Shown here one piece after another: positions 1 through 56,200 of a DNA stretch of 56,200 nucleotides (within the stretch, counting starts at the first letter, position 1; every line of letters starts with the position of its first letter). Below the pieces are notes generated by a model. It saw nothing but the letters and a program-made list of their open reading frames with translations, was not told the origin of the DNA and ran no database searches. The stretch lies in contig JAMDBG010000088.1 of assembly GCA_023487865.1 (NCBI GenBank), positions 1 through 56,200 on the forward strand, given 5' to 3'. The DNA is from Deltaproteobacteria bacterium (GTDB taxonomy: Bacteria > Desulfobacterota > Syntrophia > Syntrophales > UBA5619). The position numbers and the translations under genes are program-made.

Positions 1-1038
1 GATCTCATTTCGGATCGGTTTGATGGAATCTTCATCGTGCACGCGTGAAGGAACACGACCGGCAATTCCTTTCAAGATATCTCGTGATATATCGACAACA
101 TCGCTAATTACGGCGCTGGCAGTTGGCATCATTCCCGCGCCCTGACCATAGAGAAATATCGAATCGGCCGCGTCACCGATAATGTGAAATGCATTAAAGT
201 TACCATTGACATTGGCAAGAAGGTGATTGAACGGGATCATGGTCGGGTGAAGCCGCACTTCGATATCATTTCCTCTTTCGATTGCAATGGCCAAGAGCTT
301 GATACGATATCCGAGTTCCCTCGCAAACTCGATATCCTGTTCGCTGATATTCGAGATACCTTCGCGATATATATCATCAAGACGAACCTTTTTCCCATAG
401 GCCAGTGATAGAAGGATTGCCAGCTTGTGGGCTGCATCGATCCCCTCTATGTCATAAGAAGGATTGGCTTCGGCGAAACCAAGCGCTTGCGCCTCTTCAA
501 GGACCACAGTGAATGATTTACCTTCATCCGCCATCTTGCTGAGGATGTAATTGGACGTCCCATTTAAGATAGCATAGATTGATTGGATTCTGTTGGCAAT
601 CAGGCTTTCTTTGATCGTTTTGATAACCGGGATGGTACCTCCAACACTGGCTTCAAAGCCGATGTTGACCCCATGCCGGAGCGCAGCCTGAAAGATCTTG
701 TCCCCGTTCGTTGCAAGCAGGGCCTTGTTGGCCGTAACAACATGTTTTTTCCGGTGCATGGCATCGAGAATAAAAGTATTTGCCGGTTCATATCCACCCA
801 TGAGTTCAATGACGATACGAATTTCCTCATCACCTAGAATGTTATTTACATCAGTGGTTAGTATATCTTTTTCAACCGCTATCCCTCTAGATTTTACGAT
901 ATCGAGATCGGCAATCCTCTTGAGATAGATCTCTGCACCAACCCGTTCCGAAATGAGATCTCTATTTTTTTGAAGTAGTTTGACGACTCCAGTTCCTATG
1001 GTACCGAAACCGATAAGTCCTACGGCGATTTTTTTCAT
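1..1038 (-). CDS. hom: homoserine dehydrogenase (N-terminal ~346 aa; C-terminus lies beyond window start)
   Basis: Absent from the ORF track because it runs off the window. My reverse-strand translation from ATG 1038 gives MKKIAVGLIGFGTIGTGVVKLLQKNRDLISERVG...VVTANKALLA...GFEASVGGTIPVIKTIKE...ILNGTSNYILSKM...GFAEANPSYDIEGIDAAHKLAIL. These are the NAD-binding and catalytic blocks typical of homoserine dehydrogenase. Confidence 0.85.
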   Translation of the reverse strand, partial: MKKIAVGLIGFGTIGTGVVKLLQKNRDLISERVGAEIYLKRIADLDIVKSRGIAVEKDILTTDVNNILGDEEIRIVIELMGGYEPANTFILDAMHRKKHVVTANKALLATNGDKIFQAALRHGVNIGFEASVGGTIPVIKTIKESLIANRIQSIYAILNGTSNYILSKMADEGKSFTVVLEEAQALGFAEANPSYDIEGIDAAHKLAILLSLAYGKKVRLDDIYREGISNISEQDIEFARELGYRIKLLAIAIERGNDIEVRLHPTMIPFNHLLANVNGNFNAFHIIGDAADSIFLYGQGAGMMPTASAVISDVVDISRDILKGIAGRVPSRVHDEDSIKPIRNEI

Positions 1039-1141
1039 AATCAATGTACCTGATGACGAATATCACTTGTTAATTATCAATCTCGAAAATGCTGACAGTT
1101 TCTATACCAATTGGTCATGTTTTGTCAAAAGAATTCCACCT

Positions 1142-3592
1142 TCATCCGGTCTTTGCCAAATCCAGTCTACCTGCCCATCTTTTCGACAGTGTCTCCAAAA
1201 GTGAAAGATGACCCGTTTTCTCTAACCGTGGATCATCCTCCACGAGGGAGAAGGCGTCGTTCTTGGCGTGACTCAGGATACGAGCATCGCGAATGATATT
1301 GGCCACCCGAAAATCCGGCAGTCCTGCTTGTCTCGTTCCCATAAATTCTCCTGGGCCACGTATCATCAAATCCTCTTCGGCGATCCTAAAGCCATCGTTG
1401 GTTTCCTCCATTATCCGCAAACGGTTACGTGCGTCATCGGACCTGCTGTGGTGCGCCAGAAGAATGCAAAAAGAAGGGATATCGCTTCGTCCGACACGGC
1501 CCCTGAGTTGATGAAGCTGAGATAGGCCAAAACGTTCCGCATGTTCGATGACGATCAGCGATGCCTTCGGAACATCGATTCCAACTTCAATAACGGTCGT
1601 TGACACAAGAATTTGAATCTTCTTTCCGGTAAACGCCTCCATGACCTGATCTTTCTCGCAACCTCTCATACGTCCATGAATAAGTCCGATACGGCATTCC
1701 GGGAAAATGTCTTTCTGCAGATGCTCCGACATCTGCGTGGCATCTCTGAGATCTAGGCCTTCCGACTCTGCAACAAGCGGATAGACGATAAAGATTTGGT
1801 TTCCCTTCTGTACTTCACGACGGATGATATCGTAGACACGGTTCCTCTGTGTTTCGGAAAATATTTTTGTCATGATCTCTTTTTTGCCGGGCGGTAGTTC
1901 GTCAATGACCGAGATATCAAGATCTCCGTACACTGTCATTGCCAGTGTTCTCGGTATGGGAGTCGCAGTCATGACCAGTATATCCGGGACTATTCCTTTT
2001 TTTCGCAGCATCGATCTCTGGAGGACTCCGAAACGATGCTGTTCGTCGACGATTACCATACCCAAGTTCCGGAAAGAGACCTCGCCCTGAATGAGGGCGT
2101 GTGTACCGATGGCAATATCGATCTCACCTGTCATTAGCTTTGCCTGGATGTTTATTTTTTCAGCAGTCTTCAGACCGCCAGTCAAAAGTTCAATCCTTAG
2201 GCCGATTTTTTCCGACCAGACCTTCAGGTTGCGGTAATGCTGTTCCGCAAGAATTTCTGTAGGCGCCATCATTGTTGCCTGATAACCGTTCTCAGAAGCG
2301 ATGATCATTGCCGCCATAGCAACGATCGTTTTTCCGGATCCAACGTCACCCTGCAGAAGGCGGTTCATGCTCCGAATCGAGGTCATATCCTGTTGTATTT
2401 CAGAAATCACCCGTTGTTGCGCATTGGTCAGGTTGAACGGAAGGATTTCATAAAATCGTTTCAACATCTTTCCACCTGGTCTGAATGCGATCCCACGTTC
2501 AAGTAGTTCACCTCTTTTTCTCAAGGCCATCCCCAGTTGGAAAAAAAAGAATTCATCGTAGATCAGGCTTCTGTGAGCATCCGAGCGGTTCTCCTGATAG
2601 GCTTCAATCTCTTGATCGGCAGCAGGAAAATGGACTTGACAGATGGCGTCTCGGATCGACATGAGCTTGCGTTTCCGGATTATCTCTTCCGGAATATGAC
2701 TCTCAAGATGAGATGCATAATCTCTTACTACATGCCACATGATCCGGCGCAATGTTTTCTGGTGTAATCCTTCCATTTCCGAATACACAGGAACGATTCT
2801 TTTAAAATGGAGGAGCTGATCTTCACTGTCGTCAAGGATTTCAAAGTCTGGATGGATCATCTCCCTTTCAAAGGGAAATCCGGTGACCTTGCCGGTTAGA
2901 ATAATACGCTTCTCCGGTTTGAAAGTGCCTCTCAGGAAGGCCTCCCGCCCCTTGAACCATTTGGCCTTCAAAGTTCCATAACCATCATCAACCGTGACCT
3001 CGAAGATCTTTCTTCTGCCGTAAAAATGGATGTCTGCGAAGGTAATCTTTCCTGAAATAGTCTGTTTGATTCCGGGAACCGTTTCCGTAATCCGGCAAAC
3101 CATGCGCCGGTCTTCATAGTGCCGTGGGAGGAAGTAGAGCATGTCTTCAATGGTAGTCAGATTTTTTTTTGCCAGAAGCTCCGCCATCCGGGAACCAACA
3201 CCCCGAACAGACACAATCGGTAGAGAAAGTGTAGTATGACGCTCTTCTTTTTGTATCGGCGACCAATGGTCCTTCTCATGGATCACACTTAGATTTCCCG
3301 CTATTGCCTTAAGGGAGGATACATGACCAACCGCCTCGGCAAGACGTTTTTTTTTCTGCTCCTGGGGTGCGCTTTCATAGCCAGCGAAGAGTTTTAGCAA
3401 GGCGTAAGAAAGACGATCCATTTCATCGCTCTGCTGTTGTGGTTGGTTATGTAGTTCTTCTCGGAAATGTCGTAACAGAAAAGTCATAACCCTCTCCAGA
3501 TTCTTTACGAACGGCAAGCGTTCATATGCATTTCCCACAGCAAAGAGAAGAGGCGCTTCCATTTTTTTTACTATTATTTTCAAGGATTCCAT
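1142..3592 (-). CDS. recG: ATP-dependent DNA helicase RecG (with ~120-aa N-terminal extension)
   Basis: 816-aa ORF. Shows the wedge-domain region (MLYFLPRHYEDRR), Walker A GDVGSGKT, box II VDEQHRFG and motif VI QLHQLRGRVGR. Confidence 0.9.
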   Translation of the reverse strand: MESLKIIVKKMEAPLLFAVGNAYERLPFVKNLERVMTFLLRHFREELHNQPQQQSDEMDRLSYALLKLFAGYESAPQEQKKKRLAEAVGHVSSLKAIAGNLSVIHEKDHWSPIQKEERHTTLSLPIVSVRGVGSRMAELLAKKNLTTIEDMLYFLPRHYEDRRMVCRITETVPGIKQTISGKITFADIHFYGRRKIFEVTVDDGYGTLKAKWFKGREAFLRGTFKPEKRIILTGKVTGFPFEREMIHPDFEILDDSEDQLLHFKRIVPVYSEMEGLHQKTLRRIMWHVVRDYASHLESHIPEEIIRKRKLMSIRDAICQVHFPAADQEIEAYQENRSDAHRSLIYDEFFFFQLGMALRKRGELLERGIAFRPGGKMLKRFYEILPFNLTNAQQRVISEIQQDMTSIRSMNRLLQGDVGSGKTIVAMAAMIIASENGYQATMMAPTEILAEQHYRNLKVWSEKIGLRIELLTGGLKTAEKINIQAKLMTGEIDIAIGTHALIQGEVSFRNLGMVIVDEQHRFGVLQRSMLRKKGIVPDILVMTATPIPRTLAMTVYGDLDISVIDELPPGKKEIMTKIFSETQRNRVYDIIRREVQKGNQIFIVYPLVAESEGLDLRDATQMSEHLQKDIFPECRIGLIHGRMRGCEKDQVMEAFTGKKIQILVSTTVIEVGIDVPKASLIVIEHAERFGLSQLHQLRGRVGRSDIPSFCILLAHHSRSDDARNRLRIMEETNDGFRIAEEDLMIRGPGEFMGTRQAGLPDFRVANIIRDARILSHAKNDAFSLVEDDPRLEKTGHLSLLETLSKRWAGRLDLAKTG

Positions 3593-3835
3593 ATCTACCG
3601 TAACGGTTATAATTGTGAATCATGCAATAATATCATATAGAAAGCGTTTTAATAGTTAGCAGATATATGTAATTTCCGCAAGGAATGAATTGACTTCGAA
3701 GGGGGTTTGCATTAAAAGATTCTTAAAATTTTGAAGAGGGTATAGAAGTTTTTTTACATATCCATCGGTTTTTTGTAGACGTCAAAAAAGATCCTTTTTG
3801 TTTTTTCCGACAAGTTTACCGATAATGGAGTTTAT

Positions 3836-4879
3836 ATGCAAAAAAAAGTGACATACAAAGATGCGGGTGTCGATATAGAACGGGCGAACACCTTTATTGA
3901 AAGGATCAAACCGCTCATCAAAGCCTCTTCTCGCCGTGAGGTGATGAGCGGTATCGGCGGCTTCGGCGGTCTATTTCATCTGGATGTTGGTAAAATAAAA
4001 GATCCTGTTCTCGTATCCTCAACCGACGGTGTGGGGACGAAACTGAAAATCGCCCAACTGATGGACAAACATGACACCGTAGGAATTGACCTCGTGGCTA
4101 TGTCGGTAAATGACGTTGTTGTTCAGGGAGCGGAGCCGCTTTTCTTTTTGGATTACATGGCGGCAGGGAAAATTTGTGTAGACACGAGTGTTCAGATTGT
4201 GAAGGGAATTGTACGGGGATGCCAAGAGGCAGGTTGTGCTTTGATCGGTGGCGAAACAGCTGAGATGCCTGGATTCTATCCCGACGGAGAGTATGATTTG
4301 GCCGGATTTTGCGTTGGTATGGTTGATGCTGATAAACTCATCGATGGCTCCGAGATTCGTGTCGGTGACAGAATCATTGGTATTGCCTCATCGGGCATGC
4401 ACAGTAACGGTTTTTCCTTGGCCAGGCGTGTGCTTTTTGAGGATGGAAATCTTCATCCCGATGAACGGATCGAAGGCTTGGAACAATCGATAGGCATGGA
4501 GCTTCTCCAACCAACGAGAATTTATGTAAAATCGATTCTGAACCTCATCAAGAACTTCAGCATTCGCGGAATAGTCCACATCACCGGTGGCGGTTTCTTA
4601 GATAATATCCCCAGAATCGTTCCCGGACCCTGTCGGGCAGTCATTCGGAAAGGAAGTTGGCCTATCCCGCCGATTTTTGATTTGATCCGTAAGAGAGGGA
4701 ATATTGACAATACGGAGATGCTCAGAGTGTTCAACATGGGTATCGGCATGATCCTCATAGTATCTGAAAAGGACCATGCAGAAATACTGGAGAGGCTCGA
4801 AAAACTGGGTGAAAGTGCCTATTCTATCGGGACTGTTGAAAAGCGTGAAAAAAATCAGCCCATGGTCGTGTTTACATAG
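3836..4879 (+). CDS. purM: phosphoribosylformylglycinamidine cyclo-ligase (AIR synthetase)
   Basis: 347-aa ORF with YKDAGVDIERAN, GGFGGLF, STDGVGTKL and GGETAEMPG blocks. Sits immediately upstream of purN. Confidence 0.95.
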   Translation: MQKKVTYKDAGVDIERANTFIERIKPLIKASSRREVMSGIGGFGGLFHLDVGKIKDPVLVSSTDGVGTKLKIAQLMDKHDTVGIDLVAMSVNDVVVQGAEPLFFLDYMAAGKICVDTSVQIVKGIVRGCQEAGCALIGGETAEMPGFYPDGEYDLAGFCVGMVDADKLIDGSEIRVGDRIIGIASSGMHSNGFSLARRVLFEDGNLHPDERIEGLEQSIGMELLQPTRIYVKSILNLIKNFSIRGIVHITGGGFLDNIPRIVPGPCRAVIRKGSWPIPPIFDLIRKRGNIDNTEMLRVFNMGIGMILIVSEKDHAEILERLEKLGESAYSIGTVEKREKNQPMVVFT

Positions 4880-4885
4880 AATGGA

Positions 4886-5560
4886 ATGCACTCAATGCTG
4901 AAAAAGGTTTGTATCGGTGTCCTCGTTTCGGGAAGCGGCTCGAATCTTCAGTCTATCATCGATCATATCGAATCCGGCACCTTGGATGCGGAAATCAAAA
5001 TAGTCATCAGCAATAATCCTGATGCCTTTGCCCTCGACAGATGTAAAAAACATCAAATATGCGCGATGGTGGTCGATCATCGGCAATTCGATTCCCGTGA
5101 GAGTTATGATCGCCAGATGATCGCAATACTGGAATCCTCAGGTGTAGAATTGGTGGTAATGGCCGGTTTTATGCGAATTCTCTCCTCCGAATTCTTTCGG
5201 GCGTATCCCCGCCGGATCATGAACATCCATCCGGCTCTGCTCCCCGCGTTTCCAGGCACTCATGTTCAGAAAAAAGCAGTCGAATACGGAGTAAAATTTG
5301 CAGGATGCACAGTCCATTTTGCCGATGAAGGGGTCGATACGGGGCCGATAATCATCCAATCGGTGGTCCCAGTATATGAGGATGATACCACCGATACACT
5401 CGCTGCACGCATATTGAAGGAGGAACATCGAATATATCCGCAGGCCATTCAATATTATGCGGAGGGCAGGATCAAGATTCAAGGCTGCAAAGTCTTTATT
5501 CATAATACACATCGGTTGGCCGAAAAAGCATTGCATAATCCTCCGCTGACGCGGTTTTAG
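4886..5560 (+). CDS. purN: phosphoribosylglycinamide formyltransferase
   Basis: 224-aa ORF with VLVSGSGSNLQSII and NIHPALLPAFPG formyltransferase motifs. The start could be the ATG at 4895 (MLKK...). Confidence 0.9.
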   Translation: MHSMLKKVCIGVLVSGSGSNLQSIIDHIESGTLDAEIKIVISNNPDAFALDRCKKHQICAMVVDHRQFDSRESYDRQMIAILESSGVELVVMAGFMRILSSEFFRAYPRRIMNIHPALLPAFPGTHVQKKAVEYGVKFAGCTVHFADEGVDTGPIIIQSVVPVYEDDTTDTLAARILKEEHRIYPQAIQYYAEGRIKIQGCKVFIHNTHRLAEKALHNPPLTRF

Positions 5561-5628
5561 TTTATTTCTTTCCTTCATAAAGGGATGATAGATTTCATAT
5601 CATATTCATTTCTTATTCGGTACAAGCA

Positions 5629-7083
5629 ATGTATGATGTCATTGTAATCGGCCGTGATTTGAGTTCGTTGATAGCCGCTCTGGCTTCAGCTCGCCATGGT
5701 CGAAAAACAATTCTTGTCAATGAAGGTAAGCTTGAAACGGAGTATCGTGAAGCCGGATATGTTTTTCCGATCGATCCGACGCCCCTTTCAGGTTTCGGAG
5801 AAGGTCAGACTATCGATCGTCTTGTCAAAGAACTGCAATTGACCTCTGATACTATTCCTCTGCCCCCTGTCCTGGATCCAGCCTTACAGGTGATCTTTAC
5901 CGACCATCGGGTTAATCTTTTTCATGACCGTGAACAGCTGATTGTCGATTTGGTCCGCGAATTCCCTCGTCGTGAAAAGGAGATCAGGCACTTCTATCAT
6001 GCTGTTTCTAAGTCTGAAATACTTGTCAAACGTTGGATTAGCGAAAATCATAAGTCCCAGTCGCATGATCTCATGAACTTCTTCCGCGGACTGCTTCGTC
6101 TTCCCTCTGCTTTTGCAGGTCGCTCCTCATTGGACATCCGGGGAAATCCAGATGACGAAGTATTTACAAAGGTCATTGAAGCACAGTACACTCTTCTATC
6201 AAATTTGGATTGCAGTCATTACCCTTTTCCCCTTTCCGCAGCACAACTTATTGCCCTCCCCCAAAGCGGTTTTTACCATCCTTATGGCAGGATTTCCTGG
6301 ATGACTTGGCTATGCAAGGAATTCACCGATGCCGGGGGTATTTTGATAAACGATTGTTCCGTGATGCGCATCGATACAAATCCGGATATTATTATCGATT
6401 TGGAGAGTGCTGGAAACTCCCTGACCATCCGAGGTAAGAAGCTCATCGTGAGCGCTCAATGGGAAAAATTAAAACTCCTGCTGTTGCATCAGAAGATTTT
6501 CCGGCGCCTGTTGCATAAGCTGGATTCGGTCCGCCCCATGCTGTTTCCCTTTTGCCTCCATCTTGGAGTCCATACAGGAGGCCTTCCGGAATCGTTGTCT
6601 AGCTATGCAGTTGTGATTCGGGATGAAACAAAACCTGCAACGGACCAAAATCTCGTATTTATTTTATCAAGCCGTCCCCGTAATACGGAACATGCGCCGG
6701 AAGGGAGACAAGCAATCACAGTTATGGTTTTTCTGAAAGATTCTCCTCTTATGTTGACCGATTTGGAACTCAAAGGAATCGCCAAGTCCATCATCGATTC
6801 TCTTGAAGGATTTCTACCGTTTCTTCGGGAGAGCATCGATTTTGTCAATATTGAAAAATCAATTGAATTATCTAGACTTTTACAGGAAATTGTCTGCCAG
6901 AAGTATCGCCCCCGAAAGGGAACGGTTATCGGAATAAATACCCTCTCACCGAAAACCCCTCTGTACAATGTCCTACTGACCGGAGGGATATTGAGGGCCG
7001 GACTCGGTTTTGAGGGAGAAATCCACGCTGGTTTGGACGCCGCCTTTTTGACTGGAATGGAGATTCAAAGCCATGCACGATAA
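5629..7083 (+). CDS. CrtI/phytoene-desaturase-like FAD-dependent oxidoreductase family protein with a degenerate dinucleotide-binding motif
   Basis: 484-aa ORF. The N-terminus YDVIVIGRDLSSLIAALASARHGRKTILVNE aligns to the YDvvVIGaGxgGL Rossmann start but reads G-R-D-L-S-S. The C-terminus LTGGILRAGLGFEGEIHAGLDAA resembles the CrtI-family tail. Its last 11 nt overlap pfk. Confidence 0.55.
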   Translation: MYDVIVIGRDLSSLIAALASARHGRKTILVNEGKLETEYREAGYVFPIDPTPLSGFGEGQTIDRLVKELQLTSDTIPLPPVLDPALQVIFTDHRVNLFHDREQLIVDLVREFPRREKEIRHFYHAVSKSEILVKRWISENHKSQSHDLMNFFRGLLRLPSAFAGRSSLDIRGNPDDEVFTKVIEAQYTLLSNLDCSHYPFPLSAAQLIALPQSGFYHPYGRISWMTWLCKEFTDAGGILINDCSVMRIDTNPDIIIDLESAGNSLTIRGKKLIVSAQWEKLKLLLLHQKIFRRLLHKLDSVRPMLFPFCLHLGVHTGGLPESLSSYAVVIRDETKPATDQNLVFILSSRPRNTEHAPEGRQAITVMVFLKDSPLMLTDLELKGIAKSIIDSLEGFLPFLRESIDFVNIEKSIELSRLLQEIVCQKYRPRKGTVIGINTLSPKTPLYNVLLTGGILRAGLGFEGEIHAGLDAAFLTGMEIQSHAR

Positions 7084-8386
7084 AATGCAGTACGATTTTA
7101 CCATTCAGAGCCTGGGAGAGTGCACCATCCCTTCCCCCGTAAGCGTCAGTTATTTCACATCCAATGAAAAAAGGATACTCTTCAATATCTACCTCAATCA
7201 ATACGAACGATTGAAGTCATCGGACGGGCACCCTCTTTCTGTTGAAGTGGCTGGGCCGCGGGAGAAGATATTTTTTGATCCTTCCAAGACCAAGGCGGCC
7301 GTAGTAACATGTGGCGGACTCTGTCCGGGCATCAACGATGTGATCCGAGCGCTGGTTATGGAGCTCTATCACCGCTATGGGGTTGAGAATATTGTCGGAA
7401 TAAGATACGGCTTTCAGGGTCTGATCCCAAAATATGGGCATGCCTTTATGGAATTAACCCCGGAAGTCGTCAAGGATATCCATACTGTAGGCGGGAGCAT
7501 TCTCGGTTCTTCACGCGGAAGGCAGGATATCGGAGAGATGTCCAACGCCATCAGACGTATGAATATTGATCTCCTGTTTTGTATCGGAGGGGATGGTACG
7601 ATGAGGGCCACGGAATGCATCACGGAGGAAATCAACCGGCGGTGTCATAATATCAGCGTCATCGGCATACCAAAGACCATCGACAATGACCTGAATTTGA
7701 TCCAGAAGACATTTGGATTTGACACAGCCATCTCCGAGTCGGTTAAAGCAATCCAGTGCGCTCACGTCGAGGCCAAGGGGGCACCAAACGGAATCGGGCT
7801 GGTCAAGATCATGGGACGCCAGTCTGGTCATATCGCTGCCGGTGCCGCTCTTGCGCAAAGCGATGTCAATATCGTCCTGATTCCTGAAGTTCCTTTTGAT
7901 CTGGAAGGCGAGAGTGGTTTTCTGAGGACACTCGAAAATCGCTTACAAGTAAGCTCGCATTGTGTGATCCTTGTGGCCGAAGGTGCCGGACAGGAACACA
8001 TTAGAAAATTGGGTGAAGTGATTGAGACAGACGCCTCGGGAAATCCTCGTCTGCTAGATGTCGGCCTCTTCCTGAAAGCCAGAATTGAAGATTATTTTCA
8101 GAAGAAAAACATCGAAATCAATCTTAAATATATCGATCCTAGCTATACGATCCGCAGCGTACCGGCAAACGCCAGTGATAGCATGTACTGCGGCGCTCTC
8201 GGTCAGTATGCGGTTCATGCCGGCATGGCGGGCAAAACGGGCATGCTCGTTGGTCTGATGAAGGACGAATACGTTCACATTCCCCTTAAAATGGTTACTT
8301 CTGGAACAAAAGTGGATACCGGCGGAAATGTATGGATGCGGGTGCTCGAAACGACAGGGCAGCCGCCATCAATGAAAAACAGTTAG
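7073..8386 (+). CDS. pfk: 6-phosphofructokinase (long ~440-aa PFK clade; phosphoryl donor not assignable by eye)
   Basis: 437-aa ORF with TCGGLCPGINDV, IGGDGT, IPKTIDNDL and MGRQSGHIA. GGAGA lies ~10 nt upstream of the ATG at 7073. Confidence 0.9.
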   Translation: MHDKMQYDFTIQSLGECTIPSPVSVSYFTSNEKRILFNIYLNQYERLKSSDGHPLSVEVAGPREKIFFDPSKTKAAVVTCGGLCPGINDVIRALVMELYHRYGVENIVGIRYGFQGLIPKYGHAFMELTPEVVKDIHTVGGSILGSSRGRQDIGEMSNAIRRMNIDLLFCIGGDGTMRATECITEEINRRCHNISVIGIPKTIDNDLNLIQKTFGFDTAISESVKAIQCAHVEAKGAPNGIGLVKIMGRQSGHIAAGAALAQSDVNIVLIPEVPFDLEGESGFLRTLENRLQVSSHCVILVAEGAGQEHIRKLGEVIETDASGNPRLLDVGLFLKARIEDYFQKKNIEINLKYIDPSYTIRSVPANASDSMYCGALGQYAVHAGMAGKTGMLVGLMKDEYVHIPLKMVTSGTKVDTGGNVWMRVLETTGQPPSMKNS

Positions 8387-8467
8387 AATCAATCGGCAGG
8401 TCAATTGATACGGCATCAACTCCATTGATAGTTGGCTTGCTCTGATCCTGTTTGCAGAACTATCCAA

Positions 8468-8497
8468 TTGACAGTATATTATATTGATTTTTATAGA
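8468..8497 (+). promoter_or_regulatory. sigma70-like promoter candidate for rpmB
   Basis: TTGACA (8468-8473), 18-nt spacer, TATAGA (8492-8497), about 75 nt upstream of rpmB. Confidence 0.3.
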
Positions 8498-8571
8498 TTC
8501 TTTAAAAAATGCTTGCAATCTGAAGAGATTTGGTTTAGGAACCACCAGCATTTCAGAGAGGAGTTTTACGT

Positions 8572-8769
8572 ATGTCGAGAATCTGTGAGATATGTGGGAA
8601 AAAACCGATAAAAGGTCATAAAGTTAGCCATGCCAATAATAAAAGCGCGAAGATCTGGTACCCCAATCTGCAGAAGATCCGGTGTATCGACGACAAATCA
8701 GGAGCCGTGAAGCGTGTGAAGGCCTGCACCCGATGCATCCGTTCCGGCTTTCTCAAGAAGGCGGTTTAA
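8572..8769 (+). CDS. rpmB: 50S ribosomal protein L28
   Basis: 65-aa [35 protein letters not shown], the L28 signature. Strong RBS GAGAGGAG upstream. Confidence 0.95.
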
Positions 8770-8794
8770 GCGGAAATCTCCTGCAGAACAAATT

Positions 8795-8838
8795 AAGGCC
8801 GGGACAGCCTGTGGAGGCTCTTCCGGCCTTTGTCATTT
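8795..8838 (+). terminator. candidate intrinsic terminator after rpmB
   Basis: AAGGCCGGGA (8795-8804) pairs 9/10 with TTCCGGCCTT (8821-8830) across a 16-nt loop, followed by TGTCATTT. The U-tract is weak. Confidence 0.4.
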
Positions 8839-8937
8839 CGCCTCTTGCCAGATCACTTATTATCCCTGGAAGCTGCCGCTATGATAAACTTTTTTAGATC
8901 CATAAGTTTAATCTGAAAAATGCCGTACAATCTTCTC

Positions 8938-8965
8938 TTGACATCAAAACCTGCCTTGATATGAT
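8938..8965 (+). promoter_or_regulatory. sigma70-like promoter candidate for recJ
   Basis: TTGACA (8938-8943), 16-nt spacer, TATGAT (8960-8965). It lies only ~20 nt upstream of the TTG start at 8984. Confidence 0.4.
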
Positions 8966-8983
8966 CATGACGCTAAGAGGCAT

Positions 8984-10762
8984 TTGCATCGAAACATCGG
9001 GAGGGAATTCAAACTGGACAAAGCAATTTCGACCGGAAAACTGCCCACAACCCGCTGGCGTTTGCGGGATGAAAATAAAGAGAGTCAAGAGTTACTGATA
9101 AGGGAACTGGGGCTCAGCCAGATCATATCCCGAATCCTCATCAGTCGCGATATCGTTAATCCCGATGACGCACGCCGTTATCTTTCACCCTCACTCCGCG
9201 ACCTCCACAATCCCTTTCAAATGCAGGATATGAAAAAGGCGGTTCAACGTCTCATCTGCGCTATTCATCAGAAAGAGAAAGTGGTTATTTACGGTGATTA
9301 TGATGCTGACGGTATAACCTCCGTCGTCGTTCTTCTCCGGTTTCTTCGACAGATCTATGGGGGCGTAATCTACTATATTCCCGACCGTATTACAGAAGGT
9401 TATGGGCTCAATCTTGCGGCAGTTGAAAGAATGCACTCTGAAGGTGTCAGCCTGATCGTTTCAGTGGATTGCGGTATATCCGACCATGAACAGATCGCCT
9501 ATGCCAGGAAGCTAGGTATAGACACAATCATCCTTGACCACCATCAACTATCCAATACCCTTCCCCAAGCTGTAGCGGTGGTCAATCCGAATCGTACGGA
9601 TTGCCGCTTCCCCTTTAAACATTTGGCCGCAGTAGGTATCGTATTTAACTTTCTGATTGCCTTACGCGGTGCGCTGAGGCAGGAAGGGTTTTGGAAAAAT
9701 GATCTCTATCCTAACCTCAAGGAGTATCTGGATCTTGTCGCCTTGGGCACCATTGGTGATATCGCTCCTCTTATGGATGAAAATCGGATATTCGTCAAAA
9801 TGGGCTTGGATTTGATGACCGAAGACAGGCGGATTGGTATTCGCGCCCTGAAGCTGGTATCGGGGATTGAACATCAGGTCATCGATACCACAAAAGCATC
9901 ATTTTGCCTGATACCAAGGATCAACGCTGCCGGAAGGGTAGATTCCGCAAAAGAGGCTGTTGAACTTCTTTTAACGGAAAATCCGATACGGGCTGATGAA
10001 CTCGCCAATAAGCTCGATGGATTCAACCGGAAACGTCAGGCCATGGAGAAATTAATATTCGCTGAAATTCTCGAACAGGTGGGAGATCAATTTGATACCG
10101 AAAAAATCGGACCACTCGTTTTCGCCTCGGCAAACTGGCATCCTGGAGTCATCGGTATCGTCGCATCCCGAATGGTCGATCGCTTCGGAAGACCGGCCAT
10201 ACTGATCAGTCTTAAAGACGGCATTGGAAAGGGATCGGGACGCAGCATCGCTGATTTCAATATCTATCAAGGATTGAAGCGCTGTGAATCCCTTCTGCTC
10301 TCTTACGGCGGCCACCATTTCGCCGCAGGTATTTCTATCAGAGAGGAAGATATTGAAAAATTTTCAACTCTTTTTAAGGAGGTCGTTCACGAAAACAGCC
10401 CGGAAACAGACTTTACTGCCTTTACAACCATCGATGCTCAGTGCAGCCTTACGGAGATCAACCATGAGCTCCTTTCGCAGTTTGATCAACTGGCCCCTTT
10501 CGGTAGTCGTAATCCAGAGCCGATATTATGTGTCCGAAACGTCCGTGTGGCTTCTCCTTCTATTGTGGGTAATAACCATCTCAAAATGCGGGTCAGTTCC
10601 AACGGCGTGACACGGAATTCAATTTGGTTCAGTAATGGCCAATATCTCCCGGAGCTCTCTGCCGCTATGCTGGATATCGTGTTCACCCCTCAGATCAATT
10701 ATTGGAATGGCTCATCGGATATCCAGCTCAAAATGAGAGATATTGCGATTCAGGCGCACTAA
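8984..10762 (+). CDS. recJ: single-stranded-DNA-specific exonuclease RecJ
   Basis: 592-aa ORF with DHH-family motifs (VVIYGDYDADGITS, VDCGI, DHH at LDHHQ) and the DHHA1 region GGHHFAAG. TTG start with AAGAGG just upstream. Confidence 0.9.
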   Translation: MHRNIGREFKLDKAISTGKLPTTRWRLRDENKESQELLIRELGLSQIISRILISRDIVNPDDARRYLSPSLRDLHNPFQMQDMKKAVQRLICAIHQKEKVVIYGDYDADGITSVVVLLRFLRQIYGGVIYYIPDRITEGYGLNLAAVERMHSEGVSLIVSVDCGISDHEQIAYARKLGIDTIILDHHQLSNTLPQAVAVVNPNRTDCRFPFKHLAAVGIVFNFLIALRGALRQEGFWKNDLYPNLKEYLDLVALGTIGDIAPLMDENRIFVKMGLDLMTEDRRIGIRALKLVSGIEHQVIDTTKASFCLIPRINAAGRVDSAKEAVELLLTENPIRADELANKLDGFNRKRQAMEKLIFAEILEQVGDQFDTEKIGPLVFASANWHPGVIGIVASRMVDRFGRPAILISLKDGIGKGSGRSIADFNIYQGLKRCESLLLSYGGHHFAAGISIREEDIEKFSTLFKEVVHENSPETDFTAFTTIDAQCSLTEINHELLSQFDQLAPFGSRNPEPILCVRNVRVASPSIVGNNHLKMRVSSNGVTRNSIWFSNGQYLPELSAAMLDIVFTPQINYWNGSSDIQLKMRDIAIQAH

Positions 10763-10769
10763 AAATGAA

Positions 10770-11681
10770 TCAGCGTAGAATCAAGGCAAATGATTTGACG
10801 CGTAGGACAGGATTATAGGACTGCTTCGACTCCGCCAGGTTGGGAAGATTCATATCGCTTTCCTTATTGATATATTGATATTCACTGAAGAGTCTTTTTG
10901 AACATTCATTATCCAGAAACTGATACAGACCTTTGATTTCCGAGAAGGCCTTTTCAAAATTGAGCGTTGCTGTCGTCCTGTTCAGCCGAGAGCCGATACC
11001 GAATGCCGAGACAGCACCGTCAATGCGAATCAGTATCCCTATCGATTCAAAGTGTTCGATATTTTTAAGTGTTGTAATCAGAGCCGCCTTCTCGCATGCG
11101 AGGCTGGAATTCTGATCGACGTCACAGTCGTGTTCCGAACACCAGATATCTAAAAACTGCAGGCACTCATCAATATGCTTCTGTTGAATATTCTCCACCG
11201 AAACGCGACCTTTCCTCAAGTATTCACGTGAAAACTGATGGATAAGATTCCGTTTCTTTGAAAATTTGTTGCCTTTGAGTTGGATCAGGTCTTCTGTAAG
11301 GTAGACGTAATCCGCAAATTCTCTTTGCTCTTCTATGGAGAAGAAGGACTCAAGTTCAGATCGTTCGAGCATGTCCAGATAATCTCCCGGGGCATACCAG
11401 TACTGAGTGAATCCCAGTTCACTGGCAAACCGGTGCATTTCCGCTGGCAAGAATACCCTTCCCCGTGAAACGGGGAGTATGAGATGTCGGTCCTCTGGAT
11501 GGTCTTCCGGTTCACCGGCGATGAAGAGAACCTCATTAACTACAGCATAACGGCTTCTGAAATTGAGAGTACTCCAGGCTATGAGGGGCGCTGGTGAATA
11601 AATACTGAGGCTGTAAGGTTGTTCTTCGAAATAAGTCTTCAGAATATTATAATCGGAAACCGTAAGAGGCGTAAAGTTCAT
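10770..11681 (-). CDS. DUF2156 (MprF C-terminal/aminoacyl-lipid-synthase-like, GNAT-fold) domain protein
   Basis: Resembles free-standing DUF2156 proteins: YVYLTEDLIQLKGNKFSKKRNLIHQFSREY...ECLQFLDIWC and FGIG...ATLNFEKA. I take the start as ATG 11681 (MNFTPL...), which overlaps the upstream stop as ATGA. Confidence 0.65.
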   Translation of the reverse strand: MNFTPLTVSDYNILKTYFEEQPYSLSIYSPAPLIAWSTLNFRSRYAVVNEVLFIAGEPEDHPEDRHLILPVSRGRVFLPAEMHRFASELGFTQYWYAPGDYLDMLERSELESFFSIEEQREFADYVYLTEDLIQLKGNKFSKKRNLIHQFSREYLRKGRVSVENIQQKHIDECLQFLDIWCSEHDCDVDQNSSLACEKAALITTLKNIEHFESIGILIRIDGAVSAFGIGSRLNRTTATLNFEKAFSEIKGLYQFLDNECSKRLFSEYQYINKESDMNLPNLAESKQSYNPVLRVKSFALILR

Positions 11682-12121
11682 TTTCTCTTCATCATTAACA
11701 TCGGGGTAGAGGTGCACATCTCCTGGAAACCAGCATGACGATAGAGGATGTCGGAACCCGGCTCAGCGATAAGTCCGATCCAAGCAATTCCGTCGGTGTA
11801 TAGTCGCTCCAGGAGTGTCTGAAGAATCAATTTCCCGATTCCCTGCCTCCTGCGGTCGATACGAACCGTTAAATCTTGAATATACGCATCGCTTATACCG
11901 TCACTAATTGCCCTTCCCATTCCGACGATATCATTTTCCTCCAAAGCAATAACAAAACAATGACTGCCGGCAATTAACTTCATTACCAAGTCTTTTCTGC
12001 AGTCATCCTCTACATGCCACCACCCTTGCGCCTGGTAAAGCGCGATGATCTGACGGATCTGCTCTTCGTTCGGTTCCCGAAGAAATACACACTGTATCTT
12101 GTTGTTATTACCTGTTTCCAT
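11678..12121 (-). CDS. GNAT family N-acetyltransferase
   Basis: Acetyl-CoA-binding block RRQGIGKLILQTLLERL. Start chosen at ATG 12121 (METGNNN, GAGG 4 nt upstream), because a promoter-like element lies inside the longer ORF that reaches 12202. Confidence 0.75.
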   Translation of the reverse strand: METGNNNKIQCVFLREPNEEQIRQIIALYQAQGWWHVEDDCRKDLVMKLIAGSHCFVIALEENDIVGMGRAISDGISDAYIQDLTVRIDRRRQGIGKLILQTLLERLYTDGIAWIGLIAEPGSDILYRHAGFQEMCTSTPMLMMKRK

Positions 12122-12175
12122 CAAGCCTCGTCTGTAATGGAGACTGGATTGCAAAAACGTCCGGTTGTTCGTAAA

Positions 12176-12202
12176 ATTATAGGATCTTAGCACCTGTGTC
12201 AA
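12176..12202 (-). promoter_or_regulatory. sigma70-like promoter candidate for the GNAT-DUF2156 bicistron
   Basis: Minus strand: perfect TTGACA (12202-12197) and perfect TATAAT (12181-12176), but with a short 15-nt spacer. Confidence 0.3.
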
Positions 12203-12236
12203 GCCAGACCAATGAAATCAATATATGAGAGGTGAT

Positions 12237-13037
12237 TTACAACCATCGTTTACGACGCCGATAGGATTTCACATCTGCGTATGACTTGATGTTGCCTGCT
12301 GCGGACATACCGAGATAAAATTCACGGATGTCCGGATTATCCCGTAGAATATCAGCCGATCCCTCCATGACGATTTTCCCGTTCTCCATGACGTAACCGT
12401 GGTGGGCAATCTGGAGGGCCATCCGGGCATTCTGCTCTACCAGGATAATAGTGGTCCCTTCTTCCTCGTTGATCCGGCGGATGATCCGGAAGATTTCAAT
12501 TACAACCAAAGGAGCAAGACCCAGCGAAGGTTCATCCAAAAGAAGCAATTCTGGGTGTGCCATTAGGGCGCGGCCCATGACCAACATCTGGAGTTCTCCA
12601 CCGCTGCAGTAGCCAGCAAGCCCCCGGCGCCGCTTCCAAAGAGCCGGAAAGTAGTGGTATACCTTTTCAAGGTCTGAACGGTAAGGTTTGCCCCATCTGG
12701 TGGCCGTCCCGACCCTGAGATTTTCTTCTATCGTCAGATACTTGAATGGCTGGCGTCCTTCCAAAACCTGTATGATCCCATTTCGGGTTATTGTTTCCGG
12801 TGCTTGATTCTGGAGTTCCCTTCCCTGATAGAGAATCGTCCCATCCGTTACCTTGCCGTTCTCCGGCTTCAGGAGTCCCGAAATGGCTTTGAGGGTTGTT
12901 GTTTTCCCCGCTCCGTTGCTTCCCAGGAGGGAAACAATTCTGTTCTTCTGGACGGAGAGGGACACGCCTTTGAGAACCTGGATCACATCGGAGTAAACAA
13001 CAGAAATATTATTCAACTGCAATAGCAGGTTTTCCAT
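12237..13037 (-). CDS. ABC transporter ATP-binding protein, LivF-like
   Basis: Walker A GSNGAGKTT, signature/Walker B SGGELQML...LLLDEPSLGLAP. Start taken at MENLLLQLNNISV (ATG 13037), 10 nt after the permease stop. Confidence 0.85.
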   Translation of the reverse strand: MENLLLQLNNISVVYSDVIQVLKGVSLSVQKNRIVSLLGSNGAGKTTTLKAISGLLKPENGKVTDGTILYQGRELQNQAPETITRNGIIQVLEGRQPFKYLTIEENLRVGTATRWGKPYRSDLEKVYHYFPALWKRRRGLAGYCSGGELQMLVMGRALMAHPELLLLDEPSLGLAPLVVIEIFRIIRRINEEEGTTIILVEQNARMALQIAHHGYVMENGKIVMEGSADILRDNPDIREFYLGMSAAGNIKSYADVKSYRRRKRWL

Positions 13038-13047
13038 ATAACGACCT

Positions 13048-14118
13048 TTAATAAGAGAACGGCCAGAGACGAAAACTCGAACGCGTGATCCGCCATAATT
13101 CCGCCAACCCGCGTGGTTCGATGAGAATGAACATGACAATGGCCAGACCAAAAATGAATTCTCGTAACGGTGCCATGTTCAGGCCAGACGCTGCGACAAT
13201 GCCAGAATTCATAAGGATACCGGTCATGAAACGCAGCGATTCGTTGAGCAGTGTGATGAAGACCGCACCATAAATAGATCCTGAGATGCTACCCAGTCCG
13301 CCAATAATGACCATAGCGATATACTCAACAGATAGGCTGAGATTGAACGGCTCAGCAGTGATGCTGCCCATGTAGGATGCCCACAGGGCGCCTGCAAAAC
13401 CGGCATAGAATGAACTGATCCCGAAAGAGAGGAGTTTATATCGGAAGATCGGTATCCCCATTCCTTCCGCGGCGCGATCATTATCACGGATGGCGATGAA
13501 AGCCCGCCCGTAACGGGTGCGCATTAAATTGACTGCTATCCATCCCATCCCTGCCAGAGCAAGAAAGATGAGGTAGTAAAATCCGAGATCGCCTTGAAGG
13601 GAAAAGGTCAGCAGCTTTGTTGGAGGAAGTGTTATGCCTGCCGTCCCCTTCGTTAAGGTGTCCCAATGGATAAGTAAATATTCGATGATAAACTGACCGG
13701 CTAAAGTGGCGATGGTTAGATAAAGCCCCTTCAGACGGCCGGAGGGGATCCCGAAGATCATACCGATCATTGCCGTTATCAGGCCTGCCAATGGGATAGT
13801 GACAAAGAAAGGGAGATGGAATCGGGTGGCAAGGATAGCCGCGGCATAGGCCCCAACGCCGAAGAACGCGCCATGGCCCAGTGAAATCTGCCCTGTGAAA
13901 CCGATCAGTATGTTGAGACCAATCGCGGCAATCGCTGCAATCCCGATCATGTTGATGATATAAAGCATGTAAGGGCTTGCAAGCCAAGGAACCGTTGTAA
14001 CGAGAAGCACAAAGCCGATGACACCCCAGAGGCGGCCAAAATCGGTTGTAAAGACAGTCAGCTCCTGTGTATAGCGCTCACGGAAATTACCACAGGGGTG
14101 AAGATGAAATTTTTTCAT
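13048..14118 (-). CDS. ABC transporter permease, LivM-like
   Basis: 356-aa polytopic membrane ORF between the LivH-like and LivF-like genes. Has the typical GQISLGHGAFFGVGAY block. Confidence 0.85.
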   Translation of the reverse strand: MKKFHLHPCGNFRERYTQELTVFTTDFGRLWGVIGFVLLVTTVPWLASPYMLYIINMIGIAAIAAIGLNILIGFTGQISLGHGAFFGVGAYAAAILATRFHLPFFVTIPLAGLITAMIGMIFGIPSGRLKGLYLTIATLAGQFIIEYLLIHWDTLTKGTAGITLPPTKLLTFSLQGDLGFYYLIFLALAGMGWIAVNLMRTRYGRAFIAIRDNDRAAEGMGIPIFRYKLLSFGISSFYAGFAGALWASYMGSITAEPFNLSLSVEYIAMVIIGGLGSISGSIYGAVFITLLNESLRFMTGILMNSGIVAASGLNMAPLREFIFGLAIVMFILIEPRGLAELWRITRSSFRLWPFSY

Positions 14119-14121
14119 AAT

Positions 14122-15000
14122 TCAGACCCGTTCAATCTCCTTCAGTCCGAAAAGACCATAAGGTTTTAAAAGTAAAATGAGCACCAGTATGACATAGGGA
14201 ACGACGTCACGAAGTGATGGCGAGAGGTAGCCACCGGTGAAAGTTTCTAAAAGACCAATGATGATCCCACCAATGATGGCACCGCCTATACTGTCAAGTC
14301 CTCCCAGGATGACAACAGGAAAAACCTTAAGACCGATAGCTGACAGATCGTGGACATTGACCCCGTTGATGATTCCCAAAACCATCCCGCTCATCCCGGC
14401 GACAAGTGCAGCAATCGCCCAGGAAAGGGCGAAAACACGCTTGACATGAACCCCGAGAGAGAGGGCGGCTCTCTGGTTGTCAGCTACGGACCGCATGTAG
14501 ATCCCCTGTGAGGAGAATTTAAAGAACAGGCCGAACAGCAGCAAAAAGAGCATTCCGATGACCAACGTTGCCGAGTAAACAGGCGGGATACGAACTACTC
14601 CCCAGTTTATCCCGAGCGTCTCAGGGAGAAAATTGGGATAGGTATGAAGATTCCCACCCCAGATGAGCAGGATGATCCCTTTGAACATTGCTGCCAATCC
14701 TACTGTCAACATGATGACAAAGATCAGTGGTTCGCCGATCAAAGGCCGGAGAAAGATCCTTTCAATCATTATACCGAGGAGAAAACAGCCGACGAGGGCC
14801 AATAGAAAAGCAAGAAGAAAGGGGAGCTTTGCCCAGACAATGAAAGCGAGAAAAAAATAGGCCCCGATCGCAAGCAGTTCCCCATGGGCAAAATTGAGTA
14901 CACTGGAGGATTTGAATATCATGACAAATCCCATTGCCGAAAGCCCGTATAGAAAGCCAACGGAGATCCCACCGACCAAAAGCTGAATAAAAAAATCCAT
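14122..15000 (-). CDS. ABC transporter permease, LivH-like
   Basis: 292-aa polytopic membrane ORF with N-terminus MDFFIQLLVGGISVGFLYGLSAMGFVMIF and block LNFAHGELLAIGAY. Confidence 0.85.
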   Translation of the reverse strand: MDFFIQLLVGGISVGFLYGLSAMGFVMIFKSSSVLNFAHGELLAIGAYFFLAFIVWAKLPFLLAFLLALVGCFLLGIMIERIFLRPLIGEPLIFVIMLTVGLAAMFKGIILLIWGGNLHTYPNFLPETLGINWGVVRIPPVYSATLVIGMLFLLLFGLFFKFSSQGIYMRSVADNQRAALSLGVHVKRVFALSWAIAALVAGMSGMVLGIINGVNVHDLSAIGLKVFPVVILGGLDSIGGAIIGGIIIGLLETFTGGYLSPSLRDVVPYVILVLILLLKPYGLFGLKEIERV

Positions 15001-15015
15001 ATCTGCCCTTTAGTT

Positions 15016-16944
15016 TCAAAAAACCTGCACTATATGTACGAGGGTATCAATTTCCCCCACCTGTCCATCGCGATAGCGGATCTTCCCTTTTACACGGATC
15101 TCTTCAGCATCGGAATACATCGCTTCGATGAGCTTTAGATAGAGACCATAGACAAAACGACGACGCACTTTACCCGTTCGTGTCAGTTCATCGTCATCCG
15201 CATCCAGAAGCTTATAGAGTAAAATAAATTTGTGTATCTTCATGACCTCCGGTAATTGTTCATTGACCTTGCGCACCTCTTTCAGGATCAGTTCCTCAAC
15301 GGCTGGCTGTTGTGAGAGATCCATATAGGTTGTATAGGGGATCATTCTTTCTTCAGCCCAACTTCCCGTATTTCCAAAATCGATGTTGATCATGACTGTC
15401 AGATAGGGCCGGCCTTCACCAAAGATTACCGACTCCTTGATAAAGGGACTGAACTTGAGACGCGTTTCTATAAAATCCGGAGAAAAGGCATCTCCGCTCT
15501 TGTTACGGATGATCTCCTCTTTGCGGCCGATGATCAACAGATGCCTACCACCATCGATGTACCCTGCATCGCCAGTCCGGAGCCAACCCTGAACAAAGGC
15601 CGCTTCAGTGGCCTGATAATCCTGATAATACCCCTGAAAGACGGAGGGGCTGAAAACCAGAACTTCCTGGTCTTCAGCAATTCGTATCTGAACTCCGGGA
15701 AGCGGCTTGCCGACTGTCTCCGGTTTCACTTCATCATCGGGTTGGATCTGAAATATCCCTGTCGCTTCAGTCAACCCATAGCATTGCTTCAGGTTGAGAC
15801 CGATCGCCCTGAAGAAACTGATCACATCGGGGCTGATGGGATGACCTCCCGTATAGGCGCTCTGAAATTGTGAACAGCCGATCCGGTCAAGAAGCGGTCG
15901 ATAGATCATCAATCCCGCGAGATGATGAAGGCCTTTAAGGAAAAGAGGTATTGGTTCCTTTTTGATCTGTCTGGCCAAAACAGCCCGTCCGATCTTTTCC
16001 GCTTCCCTGAATAGTCGGCGTTTGATCCAGCCCGCATCCGACATTTTGACCCTTATCCGGGAGGCGAGCTCCTCCCAGAAACGTGATGCGGTGATGATTC
16101 GCGCTGGACCGATTTCCCGGAAGTCCTCCATGATCGTTTCCGGTGTTTCCGGAAAGTTCATCGTCATGCCGCCAAGAAGCGCTACACCTAAACCCCACAT
16201 CTGATCCACAATCCATGCCGGCGGCGACATCGAGAGCCAGTTCTCGCCGGGCATGATGGAAACCGCCTTGACCCAGCTCTCCCCTATTGCAGTCAGATTT
16301 CGGTGCGACAGCATGGCAAGCTTGGGAAGACCCGTCGTACCGGAGGTCTGAATCATCAGAGCCGTTTCCTCCGGCTTCCCCTGCTGCAATTCCGAATCAA
16401 AAAGGCTAGGTCGTTCCCGATCCAGCTCTTCACCCATTTTCAACAACTCACGGAAAGAAATCAGCCATGGATCGCCTGCGCAGGATCCCATTCCTGTCGG
16501 ATCAATATAGATGACCCTACGCACATGATCCAGTTTTTGACGGGAAGAAATCAGTTTGTCGGCTTGCTCTTGGTCCTGTACAAAAACATACGCCGCCTGG
16601 ATGCGGTTCAATGAGACGGACAACTCTTCCGCAACGGCTGATGTGAAGAGGTTCAGGGTGACACCACCAATAGACTGTGAACCAAGCTCCGAAAAAAGCC
16701 ATTCCGGATGGTTGTTGATGATCACCCCCACCGATTCACCACGCCTACATCCCAAGGCAACCAATCCCAGAGCGGTATGCCTTACATACCGCAGGTAATC
16801 TTCCCAGTGATAGGTCTGCCAGATCCCGTAGGCCTTTTCCCTTATAGCTGCTCCTGCGGTGCCGTAACGCTCCGCTTGGGCCGCCAGAAGCTGGGGAAGT
16901 GTTCCATTAAAAGATGGATCCCGTTGTCCTTGTTCCTGTTGCAA
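15016..16944 (-). CDS. AMP-forming acyl-CoA synthetase/ligase embedded in the ABC operon
   Basis: 642-aa ORF with AMP-binding motif IQTSGTTGLPKLAMLSH, GYGLTE-like QCYGLTEATG, and LRTGDAGYID. Confidence 0.85.
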   Translation of the reverse strand: MQQEQGQRDPSFNGTLPQLLAAQAERYGTAGAAIREKAYGIWQTYHWEDYLRYVRHTALGLVALGCRRGESVGVIINNHPEWLFSELGSQSIGGVTLNLFTSAVAEELSVSLNRIQAAYVFVQDQEQADKLISSRQKLDHVRRVIYIDPTGMGSCAGDPWLISFRELLKMGEELDRERPSLFDSELQQGKPEETALMIQTSGTTGLPKLAMLSHRNLTAIGESWVKAVSIMPGENWLSMSPPAWIVDQMWGLGVALLGGMTMNFPETPETIMEDFREIGPARIITASRFWEELASRIRVKMSDAGWIKRRLFREAEKIGRAVLARQIKKEPIPLFLKGLHHLAGLMIYRPLLDRIGCSQFQSAYTGGHPISPDVISFFRAIGLNLKQCYGLTEATGIFQIQPDDEVKPETVGKPLPGVQIRIAEDQEVLVFSPSVFQGYYQDYQATEAAFVQGWLRTGDAGYIDGGRHLLIIGRKEEIIRNKSGDAFSPDFIETRLKFSPFIKESVIFGEGRPYLTVMINIDFGNTGSWAEERMIPYTTYMDLSQQPAVEELILKEVRKVNEQLPEVMKIHKFILLYKLLDADDDELTRTGKVRRRFVYGLYLKLIEAMYSDAEEIRVKGKIRYRDGQVGEIDTLVHIVQVF

Positions 16945-16963
16945 AGAAACTCAGTTCCCTTCA

Positions 16964-17791
16964 TTATATAGTATCTGCATCGCCGAGATAGGCTTTGATC
17001 ACTTCTGGATGACGGATGATCTCTTCAGGTGTTCCTTCCGTAAGTTTTTCACCAAAATTGAGCACCGCAATTCTCTTGGCGATACTCATCACAATCGACA
17101 TATCATGTTCGACAAGGATCATCGTTTGCCCCCAGGCACGGTTCAGTTCCAATAGAAAACGGACCATGTCTTCCTTCTCCTCTAGATTCATACCGGCAAA
17201 TGGCTCATCCAGGACAAGGAGAGTAGGTTCGAGTGCAAGGGCCCTACCGAGTTCAACACGTTTCATCATCCCGTATGGTAAAGAACCAACCGGTTTGTTG
17301 CGTAGGGACTGTATTTCCAGAAAGTCGATAATCTCTTCCAGTATCCGTCGATGCCGGATTTCTTCCTGACGCACGGACGGCAAGAAGAGGCTAGCCGGAC
17401 CTAACCCATAACTACAGTGGGTATGGCGGGCAAGAAAGAGATTAGAGAGAACGGTCATTCCTGGAAAAAGTTCTATATTTTGAAATGTCCGTCCGATTCC
17501 TATACCAACCAACTCGTGAGCAGGGAGATAGGTGATATCTTCTCCATTGAAGGTAATCTTTCCTTCCTGGGGCCGGTAAAATCCAGTAATACAGTTCAAA
17601 AGGCTGGTCTTTCCGGCACCGTTGGGTCCAATGACCGCAAGCAGTTCACCGTTCCGGACGGAGAGATCGATATTGCTTAGAGCAATCACCCCCCCGAAAC
17701 GGAGCGCTATGCCGCGGATCTCCAGTTCAGCCTTCCGCAAAGCTGTACCGCTTTTTTCATATATGGACGGTTTTCCCCGGAACGCCTTCAT
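16964..17791 (-). CDS. ABC transporter ATP-binding protein, LivG-like
   Basis: Walker A GPNGAGKTS, LPYGMMKRVELGRAL, Walker B LLVLDEPFAGM. Confidence 0.85.
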   Translation of the reverse strand: MKAFRGKPSIYEKSGTALRKAELEIRGIALRFGGVIALSNIDLSVRNGELLAVIGPNGAGKTSLLNCITGFYRPQEGKITFNGEDITYLPAHELVGIGIGRTFQNIELFPGMTVLSNLFLARHTHCSYGLGPASLFLPSVRQEEIRHRRILEEIIDFLEIQSLRNKPVGSLPYGMMKRVELGRALALEPTLLVLDEPFAGMNLEEKEDMVRFLLELNRAWGQTMILVEHDMSIVMSIAKRIAVLNFGEKLTEGTPEEIIRHPEVIKAYLGDADTI

Positions 17792-17868
17792 CTCCTGTTC
17801 CCCTTACCTCGCACCGATGCCCTGCAAGCCCTGCGGGCAGGGCTTGCAGGATTGAATCATGATGTCTC

Positions 17869-19068
17869 TTACTTTTGGAGTTGAATCTTTTCCTTGCCGG
17901 GAATGTAAAAATTGGTCAGAGGCGTGAAGGAACCATCCTCTTTTACCTGGACGATCCTGGCGCTGAAAGAGGCTCCGTGATCTGTCGGGGAGTATGTGAC
18001 GTTGGGAATCAGGCCGCCGAAATCCTCCTGTTTGAAAGATTCCATGGCACGATTGATAGTTTCGCGGTTGATCGCTTGGGATTTTTCGCTTGCTCGGGTC
18101 ATCGCTCGCTCCATGATCATGGCCACGGCCACCCCTTCCCAATAGGATGCGTCGAATCTATCGACAGTCTTATACCTTTTCCACAATTCCTGCATCACCT
18201 TCATCCCCGTGTTTTTGTCTGAGGGCAGACCGCCCGGAAATTGAATGCGGAGACGATTCCTGATCAGACCCTGGCCCATTTTGATAAAATCGGGATCGGT
18301 TGATGTCCACGTCCCGAAGAACGGCGGATCGTAACCGATACGGTCTGCGCTTCTGAAAGCAGTTATGATGGAGGCGGGAAGCATTTGCATAAAGATATAT
18401 TCAGCACCGCTTTTCTGCAGACGGAGAAGCTCTGTTGTCAGATCGACTGTTTTCGGTGGAAATTCTTCAACAGCAACGATGTTGACGTTCTTCTTCGCAG
18501 CGTATTCGCGACTCGGTTTGTGTATGGAGAGACCATAGGCATTGTTGTAAGTCAGGAGCCCCACTTTGGGCGCTTCCTTCCCCTTATGGATAGTCCGGAT
18601 ATAATCCAGCACAGCCTCACAGTCCATGCGATAGCTTCCAAAGGGCAGGTACATGTATTCAATCGGCGGTTCTAATATCTCCCAGCTTGTAGAGTAGTTG
18701 ATTGTCGGAATCTTGTATTGCTGAATGATCGGTTTAGCTGCAAGCCCCTCACCTGCCCCCCAGGTAGCGATCATGTCCACATTGTCCTGTACAGCGAATT
18801 TTCTCACAGCTGCCACAGCCTCAGGAACTTTGTAAGCGGTATCCACCAGGATCATCTCGATTTTATTACCGGCGATCCCGGCCTTAACCTCATTGACATA
18901 ACGGAAATAGTCCTGCTGACCCTTGGCATGAAACTGTCCCCAGGTAGAAGCAGGACCGGTCAGGTTGATAGCTGCACCGACCTTGATCGTCTTGGCCGTT
19001 CCTATATTCGGCCAGATCAACGCCACAGCAAGTAACGCCAAAAGGATCCTTCTGCATGCACTGTACAT
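17869..19068 (-). CDS. periplasmic substrate-binding protein, LivK/Peripla_BP_6-like
   Basis: Start placed at ATG 19068 (MYSACRRILLALLAVALIWPNIGTA signal peptide), preceded by AAGGGAGGGAG. The track's longer ORF reaching 19155 would read through two terminator hairpins. Confidence 0.85.
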   Translation of the reverse strand: MYSACRRILLALLAVALIWPNIGTAKTIKVGAAINLTGPASTWGQFHAKGQQDYFRYVNEVKAGIAGNKIEMILVDTAYKVPEAVAAVRKFAVQDNVDMIATWGAGEGLAAKPIIQQYKIPTINYSTSWEILEPPIEYMYLPFGSYRMDCEAVLDYIRTIHKGKEAPKVGLLTYNNAYGLSIHKPSREYAAKKNVNIVAVEEFPPKTVDLTTELLRLQKSGAEYIFMQMLPASIITAFRSADRIGYDPPFFGTWTSTDPDFIKMGQGLIRNRLRIQFPGGLPSDKNTGMKVMQELWKRYKTVDRFDASYWEGVAVAMIMERAMTRASEKSQAINRETINRAMESFKQEDFGGLIPNVTYSPTDHGASFSARIVQVKEDGSFTPLTNFYIPGKEKIQLQK

Positions 19069-19083
19069 CGTTCTCCCTCCCTT

Positions 19084-19114
19084 AATAAAAAAGGCCGTGA
19101 ATGAAACCACGGCC
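19084..19114 (-). terminator. intrinsic terminator hairpin T2 (in operon leader)
   Basis: Minus strand GGCCGTG-GTTTCATT-CACGGCC followed by TTTTTTATT. The U-tract abuts the RBS of the binding-protein gene. Confidence 0.6.
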
Positions 19115-19118
19115 TCCA

Positions 19119-19158
19119 CAAAAGAAAAGCCGTGGGCGGCATAAGGTCTGCCCACGGC
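19119..19158 (-). terminator. intrinsic terminator hairpin T1 (in operon leader)
   Basis: Minus strand GCCGTGGGC-AGACCTTATGCC-GCCCACGGC followed by TTTTCTTTTG. Confidence 0.6.
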
Positions 19159-19176
19159 CGACGTTCCTGAAAGGTT

Positions 19177-19272
19177 TTACAGACGCGGCGGGCAGACCCC
19201 AATAAAGAAGCTATTAAAGCCGATAAAAAAGCACCGCCGAATGTCTTTCATTATCTGTTTACATTCTGACAT
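19177..19272 (-). CDS. candidate Phe-rich leader peptide (31 aa; 33 aa if ATG 19278 is used)
   Basis: My translation is MSECKQIMKDIRRCFFIGFNSFFIGVCPPRL followed by a stop. GGGAG lies 6 nt upstream of ATG 19272. Five Phe codons fall within nine codons. The 3' end of the ORF overlaps the putative antiterminator arm. Confidence 0.3.
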   Translation of the reverse strand: MSECKQIMKDIRRCFFIGFNSFFIGVCPPRL

Positions 19273-19289
19273 CTGCATCTCCCGTGACG

Positions 19290-19318
19290 CGTATAAAACA
19301 GGCCGTAACTAATGTCAA
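19290..19318 (-). promoter_or_regulatory. sigma70-like promoter candidate for the ABC operon leader
   Basis: Minus strand TTGACA (19318-19313), 17-nt spacer, TATACG (19295-19290). Confidence 0.35.
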
Positions 19319-19339
19319 GGAAAAAATGATCAAATATGT

Positions 19340-20710
19340 TCATCGGGAGCCGATTCCCAGTTTCTCAGTCCGGTAATGCAGCGAATCGTAGCTGATCTTA
19401 AGCAGCTGGGAGGCTCGAGTCTTGGATCCTTGTGCCTTCAGCATGGCTTTTTCAATTAGGGTTTTTTCAAATTTTTCAAGTTCTTCATTCAGGTCGATGC
19501 CGGTATCCGGGAGTTCGGACAGGACGTCCCTCTCTTTTTTTGATACCTCTTGTGACAAAATAAGATTTTCGGGAAGGATAATATTTGACGTCTCTAAGGC
19601 AACACTACGTTCGATGATGTTTTCCAGCTCACGGATATTTCCCGGAAAGGGGTATTGCATCAGCAATTCTAAGGCATATGCCGATATCGTCTTGATTTCC
19701 TTTTCAAATTCATGAGAGTACTTTTCGATGAAGTGTTTGGTCAAGGTAGGAATATCCTCTTTCCTTTCCCTGAGGGGAGGCAGATGGAGAGGGATGACGT
19801 TCAGACGGTAGTAGAGGTCTTCCCGGAACAAGCCCGATTTTACATTATCAGCCAGATTCTTATTTGTTGCCGAGATAATGCGGACGTCAACATGAATGTC
19901 TTCTGCGTCTCCGATACGACGGAATGTTTTTTCTTGGACAACCCTTAAGAGTTTGACTTGAAGAAGCGGGGGGAGCTCACCAATCTCATCAAGGAATACA
20001 CTCCCTCCGCGAGCAGCTTCAAACAGTCCGGCTTTGTCGGTGTAAGCTCCGGTAAAAGATCCTTTGATGTAACCGAACAGCTCGCTTTCGAGGAGATTCT
20101 CCGGAATACCGCCGCAGTTGATCACCACAAAAGGCATCTGTCTGCGGGAACTGTTTTCATGAATCGCTCGGGCGACAAGTTCCTTGCCTGTTCCGCTCTC
20201 TCCTAAAATCAGGACGTTTGCCGGGGTATCGGCCACTTTTTTGATTGTCGCATAGAGCTTGACCATCTCCCGACTGTTGCCGATCATTTTTCCGAAACCT
20301 GCTGTCTGGCCCACCTCTTTGAGAAAAAGTGCATCGTCACGCTTTACGCCTTTTTTGGTCAGGGCATTGCGGATGATTGTCTTGAGATCCTCGATTGCAA
20401 AATCCTTTTCGATGTAATCGTAAGCCCCTTCGTTCATGGCGGTTACTGCCGTATCTCCGCAGGCGTATGCCGTAATCAGAATAACCGTGGTTTCCGGAGA
20501 AAGATCTTTGACCTCGCGGAGAAAAGCGATTCCGTCCATCTTCGGCATTTTGAGGTCTGTAATGATCAGATCGAAATTTTCCTTCCGGCATCGGGCGAGG
20601 GCTTTCCCCCCATCGCCGGCCGTGCTGACTTTGTATCCTTCTTCCGTCAGCATAATCTCCAGTAGTTCTCTCATCCCCTGGTCGTCATCCACCACAAGGA
20701 TTTTTACCAT
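19340..20710 (-). CDS. sigma54-dependent response regulator (NtrC/PilR family)
   Basis: Receiver domain KILVVDDD...ITDLKMPKMDG, AAA+ domain GESGTGKE, ESELFGY.KGSFTGA, and a C-terminal Fis-type HTH. ATG 20710 has GGGAGG 6 nt upstream; the track start at 20716 is a TTG. Confidence 0.9.
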   Translation of the reverse strand: MVKILVVDDDQGMRELLEIMLTEEGYKVSTAGDGGKALARCRKENFDLIITDLKMPKMDGIAFLREVKDLSPETTVILITAYACGDTAVTAMNEGAYDYIEKDFAIEDLKTIIRNALTKKGVKRDDALFLKEVGQTAGFGKMIGNSREMVKLYATIKKVADTPANVLILGESGTGKELVARAIHENSSRRQMPFVVINCGGIPENLLESELFGYIKGSFTGAYTDKAGLFEAARGGSVFLDEIGELPPLLQVKLLRVVQEKTFRRIGDAEDIHVDVRIISATNKNLADNVKSGLFREDLYYRLNVIPLHLPPLRERKEDIPTLTKHFIEKYSHEFEKEIKTISAYALELLMQYPFPGNIRELENIIERSVALETSNIILPENLILSQEVSKKERDVLSELPDTGIDLNEELEKFEKTLIEKAMLKAQGSKTRASQLLKISYDSLHYRTEKLGIGSR

Positions 20711-20748
20711 ATGCAACCTCCCTAACTCCTTTAAAACCGCTGCAAATT

Positions 20749-22425
20749 CTATGTATCAATTGCCGGGAGCCATATGGTGAATCGTGTCCCCTTTCCCGAT
20801 TCGCTTTGCATATGAATCTTGCCCCCATAAGCTTCCGTGATCCGGCTGACTACTGCTAAACCAAGTCCTGTTCCGGTTTCCCGGGTTGTATAAAAAGGTT
20901 CGAAGATTTTTTCAAAATCCTGCATTCTGATACCGACACCTGTATCGCCTATGTTAATTTCTATACCTTCTCTTGCTCCGTACCGGGCCAGATGTCCTTC
21001 AATCTTCAGCAATCCGCCCTCCGGCATGGCCTGAACCGCGTTGAGAATCAGATTCCACAGAGCCTGCCTGATCTCCATTTTATTGGCTCTGATATTGAGA
21101 GGTTCATCGGTTAAAGACATAACGAGATCCAGCCGATCGTTCCAGTCGGCAACGCAACGCAATGATTCTATGACTTCCCGGATGGTTTCCCTGATGTCGA
21201 GTAACTCACGGATGCCGGGAGCCGGTCTGGCAATCAAAAGAAAATCCTTCAGGAAGCTCTCCAGCTGATCCTTTCCACGAAGGATAATCTGCATTAATCT
21301 CGCATTGGTTTCATTACTTGCAAAGTCACCTCGTAGCATCTGAATCGAGCCACCGATGGAGGCCAGCGGATTCCGGATCTCATGTGCAAGACCTGCTGCC
21401 ATCTCGCCGATGAAGGCAAGTCTTCGGCTTTTTTCCAATGACTCTTTCATTTCATTGATGGTCGTCAGATCCTGAAACACGATGATGTTTCCGATCATTA
21501 CACCAGAGGGATCCCTTAGCGGTGAAACAGAGCCGCCGAGAATCAGTCTTTTCATTTCAGAGGTTATAAAGGCTGTTTCAAAGCGGGTTTTTGTCAGCGA
21601 TCTTTGCCCATTTTCATCAAATTTGCTTTGCAGAGGGGGAGGATATATAAAAAAATCTGATAATTTACGATTTTCTATTTCACGAAAAGACAGACCGGTA
21701 ATTTCGGTGGCGGCTCGATTGAATGATTTTATCTGCCCGTTAAGGTTAACGGTCAGAATGCCCGTATCCACGGACTCAATGATACTCTGATGGAGAAGAC
21801 CGAGCTGTTCAAAGGCTCCCTGTTTTTCCGCAAGAAGGGTCCTGGTTTTCCTCTCTTGCTCGACGACGAAACTCGCTAGAAAGGCGATGAGATAGAAGGA
21901 AAGGATATGGGTAATGATCCTGGTAAACACATAACCGGCATTTAGCGGATAATCCGATAGGTGATCAGCAAAGAAAGGGTATATCATCCCGTAGAATTCC
22001 AGATCAGCAAAACAACCGTAAAAAATACCTGCAATCGAGGCGATGATAAAACCACCCTTTCTTGCCAGAAAAATGACTGAGTAAATGACAACAAGGGGAT
22101 AGAAAACAGAATAGATGCTGCGGACGCCTCCGGTGGCATACACCATCGCTGTAACCAATGCGATATCACAGATGCTCTGAATGTATATATTCGTAATGAT
22201 ATTCGGGAGGTATTTCGGAAGCAAAAGGTAAATTATGGAAAGGATATATGTCAGAAGAATCGTGTTAAATAGGATGGAAACGGATATTGCCGACTGTGAC
22301 TCCAGCTTCATGATTTCTATGAATGTGGCCAACCCCAGGAGAAAAGTGACGATCATCACCCTCGCCAACATCAGCCAACGAAAGGGTGATGTCAGGTATT
22401 CAGGGTATTTTGAATTATCGGCCAT
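20749..22425 (-). CDS. sensor histidine kinase, PilS-like architecture (polytopic N-terminus, PAS, HisKA, HATPase)
   Basis: About 190 aa of hydrophobic helices, a PAS-like region, H-box EMAAGLAHEIRNPL, N-box NLILNAVQAM, and G-boxes GDTGVGI and GTGLGLAVV. Confidence 0.85.
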   Translation of the reverse strand: MADNSKYPEYLTSPFRWLMLARVMIVTFLLGLATFIEIMKLESQSAISVSILFNTILLTYILSIIYLLLPKYLPNIITNIYIQSICDIALVTAMVYATGGVRSIYSVFYPLVVIYSVIFLARKGGFIIASIAGIFYGCFADLEFYGMIYPFFADHLSDYPLNAGYVFTRIITHILSFYLIAFLASFVVEQERKTRTLLAEKQGAFEQLGLLHQSIIESVDTGILTVNLNGQIKSFNRAATEITGLSFREIENRKLSDFFIYPPPLQSKFDENGQRSLTKTRFETAFITSEMKRLILGGSVSPLRDPSGVMIGNIIVFQDLTTINEMKESLEKSRRLAFIGEMAAGLAHEIRNPLASIGGSIQMLRGDFASNETNARLMQIILRGKDQLESFLKDFLLIARPAPGIRELLDIRETIREVIESLRCVADWNDRLDLVMSLTDEPLNIRANKMEIRQALWNLILNAVQAMPEGGLLKIEGHLARYGAREGIEINIGDTGVGIRMQDFEKIFEPFYTTRETGTGLGLAVVSRITEAYGGKIHMQSESGKGTRFTIWLPAIDT

Positions 22426-22631
22426 TTTGTTCTCGATTCACACTATTCTTCATATGCTGAATCCGCCACATTGTATTTATGCTATGCGTAAGCTACTTTC
22501 ACTCGCAGAAAAAGTCAACACGGTTGCGGCCTCATCCAAAATTTGCTGATATCAAACCGATGAGCGAATGGTTCAATTTTATCATGGTGAAACATGATAT
22601 GAGGGGTAAGAAAAATCGAACAGTTGTGATG

Positions 22632-22660
22632 TTGACAGATATCCTAATTATTTTTATACA
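22632..22660 (+). promoter_or_regulatory. sigma70-like promoter candidate for comEC
   Basis: TTGACA (22632-22637), 17-nt spacer, TATACA (22655-22660), about 50 nt upstream of the ATG. Confidence 0.35.
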
Positions 22661-22712
22661 GCATCACATAGCTGTCTATAAATCCGTGCTGTATGTGAAA
22701 CGTTGGTAGAGC

Positions 22713-25268
22713 ATGTCCAGACCGATTATCCCTTTATTAATAGCCTTCATAGCGGGTATTTTCTTCAGCTATCTCTTTAAAATACCCGCCCTGCTTATTC
22801 AAGTCACTCTGACCGCAACACTGTCTTTTATTCTCGTGACCCTGATGAAATCGAAACGGTTTTTTTATCCTGCTCTTCTTTTTTCATTATTCTTACTGGG
22901 TATCATGGAGATGAATATGTATCTCCACCCTCATATCAATAAAAGCCACATCAATCATTATATCGGATCTGAAAAAGTTAAAGTCGAAGGTGTCATATGC
23001 GAGAATCCTCAAGTATCACCCGAAAAAACTGAACTGGTTGTTTGTGTCAACAGAATACTTAACAACGGGCAATATACCCCTGTCTGGGGGCGTGTGCTCC
23101 TTAATGTCCGGGAGCCTTATACCTTCCATTATGGAGACTCCATCCGTTTTCATTCGAGACTGAGGGCTCCCCGTAACTTCGCCAATCCCGGCGGTTTTGA
23201 TTATGAAAGATATCTTCGTTTCCGGGGGATACTGGTTCGTGGGTTTATAAATGAAACGGCAGGAATTGTTGTTCTCCGCAGGGAAATAGGGAATCCGCTT
23301 CGTATTTGGTTGGAGCGGTTCCGTGAATTCATTCGAAAAACTATCCGGGACACAGCACCCGGAACAGAAGGAAAGATAATCCAGGCGATGATCCTCGGTG
23401 ATCAAAAAGAAATACCGAAGGAGGACAGGGAGAAATTTAACCGGACAGGTACCACACACATCATCGCTATCTCCGGATTCAACATCGGTATTGTGGCTCT
23501 ATTTTCTTTCTTCGTGATTCGCCTACTCCTGAAATCTTCAGAGTATCTCTTGCTGCGATGGAACATGGTTCTGATCTCGACACTTTTTGCGATTATTCTC
23601 GTTATTCTCTATACATTCATCGCAGGGTCAGGAATTTCCGTTATCCGGGCATCCGTCATGGTGGTGCTATTCATGGTGGCTATTATGGCCAATCGTGAAC
23701 GAGATCTGTACAATATCCTATCCTTAGCCGCTTTTTTCATCCTGATTGTCAATCCTTACTCTCTTTTTGACATCTCTTTCCAACTCTCCTTTGTTGCTGT
23801 GATATCGCTCCTTTTTCTGACACCCAGACTGGTGAATCTCCTCCCTTCATCTCTTATTACATCGGACTCCCCAGGTTTGACTCGAAAGGAATGGCTTCTC
23901 AAGCATCTTAAGAAAATCCTGCGCACCATGGTCCTGTTTTTCTTTGCCTCTCTCAGTGCCACGCTCGGCACACTTCCACTGATACTTTTCTATTTCAATC
24001 GGTTGTCACTCGTGACCCTTATCGCAAACTTTCTTGTCGTTCCTATTCTTGGTGTGATGGCCATCCCTTTGTGTCTGCTCATCGTTTTTACCGCGCCGAT
24101 TTCACACTATCTAACCGAAATCATCCTTTATATCTCCATGGTTCTTGTAAAAATATCCCTTTTTCTCATAGAAAGACTGGCGTCATTGCCCTGGTCGTCG
24201 GTCTTTGTCTCCACACCCACACCTCTGGAAATCGTTGTCTTTTATCTTCTTCTGATCTCGGCAGGTTTCTTGTTGGATCAGTTGAGGGGCAAAGCCAGAA
24301 TGATAGAATTGAATAGAACAGCCTTGCTTTTCAGAGCTATTCCGGTCTTTCTCATCCTTTTTTTCATAGTTGACGGAATTTGGATCCATTTAAAGGGAGT
24401 TCATACGGGAAAACTTAGTCTCACGGCTGTGGATGTGGGTCAAGGAAGCTCCATTCTGGTCCGACTTCCCGGCGGAAAGAGGATACTTGTGGACGGGGGC
24501 GGTTTTTTTGATGAGACCTTTGACGTCGGGAAATATGTATTGGCGCCGTTTCTCTGGTATGAAAGGATCAGCAGCATCGATATCGTTGTCTTGACTCATG
24601 CCCATCCAGACCATCTTCGAGGTCTGCTATTTGTCCTCGAAAATTTTCATGTAGGCGAAGTGTGGACGAACGGAGAAGGATCAGATTCGCCTGTCTATCT
24701 CTCATTCCTTCGGATCATCCGGGATCGGGGGATTGTTCTGAGAACCATATCGGATTTGACTCCTGAGATAAATATCTCCGGAGTCAAAATCCGTATCTTG
24801 AATCCTCAAATACCTTCAACTTCCCGCCCTAGCATAGCCACTTCACTAAAGGACACGCCTGTACCACTCAAGAGGTCATACATCCCTTCCGATCCAATCA
24901 ATGAGCGTTCTGTTGTGATGAAATTCTCCTTCGGCAGTCGGACCTTTCTCCTGCCGGGTGATATCATGGAAACCTCAGAAATGCGCTTAGTCGACTCTCC
25001 TGTCGATCTGACAAGTGATGTGCTTTTTGTACCTCACCATGGCGCTTCTCGTTCCAGTACAATTCCTTTCCTCGAAAAGGTCAGACCGCAGATTGCCGTC
25101 ATCAGTTGTGGCTTCGATAATGTCTTTCGCTTTCCGCATCCGGAGACCCTGGGAAGGTATGAGCGCCTTCAGTCCCGTATCTATCGGACCGACCTGAATG
25201 GTGCTGTAACTATTGTAACAAACGGAAATGACCTCCAAAGCAGTGTTTTCCGACCCGGCAATTCCTGA
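22713..25268 (+). CDS. comEC: DNA internalization-related competence protein ComEC/Rec2
   Basis: 851-aa ORF. Has an N-terminal OB/DUF4131-like region, a polytopic competence domain (GTTHIIAISGFNIG), and a C-terminal metallo-beta-lactamase domain (VLTHAHPDHLRGL). Confidence 0.85.
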   Translation: MSRPIIPLLIAFIAGIFFSYLFKIPALLIQVTLTATLSFILVTLMKSKRFFYPALLFSLFLLGIMEMNMYLHPHINKSHINHYIGSEKVKVEGVICENPQVSPEKTELVVCVNRILNNGQYTPVWGRVLLNVREPYTFHYGDSIRFHSRLRAPRNFANPGGFDYERYLRFRGILVRGFINETAGIVVLRREIGNPLRIWLERFREFIRKTIRDTAPGTEGKIIQAMILGDQKEIPKEDREKFNRTGTTHIIAISGFNIGIVALFSFFVIRLLLKSSEYLLLRWNMVLISTLFAIILVILYTFIAGSGISVIRASVMVVLFMVAIMANRERDLYNILSLAAFFILIVNPYSLFDISFQLSFVAVISLLFLTPRLVNLLPSSLITSDSPGLTRKEWLLKHLKKILRTMVLFFFASLSATLGTLPLILFYFNRLSLVTLIANFLVVPILGVMAIPLCLLIVFTAPISHYLTEIILYISMVLVKISLFLIERLASLPWSSVFVSTPTPLEIVVFYLLLISAGFLLDQLRGKARMIELNRTALLFRAIPVFLILFFIVDGIWIHLKGVHTGKLSLTAVDVGQGSSILVRLPGGKRILVDGGGFFDETFDVGKYVLAPFLWYERISSIDIVVLTHAHPDHLRGLLFVLENFHVGEVWTNGEGSDSPVYLSFLRIIRDRGIVLRTISDLTPEINISGVKIRILNPQIPSTSRPSIATSLKDTPVPLKRSYIPSDPINERSVVMKFSFGSRTFLLPGDIMETSEMRLVDSPVDLTSDVLFVPHHGASRSSTIPFLEKVRPQIAVISCGFDNVFRFPHPETLGRYERLQSRIYRTDLNGAVTIVTNGNDLQSSVFRPGNS

Positions 25269-25372
25269 TCGTATCCATTCCCTTATGACCGGTCATTTCT
25301 GTTGCGTTTGTCGGATCGATATGCTATTAGAATCCCCCTTAAATGGTATTCAGCTTCGGAGAGGTTTGACTA

Positions 25373-26632
25373 ATGGAGATCATCACCGCCGTCAAGGGTT
25401 TCAAGGACATTCTCCCCCCCGAGACAGACAAGTGGCGGCATATCGAAAATACGGCCTATAATGTTTTTCGTACTTTTGGATTCAGTGAGATCTGTATTCC
25501 CCTTATAGAAAAAACCGAACTTTTTCGACGGGGAATAGGTGAATCCACAGATATCGTCGAAAAAGAGATGTACACATTCCTCGACCGGGGCGAAGAGTCA
25601 CTGACACTCCGTCCGGAAGCCACTGCTTCGGTCATTCGCGCCTATCTGGAGCACACACTCCATGCAGTCGAATCCGTAACAAGGCTCTTTACCATCGGTC
25701 CGATGTTCAGGAGGGAAAGGCCACAAAAGGGCCGCTACCGCCAATTCTATCAGATTGACGTCGAAATTCTCGGTCCGGATGATCCACGCACCGATGCCGA
25801 ACTTATCCTGATGCTGATGCATTTTCTCGACCGCCTCGGGTTGAAAAACCTCACTCTGGAAATCAATTCCCTCGGTTGTGATGAATGCCGCCCCACTTTC
25901 AGGGAGGCCATCGTCCAATTTCTCCGCGGCACAGAAAAGGAACTCTGCGAAGACTGCCGGCGTCGGATTGGAACGAATCCGCTACGCGTTTTCGACTGCA
26001 AAGTGGAAAAATGCGGGGAGATCATCTCGCAGGCCCCCCGCTTGATGGATTTTGTCTGTGTGGACTGTCGGGAACATTTTACACAGGTCGAGGATCGTCT
26101 AACCCTCTTTGCGATTCCTTATACTGTGAACGCAAAAATGGTGCGCGGACTCGACTATTATACAAGAACGACATTTGAAGTAAAAACGGAATCCCTTGGC
26201 GCACAGAATGCCATACTGGGTGGCGGACGATACGATCATCTCGTCCGGGATCTTGGCGGGCCGGATATTTCCGGTATCGGTTTTGCCATCGGCATGGAAC
26301 GTCTGGCAGCCCTGATCCCGGATAAGGAAAAGAATCCAGCGGACAGTCCTTTCCTCTTCATCGCTGCCATTGGCGACAAAGCTGTTGATAAGGCTTTTTT
26401 CCTGTCCAACCGCCTGCGGATGAGGGGAATTCGCGTAGAGACGGACTATTCCGGCAGGAGTCTGAAAAGTCAGATGAAGAGGGCGGACAAACTGAAAAGT
26501 AGCTTTGTTCTGATTATCGGTGAAAGGGAGGTTTCGGAGAACCGGGCTCTCTTCAGGAATATGCATACCAGCAGCCAGGAAGAGATCGGACTTGATAAGC
26601 TTGAAGAAACCATCATGAAGATAGCGAGGTAA
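25373..26632 (+). CDS. hisS: histidine--tRNA ligase
   Basis: 419-aa ORF with GFKDILP, motif 2 MFRRERPQKGRYRQFYQ, the HisRS block GGGRYD, and a C-terminal anticodon-binding domain. Confidence 0.95.
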   Translation: MEIITAVKGFKDILPPETDKWRHIENTAYNVFRTFGFSEICIPLIEKTELFRRGIGESTDIVEKEMYTFLDRGEESLTLRPEATASVIRAYLEHTLHAVESVTRLFTIGPMFRRERPQKGRYRQFYQIDVEILGPDDPRTDAELILMLMHFLDRLGLKNLTLEINSLGCDECRPTFREAIVQFLRGTEKELCEDCRRRIGTNPLRVFDCKVEKCGEIISQAPRLMDFVCVDCREHFTQVEDRLTLFAIPYTVNAKMVRGLDYYTRTTFEVKTESLGAQNAILGGGRYDHLVRDLGGPDISGIGFAIGMERLAALIPDKEKNPADSPFLFIAAIGDKAVDKAFFLSNRLRMRGIRVETDYSGRSLKSQMKRADKLKSSFVLIIGEREVSENRALFRNMHTSSQEEIGLDKLEETIMKIAR

Positions 26633-26638
26633 GAAGTA

Positions 26639-28417
26639 TTGTCTGACTTTTTGAGGATTTTAAAAAGAACCCATTACTGCGGCGACCTGAATGCCACCCA
26701 TGTCGGTGAAGAGGTGATCCTGATGGGATGGGCCCACCGGCGAAGAGATCATGGCGGAGTGATCTTTATCGATCTCAGAGACCGGGAAGGACTTGTGCAG
26801 GTCGTGTTCAATCCGGAAATCAGCCTCGCTTGCCATAGCGAGGCTGGACGAATCAGGTCTGAATTTGTCCTTGCGATAAAGGGTCTTGTTCGAAAGCGGC
26901 CGGAAGGGATGGAGAATCCAGATCTGAAAACCGGAGCGATTGAAGTTATGGCCAGTGATCTTGAGATCCTCAATGAATCGAAGACCCCCCCTTTTCTTCT
27001 CGACAATACGGCTGAAATCTCAGAAAACGTGCGACTCAAGTATCGCTATCTCGATCTCAGGCGTCCCGAAATCCAGAAAAACCTCATCCTGAGAAGCCGT
27101 GTCGCTGCTGCTGCTCGGGAGTTTTTCTACCAGGAAGGGTTCATCGAAGTAGAGACCCCGTTCCTGACAAAGAGTACCCCGGAAGGTGCCCGCGATTATC
27201 TGGTTCCCAGCCGCGTCAACCAGGGGATGTTTTATGCCCTGCCCCAGTCGCCGCAGATCTTCAAGCAGTTGCTGATGGTTTCAGGTTTCGATCGTTATTA
27301 TCAGATCGTCAAGTGCTTCCGGGACGAAGACCTCCGGGCCGACCGGCAGCCTGAGTTTACCCAGATCGATGTGGAGATGTCCTTCATTACTCAAGAGGAT
27401 ATCATAAAGATCATGGAGAGGATGATGGCCCACCTCTTTTCGGTCTGCCTTGGGAAAGAGCTGTCCCTCCCCTTCCCCCGGATTTCCTATGTGGAGGCGA
27501 TAAACCGCTTCGGTAAAGACAGTCCCGATATGCGCTTTGGTCTGGAAATTCACGACCTAACGGATATCTTGATGAATTCGGGATTCAAGCTCTTCGCGGA
27601 GATCGTTTCCGGCGGCGGCGTAATCAAGGCTATCTCTATAGAAAACGGAACCTCTCTCTCCCGCAAGGATCTGGACGAGCTCAGGGATTATGTCGCTCAG
27701 TACGGGGCAAAGGGTCTGGCCTGGGCAAGGATTACCCCGGAAGGCTGGACTTCACCGATTTTTAAATTCCTTACGCCGGATGAGGTAGCAGCCATCAATA
27801 AAAAAATGGATGCTCGCGAAGGCGCTGTTCTCCTGTTTGTAGCCGATTCACCGAACGTCGCCCGAGACGCCCTGGGCAATCTGCGGATCCACTTGGCGAA
27901 GAAGCTGATGCTGATTGATCCCGAGAAGCTGGCATTTACGTGGGTGACCGAATTTCCCCTTTTTGATTACAGCGAAACAGAAAAGCGGTTTGTCTCCACA
28001 CACCACCCTTTCACATCTCCGGTCCCGGAAGAGATTCCCCTAATCGAAACGGATCCGGATAAAGTCCATGCCCAGGCCTATGATCTGGTCCTCAATGGAT
28101 CAGAGGTCGGTGGAGGCAGCATCCGGATCCACAGGAAAGAGGTTCAGAAGCTGATTTTCAAGGCCCTTGGCCTGAGCGACGACGAGGCGAAAAACAAATT
28201 CGGGTTTCTCCTCGATGCCCTTGAATACGGGACTCCTCCCCACGGGGGGATTGCCTTCGGTCTTGACCGGCTGGTCATGCTGATGACAGGAGCGGAGTCT
28301 ATTCGGGATGTGATTGCCTTCCCCAAAACCCAGAAGGCCACCTGCATGCTCACGGATGCTCCGTCTCAGGTTAGTGTGGAACAGCTTATGGAACTTTCGC
28401 TGAAGATCGTGATCTGA
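26639..28417 (+). CDS. aspS: aspartate--tRNA ligase
   Basis: 592-aa ORF (TTG start) with an OB-fold N-terminus (RTHYCGDL), [26 protein letters not shown] and GIAFGLDRL. Confidence 0.95.
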
Positions 28418-28426
28418 TCTTTTTTA

Positions 28427-28455
28427 TTGACAAAGCACCACGATATGCCTATTCT
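28427..28455 (+). promoter_or_regulatory. sigma70-like promoter candidate, 10 nt after the aspS stop
   Basis: TTGACA (28427-28432), 17-nt spacer, TATTCT (28450-28455). Confidence 0.45.
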
Positions 28456-28634
28456 CCTAACATGCAGAGAATATCGATCGCCAAGCCGTTAAGATTAACC
28501 GATTATAGTGACCATATGACGATCATTGGAGAAAATAATAAGAACAGACAACGTGCATGCGCGACCGCCCGCGGGGCGTTGCCATCGCGCACCGTTTTGA
28601 TATCCGGATGAAAGCATCCGGGATCGGGGCAGCG
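28456..28634 (+). promoter_or_regulatory. structured leader or candidate small RNA upstream of the citrate-synthase-like gene
   Basis: Hairpins TGCGCGA...TCGCGCA (28558-28591, enclosing CGCCC-GCG-GGGCG) and TCCGGATG-AAAG-CATCCGG (28603-28621). Bounded by the promoter-like element on one side and a strong terminator on the other. Confidence 0.4.
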
Positions 28635-28669
28635 AGGGCACGATTTATTTATGTGCCCTTTTTTTATTT
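28635..28669 (+). terminator. intrinsic terminator 43 nt upstream of the next start codon
   Basis: AGGGCAC (28635-28641), 11-nt loop, GTGCCCT (28653-28659), running into TTTTTTTATTT. Confidence 0.7.
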
Positions 28670-28707
28670 GAGAATTTGAACACTCACGACAATGGGGGTC
28701 CGGAGTC

Positions 28708-30597
28708 ATGGCAAAATGGAACAGAGATAAAAAAGTACTCGATCATGAGCATACAAACTTCTGGAAGTTTGATCTCAAGGAGGTGTCGGAGCCAAACCTT
28801 CAAAAAGATGTCTTTCCCTATGATGAGGTCTGCCGGATCGATTTCGACCATCGGATCATCTCCATAAATCCTGCGGAGGATATGTTTATTACCGACACGA
28901 CGTTCCGGGACGGACAGCAGGCAAGACCTCCATATACGGTGCAGCAGATTGCGGATCTCTATTCCCTGATGAGCCGATTGGGTGGACCCAACGGTGTGAT
29001 CCGTCAGTCCGAATTCTTCCTATATAGCGTCAAAGATCGGGAAGCGGTGGAAAAATGCCAGTCCCTCGGCTTACGCTATCCGGAAATCACCGGCTGGATC
29101 AGGGCCAGCACCGACGATGTCCCTCTGGTCAAACAGGCAGGACTGAAGGAGACCGGGATTCTCACTTCCGTGTCCGACTACCATATTTTTCTTAAGTTAG
29201 GCAAGACACGTAAACAAGCGCTGGAGGACTATCTCGGGATCGTCCGTTCCATCCTCGCTGCAGGCATCATCCCCCGCTGTCATTTTGAAGACATCACGAG
29301 AGGTGACATTTACGGTTTCTGCATCCCCTTTGCCATCGAACTGATGAGATTGAGAGAGGAAAGCGGTATCGACATCAAGATCAGACTCTGCGACACGATG
29401 GGATACGGTGTAACCTATCCTGGTGCTGCCCTTCCCAGAAGCGTCGACAAACTCGTCAGGGCGTTCATTGAGGACGCGGGAGTTCCCGGTCATCTTCTCG
29501 AGTGGCATGGTCACAATGATTTTCACAAGGCGATGATCAATGCGACCACCGCCTGGCTCTATGGTTGTAGCGCGGCAAATACCACCCTGCTCGGTCTGGG
29601 TGAACGGACGGGAAATCCGCCCATGGAAGGATTGATCATCGAATATATCAGTCTCCGCGGAAACGCAAACGGGATAGATACGACCGTGATCACTGATATT
29701 GCGCGCTATTTCGAGAAGGAAATCGGGATTCGGATTCCGCCGAATTTCCCGCTTGTCGGGGCGGATTTCAATGTGACCAGGGCAGGTGTTCATGTCGACG
29801 GTCTGATCAAGTGTGAAGAAATCTACAATATCTTCGACACGACAAAACTCCTGAAGCGACCGATTATCCCGATGATCACCGATAAGTCGGGTAAGGCGGG
29901 GATCGCTTTCTGGATCAACACCCATCTTGGACTCACGGGCGATAACACCATCGATAAGCGTCACCCAGGTGTCTCCCGAATCCATAAGTGGATTACCGAG
30001 GAATATGAGGGCGGTCGGATGACCAGCATCTCGAACGAGGAACTGGAAAAGCGGGTAAGAAAATACCTGCCCGAGCTTTTCATGTCCGATCTGGAGAAAA
30101 TCAAGTTCATGGCGGCTCAGGCGGCCGTTTCGGTGGTGAAAAAGGTTATCGACCATCCGGACATGAAGACTATGAAACCGGAACTACAGGAGCCGGTCAT
30201 GCAGCAGTTCATGGAAGAGAATCCTTCGATCCAATTCGCCTATGTCGTCGACATGAACGGCCGCAAAACAACACGAAACATCACCAATATTGCCGACCGT
30301 CCCAAGTATGAAAACTACGGGATCGGCACGGATCAATCGGACCGCGAATGGTTCATCAAACCGCTTCAGTCCGGCAAGATCCATGTTACTGAATTCTATA
30401 TTTCCAAGATGACCGGAGCGCTTTGCATTACCGTCTCTGCGCCGATCATGGACGAGCGGGATGAGATGGTAGGGATATTTGGTGTCGACATCAAGTTCGA
30501 GGATTGGGTCAAGCGTGCGGAAGATATTGCCGAGGCGACACAGATCGCCCTCCGAGGGGAGTATGAGGCAAAATCGCGATCGGACCGATGGCTGTAA
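28708..30597 (+). CDS. Re-citrate synthase-like DRE-TIM metallolyase (homocitrate/isopropylmalate synthase family) fused to a C-terminal Cache/PAS-like domain
   Basis: 629-aa ORF. Catalytic blocks are ITDTTFRDGQQ and EWHGHNDFH, plus LGLGERTGN. Residues ~460-629 carry a Cache-type pattern: AYVVDMNGRK...SDREWFIKPLQSGKIHVTEFYISKMTGALCITVSAPIMDERDEMVGIFGVDIKFED. No signal peptide or TM helix. Confidence 0.7.
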   Translation: MAKWNRDKKVLDHEHTNFWKFDLKEVSEPNLQKDVFPYDEVCRIDFDHRIISINPAEDMFITDTTFRDGQQARPPYTVQQIADLYSLMSRLGGPNGVIRQSEFFLYSVKDREAVEKCQSLGLRYPEITGWIRASTDDVPLVKQAGLKETGILTSVSDYHIFLKLGKTRKQALEDYLGIVRSILAAGIIPRCHFEDITRGDIYGFCIPFAIELMRLREESGIDIKIRLCDTMGYGVTYPGAALPRSVDKLVRAFIEDAGVPGHLLEWHGHNDFHKAMINATTAWLYGCSAANTTLLGLGERTGNPPMEGLIIEYISLRGNANGIDTTVITDIARYFEKEIGIRIPPNFPLVGADFNVTRAGVHVDGLIKCEEIYNIFDTTKLLKRPIIPMITDKSGKAGIAFWINTHLGLTGDNTIDKRHPGVSRIHKWITEEYEGGRMTSISNEELEKRVRKYLPELFMSDLEKIKFMAAQAAVSVVKKVIDHPDMKTMKPELQEPVMQQFMEENPSIQFAYVVDMNGRKTTRNITNIADRPKYENYGIGTDQSDREWFIKPLQSGKIHVTEFYISKMTGALCITVSAPIMDERDEMVGIFGVDIKFEDWVKRAEDIAEATQIALRGEYEAKSRSDRWL

Positions 30598-30626
30598 ATA
30601 GACTGCGACGGAGATTTCGCGACATT

Positions 30627-32582
30627 TTATTCTCCATCAATCCGCCACTGATCATAGGGACGATCCTTGGCCGGTGCGGAATAAGGTGAAAGCTCCATGA
30701 TAAACCGCGAGGGGCTCACGGGCAGATGACCCATCCCCCGCGCATAATCGGTCAGGGGATAACAGATATAGAGTTCATCCTTGGCCCGGGTAACTGCCAC
30801 ATAGAAGAGACGGCGTTCTTCTTCCGCCCCTCCGGGCTCTTTAAGAGCTCGGGCGAGCGGCATCATCCCTTCACTGCACCAGACCATGAACACCGCCATC
30901 CATTCCAGTCCCTTCGCTTGGTGAATGGAAGAGAGTACAACACTGTCCTCGGCACTCCTTTCCGGACGGCTCTCTTCCGTTATACCGGTCAGAAGTGCCA
31001 GTTCACTCAGGAAATCCTCTAGGGAGGAAAACCGGGAGGCAAAATTTGCCAACTGCAGAAGATCCTCCTCTCGAGAGGCGGCATCGGTATACTTTTCCCT
31101 TAAAATATCAAGATAACCATTTTTTAGAATGATGTCGATGAGCTCCGGCGGGCTGGCGCTGCCGGAGCTATTGAGGGTGCAGAAGGTTTCCTGAAACCGG
31201 CTGAGACCAGGAACTGCTCCCTTAGTGGAACATCTATGAAAATCCGCTGTTGAGACCGCCGCATGGGGATTGGAAAGGGCGGAGACATAACGCCAGATCT
31301 TCTCCGCTGTGGCTTTGCCTATCTTTGTGTAAAGCCCCAGGATCCGTTTCCAGGCGAGTTCATCCCGGGGATTGACGAGAATCCTCAGATAACCTGTTAC
31401 ATCTTTGATATGGGCCTGCTCAAAGAAACGGATACCGGATCGGATTTCAAATGGGATTCCCCGCCGTGTCAGCTCCATCTGGATCTCCATGGAGTGATAA
31501 TGGGCACGATAGAGGACGGCCATTTCCCCGAGGGGTATACCGCTGCGGTGGAGTTCGAGGATCCGCTGGGCGACGAAATCGGCCTGTTGCAGGACATTTC
31601 TGGCCGGGACAAGGACGGGTCGCACCCCCCCTTCCCGGACCGCCAGGAGCGTTTTCTGAAACTGGTTCTCATTATTTGTGATGCTTAGATTGGCAAGATG
31701 AAGAATTTCCGGAGTGCTGCGATAGTTCGTCTCCAATTTGAAGATCCTGCAGTCAGGATAACGGTCGGGGAAGCGCATGATGTTTTCGTAATTCGCCCCT
31801 CGAAATGAGTAGATGCTCTGGGAATCATCACCTACCACCATCAGGTTCCGGTGTCCGGAAGCGAGCAGATCCATGATATCTGCCTGGAGTCGGTTCGTAT
31901 CCTGATACTCGTCAACGAGAATCTGCAGGAAACGACTGGCATACGCCTCCCGTATATCGGGAAACTTGAGCAGGAGTTCCCGCCAGTTAAAGAGGAGATC
32001 ATCAAAGTCCATCATATCGAGTTCTTTCTTTCGCATGCGGTATCGTTCGGCGACGGCGGCGATCTCCTCTGCACGGTGCGAAAAAAAGGGGTAGCGGGAG
32101 ATAATGACATCGAAAAAAAGTGTTTCCGTATTGACGGCGAGGCTGATCATATCTCCGATGACGTCTCCACGGGGAAATTTGTCTGCCTTGTTATCGATTC
32201 CGGTTTCTGTGATGCAGGTGTTGATCAGCTGCCGCGCATCTTCGCTGTCCAGGATTGAGAAATTGCGAGTGTAATCCAGGCAATGGGCATGCTTCCGGAG
32301 CGTTAGATGTGCACAATGGTGAAACGTTCCACCCCACAGCCCGCCGATTGCCCGGCCGATCAGTGTTTCCACCCGCATGAGCATCGACCGGGCTGCCTTG
32401 TTTGTAAATGTGGCAAGGAGAATCCGTTCCGGTGGTACACCGCTTTCCACGAGACGGGCTACTCTGTAAGTCAATGTCCGCGTTTTCCCGCTCCCGGCGC
32501 CGGCGATGACCAAAAGCGGGCCTCCCTCTTCCATGACCACACGGAGCTGTTCCCGGTTTAATTCTTTATCATAGTAGATCAT
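30627..32582 (-). CDS. UvrD/PcrA/Rep-family ATP-dependent DNA helicase
   Basis: Motifs AGAGSGKT, VDEYQDTN, VGDDSQSIYSFRGA, TNYRST and VAVTRAKDEL. Start taken at MIYYDKELN (ATG 32582), which has AAGGAAAGGG upstream. Confidence 0.85.
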   Translation of the reverse strand: MIYYDKELNREQLRVVMEEGGPLLVIAGAGSGKTRTLTYRVARLVESGVPPERILLATFTNKAARSMLMRVETLIGRAIGGLWGGTFHHCAHLTLRKHAHCLDYTRNFSILDSEDARQLINTCITETGIDNKADKFPRGDVIGDMISLAVNTETLFFDVIISRYPFFSHRAEEIAAVAERYRMRKKELDMMDFDDLLFNWRELLLKFPDIREAYASRFLQILVDEYQDTNRLQADIMDLLASGHRNLMVVGDDSQSIYSFRGANYENIMRFPDRYPDCRIFKLETNYRSTPEILHLANLSITNNENQFQKTLLAVREGGVRPVLVPARNVLQQADFVAQRILELHRSGIPLGEMAVLYRAHYHSMEIQMELTRRGIPFEIRSGIRFFEQAHIKDVTGYLRILVNPRDELAWKRILGLYTKIGKATAEKIWRYVSALSNPHAAVSTADFHRCSTKGAVPGLSRFQETFCTLNSSGSASPPELIDIILKNGYLDILREKYTDAASREEDLLQLANFASRFSSLEDFLSELALLTGITEESRPERSAEDSVVLSSIHQAKGLEWMAVFMVWCSEGMMPLARALKEPGGAEEERRLFYVAVTRAKDELYICYPLTDYARGMGHLPVSPSRFIMELSPYSAPAKDRPYDQWRIDGE

Positions 32583-32709
32583 CGACCCTTTCCTTGCGAT
32601 GATGACAGCGACGGCTGGTGGATCTACAGTCATCACTTCCCGAATATTTTGGACTCAAGAGATGAATGGATACAAGTCGGAACGGACTATAGGGCAATTT
32701 TTCCAACCG

Positions 32710-32743
32710 GTCAAGGAAATCGAATCGGCTTGTTTTCCTTGAC
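32710..32743. repeat. perfect 10-bp inverted repeat (operator-like) in the helicase/MBL divergent region
   Basis: GTCAAGGAAA (32710-32719), 14 nt, TTTCCTTGAC (32734-32743). The right arm overlaps a TTGACA hexamer. Confidence 0.5.
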
Positions 32744-32815
32744 ATTTCCTTATTTTCTGCTTCTATAGCAGCGTATTTTCTATTCGTGTTCGGTTATCCT
32801 TTTTAAGGAAAAGCG

Positions 32816-33718
32816 ATGGAAGAGCAACTATTCGGACCGGTCCGTTTTCTTCCCGGTGAAAATCGGGGACGCTATCCCTATTGCAATTCCATCTATATCG
32901 AAGGAGCAGGTATCCTTATCGATCCGGCTTCAAACCGGGAAAGACTCATCCGCCTCCGAGCCGAGCATGGTGTAAAAATGGTCTGGCTAAGCCACTGGCA
33001 TGAGGATCACTTTATGCATCTAGATCTCTTCGACGACGTTCCTCTCTGGGTGTCGTCCCTGGATGCACCGCCTCTGGCCGATCTCTCAACCTTCCTTGAA
33101 TGGTATGGATTTTCAGAAGAGGAGCGGTGCTTCTGGGATCCGATTCTCCGCGATCAGTTCCATTTCAGACCCCGGCAACCGTCCCGCCATCTCACAGGCG
33201 GAGAAACCATCAACTTCGGTTCGCTCTCAGTGGACGTCATCGCAACCCCCGGCCACACCCCCGGTCATCTGGCATTTTTCTTCCGGGAACCATCACTGCT
33301 TTTTGCCGGGGATTACGATCTTACCCGCTTCGGTCCCTGGTATGGTGATCTCTTTTCCAGCATCGATCAGACAAGGGCGTCCATTCGTCTTCTTCAAAAG
33401 ATACCGGCCGCGATCGTTGTGACGGGCCATGAGACCGGCATCTTCATTCAACCGTCCAATGGACTCTGGGAGAGGTATGGTGCGGTCATTGCGGAAAGGG
33501 AGCAGAAGCTCCTCGATTTTCTGGAAGAGCCGGAAACTCTGGAAACGATCGTCGAGTCATGGATCATCTATGGGAAACGGCGAATCCCGAAGGAGTTTTT
33601 TGCCTTCGGAGAACGGGTCCATATGAAAAAACACCTGGAGGATCTTCAAAAACGCGGGATAGTTGTCAATGAAAACGGCCGCTATCGAAAAATAATCCCT
33701 TCTGGCTTCAGGGAGTAA
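32816..33718 (+). CDS. MBL-fold metallo-hydrolase
   Basis: 300-aa ORF with HWHEDH (HxHxDH), PGHTPGH, and a later GH ligand. Confidence 0.8.
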   Translation: MEEQLFGPVRFLPGENRGRYPYCNSIYIEGAGILIDPASNRERLIRLRAEHGVKMVWLSHWHEDHFMHLDLFDDVPLWVSSLDAPPLADLSTFLEWYGFSEEERCFWDPILRDQFHFRPRQPSRHLTGGETINFGSLSVDVIATPGHTPGHLAFFFREPSLLFAGDYDLTRFGPWYGDLFSSIDQTRASIRLLQKIPAAIVVTGHETGIFIQPSNGLWERYGAVIAEREQKLLDFLEEPETLETIVESWIIYGKRRIPKEFFAFGERVHMKKHLEDLQKRGIVVNENGRYRKIIPSGFRE

Positions 33719-34715
33719 AGCCGATCTCCCGGGCAAACTCGAACTGTCTCGGCCATGGTAATCCGGGGTGGGCACGATCAAAGGGCTCTGTGCCGATCTG
33801 TGTGAGTGAAACCTCATCTACTGTCAAAGGATGGGTGCCGCCGATAAATCCGTAATCCGCTGCAATGACGGGATGCTTCCCTTCGAGGCAGTCGCACTCT
33901 GCGGTGATGTTCAGAAGGGCGTTGATCACCAGTGTCTTCTTGCCGATCTCTTTCCAGATCACTGCCGCCGTCTCCACGAGCCGCTCTTGAAAGATCTTGA
34001 CATCCGTCCCCCAGAAGATCTTTAAGGCCATTTCCGGGCAGAGGGCAATACACTGTGAACACCCGATGCAGGTCTTTAAGTCATACGTCGGTTCGGCATC
34101 CGGGGGGAGAACGGCCGCACCAGTCGGGCAAACCTCAGCGCAGAGACCACAGCGGGTGCATTTTCCCGAAACCAGGCGGGGATGGGCATCCGCATGCATA
34201 CGCTGCTTCTGTGCACGGGAGGCTAATCCCATCGAGATGTTTTTGATAGCACCGCCGAACGCCGATTCAATGTGCCCCTTGAAGTGAGAAAAGATCACGA
34301 ATCCGGCGGCTTTCCGAATGATCTCTGCTACCTGTACCGTCGGAAAGTGGCGATAACCGGAAGGGATCTCCAGGACATCACGGCCATCCATGCCGTCTCC
34401 AATCAGGACGGGACAGCCGAGGTAGGTCTCCGTGAAACCATGATCCGCTGCCGTCTGCAGGCTGTCCGTACCAGTCCGGCGCCCTCCAGAATAAAGAACC
34501 GTAGTATCGAAGACAAAGGGTTTAATCCCGGATTCCAAAAGCCAATGGACGATCTCTCTGGTATAGAGAGGGGGAAGAAATCCCTCGTTCCCCCTCTCCC
34601 CCCAGTGAACCTTTACTCCCACCGAATCACCGGGAGTAAAAGGTTTTATCATGCCATCCAGCAGCTGGCGCAGTGCTTCAGGTGTGCGGCCGGAAACCTT
34701 GAGAACATCGGACAT
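33708..34715 (-). CDS. DUF362 domain protein with 2x[4Fe-4S] ferredoxin insert
   Basis: DUF362-like N-terminus (GDSVGVKVHWGERGN) plus CTRCGLCAEVCP and CIGCSQCIALCP. Start at ATG 34715 (GAGG 6 nt upstream). The 3' end overlaps the convergent MBL gene by 11 nt. Confidence 0.7.
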   Translation of the reverse strand: MSDVLKVSGRTPEALRQLLDGMIKPFTPGDSVGVKVHWGERGNEGFLPPLYTREIVHWLLESGIKPFVFDTTVLYSGGRRTGTDSLQTAADHGFTETYLGCPVLIGDGMDGRDVLEIPSGYRHFPTVQVAEIIRKAAGFVIFSHFKGHIESAFGGAIKNISMGLASRAQKQRMHADAHPRLVSGKCTRCGLCAEVCPTGAAVLPPDAEPTYDLKTCIGCSQCIALCPEMALKIFWGTDVKIFQERLVETAAVIWKEIGKKTLVINALLNITAECDCLEGKHPVIAADYGFIGGTHPLTVDEVSLTQIGTEPFDRAHPGLPWPRQFEFAREIGFTP

Positions 34716-34736
34716 AGGCAACCTCATCAGTAGGTT

Positions 34737-36263
34737 TTAGTCGGATCTTTTTTCAATCTGCATGATCAGATCGTTAAAAAGAAATTGATGGCAGGGTAAA
34801 AAGGTATACCAGTATACCTTGCCCAAAAAACCCTGCGGTTGATAATGGGCGATCACTGCAAGTCTTCTTTTGGAACCGTCATCATCGATTTTGAATTCCA
34901 TCCATGCCTTTCCCGGCAATTTCATCTCTGCACGCAGGAGAAGACGGATATCTTTTTGCAGATCCTCAACTCGCCAGTAATCGATTACATCATTTATCCT
35001 CAGGTTGGTCCGGCTCTTTCTTCCCCTTGCTGCTCCGACTCCGAGAAGGATTTTATCAACCATTCCCCGCAGACGCCATATCCAATTGTTCGAAAACCAA
35101 CCTTCTTTTCCGCCTATCCTGCAGATGCACCGGAACAGCGAGGAGGCCTCTTTGGTGGTGTAAAGGAAATAGGTGTTCATATATCGGGGGCCGTTTTCGA
35201 GTTCATTCAGCTTCAGAGCCAGTACGTGAGCCGGAGGATAGGCGTCCGACCAACGGGTATGAATCCTGTCCTGTTCTTCCCGGTTCATCGCCCGGATGAT
35301 GGCCTCTTTATAACTCAAGGGTTCAAAAGGCAAGTATTGCCTAATCGTGTGATTCTGGCAGACCACCTCATTCTTGAGCCCCTCCATGAGAGAGCGGGTA
35401 ATCGGAGCAGGAATGGGAGTGATAAGACTCCCAATATAGGAATACAAGGGGAGGTAGGAAAAAAACGGCAAGAAAAATCTCTTCTTGTTCAGCAGATCGG
35501 CGCGGATATTCAACATCTCGGCATAACTCAAGATATCTTTTCCTCCAATGTCAAAAGATTCCCGCGCAGTGGCGGGAGTTTCCAATACGCCCACCAGATA
35601 TTTGACCACATCACGTATTGCGATGGGCTGACATTTCGTCTTGGCCCAACGGGGTATCAAAATGACAGGAAATCTTTTGACCAGATGCTGAATAATTTCA
35701 TACGAAGCGCTCCCTGAACCGATGATGATGGCTGCTCGCAGCACCGTGACCTGCACCTTTCCCTTTTTCAGCTCTTCGGCCACCTGTATCCGGCTTTGCA
35801 GATGGGGCGATAGTTTCGATTGGGTGTCGCCAAGGCCGCCAAGGTAAATGATCCGGTTAATTTTATTTGTTTCTGCGGCAATTCGAAAATTGACAGCCGC
35901 CTTGATGTCCGCCGAAGCGAATTCCTTATGTCCCAAGCGAAGTGAATGTATCAAATAATAGGCAGCATCGATATCTTTCAGTGCAATGGTCAGTTGGTTC
36001 AAATCAAGGGCGTCCGCAGCGACAATCTCCGCATCGGGCCATAGTTCTGCATATCCCGGTGAATAGGCCCTGACCATCACTTTGACTTTATAGCCTCTGG
36101 CCAGCAATTCGGGCACCAGCCGTCCACCGATATAACCGGAGGCGCCCGTGACCAAAATTTTCCCCATTCCCGGCAACGGCCTTGAAGGCAAGTCATGACA
36201 GAAAAGAGAATCCGCTGCCGGCGACTGAAAATATGGATGATCATCCGAGATGATAACGGCCAT
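34737..36263 (-). CDS. NAD(P)-binding SDR/NmrA-like protein with a DUF2867-like C-terminal domain
   Basis: 508-aa ORF with ILVTGASGYIGGRLV Rossmann motif. The C-terminal ~170 aa (GWFSNNWIWRLRG...WRVE) resemble DUF2867. GAAGGA lies 6 nt upstream of ATG 36263. Confidence 0.65.
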   Translation of the reverse strand: MAVIISDDHPYFQSPAADSLFCHDLPSRPLPGMGKILVTGASGYIGGRLVPELLARGYKVKVMVRAYSPGYAELWPDAEIVAADALDLNQLTIALKDIDAAYYLIHSLRLGHKEFASADIKAAVNFRIAAETNKINRIIYLGGLGDTQSKLSPHLQSRIQVAEELKKGKVQVTVLRAAIIIGSGSASYEIIQHLVKRFPVILIPRWAKTKCQPIAIRDVVKYLVGVLETPATARESFDIGGKDILSYAEMLNIRADLLNKKRFFLPFFSYLPLYSYIGSLITPIPAPITRSLMEGLKNEVVCQNHTIRQYLPFEPLSYKEAIIRAMNREEQDRIHTRWSDAYPPAHVLALKLNELENGPRYMNTYFLYTTKEASSLFRCICRIGGKEGWFSNNWIWRLRGMVDKILLGVGAARGRKSRTNLRINDVIDYWRVEDLQKDIRLLLRAEMKLPGKAWMEFKIDDDGSKRRLAVIAHYQPQGFLGKVYWYTFLPCHQFLFNDLIMQIEKRSD

Positions 36264-36344
36264 TTGATCCTTCTTTTTGACTCAATCTGATGCCCCGGTA
36301 AAACATGGTTTTTGAATCGATTTATCCTCTCCTCACCTTCCAAT

Positions 36345-36369
36345 TGATAATTTGTATTTTTTATTATCA
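36345..36369. repeat. inverted repeat TGATAAT-N11-ATTATCA in the divergent promoter region
   Basis: TGATAAT (36345-36351) and ATTATCA (36363-36369). The hexamers resemble Fur-box halves but the spacing is non-canonical. Confidence 0.35.
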
Positions 36370-36446
36370 CATAAACGTCAATCTGTTTCAAATTTCTCGT
36401 AAGTTAAAGAAGGTTTTGCTCAATGTATTTTACTGGGTTCATTTCC

Positions 36447-36475
36447 TTGACACGCAAATAACCATCCATTATTGT
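36447..36475 (+). promoter_or_regulatory. sigma70-like promoter candidate for ndh
   Basis: TTGACA (36447-36452), 17-nt spacer, TATTGT (36470-36475). Confidence 0.4.
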
Positions 36476-36512
36476 TCACCCTAGAATAAGGTGAATTTTA
36501 AAAGGAAGATCA

Positions 36513-37889
36513 ATGGACATTAGCCAAAAACCCCGCGTAGTCGTGATCGGTGCCGGTTTTGGCGGTCTTTGGGCCGTTCGGACCCTGGCCGGGATGCCTT
36601 GTGATACCCTCGTTATGGATCGCAATAACTACCACACCTTTCTTGCACTCCTCTACCAAGTAGCTGCCGCCGAGTTGGAAGCGGAAGATATCGCATATCC
36701 CGTCCGCAGTATCTTAGAGAAATTCCCCTCTGTCGATTTTGCTTTAGCCCAGGCTCATCGCATCGATGTGGAAAGACGATTGGTGGAAACGGACAATCAG
36801 GCATTTCCATACGACTACCTGATTCTCGCCACAGGGAGTATCCCCCATACGTTTGGTATACCTGGAGTACGTGAGCACGCCTTTTTCCTCAAGACCCTTG
36901 AAGAAGGGGTCACTCTGAAGAACCATATCATTTGCTGTTTTGAAAGGGCATCCCGGCAGATCGATACGGAGGGAAGTGCGGGTATTTTGACGTTCGTCAT
37001 TGTAGGAGGCGGTGCCACGGGGGTTGAGTACGCAGGCGCCCTTACCGAGCTCATTCATGGACCTATCGTCGGTGATTATCGGAAGATCGATTTTCGTTCT
37101 GTTCGGATCATCCTTTTGGAAGGCTCAGACAGTCTGCTTGGCGGCATGCCGGAGTCTATTCGCTCCTATACGTTTGACAGGCTCAAAACAATGGGTGTGG
37201 AAGTGCGTTTAAGAACGAAGGTCGTGGAAGTCACTCCCGTATCGGTCATTCTGAATAGTGATGAGACTATTTCCACCCGGACCGTCGTCTGGACGGCCGG
37301 CGTGCAGGGGGAACCTCTGGCATCCCTTTCCGGCATACCTACCGGTCGTGACGGACGAGTGTCGGTCCTGCCTACACTGCAAATACCTGCTCACCCAGAA
37401 ATATACGTTGTCGGTGATCTCGCCAGTATCGACGCAAACGGACATGCACTGCCCATGGTTGCCCAGGTGGCCATACAATCTGCTGTTGTGGCTGCGCAGA
37501 ATATCGGACGGCAGATAGCCGGGTTTGAACCCCGCGATTTCCACTATCGTGACCGGGGTTCGATGATCACGATCGGCCGCAACTCCGCAGGTGTGGCCAT
37601 CGGTTCTCGCTCCTACACGGGTTTCTTTGCCTGGCTCCTTTGGCTGGTTATCCACCTTTTCAACTTGATCGGTTTCCGAAACCGGTTGATGGTTCTCATC
37701 AATTGGGCCTGGGACTATCTGCTCTACGAACGGGCTGTCCGTTTCGTTTTCCCTTCGGAAGCGCCCTCTTCTCCAAAATCGTCCTCTTGCACTAACAGCG
37801 GCAGCGGTGAAGCCGAGCGAAAAAAGTCGAACACAGGAAATCCGGAACGCCCTGCTGAAAGTCAGGACGTTCCCAAGACGGTATTCTGA
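36513..37889 (+). CDS. ndh: type II NADH dehydrogenase (NDH-2)
   Basis: 458-aa ORF with two dinucleotide folds (VVVIGAGFGG, VIVGGGATGVEYAG) and VVGD. Has a low-complexity Ser/Pro tail. Confidence 0.85.
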   Translation: MDISQKPRVVVIGAGFGGLWAVRTLAGMPCDTLVMDRNNYHTFLALLYQVAAAELEAEDIAYPVRSILEKFPSVDFALAQAHRIDVERRLVETDNQAFPYDYLILATGSIPHTFGIPGVREHAFFLKTLEEGVTLKNHIICCFERASRQIDTEGSAGILTFVIVGGGATGVEYAGALTELIHGPIVGDYRKIDFRSVRIILLEGSDSLLGGMPESIRSYTFDRLKTMGVEVRLRTKVVEVTPVSVILNSDETISTRTVVWTAGVQGEPLASLSGIPTGRDGRVSVLPTLQIPAHPEIYVVGDLASIDANGHALPMVAQVAIQSAVVAAQNIGRQIAGFEPRDFHYRDRGSMITIGRNSAGVAIGSRSYTGFFAWLLWLVIHLFNLIGFRNRLMVLINWAWDYLLYERAVRFVFPSEAPSSPKSSSCTNSGSGEAERKKSNTGNPERPAESQDVPKTVF

Positions 37890-37890
37890 T

Positions 37891-39345
37891 TTAGACAGAG
37901 AACTTTTTCTTGTGTTTCTGCTCGATCCCGCGAGTCACAAAGGTGAGTATCGCCGCTACAACCAAAAGGGCTGCCGCCATGATATACGCGTTGTCATAAT
38001 TTCCTGCCCCGGTGGTCTGCTTCGCCGCCTCGAACATCTTGCCGGCGATAAAAGAAAGCAAAAATCCTCCAACGCCCCATGCGGTGAACACAAGTCCATA
38101 GTTGACCCCGAAGTTCTTAAGCCCGAAGTTGTCCTTGGTTGCAGAGGGGAATACTGACAGGCATGCGCCGTAGTTAAATCCGATCAACATGGAGACAACA
38201 ATAAAGGCGACCATATCGGAAAGCCCTGTCCTTAGCACCATCATGAGGGCCGCCTGGAAAACAAAGATGATGAACATCGTCCAGAGCCGGCCTATCGCGT
38301 CGGAGAGCATCCCTGCAATAATGCGCCCTGATGCATTGCCTACCGCAAGGAGCGCTACGAGAATGAATCCCGCCTCAATCTTCCCGATCTTGGCAATCGT
38401 TGTGACCATGCTGATGATCATCAATCCTGCACCTGCCCCGAAGGTAAACATAACCCAGAGAAGGTAGAACAGAGGGGTTTTGAGCATCTCAACCGGCCCG
38501 ATATTTACCGCAGCGGCCGTGATGGCATTTGCTGAGTTTGCTTCAGGCGGTTTGTATCCGACCGGTGGTGGAGTGAGCAGCTGAGACAGGAGGGTAACGA
38601 CGATGAGGAATCCGATCCCGAATATAAGTAATGTCTTTTGGATGTTGGCCTCCTGGAGTGCGAGAAGTTGTCCCGCGGCAACCTGTGCCGCAGTCTCTTT
38701 TTCGGCAACGGTTTTCTGCAGTGCCAGTGCTTCAGCACCCTTGGCCGGATCTGATTTTGCCAAGTTCAAGTGACTCTGCGCTTCCTTGAGTGCGGTTTCG
38801 GCATCGGTTTTGGCAGTAATCATTCTCTCCATTACCGGCATCGGTTTCCCGCTGAGGTTGTAACCGGTAATATAATTGGCCAGCGGAGAAATGTATACCG
38901 AGGCCAGACCGAATCCTGCTACTACGATTCCGGCTATCAGACCGGTTTTCTTGGCCGAAAACCATTTCACGGCAGGGGGCGTGGCGGCAGCATAGCCCAA
39001 ACCGATTCCGGCACCAGCCAAGAGGCCAAAACCGATGACGTACCAGAGCACAGATGTCGCGAAGGATGCAATGATACAGCCGATCCCCGTCAAGACCCCT
39101 CCGGCAGTCGACACCCAGCGGGGCCCTATTCTATCCTGCAGGCGACCTGCGGGAACCGTCATGAGGGCAAAGGTGATACACGCAATCGAATAGGGAAGAG
39201 CCTTATCCGCGTCATCCCATCCCCACTCGGCAGGGATTGCTTTTTTAATGACACTCCAGCTATAAAGCACACCCAGTGCCAAATTAACACCCATCCCTGC
39301 AAAAGTCACAGTCCAACCCTTGTTCTTGACAACCATTTCTGTCAT
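37891..39345 (-). CDS. MFS transporter, oxalate/formate antiporter (OFA)-like
   Basis: Typical N-terminus WTVTFAGMGVNLALGVLYSWSV and block PAGRLQDRIGPR. Likely start is MTEMVV (ATG 39345, GAGAAGGAA upstream). The track ORF extends to 39396. Confidence 0.8.
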   Translation of the reverse strand: MTEMVVKNKGWTVTFAGMGVNLALGVLYSWSVIKKAIPAEWGWDDADKALPYSIACITFALMTVPAGRLQDRIGPRWVSTAGGVLTGIGCIIASFATSVLWYVIGFGLLAGAGIGLGYAAATPPAVKWFSAKKTGLIAGIVVAGFGLASVYISPLANYITGYNLSGKPMPVMERMITAKTDAETALKEAQSHLNLAKSDPAKGAEALALQKTVAEKETAAQVAAGQLLALQEANIQKTLLIFGIGFLIVVTLLSQLLTPPPVGYKPPEANSANAITAAAVNIGPVEMLKTPLFYLLWVMFTFGAGAGLMIISMVTTIAKIGKIEAGFILVALLAVGNASGRIIAGMLSDAIGRLWTMFIIFVFQAALMMVLRTGLSDMVAFIVVSMLIGFNYGACLSVFPSATKDNFGLKNFGVNYGLVFTAWGVGGFLLSFIAGKMFEAAKQTTGAGNYDNAYIMAAALLVVAAILTFVTRGIEQKHKKKFSV

Positions 39346-39589
39346 TTCCTTCTCACCTTTCATGCCGTATTGGATTGGTAAGTATGTCTGCCGCATATAA
39401 CGGTCGGGCCCGGCGATACCCGATGATGGTGCGGTATTTCCACGTCATGCATCTTTCAACAAAAAAGCATCGGTAAAAAATACGTACAAAATATCGGAAT
39501 CGAAAGTTTGTGCGCTTTCTTATTCCCGGTGATTCAAAATGTCAATCTGTATAATTTTTATATACTTCAGATGCGGTAGTTGTAAAACG

Positions 39590-39895
39590 TGGGTACTGTC
39601 CGATGCAATAATTTCCGCCGAGAATACCCTTCACAACCTTTTGCATAATGACCGATATATTCTTTGGGATCGCCTATTCCTGACTGACCTTGTGGTATAG
39701 GGTATGAGTATGGATCCCGGGATGGATGGATTGGAAGCCTGGCCGCGCATCCTCGATATCAGACCGGGGCAGAAGGCGATTATTGTGAGCGGTTTTTCCG
39801 AAACCGAGAGAGTCGGGAAATTCCAGGAATTCGGCGCGGACAACTATGTGCAGAAAACCTATATCATGGAAAGGATCGGGGTGGCAATCAGGGCA
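39590..39895 (+). pseudogene. decayed response-regulator receiver-domain remnant
   Basis: Frame of ORF 39704: ...SAENTLHNLLHND...DLVV-TAG(39698)-GMSMDPGMDGLEAWPRILDIRPGQKAIIVSGFSETERVGKFQEFGADNYVQKTYIMERIGVAIR. It matches the DLvvlDxxMPgmdG...K-P-box layout of receiver domains, but there is an in-frame stop and no Asp at the phospho-acceptor position, and no N-terminal acidic pocket. Confidence 0.5.
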
Positions 39896-40011
39896 CGAGT
39901 CGGTGACAAATCACCCGCCCTCTCCCGACCATCCCAAGATACAGGTTGTTCTGAGAAGATATCTCGATGTGGGAAACACAGACACGGGATGTTTCAACCA
40001 GCGCTTGCGGG

Positions 40012-40476
40012 CTATTCGTTGATCCGCGTCGTGAACTCAAGATGAACGCCGTCGGGCAGGACGACAAACTGAATTTTGTTGCCCTTGTTGGGACCCTGGT
40101 CCACCTCCATTGGATAAGGCGACAGGGTCTGGATTCGCTGGTCGTATTGTTTACACGCTCTAACCACCGCCTCTACATCATCAACCACGAAGGACAGGTG
40201 AAAATGTCCCATATCCACCATTCGGGGTCGATATTCATGCCGATCCGACGGACCGCTGTAATCTTGCAACTCCAGTGAATGCCCTGCACAGTCCATGTAG
40301 GCGATCATCACCTGAGTACCTGGAACGCCGGTGACAAATGACTGATTCCTGAGATCACGCGGCGCCTTGTCAATCAATTTGAATCCCAATACCTGCTGGA
40401 AAAAGCCGATGGTCCAGTCGAGATCGCCCACACATAATCCTGTGTGAAATATTCGCTTAATGGTAAAATCGGACAT
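40012..40476 (-). CDS. VOC (glyoxalase/bleomycin-resistance/dioxygenase) family protein
   Basis: IFHTGLCVGDLDWTIGFFQQVLGFKL and HLSFVVDD blocks. Start at MSDFT (ATG 40476), which has AAGGAG upstream. Confidence 0.75.
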   Translation of the reverse strand: MSDFTIKRIFHTGLCVGDLDWTIGFFQQVLGFKLIDKAPRDLRNQSFVTGVPGTQVMIAYMDCAGHSLELQDYSGPSDRHEYRPRMVDMGHFHLSFVVDDVEAVVRACKQYDQRIQTLSPYPMEVDQGPNKGNKIQFVVLPDGVHLEFTTRINE

Positions 40477-40489
40477 AGGTCTTTTCTCC

Positions 40490-42055
40490 TTATTTGTTAT
40501 TATTTCCATGTGTTATCCAAACTTGCGGAAGATCCATCCTGGCAAGTTCTTCAAAATGATGCTGCACTTCCGTGTAGAGTTTTTTGTACATAGGATATAA
40601 CCGATTGTAGGCGGCGTGCGCCTCTGTGTTTGGTTCAAACTCTTTTCCCGGAACCACTATGTTTTCTATGGCAGACGCGAGATCAGGATAGATGCCCTGG
40701 CTGATACCTGCCAGGACTGCCGCACCCAGCACTTCCGTGTGGCTTTGGGTAAGACTGACTACTTTCTTCCCCAGAATATCGGCGATGATCTGGTTCCAGA
40801 CCTTGCTTGTAGCGGCTGCACCGCCGATCCGCAACTCCTTAATGTCAATGCCATCATCGGTTTCAAGGAGTTCGATGACATGCCGGATGGCAAAGGAGGC
40901 CCCCTCCAATACCGACCGGAAAAAATCATTACGATTATGCCCCAGGGTGACTCCGAAAAATACCCCCCGCGCATAGGGATTCCAAATAGGGGTCCGCTCA
41001 CCGGAAATATAGGGGAGAAACAACAATCCCTTGCTTCCGGGAGGAGACTTGGCGGCTTGGTCGGTAATCAGGTCATATACATCCAGACCGCTAAAACCTG
41101 CGACCGTCTGCTCCATTTGGCAAAAGGTGTCCCGAATCCACCTCAATGACGAACCCACCCCGTTAACGGCACCGATATAGAGCCATAAGTCTGGAAGTAC
41201 ATGGGTACAGTTCATAAAACGACTGTCGAAATGAGACTTTCCCAACGGACCGGAAACCCTTGCCGCAGTCCCCATAATGACAAAGCATTCGCCTTGCTTG
41301 ATGACTCCGGATCCGATTGAGGCGCCGATGGTGTCCATGCAGCCGGCAATAACGGGAGTCCCTTGTTTTAGCCCGGTCAAATGCGCGGTTTCAGCAGTTA
41401 TCCTTCCGACCACCGCATCGGAGGGCTCCGGTTTGGGGAGCTTTTCCTCGGGAATATCAAGCGCAGCGAGGAAAGGCTGGTGCCATTTTTTTTTGCGAAT
41501 ATCAAAAAGCAATGTCGTTGAGGCTCGTGAATAGTCGATCGTGAACTCCCCGGTGAAACGGGCTACCAGGTACCCGCCGGGAACCATGAGTTTGTGCGCC
41601 GCTTTAAATGTTTCCGGTTCATGGTGTTTCAACCAGAGTAGAGTCGGTAGTGAATAAGCACCCGGGGCCACTGGATTTCCGGTGATCTTAAAAACCATAT
41701 CCGCATCCAGAATATTTCTGATTCGGTCGACTTCCGGCAGGGCGCGCTGATCCCAGAGCATGATCGCCGGTCTCAAGGGCTTTCCCTGGCGATCGACTGC
41801 GACGAGCCCATTGGTGCATCCGATGCCGACAGCCAAAATCTCGTCGGCAGGCACATCACGGACGGCTTCCCGAACCGCTTTAACCGTCGCCTTCCACCAC
41901 GCCTCGGCATCATGTTCGGCCTGCCCCGGCACGGTGCTGATCATTTGATACTCACCATAACCGGTTCCCACCAGTTTGCCTTCAATGGTGAAAACGCCAG
42001 CCTTGGAGCCGGTTCCCCCGATATCGATGCCCAGCAAATACGGACCGTGTTTCAT
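40490..42055 (-). CDS. FGGY-family carbohydrate kinase
   Basis: 521-aa ORF with LLGIDIGGTGSKAGVF, GCMDTIGASIG, and the C-terminal block RIGGAAATSKVWNQIIADILG. Confidence 0.85.
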   Translation of the reverse strand: MKHGPYLLGIDIGGTGSKAGVFTIEGKLVGTGYGEYQMISTVPGQAEHDAEAWWKATVKAVREAVRDVPADEILAVGIGCTNGLVAVDRQGKPLRPAIMLWDQRALPEVDRIRNILDADMVFKITGNPVAPGAYSLPTLLWLKHHEPETFKAAHKLMVPGGYLVARFTGEFTIDYSRASTTLLFDIRKKKWHQPFLAALDIPEEKLPKPEPSDAVVGRITAETAHLTGLKQGTPVIAGCMDTIGASIGSGVIKQGECFVIMGTAARVSGPLGKSHFDSRFMNCTHVLPDLWLYIGAVNGVGSSLRWIRDTFCQMEQTVAGFSGLDVYDLITDQAAKSPPGSKGLLFLPYISGERTPIWNPYARGVFFGVTLGHNRNDFFRSVLEGASFAIRHVIELLETDDGIDIKELRIGGAAATSKVWNQIIADILGKKVVSLTQSHTEVLGAAVLAGISQGIYPDLASAIENIVVPGKEFEPNTEAHAAYNRLYPMYKKLYTEVQHHFEELARMDLPQVWITHGNNNK

Positions 42056-42316
42056 GAATCACCATACCTCAAGTTGAATGACGGCCGTCAATGTCAACGG
42101 CGTTACCGACAGATGCTGAAAGGGTCGATGGGTGGATCCGTGAGCCATTGTACGATCTCCGGTGTGATTTGTCCGGAAGCGGTCAGTTTCCGGAGGATGC
42201 CTTCGTCCATGACATGAAAAAATAATCGATGTCGGGTCATTGTGAAGCGATCACATGATGGATGGATTCAATAACCAAACGCGTTGAGTGGATGAGCCCC
42301 AGGACCCGCATTTCTT

Positions 42317-43366
42317 TCAGCCCGCTTTTATCTCTCCGGTAATGGATTGGGTTTTGTTCTGTAATTTAAGATTGGCTGCAAGACGGCTGGCTGTCAGAAA
42401 GGCTCTGATGAGACCCTCGGGATTGGCCTTGCCCTGACCTGCAATGTCGAATGCCGAACCGTGAGCGGGTGTGGCAATCGCTATCGGCAGTCCTCCGTGT
42501 ACCGTGATGCCCCGGTCGAAACCCATCAGCTTGGTCGCGATTTGACCCTGGTCATGGTACATGGAGACGACTGCATGATAGTTTCCTTTTTTGATGCGCA
42601 GATAGATGGTGTCGGCCGGAAAGGGACCTTCGGCACTAATTCCTTCCGCCTTTGCCATTTCTATGGCCGGCGAGATGGCCTCTTTTTCTTCCGATCCAAA
42701 CATTCCCCCCTCGCCGGCATGCGGATTGAGCGCCGAGACCGCCAAACGCGGGTTTTTCACTCCAAAGGTTCGCAACACGCCGTCCATGAAGCGGATTGTG
42801 TTGTGGACATTTTCCCTGGTAATCAAGGCGCTGACCTGACTGATCCCGATGTGAGAGGTGACCCGTGTGGTCCAGAGATCATCCAACACATTCACCTCAC
42901 CGGGAATGTTCGGCCGGTTGAATTTGGCTTTGAAGAAGTCAAGCTCGCTATGATAGGGCAACCCCCCTAGGATCATCGCTTCCTTGTTAAAAGGAGCGAA
43001 TATAAATCCGTCAATTTTTTTGTCAATCGCGAGATCCAGCATGAAAGAGAGTGTATTGACGACCGCCTTGCCTGATTTGAGATTGACTTTTCCCAGGGTG
43101 ACTTCCTCATCGGAAATCGCAGGATAATCGTAAAAGAAAGGCTGGCCGATGGCGGACCCGGCAGATTCTATATGGTCCGTTAAAGTGACAGGCTGGAAAA
43201 GGCCGGCGATCTTCTGCCCCATCCGGAAAACACAGTGATCGCCAACAATCAGGACATTGGCCTGTTCGTAAATCTCAGGGCGGCTGATAAGTTTGGCAAC
43301 GATTTCCGGGCCGATACCCGAAGAATCCCCCAACAGGACGCCCAGCGTCGGTTTTTTTTTACTCAC
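42317..43366 (-). CDS. pdxA: PdxA-family NAD-dependent 4-phospho-hydroxyacid dehydrogenase (context suggests PdxA2-like, catabolic)
   Basis: 349-aa ORF with LGDSSGIGPEIV, LNPHAGEGG, MYHDQG and TPAHGSAFDIAGQGKANP. Confidence 0.8.
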   Translation of the reverse strand: MSKKKPTLGVLLGDSSGIGPEIVAKLISRPEIYEQANVLIVGDHCVFRMGQKIAGLFQPVTLTDHIESAGSAIGQPFFYDYPAISDEEVTLGKVNLKSGKAVVNTLSFMLDLAIDKKIDGFIFAPFNKEAMILGGLPYHSELDFFKAKFNRPNIPGEVNVLDDLWTTRVTSHIGISQVSALITRENVHNTIRFMDGVLRTFGVKNPRLAVSALNPHAGEGGMFGSEEKEAISPAIEMAKAEGISAEGPFPADTIYLRIKKGNYHAVVSMYHDQGQIATKLMGFDRGITVHGGLPIAIATPAHGSAFDIAGQGKANPEGLIRAFLTASRLAANLKLQNKTQSITGEIKAG

Positions 43367-43448
43367 GATCGTCTCCAGTCATAAAAGGTGCAAGATTTTT
43401 TTTGAAACCTGTTCTTCTGTACATTTGGCTGGATCATATCAACAGCCA

Positions 43449-44117
43449 TCACCGTTTATTCACTTTTTCATAGTCATCCAACTGGTTCATGACATGCCGC
43501 TTCATCAGGGCTACGGCTGACTCTTTATCGTGCAGTTTCATCGCATGAATGATTTCATCGTGGTGTCTGACATATAATTTTAATTTTTCCAAAGGAAGCC
43601 GCAGAACAAGTCGCAACAATTGGACCTTTGCGTCAAGTTTTTCATATATTTCATATAGATGACGGTTACCAGTACGCCGTGCGATTTCCAGATGTAAAAG
43701 GCTGTCTTTTTCAAAAGTGGAAGCAATATCGCCATCGGCAATCAATCCGTTGCATTCCTTTGCCAAAAGCTCAAGCTCTCGGAAATCCTTTTTTGTTCCA
43801 CAATCCGCCAACAGACTCACTGCCAGGGTTTCCAGCTGCGCTCTGATCACCGCAATTTGGCCTGCCTCCTGCGGTGCAAGTGAGACAACCTCCGCATGGG
43901 AACGGGGTTTTATTTGGATAAGACCGTATTCTTCCAGACGGTTCAAAGCTTCCCGGATGGGCGTCCTGCTGACGCCGAACTGCTGGGCAACCTTCTCTTC
44001 AGGGATCCTTTCTCCACCACGAATTACCCCGGACAATATCAAGCGCTTAACATAATGATAGACTTGATCCGAGAGGCTTTGACGATGAATTTCATACATA
44101 ATAACACTACATTTCAT
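43449..44117 (-). CDS. GntR-family transcriptional regulator (FadR/FCD subfamily)
   Basis: wHTH block VAQQFGVSRTPIREALNRLEEYGLI plus a helical FCD-like C-terminus. The alternative start ATG 44099 (MYEIH) would avoid the 11-nt overlap with tctA. Confidence 0.85.
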   Translation of the reverse strand: MKCSVIMYEIHRQSLSDQVYHYVKRLILSGVIRGGERIPEEKVAQQFGVSRTPIREALNRLEEYGLIQIKPRSHAEVVSLAPQEAGQIAVIRAQLETLAVSLLADCGTKKDFRELELLAKECNGLIADGDIASTFEKDSLLHLEIARRTGNRHLYEIYEKLDAKVQLLRLVLRLPLEKLKLYVRHHDEIIHAMKLHDKESAVALMKRHVMNQLDDYEKVNKR

Positions 44118-45624
44118 CCACGACAGGCAGTTCGAGAGCCTTTTTCCCCTTTGAGAACCGAGCGACCATCAGCGGCCATAAGAGTGAAACGGCAATGAGT
44201 GCGATAAGGATGATCGTGATCGGTCTCTCGAAGAAAATGACGAGACTCCCCTGCGACATCTTCAGGGCGAGTTTAAGGTTCTTTTCCATGATGGGCCCCA
44301 GCACAAGTGCGAGCAGCAGCGGTGCCGCCGGATAATCAAATTTGCGCATCAGGTAACCCACGATACCGAAGACGAACATGATCCAAAGATCGACATAACT
44401 TCCACCGACCGTGTAGGCGCCCAGTGATATGAACAAAAGGATGATCGGAATGAGGACCGGATAGGGTACCTTGAGTATTTTGATCCAGACACCGATCATG
44501 GGAAGGTTGAGGATCAGGAGCAGGACGTTGCCGATATACATGCTGGTTACGACACCCCAGAAAAAATCCGGCCTCTCCGTCAAAAGGAGCGGCCCGGGGC
44601 GTAATCCATACATCATCAATGCGCCCATCAGGATCGCCACCGTGGCAGAAGAGGGGATCCCCAGCGTCAACAGGGGCACGAGCGCTCCCCCGGTCGCGGC
44701 ATTGTTCGCCGTCTCTGCGGCACAGACGCCCTCTATCGCCCCATTCCCGAATCTCTCCGGTGTTTTGGATGCCTTCTTCTCGGCGGCGTATGCCATAAAG
44801 GCCGAAACCGTCGCCCCGGCCCCAGGCAGGGATCCGATCAGGAAACCGATGATTGTCGAACGAACGATCGTCCATCTGCAGGCCAGCCAGTCCGACTTGG
44901 TAGGCAAGAGAGAACCGATCTGTTCGGAATAGACGCTTTTTTTAAGCGATCCCTCAAGATTGATCAATATTTCGCCAAGGGCGAAAAGTCCCATGGCTAC
45001 GGAAACGAATCCGATACCGTCCAACAGATCCGGCCGACCAAAAGTAAAACGCTGGACGCCGGCCACCGGATCGAGACCCACGGTGCCGATCAGCATCCCC
45101 AGAAATCCCATCCCCAGACCTTTATAAAGGCTTTTACCCGCCAGTCGGGTCAGTGTGGCGAGTCCCAGCAACATGAGGGCGAAATATTCCGGAGGACCGA
45201 AAGAGAGGGCAAGTTTGGCTATGGGGGGAGCGATGAGCATCAGTCCAATGACGGAGAGTGTGCCGCCGAGAAAGGAGCCGATCGCCGACATGCCGAGGGC
45301 TGCGCCAGCCCTGCCCTGCCTTGCCATCTGGTAACCGTCAACCGCGGTCATGACGGAGGCCGATTCACCCGGTACGTTGATGAGGATGGATGTCGTGGAA
45401 CCGCCGTACATCGCACCGCAGTAAATACCCGCCAACATGATCGTCGCGGTGATGGAATCCATCCCGAATGTGATCGGGATGAGGATCGCAACCCCCGTTA
45501 CGGGACCAATCCCCGGCAGGACGCCGATCAGAGTGCCGGCCAGGACGCCGATGAAACAGTAGAGTAAATTAATCGGTTGCAGCGCAATACTGAATCCGAG
45601 GATAACATTTTGAATGATATCCAT
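44107..45624 (-). CDS. tctA: tripartite tricarboxylate transporter, large permease TctA
   Basis: 505-aa polytopic ORF with GVLPGIGPVTG and LPGAGATVSAF blocks. Confidence 0.9.
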   Translation of the reverse strand: MDIIQNVILGFSIALQPINLLYCFIGVLAGTLIGVLPGIGPVTGVAILIPITFGMDSITATIMLAGIYCGAMYGGSTTSILINVPGESASVMTAVDGYQMARQGRAGAALGMSAIGSFLGGTLSVIGLMLIAPPIAKLALSFGPPEYFALMLLGLATLTRLAGKSLYKGLGMGFLGMLIGTVGLDPVAGVQRFTFGRPDLLDGIGFVSVAMGLFALGEILINLEGSLKKSVYSEQIGSLLPTKSDWLACRWTIVRSTIIGFLIGSLPGAGATVSAFMAYAAEKKASKTPERFGNGAIEGVCAAETANNAATGGALVPLLTLGIPSSATVAILMGALMMYGLRPGPLLLTERPDFFWGVVTSMYIGNVLLLILNLPMIGVWIKILKVPYPVLIPIILLFISLGAYTVGGSYVDLWIMFVFGIVGYLMRKFDYPAAPLLLALVLGPIMEKNLKLALKMSQGSLVIFFERPITIILIALIAVSLLWPLMVARFSKGKKALELPVVDEM

Positions 45625-45680
45625 TTTGTGGGCATGACCTCCTTATCCGCAGTTGACCGGCATCGCGGTATGACTCCAGG

Positions 45681-46154
45681 CTAAAAATAGAACTCCAAAA
45701 GCCCCATCGGCAGAACAACCTTGAGCCAGATGACGAACAGGGCATAAGTTCCAATGGTGGCGATCAGGCTGATTGCGATATTGATGTGCCACGATACCTT
45801 CAGGTACCAGAGCAGGAATGTAAGGAAAATAAAGGTAACAATCAAATACCCGAGTGGTTCCAGCAGGAAATTGTAAAAAGCGGTAGCTCCGGCAACCACG
45901 GCAATCCGGATGGCGCCCGCTCGATCAGACGCAAACCAGCCCGGCATCCGGTTGGCCGGAGGCAGGGAACGGGCCTGAAATACGATGCCCGCCCCGCAGA
46001 TGGCCAATGCTATCGAGAGCAATGTCGGCATGAAGGACGGGCCGGCGAACTCTTTTGCGATAGTGCCCGGCAACAACTGCGCGGCCACTCCAAAGACGAG
46101 CGCCAGGACAATCAAAAACAGGCCGCTGATCGTATCGGCGGTTCTCTCTGTCAT
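45681..46154 (-). CDS. tctB: tripartite tricarboxylate transporter, small permease TctB
   Basis: 157-aa ORF with four hydrophobic helices, located between tctC and tctA. Confidence 0.7.
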   Translation of the reverse strand: MTERTADTISGLFLIVLALVFGVAAQLLPGTIAKEFAGPSFMPTLLSIALAICGAGIVFQARSLPPANRMPGWFASDRAGAIRIAVVAGATAFYNFLLEPLGYLIVTFIFLTFLLWYLKVSWHINIAISLIATIGTYALFVIWLKVVLPMGLLEFYF

Positions 46155-46218
46155 TTCTCCCCCTTGATACGGCGAAGGCGCAGTTCAATCCTGCGCCCTC
46201 GCTTAAGAAACAATTTTG

Positions 46219-47238
46219 TTATTTCTTCTTTAAAAGCCCGGCTCCCTCCATAATCGTCTTGTAGGCCGCGTATTCTTCCTCAGCTTCCTTTTTCATGTCG
46301 TCCCCGGTCACGAACACGCCAACCTGGAGGAATTTGTCGAGATACTGTTCTTTCCACTCCTTGCTGTCGGTGATCTTTTTCAAGGCGTTTATCAGCCAGT
46401 CCTGCGGCTCCTTGGCCATTCCCTTCGGTCCCGCAACACCCCGCCACTGAGAGAGCGAGACATTGACACCGGCTTCCTTCCATGTGGGAATGTCTTTGAA
46501 TACGGCGGAGTCGAAACCGAGGCGTTTTTCGGAGGAGACGCCAAGCGACCTGACCTTCCCCGCGCGGATCTGCTCGTACGCCTCGCCGGGATTGGCGATA
46601 GCGGCTTCGACATGGCCGCCCAGCAGGTTGGTCATCACCTGACCGCCGCTGTCGAAGCCGATATAGTTGAACTTGACACCGGCAGCCTTTTCGAACATGG
46701 CGATATGAAGTACATCGATCTGTGAAACGCCGGTTCCGGCTACCTTTACCGTATTGGCCTTGGCCTTGGCCGCCGTCACGAGATCCTTCAGCGCCTTGAA
46801 GGGAGAGTCCATGCGGACCACGATCATCTGGTAATCCCGGTTCAGCTTGGCGATGTAGGTGAAATCGTTGTAAGGCCAGGGTGAATTGCCGAACAGATCG
46901 ACCACGGTGCTGCTGTCATCGGCACAGGTGATCGTATAGCCGTCGGCAGGCTTGCCCTTGGCGTATGACTTGCCCACTACACCGCTGCCCCCACTCTTGT
47001 TCTCGATCACCAGTGGCTGAGGAAGGACCTTGAGCTGGGTGCCGACCTTGTCGATGACGCGCACCATGATGTCGGTGCCACCTCCCGGTGCATACGGCAC
47101 TACAAAAAGGATCGGCTTCGCAGGGAATTTCGCTCCCGCGGCATAGCCTGTCAATGCCGTAGCATGAGACAGAAGACTGATTGCCCCCAGGAGAAGCACC
47201 ATACACACAACATTTCGGACCGCTAATCTTTTCTTCAT
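46219..47238 (-). CDS. tctC: tripartite tricarboxylate transporter substrate-binding protein (TctC/Bug family)
   Basis: Signal peptide MKKRLAVRNVVCMVLLLGAISLLSHA and the VVPYAPGGGTDIM block typical of Bug/TctC proteins. Confidence 0.85.
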   Translation of the reverse strand: MKKRLAVRNVVCMVLLLGAISLLSHATALTGYAAGAKFPAKPILFVVPYAPGGGTDIMVRVIDKVGTQLKVLPQPLVIENKSGGSGVVGKSYAKGKPADGYTITCADDSSTVVDLFGNSPWPYNDFTYIAKLNRDYQMIVVRMDSPFKALKDLVTAAKAKANTVKVAGTGVSQIDVLHIAMFEKAAGVKFNYIGFDSGGQVMTNLLGGHVEAAIANPGEAYEQIRAGKVRSLGVSSEKRLGFDSAVFKDIPTWKEAGVNVSLSQWRGVAGPKGMAKEPQDWLINALKKITDSKEWKEQYLDKFLQVGVFVTGDDMKKEAEEEYAAYKTIMEGAGLLKKK

Positions 47239-47421
47239 CTGATGACTCCTTTCAAAAGTGAATGTAACGGGAAAGCATTCCCACCCTTGCCTGTATCACC
47301 ATCCAGTCTTACGTGACCGGGAAAATGATTAAAGACCGAACCAAAGGATCCTATGTCATTCCTTGACACAATAACTTGGGCAGACGTTATCCACTGCGAT
47401 CGGGTCCATCTGGTGGGTTGG

Positions 47422-47446
47422 ATTTTGTACACAATACACAATTTGT
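47422..47446. promoter_or_regulatory. candidate GntR-type operator(s) upstream of tctC
   Basis: ATTTTGT-ACACAAT (47422-47435, 6/7 palindromic, GT..AC core) and the perfect palindrome ACAATTTGT (47438-47446). A tandem ACACAAT repeat lies between them. Confidence 0.25.
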
Positions 47447-47632
47447 CAAGCTATTTTTTATCCCTGCTGATCACCACGCCTTTGATGAGGCTAAAAATGT
47501 CCGGGTCGAAATATGAAAAGACGAGTACCCACTGTCGGGTATAACAAATAGATGTTTCGATCCCATCGCCGAATACAAAAAGAAAAAAAGCTCAAGAGAA
47601 AAAGCCTATAGAGTTTTCAGCAGGTGATGCTC

Positions 47633-47720
47633 TGGTGCCTGGGGCGGGAATCGAACCCGCACAGCCTCAAGGACCGAGGGATTTTAAGTCCCTTGCGTCT
47701 ACCAATTCCGCCACCCAGGC
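47633..47720 (-). tRNA. tRNA-Leu (anticodon UAA), class II with long variable arm, CCA encoded
   Basis: Reverse complement folds as GCCTGGG-TG-GCGG-AATTGGTAGA-CGC-A-AGGGA-CTTAAAA-TCCCT-(16-nt variable arm)-GCGGG-TTCGATT-CCCGC-CCCAGGC-A-CCA. All four stems pair perfectly. Confidence 0.92.
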
Positions 47721-47740
47721 AGTGCAATCAGAGTGTGGAA

Positions 47741-47769
47741 TCTATATGCTTTCTAAAAAAGGGTGTCAA
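47741..47769 (-). promoter_or_regulatory. sigma70-like promoter candidate for tRNA-Leu
   Basis: Minus strand TTGACA (47769-47764), 17-nt spacer, TATAGA (47746-47741), 20 nt before the mature 5' end. Confidence 0.45.
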
Positions 47770-47926
47770 GAAATTCGTTCCTGACCCTATCCGGCTTGAT
47801 TTTCGACCAAATGTTGATGACGGTTCTCATAACAGCCATTGTTTGGCCCGGATATTCGCACCCGATCTTTACTGGAAATTTGCATTGATATATGCGAGTT
47901 TTAAAAAATCAAGGGGAGATTTTTCT

Positions 47927-49288
47927 TTGGACAGGTCGGACAAAATACTTGATATCCTGATCACCGGCGGAACCCTCCTTACCATGGCGGCTCCTGCGGA
48001 TATTATCGAAACACCAATGATCGGCATCCGGGACGGAAAGATCCTTTTCGTAGAACCAATGGATCCTCCTTCCGGCTATATTCCGGAGGCGCACGAAGTC
48101 ATTGACGCCTCCGGCTGTCTGGTCATGCCCGGCCTGGTGAACACGCACACCCATCTTCCGATGATCCTTTTCCGGGGTCTTGCCGATGACCTTCCCCTGA
48201 TGACCTGGCTCAATGATCATATTTTCCCCACCGAAGCACGCTACATTAACCGGGATACGGTTTACACCGCCTCCTTCCTGGCCATCGCCGAAATGATCCT
48301 CTCCGGAACGACAACTTTCTGTGACGGATATTTTTTCGAAGGCAGTGTTGCGCGGGCGGCAATCGAATCGGGAATAAGAGCTGTCGTTTCTCAAGGTTTT
48401 ATCGATTCTCCATCGTCCGATCGCTTCGATTCTTCCGGACATGCCACCGTGGCGGAAAAGTTCCTGCAAAAATGGCATGACAGGTCACCGCTTCTCACTC
48501 CGGCACTTATCTGCCATTCCCCCTACATCTGTTCGCCGGATACCCTCACGACGATCAAGGCGGTTTCTCGAGACCATCAATCGCTGTTTCTCATCCATCT
48601 GGCGGAAACCCGCGAGGAAGTCGCCTTGCTCAGGGAGCGCTACGGGAAAAAGCCGGTCCATCTCCTGCAAGATCTGGATCTGCTCGATGAAGCGACGATT
48701 GCCGCACACTGCATCTGGCTCGAACATGATGAGCTTGACCTTTTGGCCAAAGCCGGTGTCAAGGTGGCCCACGACCCGGAAAGCAACATGAAACTTGGCG
48801 CCGGTGTCGCTCCCGTACCGGAGATGCTGCGTCGCGGAATTGACGTAGGGCTGGGAACGGACGGTTGTGCCAGCAATAACAATCTTGATCTCTTTGGAGA
48901 GATGGGAATGTGTGCCAAACTCCATAAGGTCTTCACATCCGATCCCACTGTGATGAAGGCGGAAAAGGTTGTGGAGATGGCCACGCTCGGTGGGGCGAGG
49001 GTTCTGGGAATGGCCGACCGGATAGGCTCCATCTCCCCTGGTAAATCCGCCGATATCATTCTGGTGAATATGAATCAGCCGCACTCGACCCCCTTATACA
49101 ATCCCTTCTCACATGTGGTCTATTCCGCCTCGGGAGCCGATGTGCTGACGAGCATCATCGGCGGGCAGGTTGTCATGCGGAATCGTCGGCTGCTGAGCAT
49201 TGATCTGAATGAGATCATGGGCGAGGTGCGAAGGATCGGCGCGGCGATCCGCGATGATAGAGATTATCGTCGGTCTGCGCGCGGATAG
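47927..49288 (+). CDS. amidohydrolase, MtaD-type (5-methylthioadenosine/S-adenosylhomocysteine deaminase family), paralog 1
   Basis: PGLVNTHTHLPM, IHLAETREE, HDPESNMKL and GTDGCASNN. Start set at TTG 47927, with AAGGGGAG 8 nt upstream. The track's start at 47624 reads through the tRNA gene and is not credible. Confidence 0.8.
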   Translation: MDRSDKILDILITGGTLLTMAAPADIIETPMIGIRDGKILFVEPMDPPSGYIPEAHEVIDASGCLVMPGLVNTHTHLPMILFRGLADDLPLMTWLNDHIFPTEARYINRDTVYTASFLAIAEMILSGTTTFCDGYFFEGSVARAAIESGIRAVVSQGFIDSPSSDRFDSSGHATVAEKFLQKWHDRSPLLTPALICHSPYICSPDTLTTIKAVSRDHQSLFLIHLAETREEVALLRERYGKKPVHLLQDLDLLDEATIAAHCIWLEHDELDLLAKAGVKVAHDPESNMKLGAGVAPVPEMLRRGIDVGLGTDGCASNNNLDLFGEMGMCAKLHKVFTSDPTVMKAEKVVEMATLGGARVLGMADRIGSISPGKSADIILVNMNQPHSTPLYNPFSHVVYSASGADVLTSIIGGQVVMRNRRLLSIDLNEIMGEVRRIGAAIRDDRDYRRSARG

Positions 49289-49375
49289 TGATCACCGATG
49301 AATTCACATTTACTTTCCCCTGAGACTTTGTTAGAAAACGTATCCCTTTCTCATGAACGAATATCTGGAGGCTAG

Positions 49376-50710
49376 ATGTCGAGAACTGTAGATATCCTGA
49401 TCGCCGGCGGAACTGTCGTTACAATGGATGGACAGGACACCAAATTTGAATCGGGCGCCCTGGCCGTTGACGGAGATACGATCATCGCCGTGGGAAGAAA
49501 TGTAGAGATTCGCAAGGATTTTAAAGGCAGGGAGACGATCGACGCCTCGAATTCAATCATCATGCCCGGTCTCGTCAATTCCCACACCCATGCCGCAATG
49601 ACTTGCTTCCGCGGGATTGCCGACGATATGGAGCTGATGGATTGGCTGAACCGATACATCTTTCCCGCCGAAGCCGGGCATGTAAATCCGGAACTGGCCT
49701 ACTGGGGAAGCCTGCTCGCCTGCGCAGAGATGATCAAATCGGGGACGACGACCTTTTCCGATATGTACATCTTCGAGCAGGAAACTGCCAGAGCGGCAAA
49801 ACAGGCCGGCATGCGCTGCCTCATCGGCGAAGTCCTCTTCGACTTCCCCTCCCCGAACTTCAAGACGCCTGAGGAAGGTCTGGCCTATACGGAAAAGCTC
49901 GCTCAGACATGGGCTGATGACCCCCTCGTCAATATCATGGTGGAGCCCCACGCACTCTACACCTGCTCTCTGGACCTCCTGAAGGGCTCCAAAATCCTGG
50001 CAGATCGTTATCAGATCCCTCTGGCCACACATTTTCTGGAAAACAAGTCGGAAGCGAAACAACTTGAGGATAAATATGGTGGGCGGGCGACGACATTTCT
50101 GATGGAAAACGGTTTTCTCGATGAGCGGTTCATTGCCTTTCACGGCGTCTTGATGGACGAGGAGGATATGCGCATTTTTTCCGACCACGGCTGCAAAGTG
50201 GTCCACAATCCGGAGAGCAACATGAAGCTGGCCTCCGGCGTGGCGCCCGTCTCAGCGATGCGCAAGCAAGGAATCGTTGTCGGCCTCGGGACGGACGGCT
50301 GCGCCAGCAACAACGATCTCGACATGTTCCAGGAGATGGATACCGCCGCCAAACTGGGAAAGGCGGCACTTCTCGATCCGACGGTCATGTCGGCTCGAAC
50401 GGTCCTCAGGATGGCGACCTGCGACGGAGCGAAGGTCCTTGGGCTGGATGCACTGACCGGTACTCTGGAAGTGGGAAAGAAGGCGGATATCTGCATCGTC
50501 GACATGGACAAACCGCACCTGACACCCCTCTACGATGAATACTCCCATCTGGTTTATACCGTCGGGGGCGCTGATGTGGAAACGGTTCTCATCAACGGAA
50601 AACTGGTTATGAAGAACCGGCGGCTTCTGACCATTGACGAAGGGGAGGCAATGCGGCGCGTTCGCATTATCGCTCTGGGTGTGAAGAAGAGCCTTGGAAA
50701 TGGGTTCTGA
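49376..50710 (+). CDS. amidohydrolase, MtaD-type deaminase family, paralog 2
   Basis: 444-aa ORF with PGLVNSHTHAAM, THFLENKSE, HNPESNMKL and GTDGCASNN. RBS GGAGG upstream. Confidence 0.85.
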   Translation: MSRTVDILIAGGTVVTMDGQDTKFESGALAVDGDTIIAVGRNVEIRKDFKGRETIDASNSIIMPGLVNSHTHAAMTCFRGIADDMELMDWLNRYIFPAEAGHVNPELAYWGSLLACAEMIKSGTTTFSDMYIFEQETARAAKQAGMRCLIGEVLFDFPSPNFKTPEEGLAYTEKLAQTWADDPLVNIMVEPHALYTCSLDLLKGSKILADRYQIPLATHFLENKSEAKQLEDKYGGRATTFLMENGFLDERFIAFHGVLMDEEDMRIFSDHGCKVVHNPESNMKLASGVAPVSAMRKQGIVVGLGTDGCASNNDLDMFQEMDTAAKLGKAALLDPTVMSARTVLRMATCDGAKVLGLDALTGTLEVGKKADICIVDMDKPHLTPLYDEYSHLVYTVGGADVETVLINGKLVMKNRRLLTIDEGEAMRRVRIIALGVKKSLGNGF

Positions 50711-50714
50711 CGGT

Positions 50715-53417
50715 CTAAACCAGGGGTCTCCCGTTATTCAGCTTTTCATAAATTCTGATATATTCGGCAACCATGTGGCCCAGGCTGTACCGCTCACGGG
50801 CTTCCCGCATGATCCTTTTTATCTGTTTTTCCCTGATCTCGGGTGAGAGACGGTGAAAAGCCACGCTCTTCTCCAAACCATACCAGAGGCCGCCGGTGTC
50901 ATAATCGCGAAACAAAAAACCGTTCCCGACATCCTGCGGTAAACCGTCTTCCTTAAGCCTCAGTTCGCGGATCTTGTCGTGGTATCCCCCCGTATCGCGG
51001 TTTGTGGCGGTTGCCCCGAAGATATTCCCCACCTGGTCGATCTGTCCGCAGGGTTCATAGAGGGATGCCCCGAAGACATCATTGGCGGCGGCATATCCCA
51101 AAAGAGAAAGCTCTTCGTTAAAGGGCTGATAGGCGATCCGACCGCCGGAATGATAGGCGATCCCGCCGAAGATGTCCATATGCGTCCGATCATTCCCGAT
51201 CCCGTCCGCCACGATGGCAATCTGGACATCGGGGTGCTTATCGACGAACGGTTGAATAATCTGTTCGAAAAGCTCGACCCCTTTCTGGAAGGTATCAAGA
51301 CGGGAAGGCCAAAAATACAGAAGTGCTTCCGGATTGACGGTGAGACCGGTCCTCTTCTGGAATTCAACGAGATTATCGCGCTTCGCCTCTATAACCGGAT
51401 CTTCAGGCCCATACTTCCGGATCAGCGCCTCGCAGCGCTCCGGATAGATTCGAGAAGAGGGGGCGTTGATGATTGCCCGGGCCGCGTCATGATAGTATTT
51501 CTCCTTTACTTCCTGACGGACGCTGGGCGGGACAAGGTTCCTGTCCAGAAAATAGTCCTCGACGACTTCCTTAAGAAACCGCTCACCGACGAAGTTGATC
51601 ATTGTGGCGTTTTTTATCGCCGTCGCCTGGCAGTCGATACCGGCTCTGCCTTCGTGCTCGGTAAAAAACAGACGGTCGGCGATGCTCTTCAGGCCGATTC
51701 CCCCCAAAAGATCCAGGGGAAGACAGGCGGTGAAAACGTTGTGCACCGTATGGAGGATGGGTAAACCGGTTGCCGCGGCGTAAGCGGTGATCGCCCCTCC
51801 CGCCATCCAGTCATGGCTGTGGATAATCAACCTTCCTTCGTGCCTGGCCCGGACGGTTTTGATGGTATTGTTTACGATTTCCCTCTGGAATTCAACGGCA
51901 GTGAGGATCGGATCGCCGGCATAGGCGCTCAGATTGTCGGCAAAGACGGAAGAACTGACCAGATGGATCATTTCGGAATCGATCCGGTAGCGGACATCCC
52001 TCCACTGCATTTCGGTCATCTGAGCCTCCCGCTGGAACCTCTTCTTGAGATTGAGGATCGCCAGATGGACATCCAGACCGCGTTCACCGAGACCCTCGCA
52101 CAGTGCTGAGACCACCTCCCCCTGGCCGCCGCTCTTTCCGGAGATAAAGCGGGCGAGACTGCCCATATCCTCCGGAAGCCTCCCCGTTTCGGGAGAAATG
52201 ATAAGGATGGCCGTCCTTTCATGTTTCTTGAGGATCACGAAACGTTTGACGGCGGCTTCCAGATCATCGATTTTGCGTGTCAGGATATGCGTGGGACGGG
52301 CGATGGAACCTTCGTAGGGGTTGAAGTAGGCATGGACCGCATGATCCTCTCCGATCCGCTCATGGAGAAAATAGACGTGATCCGAGGTCGTCAGATGCCG
52401 CCAGCGGGTCAGCAGTTCTCCCCCGGCACGGCGGGCCGCTGTTTCCATCCGCTCAATGTCACGAAAAAGCTCGTACTGAGTGGGATTTCCCAGCCAGCCG
52501 AAGGTATTCCGGCCCGCATCCGCCCAGGACGAAGTCGAGAGGCCGTGGATGTCCAGGAAAGGACATTCGGCTCCCCGAAACTTCATGGCGACCTCGGTCG
52601 GCGTCGCCATAAGCAGATTGGGATGCTTTTCGAGCGCCCCCGGCAAGCCCCGCCAGAACTCGAATATCCCCCGTTCGCTCCAGATGTGTTCGCCGATGTG
52701 TTCATAATCATAACCGAGCAGAACGGCCTCTCCGTCGATGAGTGAGAGGTATTGGGCGTATTGTGCGGGTGTCAAAGGACTGTGGGGAAACCGAAAAGCG
52801 ACGTCGTCGCTCAATTCCCTGTTCCGAGGGATGGCAATCAGGTTTGTATTGCGTGCCCGGAAGACGGCATTGGGTGAAATCGCAGCCTCTCCGTTCGTGA
52901 ACATATCATCCCTCTTCTCGCAGAGGATCGACTGATAGCCCATATCAGCGACAACGGCGGCGATGTCGTTATTGTACATCAGCTCAGTGTTGCGAAAAGA
53001 GGTTGGAAAGATCCCAAACATCCGTTTTATCATCTCACGATGCAGTGCAACCTGTTCTCTGAATTCGGTTTTGTGGGGATCCTCGAATAGGCTGGTCAGC
53101 GAATGATAGTTTGTCTCATCAAGGTATTCGACCTGATGGTTCTTCTCACCTGCTGCATAGAGCTCTTTGAGCAGGGTGACGAGTTCGGGCTTGTAGAGTT
53201 CCGCCTGTTTCAGAAAGGTGCCGGACATGCCAAGTGTGATTTTAAAGGAGGGGTGGGCGGTAAGGAGTTCCGCAAACATCTGGGTCGCAGGCAGGTAGCA
53301 CTTTTCCGCTACTTTGAGGAAAACCGACCGGTTCTTCTCCTCCCAGAGAAACTTCTCCCTCTCCGGATGGAGACGGAAGGGTTGGTGGAGCTGGAAATAA
53401 AAGATGACAAGCGGCAT
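50715..53417 (-). CDS. fusion protein: N-terminal GH57 alpha-glucan hydrolase/transferase domain + C-terminal GT5-type glycogen (starch) synthase domain
   Basis: GH57 blocks are FQLHQPFR, RNTELMYNN and GYDYEHIGEH. Glycogen-synthase blocks are GKSGGQGEV (the K-x-G-G position), HSHDWMAG, HTVHNVFT, SRLDTFQKG, YEPCGQIDQ and DTGGYHD. Start at MPLVIF (ATG 53417) with GAGGTGG upstream. Confidence 0.8.
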   Translation of the reverse strand: MPLVIFYFQLHQPFRLHPEREKFLWEEKNRSVFLKVAEKCYLPATQMFAELLTAHPSFKITLGMSGTFLKQAELYKPELVTLLKELYAAGEKNHQVEYLDETNYHSLTSLFEDPHKTEFREQVALHREMIKRMFGIFPTSFRNTELMYNNDIAAVVADMGYQSILCEKRDDMFTNGEAAISPNAVFRARNTNLIAIPRNRELSDDVAFRFPHSPLTPAQYAQYLSLIDGEAVLLGYDYEHIGEHIWSERGIFEFWRGLPGALEKHPNLLMATPTEVAMKFRGAECPFLDIHGLSTSSWADAGRNTFGWLGNPTQYELFRDIERMETAARRAGGELLTRWRHLTTSDHVYFLHERIGEDHAVHAYFNPYEGSIARPTHILTRKIDDLEAAVKRFVILKKHERTAILIISPETGRLPEDMGSLARFISGKSGGQGEVVSALCEGLGERGLDVHLAILNLKKRFQREAQMTEMQWRDVRYRIDSEMIHLVSSSVFADNLSAYAGDPILTAVEFQREIVNNTIKTVRARHEGRLIIHSHDWMAGGAITAYAAATGLPILHTVHNVFTACLPLDLLGGIGLKSIADRLFFTEHEGRAGIDCQATAIKNATMINFVGERFLKEVVEDYFLDRNLVPPSVRQEVKEKYYHDAARAIINAPSSRIYPERCEALIRKYGPEDPVIEAKRDNLVEFQKRTGLTVNPEALLYFWPSRLDTFQKGVELFEQIIQPFVDKHPDVQIAIVADGIGNDRTHMDIFGGIAYHSGGRIAYQPFNEELSLLGYAAANDVFGASLYEPCGQIDQVGNIFGATATNRDTGGYHDKIRELRLKEDGLPQDVGNGFLFRDYDTGGLWYGLEKSVAFHRLSPEIREKQIKRIMREARERYSLGHMVAEYIRIYEKLNNGRPLV

Positions 53418-53452
53418 ACCCACCTCGCAGAAAATCATTTCCCTCCGGCCTC

Positions 53453-53481
53453 TATATACCGGAATGAATCGAAGAAAGCAA
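53453..53481 (-). promoter_or_regulatory. sigma70-like promoter candidate for the GH57-GT5 gene
   Basis: Minus strand TTGCTT (53481-53476), 17-nt spacer, TATATA (53458-53453). Confidence 0.3.
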
Positions 53482-53492
53482 TCTCGGAACCT

Positions 53493-53521
53493 TTGACATC
53501 CGCCGCCCGGATGGGTATGAT
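53493..53521 (+). promoter_or_regulatory. sigma70-like promoter candidate for hrpA
   Basis: TTGACA (53493-53498), 17-nt spacer, TATGAT (53516-53521). It lies back-to-back with the divergent candidate. Confidence 0.45.
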
Positions 53522-53588
53522 CCTTCTTCCAACCGGGCGGTTTTATCCGGGAATGGGCCGAAGAGGGGAACGATAAGAGGGTAATCCT

Positions 53589-56200
53589 TTGTCAGGGTAC
53601 AATGGAAGAATAAATAAACTAGCGGTGCGGCGCGCGCGTCTCCCCCGGATTGCCTACCCGTTGTCCCTGCCCATCCTGGAGCGAAAGGATGACATCATCT
53701 CCGCCATCCGGAAGCATCCTGTCGTCATCATCACCGGAGAGACCGGTTCTGGAAAGACCACCCAGATCCCGAAGATGTGTCTGGAAGCCGGTCGGGGGCT
53801 CGGGGGTCTGATCGGTTGCACCCAGCCGCGACGGATCGCTGCGACCACCGTTGCCCGGCGGATCGCCGAAGAGATGGGTGAACAGATCGGCCGATCGGTC
53901 GGTTACAAGATACGCTTTGATGACCGGACACCGCCCGATGCCTTCCTGAAGATCATGACCGATGGGATCCTCCTCATGGAGATCCACCACGATCCGCTCC
54001 TCCGCGCCTATGACACGATCATTGTCGATGAGGCCCACGAGCGGAGCCTCAATATCGATTTCATCCTCGGTATCCTTAAAACCCTCAGCGGCCGACGGCA
54101 GGATCTTCGCATCGTCATCACCTCGGCAACCATCGATACGGATAAATTCTCCCGGGCTTTCGGCAACGCACCGATCATCGAAGTATCGGGGCGTCTCTAT
54201 CCTGTCGAGGTCCGGTATGAACCCCTCGATCCCAAACTGGAAGAAAAAGGCGAAATCACCCCCGTCGATGCGGCGGTCCGATCGGTCGAAGATCTCCTGG
54301 ATCGGCGTGAGCGGGGGGACATCCTGATCTTCATGCCGACGGAACAGGATATCCGCGAAACCTGCGGACTCCTTACCGGACGTTTCCGGGAAGGGGTGGC
54401 GATCCTTCCCCTCTTCTCGAGACTCACCATCGCGGAACAGCAACGGGTCTTCAGACCCTCAACGATCCGGAAGATCATCGTCGCAACCAATGTTGCGGAA
54501 ACGTCGATCACCATCCCGAACATCCGGTTCGTGATCGACACGGGACTGGCCCGGATCTCTCAGTACAATCCCCGCTCACGGACGGCCGGCCTTCCCATCC
54601 GGCCGATATCCAGAAGCAGTGCCGACCAGCGGAAGGGCCGCTGCGGTCGCGTCCAGAACGGGATCTGCATCCGGCTTTTCAGTGAGGAGGACTATCTCAG
54701 CCGCCCCCTCTATACAGCGCCGGAAATCCTCCGCTCCTCTCTCGCGGGGGTCATCCTCCGGATGCTCGCCCTGGATTTGGGTGAGATCGACATGTTCCCC
54801 TTCATCGACTGCCCCGCCCCAAAGGGCGTTCGGGACGGGATCGAGATCCTTCTGGAGCTCGGCGCCATCGAGACCGGTGAAAATGATAACAGCGGCCCCC
54901 CCTCTCACCACCGTCTGACCGAGCGGGGGCGGATCATGGCACAGCTTCCTCTCGATCCGCGGATCTCCCGGATGATTCTCGACGCCCGAAAGGAGGGTTG
55001 TCTTCCGGAGATCGCCGTCATCGCTGCGGCCCTCAGCATCCAGGATCCCCGGGAGAGGCCCGCCGATAAAGAGGCCCAGGCGGATCAGGCACATGCGGCA
55101 TTCAAGGATCCCGCATCCGATTTTTCCGCTCTCCTTGGTCTCTGGCGGCGCTGTTACGCCCGAGGCGATTCTCCTCAGACCCCGAACCGTCTGCGCCGTT
55201 TCTGCCAGAAACATTTTCTCTCCTACCGGAGGATGAAAGAATGGCGCGAGATCCATGACCAGATCCTCTCGATCTTGATCGAGAAGAAGCTCGCCACACG
55301 AAAGGAAGCCATACTGCAAAAGCAGGGACACGACCTTTATGCCGCGCTGCACCGTTCCATCCTGAGCGGTTATCTTGGCCACATCGCTCAAAAGAAGGAG
55401 AAAAATCTCTACACGGCCACCCATGGGCGGCAGGCGATGATTTTTCCCGGCTCCGGCCTTTTCAACCGGGGAGGGAACTGGATCGTTGCCGCTGAGATGG
55501 TCGAAACTTCACGACTCTTTGCCCGGACCGTGGCGAACATCGAGAGCGACTGGCTCGAAAAACTCGGCGGCCGCCTCTGCCGGCGCACCTATTCCGCGCC
55601 CCACTGGGAAAAGGACCGGGGCGAAGTCATGGCCTCCGAACAGGTCACACTTTTTGGTCTTACCGTTGTGGCCGGCCGGCCCGTTTCTTTCAGCCGTATC
55701 GATCCCGCCGAAGCGGCCCGGATTTTCATCCGCAGCGCCCTTGTTGAAGGGGAAGTCAAAAAGCCTCTCCCTTTCCTTCTCCACAACCAGTCACTGATCG
55801 CAAAGATCGAGGGAATTGAGGAAAAGATCCGCCGCCGGGATTTGCTCGTCGATACGGAAACTTTGGCGCAGTTCTATGAAAAGCGCCTTCCCGGGATCTG
55901 CGATATACGAACACTGCAGCACATGATCCGGGAAAAGGGAAACGACCTTTTTCTCCGGATGAAAGAAGCGGACCTTCTGGTCAAAACCCCTGATCCGGAG
56001 GAGATAGACCTTTTTCCAGAAGCGGTTTCGGCAGGCGGTTGGCGGCTGGATTGTGTCTATCACTTCGTACCGGGGAAACCGGAAGATGGGATCACACTGA
56101 AGATCCCCGTGCAGGCCATTCCCACCCTGCCGGCCGCTTCTCTGGACTGGACGGTCCCTGGCCTCCTGAAGGAAAAGATCATGGCCCTCCTCCGGGGCCT
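53589..56200 (+). CDS. hrpA: ATP-dependent RNA helicase HrpA (DEAH-box), N-terminal ~870 aa; continues beyond window end
   Basis: Not in the ORF track because there is no stop in the window. My translation gives ...ILERKDDIISAIRKHPVVIITGETGSGKTTQIPK...IVDEAHERSLNIDF...ITSATID...VATNVAETSITIP...SADQRKGRCGRV, followed by the HA2/OB region. The start is uncertain: TTG 53589 (GAGGG 6 nt upstream) or GTG 53625. An in-frame stop lies at 53574. Confidence 0.85.
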   Translation, partial: MSGYNGRINKLAVRRARLPRIAYPLSLPILERKDDIISAIRKHPVVIITGETGSGKTTQIPKMCLEAGRGLGGLIGCTQPRRIAATTVARRIAEEMGEQIGRSVGYKIRFDDRTPPDAFLKIMTDGILLMEIHHDPLLRAYDTIIVDEAHERSLNIDFILGILKTLSGRRQDLRIVITSATIDTDKFSRAFGNAPIIEVSGRLYPVEVRYEPLDPKLEEKGEITPVDAAVRSVEDLLDRRERGDILIFMPTEQDIRETCGLLTGRFREGVAILPLFSRLTIAEQQRVFRPSTIRKIIVATNVAETSITIPNIRFVIDTGLARISQYNPRSRTAGLPIRPISRSSADQRKGRCGRVQNGICIRLFSEEDYLSRPLYTAPEILRSSLAGVILRMLALDLGEIDMFPFIDCPAPKGVRDGIEILLELGAIETGENDNSGPPSHHRLTERGRIMAQLPLDPRISRMILDARKEGCLPEIAVIAAALSIQDPRERPADKEAQADQAHAAFKDPASDFSALLGLWRRCYARGDSPQTPNRLRRFCQKHFLSYRRMKEWREIHDQILSILIEKKLATRKEAILQKQGHDLYAALHRSILSGYLGHIAQKKEKNLYTATHGRQAMIFPGSGLFNRGGNWIVAAEMVETSRLFARTVANIESDWLEKLGGRLCRRTYSAPHWEKDRGEVMASEQVTLFGLTVVAGRPVSFSRIDPAEAARIFIRSALVEGEVKKPLPFLLHNQSLIAKIEGIEEKIRRRDLLVDTETLAQFYEKRLPGICDIRTLQHMIREKGNDLFLRMKEADLLVKTPDPEEIDLFPEAVSAGGWRLDCVYHFVPGKPEDGITLKIPVQAIPTLPAASLDWTVPGLLKEKIMALLRG

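Follow-up and report, generated by a model that had tools for sequence, protein, structure and literature searches.

The closest described counterparts of the element reported here are the leaders of the pheA and pheST operons of Escherichia coli, in which a short ORF carrying a block of Phe codons broken by single other residues (FFFAFFFTF in PheL) is combined with mutually exclusive 1:2, 2:3 and 3:4 hairpins and an intrinsic terminator. In the E. coli trp leader (trpL), a stalled ribosome frees segment 2 and the 2:3 pairing pre-empts 3:4, a ribosome that has reached the stop codon hides segment 2, and an untranslated leader folds into 1:2 and 3:4. The trpL antiterminator wins kinetically, not necessarily thermodynamically.

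In the window, i.e. the whole stretch of DNA analysed here (56,200 nt), an element of comparable design lies on the minus strand, in about 270 nt before a binding-protein gene. We put at roughly 85% the probability that this region is a Phe-specific, ribosome-mediated (leader-peptide) transcription attenuator. The initial annotation had proposed a Phe-sensing attenuator of the pheA/pheST type, and conservation among relatives, compensatory changes, folds with a masked ribosome and sister loci all support that reading. Like pheA and pheST, the element has a short leader ORF with an interrupted Phe-codon block, the three alternative hairpins in predicted form (1:2 with moderate support) and an intrinsic terminator, and it would sense charging of Phe-tRNA via ribosome position. 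Unlike them, it would regulate a binding-protein-dependent ABC transporter together with an acyl-CoA ligase, it has two tandem terminators (T1 and T2) instead of one, its antiterminator strand lies inside the leader ORF, and its scaffold is common to Trp- and Tyr-codon leaders of other operons. Homology to pheA/pheST in sequence or structure is absent, no Rfam Phe_leader hit being obtained even at E<=10. With trpL the element shares the four-segment logic, but its 2:3 pairing is also thermodynamically stronger than T1, segments 5 and 6 add a second terminator, and the regulatory codons follow segment 1 and precede segment 2, whereas those of trpL are part of segment 1.

T-box riboswitches are similar in their tRNA-charging input, in their terminator versus antiterminator output and in the reuse of one design across a regulon by specifier swap. 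Their specifier is a single codon read by tRNA binding, whereas here it is a run of translated codons. Neither the T-box nor Phe_leader or any other amino-acid leader of Rfam was matched at positions 18500-20000 (E<=10), in the window (gathering score) or at eight sister loci. The Rfam searches returned only terminator-driven noise (RybB, suhB and SorX, below threshold) and tRNAs.

Vitreschak et al. are said to have predicted, in 2004, amino-acid-specific attenuators 5' of transporters. Predicted transporter attenuators, such as the ABC-leaders (PMC2965389), share neither sequence nor lineage with the present element and possess one terminator each. The Salmonella mgtCBR leader resembles it in having more than one attenuation step in series and control by short-ORF translation, but there two separate short ORFs respond to different signals (PMC3641672, according to its abstract), while the present leader has one ORF that would control two look-alike intrinsic terminators by chained pairings. 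Bacillus subtilis bmrCD likewise has a leader-peptide or terminator-antiterminator element before a transporter operon, but senses translation-inhibiting antibiotics, not one amino acid (PMC4191407). In the searchable literature we found no description of the present aromatic attenuator family beyond a passing remark by Gurvich et al. (2010, PMC3082878), according to whom a pheL gene is "potentially" in use in Desulfobacterium autotrophicum, and the family is absent from Rfam. Aromatic attenuators are not treated in Rodionov et al. 2004 on delta-proteobacterial regulons.

Table 1. Features of the predicted attenuator and of the operon behind it (positions in the window; remarks follow the minus strand)
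Feature	Position	Strand	Remarks
Sigma-70-type promoter	19290-19318	-	-35 TTGACA 19318-19313, 17-nt spacer, -10 TATACG 19295-19290; read from sequence, putative start
Shine-Dalgarno GGGAG of leader ORF	19279-19283	-	6 nt 5' of ATG 19272
Leader mini-ORF	19177-19272	-	31 codons + TAA, ATG 19272, stop codon 19179-19177; product MSECKQIMKDIRRCFFIGFNSFFIGVCPPRL*
Regulatory Phe-codon block	19204-19230	-	TTT TTT ATC GGC TTT AAT AGC TTC TTT; 5 Phe in 9 codons
Segment 1	19231-19241	-	contains CGGCGG 19239-19234; partner of segment 2 without ribosome (anti-antiterminator); predicted hairpin, support moderate
Segment 2	19186-19199	-	GGGUCUGCCCGCCG; last third of leader ORF, 5' antiterminator strand; sequence and conserved 2:3 pairing; CCGCCG 19191-19186 is a possible partner of CGGCGG in segment 1
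Segment 3	19145-19158	-	T1 5' arm GCCGUGGGC 19158-19150, overlapping antiterminator 3' strand GGGCAGACC 19153-19145; hairpin energies, pairing
Segment 4	19120-19137	-	T1 3' arm GCCCACGGC 19137-19129 and U-tract UUUUCUUUU 19128-19120; first intrinsic terminator, predicted
Segment 5	19107-19117	-	T2 5' arm GGCCGUG 19114-19108; GCCGUGG 19113-19107 complementary to CCACGGC 19135-19129 of segment 4
Segment 6	19084-19099	-	T2 3' arm CACGGCC 19099-19093 and U-tract UUUUUUAUU 19092-19084; second intrinsic terminator, predicted, scanner-called
T1 as DNA		-	GCCGTGGGC 19158-19150, N12, GCCCACGGC 19137-19129, then TTTTCTTTT 19128-19120
T2 as DNA		-	GGCCGTG 19114-19108, N8, CACGGCC 19099-19093, then TTTTTTATT 19092-19084
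Antiterminator strands as DNA		-	GGTCTGCCC 19198-19190 and GGGCAGACC 19153-19145
Ribosome-binding site and start of binding-protein gene	19066-19083	-	AAGGGAGGG (GGGAGGG) and ATG 19068; sequence
Regulated operon (predicted)	12237-19068	-	six genes, from binding-protein ATG 19068
Peripla_BP_6 binding protein	17869-19068	-	
LivG-like ATPase	16964-17791	-	
FadD11-like AMP-binding ligase	15016-16944	-	642 aa
LivH-like permease	14122-15000	-	
LivM-like permease	13048-14118	-	
LivF-like ATPase	12237-13151	-	

Promoter, Shine-Dalgarno motif, mini-ORF, both terminators and the complementary strands were all found, on minus-strand reading, where the initial annotation had placed them. One detail had to be corrected: GGTCTGCCC, taken there for the last codons of the mini-ORF, makes up codons 25-27 of 31. 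The claim that the U-tract of T2 abuts the ribosome-binding site agrees with the window sequence, which leaves no space for a promoter between the two. The 2:3 pairing and the 5' arm of T1 have GGGC in common, and the end of segment 2 lies 7 nt ahead of the stop codon. A consensus scan calls T2 and the 4:5 hairpin; the promoter is passed over because its non-canonical -10 hexamer (TATAnn) is without T at position 6, and T1 because its loop measures 12 nt. A further in-frame ATG occurs at 19278, with zero spacing from the Shine-Dalgarno motif. In the 56 kb window there is a single copy of the GCCGTGG..CCACGGC hairpin pattern (0 expected), and GGTCTGCC followed by the leader was likewise found a single time, which speaks against a "mobile terminator" repeated over the genome.

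Next, we consider conservation of the leader. Promoter, leader ORF and T1 are present in 77 of 77 orthologous Syntrophales loci with at least 150 nt 5' of the binding-protein gene; T2 was found in 63 of 71 aligned orthologues and is missing in eight Smithella-like loci. The sequence TTGAC(A/T)-N17/18-TATAnn stands at the same place in 44 of the 71 leaders, the others keeping TTGAC(A/T) but showing altered -10 hexamers, TATGAA and TAGAAA among them, and in most relatives an AGGAG/GGAG-like motif lies 5-9 nt 5' of the leader ATG. The leader frame is open in 70 of 71 orthologues, the two alternative frames being open in 19 and 5, and all alignment gaps within the ORF are multiples of three (3, 6 or 9 nt). 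The Phe codons follow the pattern FFxFFxFFxxVC, so that positions -10, -9, -7, -6, -4 and -3 relative to Val are Phe in 43-68 of 71 leaders; single leaders hold 4-8 Phe at these six fixed positions, and the stop codon comes exactly six codons past Val in 69 of 71. TTT is used 327 times and TTC 61 times. Where a codon differs from TTT by one base, the change is to C at codon position 3 (synonymous TTC) 58 times, compared with once at position 1 and twice at position 2. Judged from these alignments, the mini-ORF is under coding selection for its Phe codons. Whether relatives retain the mini-ORF and its Phe codons was a point that the initial annotation wanted checked; both are strongly kept, with substitutions of the coding type.

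Such conservation might also be expected if the product of the mini-ORF were a small hydrophobic peptide with a function of its own (a micro-protein, or a leader peptide acting in trans), with the hairpins as ordinary terminators or stabilisers and amino-acid sensing being absent. Trans-acting leader peptides are known, e.g. peTrpL (PMC7298713), and the C-terminal tail VC(L/P)xx(S/L)* is indeed fixed in 69 of 71 loci. We nevertheless consider this explanation very unlikely. The N-terminal half of the peptide is unconserved in both sequence and length, and aromatic codon content alone is conserved, tracking the downstream pathway. The tail can be explained at the RNA level, for the leader frame over GGUCUGCC varies among members of the family (V-C versus G-L-P in sister elements) and the leaders of L071 and L076 stop ahead of the conserved motif (MAIELINRNSINFFFFG*); because of this variation, we regard GGUCUGCC as a motif conserved in RNA, not in peptide. 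Moreover, the ORF is followed by two strong terminators and then, without an intervening promoter, by the operon, and an antitermination mechanism is therefore required. The leader peptide may still have a role in trans beside attenuation.

Still less probable is an arrest of the ribosome by the nascent peptide in response to free Phe or another small molecule, as in TnaC, with uncharged tRNA not being the signal. The fixed distance between Phe block and stop codon, and the Pro-Pro near the leader C-terminus in the window and its close relatives, would suit an arrest peptide. Most relatives, however, have Leu-Leu or Leu-Pro in place of Pro-Pro, the frame in which the conserved RNA motif is translated varies across the family, and L071 and L076 lack the tail. 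A block of codons for the sensed amino acid itself, with free exchange of TTT and TTC, is a hallmark of tRNA-charging sensors. Termination in tna is Rho-dependent, whereas here there are two intrinsic terminators. An arrest in the tail upon Phe abundance would cover segment 2 and lead to termination, which is the outcome of normal translation, and it therefore adds nothing.

Conservation of the stems points in the same direction as that of the leader ORF, towards attenuation. In T1, 95.9% of cells are paired and compensatory double changes from U-A to C-G occur in nine loci; in T2, 91.8% are paired, again with compensatory double changes. The 9 nt 3' of the stem contain on average 7.3 U (T1) and 7.7 U (T2), and T2 has a family mean energy of -16.4 kcal/mol. 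At least 86 of 88 unique scaffolds have the antiterminator core, GGUCUGCC:GGCAGACC, paired; 42 of 45 substitutions in it keep the pair, and compensatory variants occur in L053, L071 and L076. All 71 aligned leaders have GUCUGCC unchanged, the motif by which they had been picked. For the 1:2 pairing, whose sequence changes by clade (CGGCGGG:CCCGCCG, CAGGCAG:CUGCCUG, UAUCAGG:CCUGAUA), the mean duplex energy is -18.2 kcal/mol, compared with -14.3 kcal/mol when segment 1 is shuffled, and the natural duplex is better by more than 3 kcal/mol in 40 of 71 loci. These comparisons lend moderate support to 1:2. Stem covariation, whose examination had been proposed with the initial annotation, thus gave compensatory changes for T1 and T2 and a conserved 2:3 pairing.

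The 222-nt leader folds at -81.2 kcal/mol, compared with -66.1 +/- 4.4 kcal/mol for shuffled sequences (z = -3.45; none of 200 shuffles equals it). Hairpin energies in the window are -19.2 (1:2), -30.5 (2:3), -20.9 (T1), -16.4 (4:5) and -17.7 kcal/mol (T2). With a ribosome masking the first Phe codon, the window sequence favours the 2:3 state (-55.6 versus -46.7 kcal/mol for T1+T2), and with a mask at the stop codon T1+T2 is the only state formed. Across the family, a mask at the first Phe codon gives 2:3 in 41 of 71 loci, T1 still being preferred in 26, while a mask at the stop codon gives 2:3 in none of 71; folds without a ribosome prefer 2:3 in 20 of 71. The comparison of alternative folds that the initial annotation had called for thus reproduces its proposed logic. 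Its caveat that the last two Phe codons lie close to segment 2 also proved justified, as masking there yields 2:3 in 0 of 71 loci. An inducing stall would be possible only at the early Phe codons, because the last two adjoin segment 2 and a ribosome there would block the antiterminator. Since equilibrium minimum-free-energy modelling is ambiguous in about 40% of loci, a clean switch does not follow from equilibrium alone and has to be argued kinetically. GUCUGCC follows the last Phe codon at a distance of 9 nt in 60 of 71 loci and the first one at 30 nt in 41 of 71, and 15-22 nt separate the end of the stop codon from the 5' arm of T1. As read from the alignment, these spacings are compatible with the footprint of a ribosome.

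The following course of events is proposed. Transcription would start from the conserved sigma-70 promoter, probably some 10-15 nt 5' of the 31-codon leader ORF, and the position of the leading ribosome would decide the outcome. When Phe-tRNA(Phe) is plentiful, the ribosome would reach the stop codon (19179-19177) and cover segment 2 (19199-19186); segments 3 and 4 would then pair into T1, polymerases passing T1 would meet T2 (5:6), and the operon would stay off. When Phe-tRNA(Phe) is scarce, the ribosome would stall at the early Phe codons (19230-19216) and leave segment 2 free. Segment 2 would capture segment 3 as soon as it is made (GGUCUGCCC:GGGCAGACC, -30.5 kcal/mol), removing the 5' arm of T1, and the freed segment 4 may seize segment 5 before segment 6 is transcribed, which would cancel T2 as well. 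With both terminators cancelled, transcription would read through into the binding-protein/ABC/acyl-CoA-ligase operon. Without translation, 1:2 would pair and both terminators would form. We infer from these features that termination takes place at T1 and T2 and depends on tRNA charging.

The relay from T1 to T2 is plausible. With 2:3 formed, T2 (-17.7 kcal/mol) is slightly stabler than 4:5 (-16.4 kcal/mol), and 2:3+T2 beats 2:3+4:5 by 3.7 kcal/mol; because T2 wins at equilibrium, the relay would have to be kinetic. In the 4:5 pairing 90.9% of cells are paired, and in the control pairing 3:6, which has no proposed role, 87.8%, so covariation as proof of the relay is undermined by a control that is nearly as complementary. 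It is accordingly possible, though in our opinion unlikely, that T1 alone is the Phe attenuator and T2 an independent look-alike duplicate (a terminator acting constitutively and in part, a 5' hairpin for stabilisation or a target of some other factor). Besides the 3:6 control and the equilibrium energies, this is favoured by the eight Smithella-like loci and the W-leader locus L170, which would function without T2. On the other hand, T2 is a strong predicted terminator (mean -16.4 kcal/mol, 7.7 U in 9 nt) abutting the ribosome-binding site, and unless it is bypassed, expression of the operon would hardly be possible. Its arms have stayed similar to those of T1 in Syntrophales, Desulfobacterales and high-GC lineages and before a variety of operons, as a relay needs and a free-standing hairpin does not; in L177, where T2 has diverged, 8 bp of complementarity to segment 4 are retained (by eye). 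The covariation score is somewhat better for 4:5 (0.194, reached by 6 of 500 shuffles) than for 3:6 (0.067, reached by 65 of 500). Nor is the energy balance unusual, since in classical attenuators such as the trp leader a weaker antiterminator that wins kinetically is the norm. Of the chain of alternatives first suggested, the switch between 2:3 and T1 is thus supported, but its extension to T2 is, given the 3:6 control, weakly distinguishable from T2 being a look-alike of T1.

Among sulfate-reducing and syntrophic relatives, the same RNA scaffold was found before other genes of aromatic metabolism. It precedes DAHP synthase (L143, L108), an aro operon for ADH synthase, DHQ synthase II and PheA (L157, L166, L177), a chorismate-mutase-like gene (L095) and a 514-aa AMP ligase (L137, L169). 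In L170 the scaffold, with a WWWW leader and without T2, precedes an iorAB-livHMGF-paaK-like operon (iorAB/ABC/aryl-CoA-ligase). Sister leaders are F/Y/W-rich, F-rich or WWWW in line with the downstream pathway, F/Y/W codons being found before aro operons and DAHP synthase. These loci were picked by sequence pattern; about 95 of 120 loci returned by the metagenome scan were chance matches, and the filter applied was an aromatic ORF together with the 3' arm of T1 and a U-run. In an unbiased sample found via protein homology, four of four aro operons carried the element. Because the scaffold also precedes aromatic amino-acid genes and its leader codons track the pathway, we assign the element, on comparative grounds, to a family of aromatic attenuators as its Phe-specific form.

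Across operons and orders, the stems are unusually well conserved in primary sequence; classical attenuators usually keep pairing only. This could be taken to mean that GGUCUGCC/GGGCAGACC/GCCGUGG form a binding site for a protein or ligand (TRAP-, PyrR- or riboswitch-like) and that the T-rich ORF is incidental. Such a site is hardly credible in view of the strong coding signature of the ORF and a codon content that tracks the pathway; there is neither an Rfam family match nor an aptamer-like multi-helix junction. One locus found without the sequence pattern (L202) has the 2:3 sequence changed to CCCGCGG:CCGAGGG and still keeps the same architecture. Conservation of the stem sequences would rather be due to chained segments with two partners each, which tolerate only wobble-compatible changes, as observed. 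The near-invariant stems of the attenuator thus illustrate how chained alternative pairings can freeze an RNA sequence.

Directly 5' of the leader lies the gene of a sigma-54-dependent NtrC-type response regulator, preceded by a histidine kinase. Given these neighbours and a GG-N10-GC string within T1 (by eye), it is conceivable that the hairpins terminate the two-component genes while the operon is transcribed from a sigma-54 promoter activated by the NtrC-type regulator. Of all alternatives weighed, this one has the smallest probability, close to nil. A conserved sigma-70 promoter is situated between the regulator stop and the leader. A sigma-54 promoter inside T1 (tGGGCAGaccttATGCc) was ruled out, the GG-N10-GC spacing being unconserved in L001, L002 and L004, and the -24/-12 element TGGCACG-N4-TTGCW (TGGCAC-N5-TTGC) has no match within two mismatches in 19069-19340. 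The operon retains promoter, leader and hairpins in more than 25 loci that lack a regulator within about 2.7 kb 5', and in four loci where a 2.4-kb insert lies between it and the regulator. These loci contradict a role of the hairpins as mere terminators of the regulator gene, an objection that the initial annotation had raised against its own proposal.

The gene order of the operon is identical in L102, L103 and L125. The GNAT and LPG_synthase_C genes were excluded from it; they are not found 3' of livF in L102 and have a TTGACA-N15-TATAAT site of their own. Solved structures were not decisive for the substrate. The binding protein of the operon matches chain 3LKB best (E = 1.6e-28), which is labelled a "probable branched-chain amino acid" binding protein, and its much weaker matches include some that we take to be aromatic-acid binders. 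For the 642-aa ligase, a close relative was not found among solved structures, and the L137 ligase is about equally like oxalate-, feruloyl-, coumarate- and fatty-acyl-CoA ligases.

From its predicted control, the operon may serve Phe supply, either by uptake of Phe or by uptake and CoA activation of an aryl-acid precursor. This gives a widespread, uncharacterised operon type a testable functional label; in anaerobic syntrophs, LivK-type ABC systems that have an acyl-CoA ligase among their genes are as a rule labelled branched-chain amino-acid importers. The aromatic amino-acid regulon of Syntrophales and Desulfobacterales would stand under a common attenuator module, in which a single leader peptide apparently controls both intrinsic terminators of the tandem by way of six chained, mutually exclusive segments. 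Such a two-terminator chain should lower basal read-through with inducibility kept, and could serve synthetic biology.

A wider picture, which we offer tentatively and regard as rather doubtful in its entirety, is that of a modular, regulon-wide attenuator in Desulfobacterota (Syntrophales, Desulfobacterales and some high-GC relatives). Its near-frozen six-segment scaffold with two chained terminators would be retargeted by swapping aromatic codons: F/Y/W for the common aro pathway, W for iorAB with ABC and aryl-acetate-CoA ligases, F for the operon of the window. That operon would then not be a branched-chain importer but would scavenge a Phe precursor, importing an aryl acid such as phenylacetate, activating it with CoA and leaving its reductive carboxylation to an indolepyruvate/phenylpyruvate ferredoxin oxidoreductase encoded elsewhere. 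The Trp-leader iorAB/aryl-CoA-ligase operon and the Phe-leader operon together suggest that aryl-acid salvage is induced when aromatic amino acids are short. If the operon of the window scavenges a Phe precursor, L170 is the parallel case for Trp.

Re-reading of the 270 nt of minus strand between the stop codon of the regulator gene (19340) and the start codon of the binding-protein gene (19068) recovered every element that the initial annotation had described there. The complementarities claimed for 19198-19190 with 19153-19145, 19239-19234 with 19191-19186 and 19135-19129 with 19113-19107 are exact. We number the leader RNA strands 1 to 6, the proposed anti-antiterminator being 1:2, the antiterminator 2:3, the first terminator (T1) 3:4 and the second (T2) 5:6. 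Five Phe codons of the leader ORF lie within 19230-19204, and the leader folds far better than its shuffled versions (z = -3.45). A simple scanner detects T2 and the 4:5 hairpin; the promoter goes uncalled because its -10 box lacks T at position 6, and T1 because its loop is 12 nt long.

Features of the leader, its surroundings and its sister loci. Leader elements were read from the sequence; L-numbers denote compared loci from related genomes or metagenome contigs.
Feature	Location	Strand	Sequence or peptide	Genes and remarks
Promoter	19318-19313 and 19295-19290	minus	TTGACA, 17-nt spacer, TATACG	
Shine-Dalgarno	6 nt 5' of leader ATG 19272	minus	GGGAG	
Leader ORF	ATG 19272 to TAA 19179-19177	minus	MSECKQIMKDIRRCFFIGFNSFFIGVCPPRL	31 codons
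T1		minus	GCCGTGGGC-N12-GCCCACGGC, then TTTTCTTTT	
T2		minus	GGCCGTG-N8-CACGGCC, then TTTTTTATT	directly adjoins ribosome-binding site
Operon downstream				Peripla_BP_6 binding protein, LivG-like ATPase, 642-aa FadD11-like AMP-binding ligase, LivH- and LivM-like permeases, LivF-like ATPase
Kinase and regulator	19340-22425	minus		PilS-like-TM/PAS histidine kinase, sigma-54-dependent NtrC/AtoC-like response regulator; adjoin leader
Weak sigma-54 match	39266-39281			
GNAT/LPG_synthase_C pair	10770-12202	minus		GNAT acetyltransferase and stand-alone LPG_synthase_C (DUF2156) genes, overlapping, right after livF
Promoter-like site	near 12165-12200		TTGACA-N15-TATAAT	ahead of GNAT/LPG_synthase_C pair
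484-aa ORF	5629-7083	plus		no Pfam match at E<=1e-5
629-aa ORF	28708-30597	plus		HMGL-like (pyruvate carboxyltransferase / HMG-CoA lyase-type), C-terminal Cache/PDC sensor domain
tRNA-Leu (anticodon UAA)	47633-47720	minus		
Leader of L143			...FGKAFYLFFYYFAAMVCPFGWG-stop	DAHP synthase, then prephenate dehydrogenase
Leader of L108			...CWSSFYFAEVCPGALS-stop	DAHP synthase
Leader of L157			...RFFYFHWYFYYWFRTGLPGVSLT-stop	ADH-synthase-type aldolase, DHQ synthase II, chorismate mutase/prephenate dehydratase
Leader of L166			...QFFGCWFYFWFYYAGVCP...	ADH-synthase-type aldolase, as in L157
Leader of L177			...RFWFFSYYYYYFYGRGLPGR-stop	ADH-synthase-type aldolase, as in L157
Leader of L095			MLRYIAGRFFCFYTFFGKGLP-stop	chorismate-mutase-like gene
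Leader of L137/L169			...GFYSFFFIFCRVCPLCL-stop	514-aa AMP-binding ligase
Leader of L170	5700-14496 (locus)		MGGQLLNIWWWWCKEKGGVCP-stop	iorA (608 aa), iorB (170 aa), livHMGF-like genes, two PaaK-like aryl-acetate-CoA ligases

The initial annotation had proposed a Phe-sensing leader-peptide attenuator with chained hairpins. Conservation, the Phe-codon coding signature, ribosome-masking folds and sister aromatic leaders all support this reading, to which we assign a probability of about 0.85 from sequence comparison. A T-box, a TnaC-type system and a sigma-54 promoter were each excluded as the identity of the element.

Scanning for orthologues, with one genome per species, yielded 80 loci with binding proteins 72-90% identical, nearly all labelled Syntrophales, Syntrophaceae, Smithella or Deltaproteobacteria. 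Three contigs, ending too early to judge, were left out of the leader count. The same leader precedes the binding-protein gene in 77/77 judgeable loci, so the comparison of orthologous upstream regions suggested in the initial annotation finds the leader kept. Promoter position is likewise kept, with -35 TTGAC(A/T) and -10 TAnnnn at 17-18 nt.

In about half of the relatives, synteny with the operon extends to the PAS histidine kinase and sigma-54-dependent response regulator genes upstream of the leader. As a refuting alternative, the hairpins had been considered mere terminators of the regulator gene. This is contradicted by more than 25 loci that lack the regulator gene within ~2.7 kb upstream and by four in which a 2.4-kb insertion separates it from the leader; since the leader is kept in all of these, the element belongs to the transporter operon and not to the regulator. 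The intergenic region yielded no sigma-54 promoter, and the whole window holds only one weak match. A candidate inside T1 was rejected, its spacing not being conserved and a consensus match being absent.

Coding statistics were drawn from 71 aligned leaders (alignment A1). Relative to an invariant Val-Cys, Phe occupies positions -10, -9, -7, -6, -4 and -3 in 43-68 of 71 leaders, and the stop falls exactly six codons past Val in 69/71. Frame 0 is open in 70 leaders, the other two in 19 and 5, and ORF-internal alignment gaps measure 3, 6 or 9 nt. Phe is encoded by TTT 327 times and by TTC 61 times; single-base changes from TTT give C at codon position 3 in 58 cases, at position 1 in one and at position 2 in two. 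This pattern marks the mini-ORF as genuinely coding and under selection for Phe codons. The statistics remove the earlier caveat that a T-rich spacer may mimic such codons.

RNA structure is preserved as well. Pairing stands at 95.9% in T1, which has nine double changes from U-A to C-G, and at 91.8% in T2, which is present in 63/71 loci and also shows double changes. Hardly any variation is seen in the antiterminator core GGUCUGCC:GGCAGACC. At least 86 of 88 unique scaffolds show pairing at its positions 2-9, and substitutions keep the pair in 42/45 cases, mostly by wobble. Loci departing from the motif carry compensated changes: L053 has GGUCUACC:GGUAGACC, while L071 and L076 have CCUAC:GUAGG and a segment 4 that likewise reads CCUAC, a coordinated GUGGG-to-GUAGG / CCCAC-to-CCUAC change across segments 2, 3 and 4. 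This natural triple compensation would make a useful test case for the attenuator model. The leader ORFs of these two loci stop at UAG immediately 5' of GUCUGCC (MAIELINRNSINFFFFG-stop). Segment 1, just 5' of the Phe block, is complementary to segment 2, and the two strands appear to change together from clade to clade (CGGCGGG:CCCGCCG, CAGGCAG:CUGCCUG, UAUCAGG:CCUGAUA), with moderate statistical support. Spacing is regular: the last Phe codon lies 9 nt 5' of GUCUGCC in 60/71 loci, the first 30 nt 5' of it in 41/71, and the stop 15-22 nt from the T1 arm.

Predicted hairpin energies in the window are -19.2 (1:2), -30.5 (2:3), -20.9 (T1), -16.4 (4:5) and -17.7 kcal/mol (T2); family means for the last four are -28.0, -21.7, -14.3 and -16.4 kcal/mol. 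With the mask on the window leader reaching 13 nt beyond the first Phe codon, the ground state is 2:3 (-55.6) versus T1+T2 (-46.7); with a mask up to the stop codon, T1+T2 only are formed. Across the family, the first-Phe mask yields 2:3 in 41/71 loci, and the stop or last-Phe mask in 0/71. In these models, the operon could be induced only by ribosome stalling at early Phe codons. Equilibrium folding on its own is not decisive, and the order of synthesis must matter, as in classical attenuators.

T2 is a strong predicted terminator without a promoter after it, and a bypass is therefore needed; the only evident one would be 4:5, formed when segment 4 is freed by 2:3. This pairing is 90.9% paired with a few double changes. 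The control pairing 3:6, for which no role is proposed, reaches 87.8% because T2 resembles T1; covariation scores (0.194 vs 0.067) modestly favour 4:5. At equilibrium T2 is slightly more stable than 4:5. The main argument for the relay is that it requires T2 to look like T1, and this likeness is kept in different orders and operons; L177 keeps it in a diverged register. On these comparisons, a two-terminator relay with segment 4 capturing segment 5 is somewhat favoured.

The strongest independent evidence for the attenuator reading is a wider family. A metagenome scan with the pattern GGTCTGCC-N20-50-CCGYGGGCRGA returned mostly chance matches and ~25 true leaders, which share a promoter, a mini-ORF stopping a few codons past GGUCUGCC, T1 and usually T2. 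This layout stands in front of genes other than the binding-protein operon too, where the leader peptides are different. The frame over GGUCUGCC varies among members (Val-Cys vs Gly-Leu-Pro), so the motif is conserved as RNA. In L157, ORFs past chorismate mutase/prephenate dehydratase are read as AroE- and AroA-like. The L170 leader carries four consecutive Trp codons on the GGUCUGCC/GGGCAGA scaffold with T1, and the layout of this locus suggests aryl-acid salvage induced by Trp starvation; a repeat-containing spacer of ~390 nt separates T1 from iorA, so an extra promoter is possible there. A pattern-free sample, aro operons picked by protein homology to the aldolase, comprised four contigs (L201-L204), labelled, where at all, Desulfatirhabdiaceae, Desulfobacterales or Desulfosarcina. 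An F/Y/W-rich leader with T1 and T2 was present in 4/4 (1100-1500 in each); the 2:3 sequence differs in L202. Leader codon content, as read from these peptides and genes, tracks the pathway, as an amino-acid-specific attenuator predicts.

Desulfobacterales-type aromatic biosynthesis operons (L201-L204, L157, L166, L177, L143, L108, L095) have F/Y/W-rich leaders on the same two-terminator scaffold. In high-GC versions of the scaffold, on metagenome contigs L091, L106, L108 and L179, the -10 box reads, for example, TACAGT or TAGAGT, the T1/T2 arms are of CCGCGG type and T1 is followed by hardly any U-tract.

If the leader is a Phe attenuator, its operon should contribute to restoring Phe. The nearest solved relative of the binding protein is 3LKB, a probable branched-chain amino-acid binder, and this relationship would suit Phe import. 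The acyl-CoA ligase encoded amid the ABC genes points to a carboxylic acid being taken up and activated with CoA, and the Trp-leader operon, with iorAB, ABC genes and aryl-acetate-CoA ligases, points the same way. Phenylacetate or another precursor of Phe could be the activated acid; reductive carboxylation by an IOR-type enzyme would follow, a route known from rumen bacteria and methanogens. The 56-kb window contains no IOR gene. We consider aryl-acid salvage by the window operon possible but less likely than not.

Classical trp/phe/his attenuators belong to the same textbook mechanistic class, and their sequence-testable defining features are found here, the segment 1 hairpin with moderate support. 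The element differs from them in its regulated genes and lineage, in one scaffold serving several operons with its aromatic codons exchanged, and in a single ORF over two chained terminators. Rfam gave no family match for the window leader, and neither Phe_leader nor any other Rfam family matched the element in the leader region, the window or eight sister loci. In one sentence, Gurvich et al. 2010 (PMC3082878) name Desulfobacterium autotrophicum as a potential user of a pheL gene. Our literature search returned no other prior hint; earlier Russian-school comparative attenuator studies may touch on the element.

The GNAT and LPG_synthase_C genes past livF were rejected as operon members; no such pair was found past livF in L102, a Smithella-like locus. 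The DUF2156 fold is that of an aminoacyl-tRNA-dependent transferase. Elsewhere in the window, the 484-aa ORF sits between genes for an AIR-synthase-related protein and a phosphofructokinase, the tRNA-Leu is the sole Rfam or ARAGORN match, and the 629-aa ORF joins its HMGL-like part and sensor domain in an unusual pairing.

Follow-up and report, generated by a model that had tools for sequence, protein, structure and literature searches.

The gene at positions 28708 to 30597 (plus strand) of the window, by which we mean the whole 56,200-nucleotide stretch of DNA that was analyzed, is predicted to specify a Syntrophales citrate synthase of the Re-face-specific type (EC 2.3.3.3), and the protein ends in a cytoplasmic Cache module. 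The reading that we favor, with moderate confidence, is that the Cache module serves the enzyme as an allosteric sensor of a ligand, most likely an amino acid.

Sequence comparison with SYN_02536 of Syntrophus aciditrophicus gave 79% identity over 629 of 629 aligned residues with no gaps. SYN_02536 is printed as "Re-citrate synthase" in the supplement of PMC12016533, and the comparison sequence used here (P0297) was the same as the printed one, machine-reading errors aside. Close homologues also carry the JGI name "citrate (Re)-synthase." The enzyme of S. aciditrophicus SB was reportedly expressed, purified, and biochemically characterized (Kim et al. 2013, J Bacteriol 195:1689) and is reported to accept only acetyl-CoA and oxaloacetate. 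Because the match is gapless and full length, we conclude that the gene is an orthologue of the S. aciditrophicus gene and that the earlier note, which had read a DRE-TIM enzyme of the Re-citrate synthase type from the translation, had named the family correctly. The open reading frame begins with an ATG codon preceded by GGAG and is divided as follows.

28708..30597, plus strand: Re-citrate synthase gene in its long form with the Cache tail, 629 codons and a stop codon (open reading frame list and translation)
28708..28887, plus strand: N-terminal extension typical of the Re-citrate synthase clade, residues 1-60 (Syntrophales orthologues align from residue 1)
28888..29706, plus strand: HMGL-like DRE-TIM barrel, residues 61-333 (Pfam PF00682, E 3e-25; genome scan match 28888-29706)
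29707..30081, plus strand: post-barrel helical subdomain, residues 334-458 (full-length AlphaFold2 model, pLDDT ~90)
30082..30504, plus strand: single Cache/PDC module, residues 459-599 (PF22673, AlphaFold2 model, Foldseek, profile against the PDB)
30343..30489, plus strand: putative ligand pocket, R546, W548, F549, Y564, S566, and D594 (HMM alignment to PctA)
30505..30594, plus strand: C-terminal helix and tail, residues 600-629 (helix 597-628; pLDDT below 50 past residue 610 in the AlphaFold2 model)

Domain architecture and the C-terminal Cache module

The catalytic part was that of a DRE-TIM enzyme. Both signature motifs were found, TDTTFRDGQQ at residues 62 to 71 and HGHNDFH at residues 267 to 273, and their residues R67-D68 and H267/H269 were invariant in 61 sequences. 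By sequence comparison the barrel best matched solved citramalate, homocitrate, and isopropylmalate synthases. Conserved positions within the N-terminal extension were P29, L31, Y38, and F46, and the post-barrel subdomain gave weak HCS_D2 matches in relatives. Unfused relatives terminate at positions equivalent to residues 446 to 460, in agreement with the domain boundary near residues 455 to 460 that had been proposed.

The remainder of the protein was a Cache module, as had been suggested from the letters alone. Pfam MCP-like_PDC_1 (PF22673) matched residues 497 to 599 with an E value of 6e-13 and 49.6 bits, above its cut-off of 27, and dCache_1 matched the same stretch at 36.9 bits, under its cut-off of 45. 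LeuA_dimer, the domain whose presence would have spoken against a Cache reading, gave no Pfam match in the 629-residue protein even at E≤1. The AlphaFold2 model of residues 445 to 629 (pLDDT 85) contained N-terminal helices at 461 to 504 followed by a PAS-like sheet with strands between 508 and 596, and Foldseek placed the model with the Cache/PDC sensor domains of KinD, Tlp3, and WalK (E 4e-8, probability 1.0), with the sensor domains of PctA and Mlp24/37 also matched. Consistent with the structural search, a profile of the tail found Tlp3 (2e-10), KinD (8e-10), and PctA (6e-8) in the PDB, and YkuI weakly (E 0.004). Only one PDC module is present, as the strand at 587 to 596 is followed by a helix and then by the end of the protein. 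Only the Syntrophales clade has the final ~25 residues, which are kept in SYN_02536; proteins of other lineages end near residue 605. When an atlas was searched with just the tail, most of the matches were fragments from the same family.

The Cache module is cytoplasmic. The highest 19-residue Kyte-Doolittle average of the whole protein was only 1.26, and we conclude that it has neither a transmembrane helix nor a signal peptide; the same hydropathy scan left no extracytoplasmic position between transmembrane helices for the tail. An extracytoplasmic position between such helices is typical of Cache domains, being found in 78% of members, and is not obligatory (PMC4822843). YkuI_C and Diacid_rec are intracellular Cache families that give a precedent for soluble cytoplasmic modules (Upadhyay et al. 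2016, PMC4822843), but they are attached to signaling or transcription outputs (EAL, CdaR-type regulators) rather than to a biosynthetic enzyme, and in sequence the tail resembles dCache_1 receptors far more than either family. A two-chain complex prediction of residues 1 to 444 with residues 445 to 629 gave a score of 0.09 against a mark of 0.32 and is silent either way on whether the tail docks on the barrel.

The putative ligand pocket and the proposed role of the tail

The tail appears to keep an amino-acid-style binding pocket. In an HMM alignment to solved receptors, on which the assignment of the pocket is based, residues R546, W548, F549, Y564, S566, and D594 corresponded to R126, W128, Y129, Y144, D146, and D173 of PctA. 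Among 56 sequences from many phyla, R was found in 53 and W, F, S, and D in all 56, and the tyrosine position held Y in 44 and one of F, I, H, K, or T in the other 12 (F in 6). Conservation in the tail peaked at the pocket residues, the rest of the domain being only 49% conserved. The amino acid motif of dCache_1AA sensors consists of Y121, R126, W128, Y144, and D173 in PctA numbering (Gumerov et al. 2022, PMC8915833), and four of the five positions are kept here (R546, W548, Y564, and D594). The fifth, Y121, is Thr541 in this protein and is E, T, Y, or D across the family. In PctA, R126 and D173 are required for amino acid binding, and the Asp at the D173 position touches the ligand's amino group (PMC8915833). 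Because the Arg/Trp pair for the carboxylate and the Tyr/Asp pair for the α-amino group are both kept, the ligand would most likely be an amino acid. The changed Y121 position, the 12 sequences that lack the tyrosine, and the single PDC unit, where the motif was defined in a double Cache, speak against this reading.

An allosteric role is what we would best infer for the tail from its sequence. The DRE-TIM barrel would join acetyl-CoA and oxaloacetate, and the citrate produced would feed the oxidative branch, which terminates with 2-oxoglutarate and glutamate. As the end product of the pathway, glutamate is plausibly the obvious candidate ligand, with aspartate as an alternative. The Cache module would stand where isopropylmalate and citramalate synthases carry their LeuA_dimer regulatory domain. 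LeuA and CimA resemble the present enzyme in having a DRE-TIM Claisen-condensing core, helical subdomains, and a C-terminal add-on, and their add-on mediates end-product feedback, but it is LeuA_dimer, whereas the add-on here has an unrelated Cache/PDC fold. Loss of the LeuA_dimer domain in MAMS abolishes feedback by leucine (PMC11532901). As the enzyme lies N-terminal to the sensor, the signal would have to pass from the long N-terminal Cache helix to the post-barrel helical subdomain and on to the enzyme; classical Cache receptors, in contrast, signal through their C-terminal helix.

The sensors nearest to the tail are the dCache_1AA receptors PctA, Tlp3, and Mlp24/37, the membrane-distal module of which has the same fold. 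Equivalents of R126, W128, Y144, and D173 are kept with a W-to-Y spacing of 16 residues. The differences are that dCache_1AA is a double module and the tail a single one in which the Y121 position is not kept, and that the tail is cytoplasmic, has no flanking transmembrane helices, lies C-terminal to its presumed output, and has as that output a metabolic enzyme instead of a signaling domain. Should an amino acid be what the tail senses, the amino-acid-binding Cache pocket would extend from cell surface receptors to direct control of an enzyme. Should the tail also set the activity allosterically, this would be the first Cache domain shown to regulate a metabolic enzyme of which it is an integral part, signaling "backwards" through its N-terminal helix. 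A literature search found no study of the role of the Cache tail, and Kim et al. 2013 and Li et al. 2007 may include effector tests.

The conservation of the pocket could have another cause. The tail could be mainly structural, acting in oligomerization or stability, with the pocket residues kept for folding instead of sensing. Cache sensor domains commonly dimerize along their long N-terminal helix, and the S. aciditrophicus enzyme reportedly forms a homotetramer with a subunit size of ~73 kDa and was soluble on expression only with the help of GroEL. The invariant positions, however, line the ligand pocket and not the helix interface in homologous sensors, and unfused enzymes are active without the module, with unfused forms of 445 to 476 residues nested in the same clade as the long forms. 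We consider a mainly structural tail unlikely.

The pocket may also hold a carboxylate that is not an amino acid, such as 2-oxoglutarate, citrate, pyruvate, succinate, or acetate, in which case the tail would report on tricarboxylic acid cycle or carbon status instead of amino acid supply. Many Cache modules bind C2 to C4 carboxylates. Moreover, the closest structural match was the pyruvate-binding KinD, with which the tail has D-R-x-[FW]-F and S-x-Y-S-S-R-I-T-G stretches in common, and the PctA Y121 position is not kept. Against such a ligand, the alignment put Ala in KinD at the position of the family's Asp, which corresponds to PctA D173 and was invariant in 56 of 56 sequences, and the Tyr at the Y144 position was kept in most. 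The conserved Asp and Tyr make a sensor of such carboxylates rather improbable, and we retain an amino acid as the favored ligand.

Leader of the gene

Two elements were identified between aspS and the start codon.

28427..28455, plus strand: promoter-like TTGACA-17-TATTCT, directly 3′ of the aspS stop (consensus scan, 10 of 12 matches)
28634..28666, plus strand: terminator-like hairpin GAGGGCAC-N11-GTGCCCT followed by a T-run, 45 nt before the ATG (read from the sequence and from a centroid fold)

The S. aciditrophicus gene agrees with the present one in length (629 amino acids), three-part architecture, Cache tail, clade-specific C-terminal helix, and the presence of aspS upstream, and there too a sequence, TATTGACA, lies directly behind the aspS stop. 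The two differ in what follows, as the hairpin here sits in an extra structured leader of ~190 nt between the promoter-like site and the start, whereas the S. aciditrophicus leader is ~105 nt long and the hairpin is missing from it. Of 41 Syntrophales orthologues, 24 had a GAGGGCRC hairpin with a T-run 22 to 72 nt ahead of the start. No Rfam family matched in a scan of 28300 to 28800, and the whole leader folded no better than shuffled sequence (z = -1.1). A repeat element was ruled out, as the leader occurs once in the genome. The earlier note had proposed regulation at two levels, by a conditional terminator and by the tail. The proposal is supported only by half: the hairpin is conserved in the 24 orthologues, is absent from S. 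aciditrophicus, and belongs to no Rfam family, and its conditional nature is putative. It is possible, and we offer it tentatively, that the tail is a true intracellular sensor of glutamate or aspartate that allosterically sets Re-citrate synthase activity and that, in this lineage, is joined to control by the conserved attenuator-like GAGGGCRC hairpin.

Identity and distribution of the enzyme family

A homocitrate, citramalate, or other 2-oxoacid-condensing enzyme is highly improbable: only generic HMGL-like models matched the catalytic domain and its best sequence matches among solved structures were citramalate and homocitrate synthases, but the full-length identity is to an enzyme reported to be specific for oxaloacetate and acetyl-CoA, the NCBIfam isopropylmalate synthase, homocitrate, and citramalate models reached at best 125.7 bits in the 629-residue protein against cut-offs of 413 to 950, and a true LeuA (787 bits) and CimA (715 bits) are encoded elsewhere in the same genome. 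That genome also contains a 667-residue open reading frame of the aconitase family. No Si-type citrate synthase was found in it: PF00285 matched just two open reading frames, both citryl-CoA-lyase-like and both in part only (35 and 23 bits); because the genome is only 79% complete, the absence is provisional.

The earlier note implied an unusual fusion, which did not hold up. Cache-tailed Re-citrate synthase was found in hundreds of species, including 87 of the 121 Syntrophales genomes sampled, Desulfovibrionaceae, Nitrospirota, Lentisphaerota, Elusimicrobia, and other lineages, and the architecture of the S. aciditrophicus enzyme is identical. We conclude that the gene is not new and that Re-citrate synthase has in this fusion its standard "long form," of which the present protein is an ordinary orthologue. 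The "short form" is represented by CKL_0973 of Clostridium kluyveri and the putative CAC0970, which have the same catalytic core (TDTTFRD, EWHGHNDF, and GERTGN) and the reaction predicted here but end a few residues past the post-barrel subdomain, without a Cache module. CKL_0973 has reportedly been characterized (Li et al. 2007, J Bacteriol 189:4299). As the characterized clostridial enzymes stop directly behind the catalytic core, catalysis does not require the tail.

Re-citrate synthase is the sole entry to the oxidative branch of the tricarboxylic acid cycle, and hence to glutamate, in many strict anaerobes, among them syntrophs, sulfate reducers, gut Desulfovibrionaceae, and anammox-associated lineages, and an amino-acid-sensing tail would account for the way in which they restrict the flow of carbon to glutamate. 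NCBI records call the proteins "histone-lysine N-methyltransferase" or "triose-phosphate isomerase," and the misnaming hides the citrate synthase in metabolic reconstructions.

Extensions other than Cache were also seen. The C-terminal extensions of two relatives (P0154 and P0161) matched neither Pfam nor the Cache profile, and other relatives had weak ACT-like C termini. One relative carried an N-terminal receiver domain, and its gene lay 11 nt downstream of a histidine kinase gene, the product of which had no recognizable sensor domain. Based on the receiver-fused relative and the weak ACT-like C termini, we conclude that the Re-citrate synthase family accepts regulatory add-ons.

Identity and domain layout of the enzyme

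The reading frame at 28708-30597 (+) is real as judged by ORF listing and translation: it begins at an ATG with GGAG 2 nt ahead and encodes P0001, a protein of 629 amino acids. Pfam assigned an HMGL-like DRE-TIM barrel to residues 61-333 (E 3e-25) and MCP-like_PDC_1 (PF22673), which models the first of the PDC modules in double-Cache chemoreceptors, to residues 497-599 (49.6 bits; curated cutoff, 27), where dCache_1 also matched below its own cutoff. No 19-residue Kyte-Doolittle window had a mean above 1.26; accordingly, P0001 is predicted to lack both a signal peptide and transmembrane helices. The earlier note had described P0001 as a DRE-TIM enzyme joined to a cytoplasmic Cache-like domain, and ORF, Pfam and hydropathy analyses supported that description throughout, domain boundary included. 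The HMM search it proposed placed the Cache-type PF22673 above cutoff in the C terminus and gave no LeuA_dimer match in P0001 even at E ≤ 1. A 319-amino-acid antisense ORF within the synthase gene, at 29197-30156 (-), most likely stays open by chance, given the GC-rich coding sequence.

P0001 scored about 125 bits or less against each of the NCBIfam models for isopropylmalate, homocitrate and citramalate synthases, the cutoffs of which lie above 400. Elsewhere, the source genome has its own LeuA (787 bits) and CimA (715 bits), along with two HMG-CoA-lyase-like genes and an aconitase-family ORF of 667 amino acids. No Si-type citrate synthase was found in that genome (2.2 Mb, 79% complete), and the only Citrate_synt matches there, both weak and partial, fell in citryl-CoA-lyase-like ORFs. 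These two ORFs (297 and 247 amino acids) lie in tandem on contig C204:366-2255 (L081) and match citryl-CoA lyase models weakly, below cutoff.

SYN_02536 of Syntrophus aciditrophicus was characterized by Kim et al. (2013), reportedly as using only acetyl-CoA and oxaloacetate and having a subunit of ~73 kDa; this mass agrees with a 629-amino-acid protein. P0001 was 79% identical to its S. aciditrophicus orthologue, P0297, in a gapless alignment covering all 629 residues. Machine-reading errors aside, P0297 is the sequence given as "SYN_02536, Re-citrate synthase" in a published supplement, which begins MAKWNPQKRVLNHEH and ends KYKSDHWL (PMC12016533). We conclude that P0001 is, by sequence, an ordinary orthologue of a characterized Re-citrate synthase.

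Distribution and history of the tailed form

The fusion of a Re-citrate synthase to a Cache tail is known material, because the characterized Syntrophus enzyme carries the same tail as P0001, including SDREWF, FYISKMTGALC and GVDI. The tail is a family trait. Hundreds of 629-amino-acid homologues already bear all three Pfam domains in public databases; a description of the enzyme-Cache architecture as a fusion was not found in the literature. When one genome per species was scanned, at least 598 species had a relative of P0001, and the tail was present in all of the best 80, which came from Syntrophales, other Thermodesulfobacteriota, Desulfovibrio/Bilophila/Mailhella, Nitrospirota, Lentisphaerota, Elusimicrobia, Spirochaetales, Omnitrophota, Termititenax, and a contig labelled Odoribacter. 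Of the 121 Syntrophales genomes sampled, 87 encode a full-length orthologue, in nearly every case just one. Thus, the enzyme and the Cache domain of the earlier note were both confirmed, but the unusualness it saw in their combination was not borne out, given the tail of SYN_02536 and the 87 genomes. NCBI names long and short (unfused) forms alike "histone-lysine N-methyltransferase" or "triose-phosphate isomerase" (P0007, P0020, P0122, P0130, P0285, and others), and JGI names some homologues "citrate (Re)-synthase." The NCBI misnaming is systematic and hides the citrate synthase in anaerobe genomes.

Unlike P0001, Clostridium kluyveri CKL_0973 and Clostridium acetobutylicum CAC0970 end a few residues past the post-barrel subdomain (PMC12016533 supplement), and as the CKL_0973 enzyme ends there, the tail-less short form is catalytically competent. 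Further unfused relatives of 445 to 476 amino acids (49 to 54% identity), one from Oceanidesulfovibrio, emerged from an exhaustive search of representatives clustered at 50% identity, as did two forms having a C-terminal extension without domain assignment. In P0136, the core of which is 60% identical, an N-terminal response-regulator receiver domain takes the place of the Cache tail, and its gene begins 11 nt past a histidine kinase gene on the single 3.4-kb contig on which this form was seen (L131:44-3332, Logan contig SRR22388308_364066). The pair would be a two-component system with a citrate-synthase-like enzyme as the output domain. More distant (35 to 41% identity) were P0163 (833 amino acids), fused to an ATP-grasp/L-amino-acid-ligase module, and two archaeal-type forms, P0183 (607 amino acids) and P0232 (623 amino acids), with weak ACT-like C termini under the Pfam cutoff; one of the three, which comes from an uncultured archaeon, bears the annotation CimA.

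A maximum-likelihood tree of the catalytic cores was built by a quick search that included half of the tailed rows, with the LeuA and CimA of the source genome as the root. All Cache-tailed forms fell in one clade (SH-aLRT 96), and nested in this clade were the receiver-fused form and a small number of unfused ones. The simplest reading of the tree, which does not prove one origin, is that the tail was gained early and later lost or swapped.

Fold and candidate ligand of the tail

Residues 445-629 were aligned with 55 homologues of many lineages, and an AlphaFold2 model based on that alignment (pLDDT 85) showed the Cache hallmark, long helices at the N-terminal end and then a PAS-like sheet. 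The full-length model (pLDDT 89.7) divided the region as follows.

Segments of P0001 after the barrel in the full-length model
Residues 334-458: post-barrel helices
Residues 461-504: Cache helices
Residues 508-596: Cache core
After the Cache core: final helix, poorly defined beyond residue 610

Structure prediction and a Foldseek comparison, as the earlier note had suggested, bore out the Cache fold: at probability 1.0, the PDB matches were only Cache/PDC sensor domains, among them Bacillus subtilis KinD (a pyruvate sensor), Campylobacter jejuni Tlp3, WalK/YycG, PctA, Mlp24/37 and TlpA. The sequence profile of the alignment recovered the same proteins (Tlp3, 2e-10; KinD, 8e-10; PctA, 6e-8). 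We conclude that the tail is a Cache fold as modeled and by profile.

Mean column identity over the whole tail was only 49%, and the most conserved columns were W548, F549, S566, L572 and D594 (56/56 each), with T569 (54/56), R546 (53/56) and Y564 (44/56, with 6 Phe) also highly conserved. HMM alignment placed R546-x-W548-F549 on PctA R126-x-W128-Y129, Y564 on Y144, and D594 on D173, with the same W-to-Y spacing of 16 residues. In dCache_1 amino-acid receptors, the ligand carboxylate is held by Y121, R126 and W128 and the amino group by Y144 and D173; PctA R126A binds 61-fold more weakly, and D173A or D173N abolishes binding (PMC8915833). The pyruvate-binding KinD retains the Arg but carries Ala where the P0001 family has an invariant Asp. 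Taken with the Arg/Trp pair, this Asp suggests a ligand that carries an amino group as well as a carboxylate. We infer the residue contacts from the alignment to PctA rather than from the modeled structure. Unlike those receptors, the family does not conserve the Y121 position, and its tail is a single rather than a double module.

Because the synthase is where carbon becomes committed to the glutamate branch, feedback by glutamate would be the natural hypothesis; alternatively, the tail might bind aspartate as an oxaloacetate proxy. The topology is unusual, with the presumed output, the enzyme, N-terminal to the sensor. Extracellular Cache domains are described as signaling via a C-terminal helix, cytoplasmic families (YkuI_C, Diacid_rec) are known, and the Cache survey joins the domains to signaling outputs, not metabolic enzymes (PMC4822843). 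The question of the tail's ligand and action is real and testable, and it concerns the whole family, not the window.

The leader upstream of the gene

The gene comes directly after aspS in the window (hisS before aspS; 25373-28417) and likewise in S. aciditrophicus and a number of other Syntrophales; in the window and the S. aciditrophicus locus alike, the aspS stop is followed by TATTGACA. A sequence scan of the window indicated two elements.

Elements between aspS and the synthase gene
Directly past the aspS stop: promoter-like TTGACA-17-TATTCT
Within the leader, 28427-28707: hairpin GAGGGCAC-N11-GTGCCCT with T-run, ending 45 nt ahead of the ATG

The window leader was compared with the upstream regions of L001, L004, L005 and L099-L126. 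A hairpin with T-run preceded the start codon by 22 to 72 nt in 24 of the 41 orthologues compared from Syntrophales, most of the 24 sharing a GAGGGCRC 5′ arm, and it occurred independently of the upstream gene, which was aspS plus leader in some and a different coding gene in others. It was absent upstream of the gene in S. aciditrophicus, a second Syntrophus genome, and the same-genus genome G110. The hairpin-to-start gap is too short for a promoter; therefore, transcripts must run through the hairpin, which is compatible with attenuation. No alternative pairing was found, no Rfam family matched, and the whole leader was no more stable than shuffled sequence. The second level of regulation that had been proposed rests on the 290-nt gap after aspS. 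The GAGGGCRC hairpin may be a lineage-specific attenuator, and the element occurs once only in the window's genome.

Follow-up and report, generated by a model that had tools for sequence, protein, structure and literature searches.

In the catabolism of D-threonate and D-erythronate, PdxA2 reportedly acts together with DUF1537 kinases (DtnK/DenK), a system that Zhang and co-workers are said to have described in PNAS in 2016. The cluster analysed here, located in a 56,200-nt stretch of DNA (the window), resembles that system in combining a predicted PdxA-family oxidative decarboxylase with a transporter and a regulator, in a catabolic setting with no link to PLP. It differs in that its kinase belongs to the FGGY family, its dehydrogenase forms a separate clade without Arg292, Asn283 and GHT (E. 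coli PdxA numbering), and the order of kinase and dehydrogenase is probably reversed.

The L-threonate/D-erythronate pathway has four steps and employs LtnD/DenD, OtnI, OtnK and OtnC. Clusters of the Desulfobulbales and Myxococcota type that are related to the present one likewise contain a HIBADH-family dehydrogenase, a kinase and a class II aldolase-family protein; OtnK adjoins one related cluster (locus L009), and an equivalog of this DUF1537 3-oxo-tetronate kinase is encoded elsewhere in the window's genome (598 bits). The window cluster itself, in contrast, has no homologues of the HIBADH-family enzyme, OtnI or OtnC, its kinase is of the FGGY type, and the aldolase-like protein of its relatives falls far under the OtnC cut-off (83 bits, cut-off 250).

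The E. coli yiaK-S operon (TRAP transporter YiaMNO, LyxK, SgbH, SgbU and SgbE) also joins a solute-binding-protein-dependent secondary transporter, there for a keto-acid sugar, to an FGGY kinase, and shares a class II aldolase-family enzyme with relatives of the window cluster. However, yiaK-S has no PdxA-family member, LyxK is only 28% identical to the kinase described here, and phosphorylation there precedes decarboxylation, which is carried out by an OMP-decarboxylase-family enzyme. Tartrate dehydrogenase/decarboxylase (Iso_dh, TtuC) belongs to a homologous superfamily and is a metal- and NAD-dependent, beta-decarboxylating enzyme of unphosphorylated hydroxy-acids, but it falls in another Pfam family, uses other metal ligands and has no linked FGGY-type kinase.

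Precedents exist for oxidation of a free acid at C3, loss of CO2 and phosphorylation of the resulting ketose, the sequence of steps favoured below: D-ribonate is converted via a 3-oxo acid to D-erythrulose, the substrate of DerK, and the products of Ltn3D or ApnO decarboxylate to dihydroxyacetone, which DhaK phosphorylates (PMC13753588, PMC12994016). The enzymes of these routes are from the SDR, Gfo/Idh/MocA and DhaK families, and the loss of CO2 in them either occurs spontaneously or has no enzyme assigned to it. In the present cluster, oxidation and decarboxylation would both fall to a PdxA-family enzyme.

A rare operon under purifying selection

The cluster is a real, rare operon of an uncultured Syntrophaceae bacterium. 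Its seven genes all lie on the minus strand (Table 1), as a previous sequence-only reading had claimed, and each was recovered by Pfam in the place given for it. A second assembly shows the same 7.2-kb arrangement without any difference, and contigs of three further studies bridge the 261-nt spacer at 42056-42316. The proposed overlap of gntR with tctA amounts to 11 nt if gntR starts at ATG 44117, and disappears with the alternative start six codons later that another gene caller selects. The VOC gene starts close behind the kinase stop (40492-40490), its ATG at 40476 leaving a gap of 13 nt; it is preceded by an AGGAG ribosome-binding site and is predicted to be translationally close-coupled to the kinase.

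Table 1. Features of the operon and its promoter region (positions in the window)
Feature	Position	Strand	Evidence
Promoter-like site with predicted operator	47422..47449	-	TTGACA, 16 nt, CAAAAT; 10/12 matches in promoter scan
GntR/FadR-type inverted repeat TTGTGTACAA	47425-47434	-	Overlaps promoter-like site
tctC, periplasmic solute-binding protein of TTT transporter	46219-47238	-	PF03401, 133 bits
tctB, small membrane subunit	45681-46154	-	PF07331, 72 bits
tctA, large membrane subunit	44107-45624	-	PF01970, 564 bits; dN/dS 0.06
gntR, GntR-family regulator with FCD ligand domain	43449-44117	-	PF00392 and PF07729
pdxA-like, predicted PdxA-family NAD-dependent dehydrogenase	42317-43366	-	PF04166, 273 bits
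Asp/Glu-racemase-family gene relic	42136..42311	-	tblastn match to the L085 gene, which is intact (222 aa)
FGGY-family carbohydrate kinase	40490-42055	-	PF00370, 197 bits; PF02782, 114 bits
VOC (glyoxalase-fold) protein, 154 aa	40012-40476	-	PF00903, 52 bits; dN/dS 0.10-0.13

One feature is missing from the earlier gene list: the 261-nt spacer contains what remains of an eighth gene, a member of the Asp/Glu-racemase family. The matches to the intact gene of L085 (65% and 86% identity, E = 1.5e-18) cover residues 1-31 (42311-42219) and 30-58 (42222-42136) in two frames, and residues 59-222 have been deleted. The gene is intact at the same position in related loci (L085, L086, L088, L006, L009, L021, L024, L033, L068, L101, L113 and L115). 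Of the two catalytic Cys residues expected of a racemase, one per half of the protein, only Cys75 (in the motif VSCSSLSP) is invariant in these intact relatives, and the position of the second reads LAQIS. The lost enzyme may have been an accessory epimerase through which more stereoisomers could be used, a role that would explain why it was dispensable.

The relic raises the question of whether the whole cluster is a decaying, non-functional remnant. Its patchy distribution, the deletion of the FGGY gene in a close relative or sister lineage (G681), and the truncated or split PdxA, VOC and DRL matches of genome G679 are in keeping with decay. However, all seven genes are full-length compared with their homologues, and dN/dS lies between 0.06 and 0.13 for TctC, TctA, GntR, PdxA-like, FGGY and VOC against same-genus loci (L104, L105), a range that also holds for the last four against L085. 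The intact genes are under purifying selection. Six indels are listed between related strains and the window: one changes 3 nt and stays in frame, and the other five lie within the relic, in spacers that do not code for protein, or at tctA's first base. With a conserved promoter/operator in addition, a decaying, non-functional remnant is highly improbable.

Upstream of tctC, the orthologous loci L104 and L005 show almost no change in a block of about 40 nt that contains the promoter and operator, whereas conservation is lost in the intergenic DNA around it. The window contains a single copy of the operator motif TTGTGTACAA, a count without significance by itself. The motif is of the TNGT-N-ACNA type predicted for GntR/FadR (FCD) regulators, and the GntR protein has the corresponding N-terminal winged helix-turn-helix and C-terminal FCD domain; it is likely to be a repressor of the operon. 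This protein is 80-81% identical in relatives (dN/dS 0.06-0.10) and reaches no NCBIfam equivalog. TctC, TctB and TctA are encoded by consecutive genes, as expected of a TTT transporter, and TctC is 86-89% identical to its orthologues in L005 and L104 (dN/dS 0.09). The operon probably serves the import and breakdown of a hydroxy-acid or acid sugar.

No role in vitamin B6 synthesis

The PdxA-like protein has no part in vitamin B6/PLP synthesis. By signature-gene criteria for the PLP pathways (PMC9997740), the genes for PdxS and PdxT are present and adjacent on contig C180, and no match to PdxJ (PF03740) was found in the 79%-complete genome; the PdxA-like protein is therefore not needed for PLP. 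The search for a second pdxA, proposed in the sequence-only reading, showed the pdxA-like gene to be the only PF04166 match in the genome, yet the PdxS/PdxT pair and the missing PdxJ match refute a requirement for PLP. The suggestion that the gene is catabolic rather than housekeeping is borne out, also by its place in a conserved transporter/regulator cluster under purifying selection.

A housekeeping PdxA, or an enzyme that detoxifies or salvages 4-hydroxythreonine by phosphorylation followed by the PdxA reaction, might be expected from the Pfam PdxA fold with its His triad, from the single PF04166 gene, and from the ability of PdxA2 to perform the PdxA reaction (PMC9997740). Such a role is scarcely credible for a gene that occurs in just 10 of 36 family genomes, misses the TIGR00557 cut-off and has transporter and GntR regulator genes in its operon, in a genome where PdxS and PdxT are present and a PdxJ to use the product was not found.

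The PdxA-like protein belongs to a distinct subfamily

The PdxA-like protein has the PF04166 fold and keeps the three metal-binding His residues (His172, His216 and His271, equivalent to E. coli His166, His211 and His266) and Lys279 (E. coli Lys274). We take the phospho-group anchors to be His136, Thr137, Lys274, Asn283 and Arg292 (E. coli PdxA-HTP structure, UniProt). This set is incomplete here: Lys274 is kept, Asn283 is replaced by Thr and Arg292 by Ile. The GHTE loop reads YHSE, with a two-residue ambiguity in the alignment; His-Ser may be retained at this position in the Syntrophaceae clade. The protein falls below the cut-offs of TIGR00557 (245.9 against 290.35) and of NF002891, the PdxA2 model (195.7 against 583 bits). 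In the tree it lies outside the PdxA and PdxA2 clades on a long branch (SH-aLRT 99), which sets its subfamily apart from a DUF1537-linked E. coli plasmid homologue as well as from Pantoea PdxA2.

It is a member of a subfamily of 87 loci, distinct from PdxA and PdxA2. Arg292 and Asp296 are missing from all 87 members, the Asn283 position is occupied by Thr in 82 and by Ser in the others, and the GHT of GHTE is not conserved. In the PdxA, PdxA2 and DUF1537-adjacent references, GHTE, Arg292 and Asp296 are found in all three and Asn283 in two. Arg168, beside a metal-binding His, is invariant and specific to the subfamily; as a counterpoint to the model preferred below, it may bind phosphate as easily as carboxylate.

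Most subfamily loci encode a TTT or TRAP transporter but lack a kinase; the 25 commonest neighbour families include a single kinase, FGGY, in 8 loci. Scanning ten unidentified neighbour families returned enolase-type dehydratases, DHDPS-like proteins, Amidohydro_2, LysR, MFS, an ABC ATPase and a TIM-barrel isomerase/epimerase, and two had no Pfam match; a few families in this survey are without annotation.

The kinase, the VOC protein and related clusters

FGGY_N and FGGY_C span the full length of the kinase, which is the only FGGY_N match in the genome (dN/dS 0.07-0.10). It is xylulokinase-like, yet scores 367.6 against a TIGR01312 cut-off of 380.25. XylB (30% identical) and LyxK (28%) of E. 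coli are about equally distant, so that homology gives no basis for assigning its substrate. No DUF1537 kinase adjoins the pdxA-like gene; the genome encodes two DUF1537 proteins, one on contig C48 and one on C113, and their surroundings are unrelated to this cluster.

The VOC protein has the hallmarks of a metalloenzyme, with PF00903, the paired beta-alpha-beta-beta-beta fold and a His/Glu/His/Glu metal tetrad whose last member occurs in orthologues only. His11, Glu69 and His93 are invariant in 8/8 aligned sequences, and the C-terminal Glu (the E of LEF/IEF, at about residue 148) is found in 7/7 orthologues and is absent from the distant VOC protein of L008. With 36 bits, the protein falls short of the glyoxalase I equivalog, for which the cut-off is 120.

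PdxA-like and FGGY are both present in 9 of 36 family genomes and both absent in 26, and they share one operon in three lineages. That co-occurrence (nine of the ten genomes with PdxA-like), with the conserved transporter/regulator cluster, upholds the catabolic acid-sugar reading. L086 and L088 have a bare triad of PdxA-like, Rac-like and FGGY genes amid housekeeping genes. In relatives the cluster is extended by a HIBADH-family dehydrogenase, a class II aldolase, a DXR-like oxidoreductase or a split transketolase. Two loci, L008 of the Bacillota (sister clade) and the more distantly related L017 of Clostridium, combine the split transketolase with PdxA-like, TTT and Rac-like genes and contain no kinase; transketolase uses CH2OH-CO- donors.

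Proposed pathway and its alternatives

The preferred reading, held tentatively at a probability of roughly 0.45, is that of a GntR-repressed catabolic operon in which a free dihydroxy-acid would be decarboxylated by the PdxA-like protein and the resulting ketone then phosphorylated by the FGGY kinase. TctCBA would import the free acid. Using NAD+ and a metal bound by its three His residues, the PdxA-like enzyme would oxidise the 3-hydroxyl of an unphosphorylated 2,3-dihydroxy-acid and release CO2. The product would be a 1-hydroxy-2-ketone with one carbon fewer: a C4 acid would yield dihydroxyacetone, a C5/C6 aldonate a tetrulose or pentulose, and an aldarate a keto-acid, for example 3-oxo-tetronate. 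The substrate may have between four and six carbons. The FGGY kinase would phosphorylate this product for central metabolism, and the VOC metalloenzyme could assist as an isomerase, an epimerase or a beta-keto-acid-handling enzyme, with the enediol-forming intermediate as its substrate. Desulfobulbales-type clusters pair FGGY with a class II aldolase-family gene, which suggests that the kinase product needs further processing; 3-oxo-tetronate or ketose-1-phosphate routes would then fit better than a simple dihydroxyacetone route.

The PdxA-like protein probably acts before, not after, the kinase. An unphosphorylated substrate is suggested by the loss of Arg292, Asp296, Asn283 and GHT from the subfamily, by its mostly kinase-free loci, including L008 and L017 with their split transketolase, and by G681, which keeps PdxA-like and VOC without FGGY. 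In the opposite order, the FGGY kinase would phosphorylate the terminal hydroxyl of the imported acid and the PdxA-like protein would decarboxylate the phospho-acid to DHAP or a ketose phosphate. The two genes are adjacent with a common presence and absence, and FGGY kinases can use acid sugars, as the match to gluconate kinase TIGR01314 (291 bits) illustrates, but the P0008 locus, like G681, has intact PdxA-like and VOC after deletion of FGGY. Lys279, a possible His-Ser at the GHTE position and Arg168 as a new phosphate site could still accommodate a phospho-acid, and PdxA2 structures are the best PDB matches (180 bits); these points are set against the subfamily-wide loss of Arg292 and Asn283 and the missed NF002891 and TIGR00557 cut-offs. 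This order is unlikely.

By cut-off, clade and neighbouring kinase, the protein is not assigned to the PdxA2 type. A kinase-first replacement is unlikely, given the kinase-free nearest sister clade, the loss of FGGY in G681 and the DUF1537 OtnK on another contig. The idea that FGGY stands in for a DUF1537 kinase is weakly supported where it would feed a PdxA2-type enzyme, and survives in an altered form, since FGGY with a class II aldolase in relatives mirrors OtnK-OtnC.

The same resemblance, with an OtnK equivalog both beside the L009 cluster and in the window's genome, would suit a dicarboxylate route. TTT would import tartrate, a pentarate or a hexarate, and the PdxA-like protein, as a tartrate dehydrogenase/decarboxylase, would produce hydroxypyruvate, 3-oxo-tetronate or 4-keto-pentonate, to be isomerised by VOC; FGGY would phosphorylate glycerate or a keto-acid in the manner of OtnK/LyxK, and the lost racemase-family enzyme would have epimerised the diacid. 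That family binds C4 and C5 dicarboxylates. We know of no FGGY-type glycerate kinase, the aldolase-like protein of relatives matches OtnC far below the cut-off, and a class II aldolase was not found in the 79%-complete genome, which makes this route doubtful. Some features of relatives are nonetheless consistent with it: TTT and DctP-type TRAP systems flank their clusters, their split transketolase fits a hydroxypyruvate or ketol donor, and their HIBADH-family gene scores best against tartronate-semialdehyde reductase (171 bits, under the cut-off).

Organization of the gene cluster

The cluster probably represents a previously undescribed form of acid-sugar catabolism that centres on an uncharacterised subfamily of PdxA-family proteins, and accessory genes are being lost from it. 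The seven minus-strand genes claimed in the sequence-only reading were all found where it had placed them, between 40012 and 47238 (Table), and its view of the cluster as catabolic was supported. The window corresponds to contig C43 in a metagenome-assembled genome (MAG) of 2.2 Mb and 79% completeness, whose nearest named relatives are Syntrophaceae and Syntrophus MAGs. The 7,227-nt cluster was identical, with zero differences, in a second assembly.

Table. Positions of the cluster genes in the window
Gene product	Position	Strand	Evidence
TctC	46219-47238	-	Pfam
TctB	45681-46154	-	Pfam
TctA	44107-45624	-	Pfam
GntR/FCD	43449-44117	-	Pfam
PdxA family	42317-43366	-	Pfam
FGGY	40490-42055	-	Pfam
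VOC	40012-40476	-	Pfam

In operon order the intergenic spacings are 64, 56, -11, 82, 261 (occupied by a gene relic) and 13 nt, the last being the distance from the kinase stop to the start codon of the VOC gene, which is preceded by an AGGAG site. Terminator-like hairpins between the cluster genes are weak only, and every one lies inside coding sequence. This pattern of spacings and hairpins would fit one or two transcripts. A promoter scan and motif search gave a promoter-like site (TTGACA, 16 nt, CAAAAT) at 47449-47422 (-) that overlaps TTGTGTACAA at 47425-47434. A promoter/operator block of approximately 40 nt is nearly invariant in two orthologous loci, and the DNA around it is not conserved. 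The single match to the operator motif in the window is no more than expected by chance; the case for the candidate operator comes solely from its conservation in relatives. That conservation supports the block as a predicted promoter and GntR operator, in the region that the sequence-only reading had proposed for EMSA.

Just upstream of the operon promoter sits a tRNA-Leu(TAA) gene (47633-47720, -). It is overlapped on the opposite strand by a 554-aa ORF (47624-49288, +), in which an amidohydrolase domain match begins only at about residue 107; the true start of this ORF is probably much later than called.

Independence from vitamin B6 synthesis

PdxA homologues routinely receive a vitamin B6 annotation, and the proposal of a catabolic role was most exposed to the possibility that this gene was the sole pdxA and required for PLP synthesis. 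A check for a second pdxA showed the window's gene to be the single PF04166 gene of the 79%-complete genome. No PdxJ was detected in that genome, and genes for PdxS and PdxT lie adjacent to each other on its contig C180; by the signature-gene criteria for PLP routes (PMC9997740), this combination means that PLP is made by the DXP-independent route. The family can moreover do without the PdxA-like gene: an orthologue is present in only 10 of the 36 genomes of the family. The objection was thereby removed. The window's PdxA-like protein is not a vitamin B6 enzyme, and probably neither is its subfamily of 87 loci as a whole.

A distinct PdxA subfamily

The PdxA-like protein falls below the equivalog cut-offs of both PdxA and PdxA2. 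In a quick maximum-likelihood tree (IQ-TREE), in which the basal forks within the subfamily are not resolved, a long branch (SH-aLRT 99) divides the 87 subfamily sequences from Klebsiella PdxA, Pantoea PdxA2 and a DUF1537-adjacent homologue from an E. coli plasmid. The subfamily spans Pseudomonadota, Desulfobacterota, Bacillota, Acidobacteriota and other phyla; its hallmarks are an invariant Arg168, a missing Arg292 and loci linked to TTT or TRAP systems.

The three metal-binding histidines and Lys274 are conserved in the subfamily. Arg292 is absent from all 87 members (replaced by Ile, Val, Leu or Met), as is Asp296 (replaced by Ala or Cys), and the Asn283 position is occupied by Thr in 82 of the 87 and by Ser in the rest. 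GHTE, Arg292 and Asp296 are present in all three reference proteins, and Asn283 in two of them. From the PdxA-HTP structure work and UniProt, the E. coli PdxA residues lost here are reported to anchor the phospho group. As these anchor residues are lost and kinases are scarce near subfamily members, a free, unphosphorylated acid is favoured as the substrate. The main caveat is Arg168, which could hold either a carboxylate or a phosphate; together with Ser171, Gln275, Thr299 and Ala301 it is invariant and peculiar to the subfamily.

The sequence-only reading had instead put the kinase first, with the FGGY protein replacing a DUF1537 kinase and feeding a 4-phospho acid to a PdxA2-type enzyme. 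Phosphate binding by Arg168 would suit this order, but the mechanism is doubtful given the score below the PdxA2 cut-off, the loss of Arg292 and Asn283 and the scarcity of kinases.

The literature search found no assayed member of the subfamily, and no report linking PdxA homologues to FGGY kinases, TTT systems or L-lyxonate. A TphB-like aromatic dihydrodiol dehydrogenase was rejected as a model, being only the tenth-best PDB match (96 bits), and no dioxygenase genes lie nearby. The L-threonate 3-dehydrogenase described in 2026, considered as a PdxA-family protein, is actually an SDR.

Distribution and versions of the cluster

Close FGGY orthologues were found in nine of the 36 family genomes; the other 303 genomes of the order had none, nor did a sample of 400 genomes from the phylum. 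The PdxA-like and FGGY genes are both present in nine and both absent in 26 of the 36 family genomes, these being related genomes and hence not independent observations.

The gene order in Syntrophaceae is TctCBA, GntR, PdxA-like, (an Asp/Glu-racemase-family gene), FGGY and VOC, and it often goes on to a DXR-like (DRL_cat) oxidoreductase and another TTT module, which in several relatives come immediately after VOC. In the window's own genome these last two are instead on contig C59 (7719-14331), which points to an apparent rearrangement of the window's locus on the downstream side of VOC. An MFS transporter gene downstream of the cluster (37891-39396, -) scores above the NCBIfam equivalog cut-off for SfMCT-type L-lactate transporters (390 vs 320 bits); it is syntenic with the cluster in the related loci L103 and L104 and absent in L105.

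In Desulfobulbales and Myxococcota the order is VOC, TRAP DctPQM, PdxA-like, HIBADH-family dehydrogenase, racemase-like, GntR, FGGY, class II aldolase-family, TctCBA and Amidohydro_2, and in one such version a 3-oxo-tetronate kinase equivalog adjoins the cluster. One lineage has a bare set of PdxA-like, racemase-like and FGGY genes among housekeeping genes. The clusters of a sister-clade Bacillota locus (L008, 1026-10661) and a more distant Clostridium locus (L017, 5660-16728) contain TTT, PdxA-like and racemase-like genes, a TIM-barrel epimerase or isomerase and a split transketolase, and neither contains a kinase gene. L008 further includes cupin and VOC genes, and L017 a sigma-54 activator carrying a PrpR_N domain. 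The neighbours of more distant proteobacterial subfamily members encode enolase-type acid-sugar dehydratases, DHDPS-like proteins and aldehyde dehydrogenases.

Kinases and the proposed pathway

The FGGY kinase of the cluster is the only one of its family in the genome. It is xylulokinase-like, just below the equivalog cut-off, and its specificity could not be assigned by homology: E. coli XylB (30%) and LyxK (28%) are equally distant, and no NCBIfam equivalog was reached. Two DUF1537 kinases encoded elsewhere in the genome were considered as hidden partners of the cluster and rejected, as their contexts are unrelated. The first (C48, 2614-3882, -) reaches 598 bits with the 3-oxo-tetronate kinase equivalog, above its cut-off of 350, and adjoins panB, with no OtnC, OtnI or LtnD gene neighbouring it. 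The second (C113, 3286-4641, +) is nearest to 3-oxo-isoapionate kinase (476 bits, not reaching the cut-off of 700) and has genes for an SDR, a HAD hydrolase and a Zn-dependent alcohol dehydrogenase beside it. The 79%-complete genome yielded no class II aldolase, and the class II aldolase-like protein of relatives was rejected as OtnC (83 bits vs a cut-off of 250).

In the proposed pathway, TctCBA would bring the acid into the cell, and the PdxA-family enzyme would oxidise C3 and remove C1 as CO2 to give a CH2OH-CO- ketol. The ketol would then be phosphorylated by FGGY or, in Bacillota, used as a donor by transketolase. The VOC and racemase-family enzymes would adjust or further process stereoisomers and products, as would the HIBADH-family, class II aldolase-family and DXR-like enzymes in relatives. 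The VOC residues His11, Glu69 and His93 are kept in all eight aligned sequences, and the seven orthologues also share a C-terminal Glu as the fourth metal ligand. The model follows the same logic as known routes in which D-ribonate is converted to erythrulose, the substrate of DerK, and the products of Ltn3D and ApnO decarboxylate to dihydroxyacetone (PMC13753588, PMC12994016). The kinase-first order and a tartrate or aldarate route through the same genes are less likely alternatives.

More generally, the Arg168-type subfamily would use free acid sugars or hydroxy-diacids as substrates for oxidative decarboxylation, a new entry to central metabolism in which decarboxylation comes first and phosphorylation or transketolation follows. 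Its new accessories would be a single-Cys 2-hydroxy-acid epimerase or decarboxylase of the Asp/Glu-racemase superfamily and a VOC-fold ketol isomerase, lost singly in Syntrophaceae. This proposal is tentative, with a probability of roughly one in three. Assigning the subfamily's reaction would correct many annotations, including those of homologues in Pseudomonas clusters resembling the L-lyxonate cluster, contribute a further step to the emerging picture of C4-C6 acid-sugar catabolism, and reveal the carboxylates imported via many TTT systems of uncultured syntrophs in groundwater, sediment and mine drainage.

Loss of accessory genes

In relatives, a 220-230-aa Asp/Glu-racemase-family gene lies between the PdxA-like and FGGY genes. 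The 261-nt spacer in the window encodes residues 1-31 and 30-58 of this protein in two different frames, with approximately 164 codons deleted. Three other studies provide contigs that span the short spacer, and one strain has an extra 2-nt deletion at the frameshift site of the relic. Of the six indels listed in those strains, one alters tctA by 3 nt without shifting its frame, and the other five affect the relic, non-coding spacers or the first base of tctA. The racemase-family gene is missing from all six cluster-carrying genomes of the window's genus (measured spacers, 12 to 261 nt), with a 23-codon relic kept in L104, and is intact in two genomes of the sister genus. The intact homologues have the first catalytic Cys only, the second Cys motif reading LAQIS, and may not be classical two-thiol racemases.

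The kinase gene has been lost in a same-genus relative (G681), in which the last 40 codons of FGGY (G681:C7, 9153-9272) persist as a 3' relic between intact PdxA-like and VOC genes; the P0008 locus has the same layout. At the FGGY-relic locus, gene callers report a 273-aa 'Glyoxalase' protein, which is probably VOC extended through the relic. These nested relics, of the racemase gene here and of the kinase in a sister lineage, provide a clear case of accessory pathway trimming.

Comparison with the same-genus loci L104 and L105 gave dN/dS values of 0.06-0.13 for TctC, TctA, GntR, PdxA-like, FGGY and VOC, and the related locus L085 gave the same range for GntR, PdxA-like, FGGY and VOC, so the trimmed operon is still in use.

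At a further locus (L111; G679:C64, 7206-11627), the match to the PdxA-like protein begins no earlier than residue 66, VOC is matched from residue 4 to residue 92, and DRL gives two separate matches. Either the cluster has decayed further here or this 77%-complete MAG contains assembly errors. Nine studies yielded metagenomes (runs X1-X20), from sediment, mine tailings, mine drainage, groundwater and soil, with DNA nearly identical to the operon (40012-47450).
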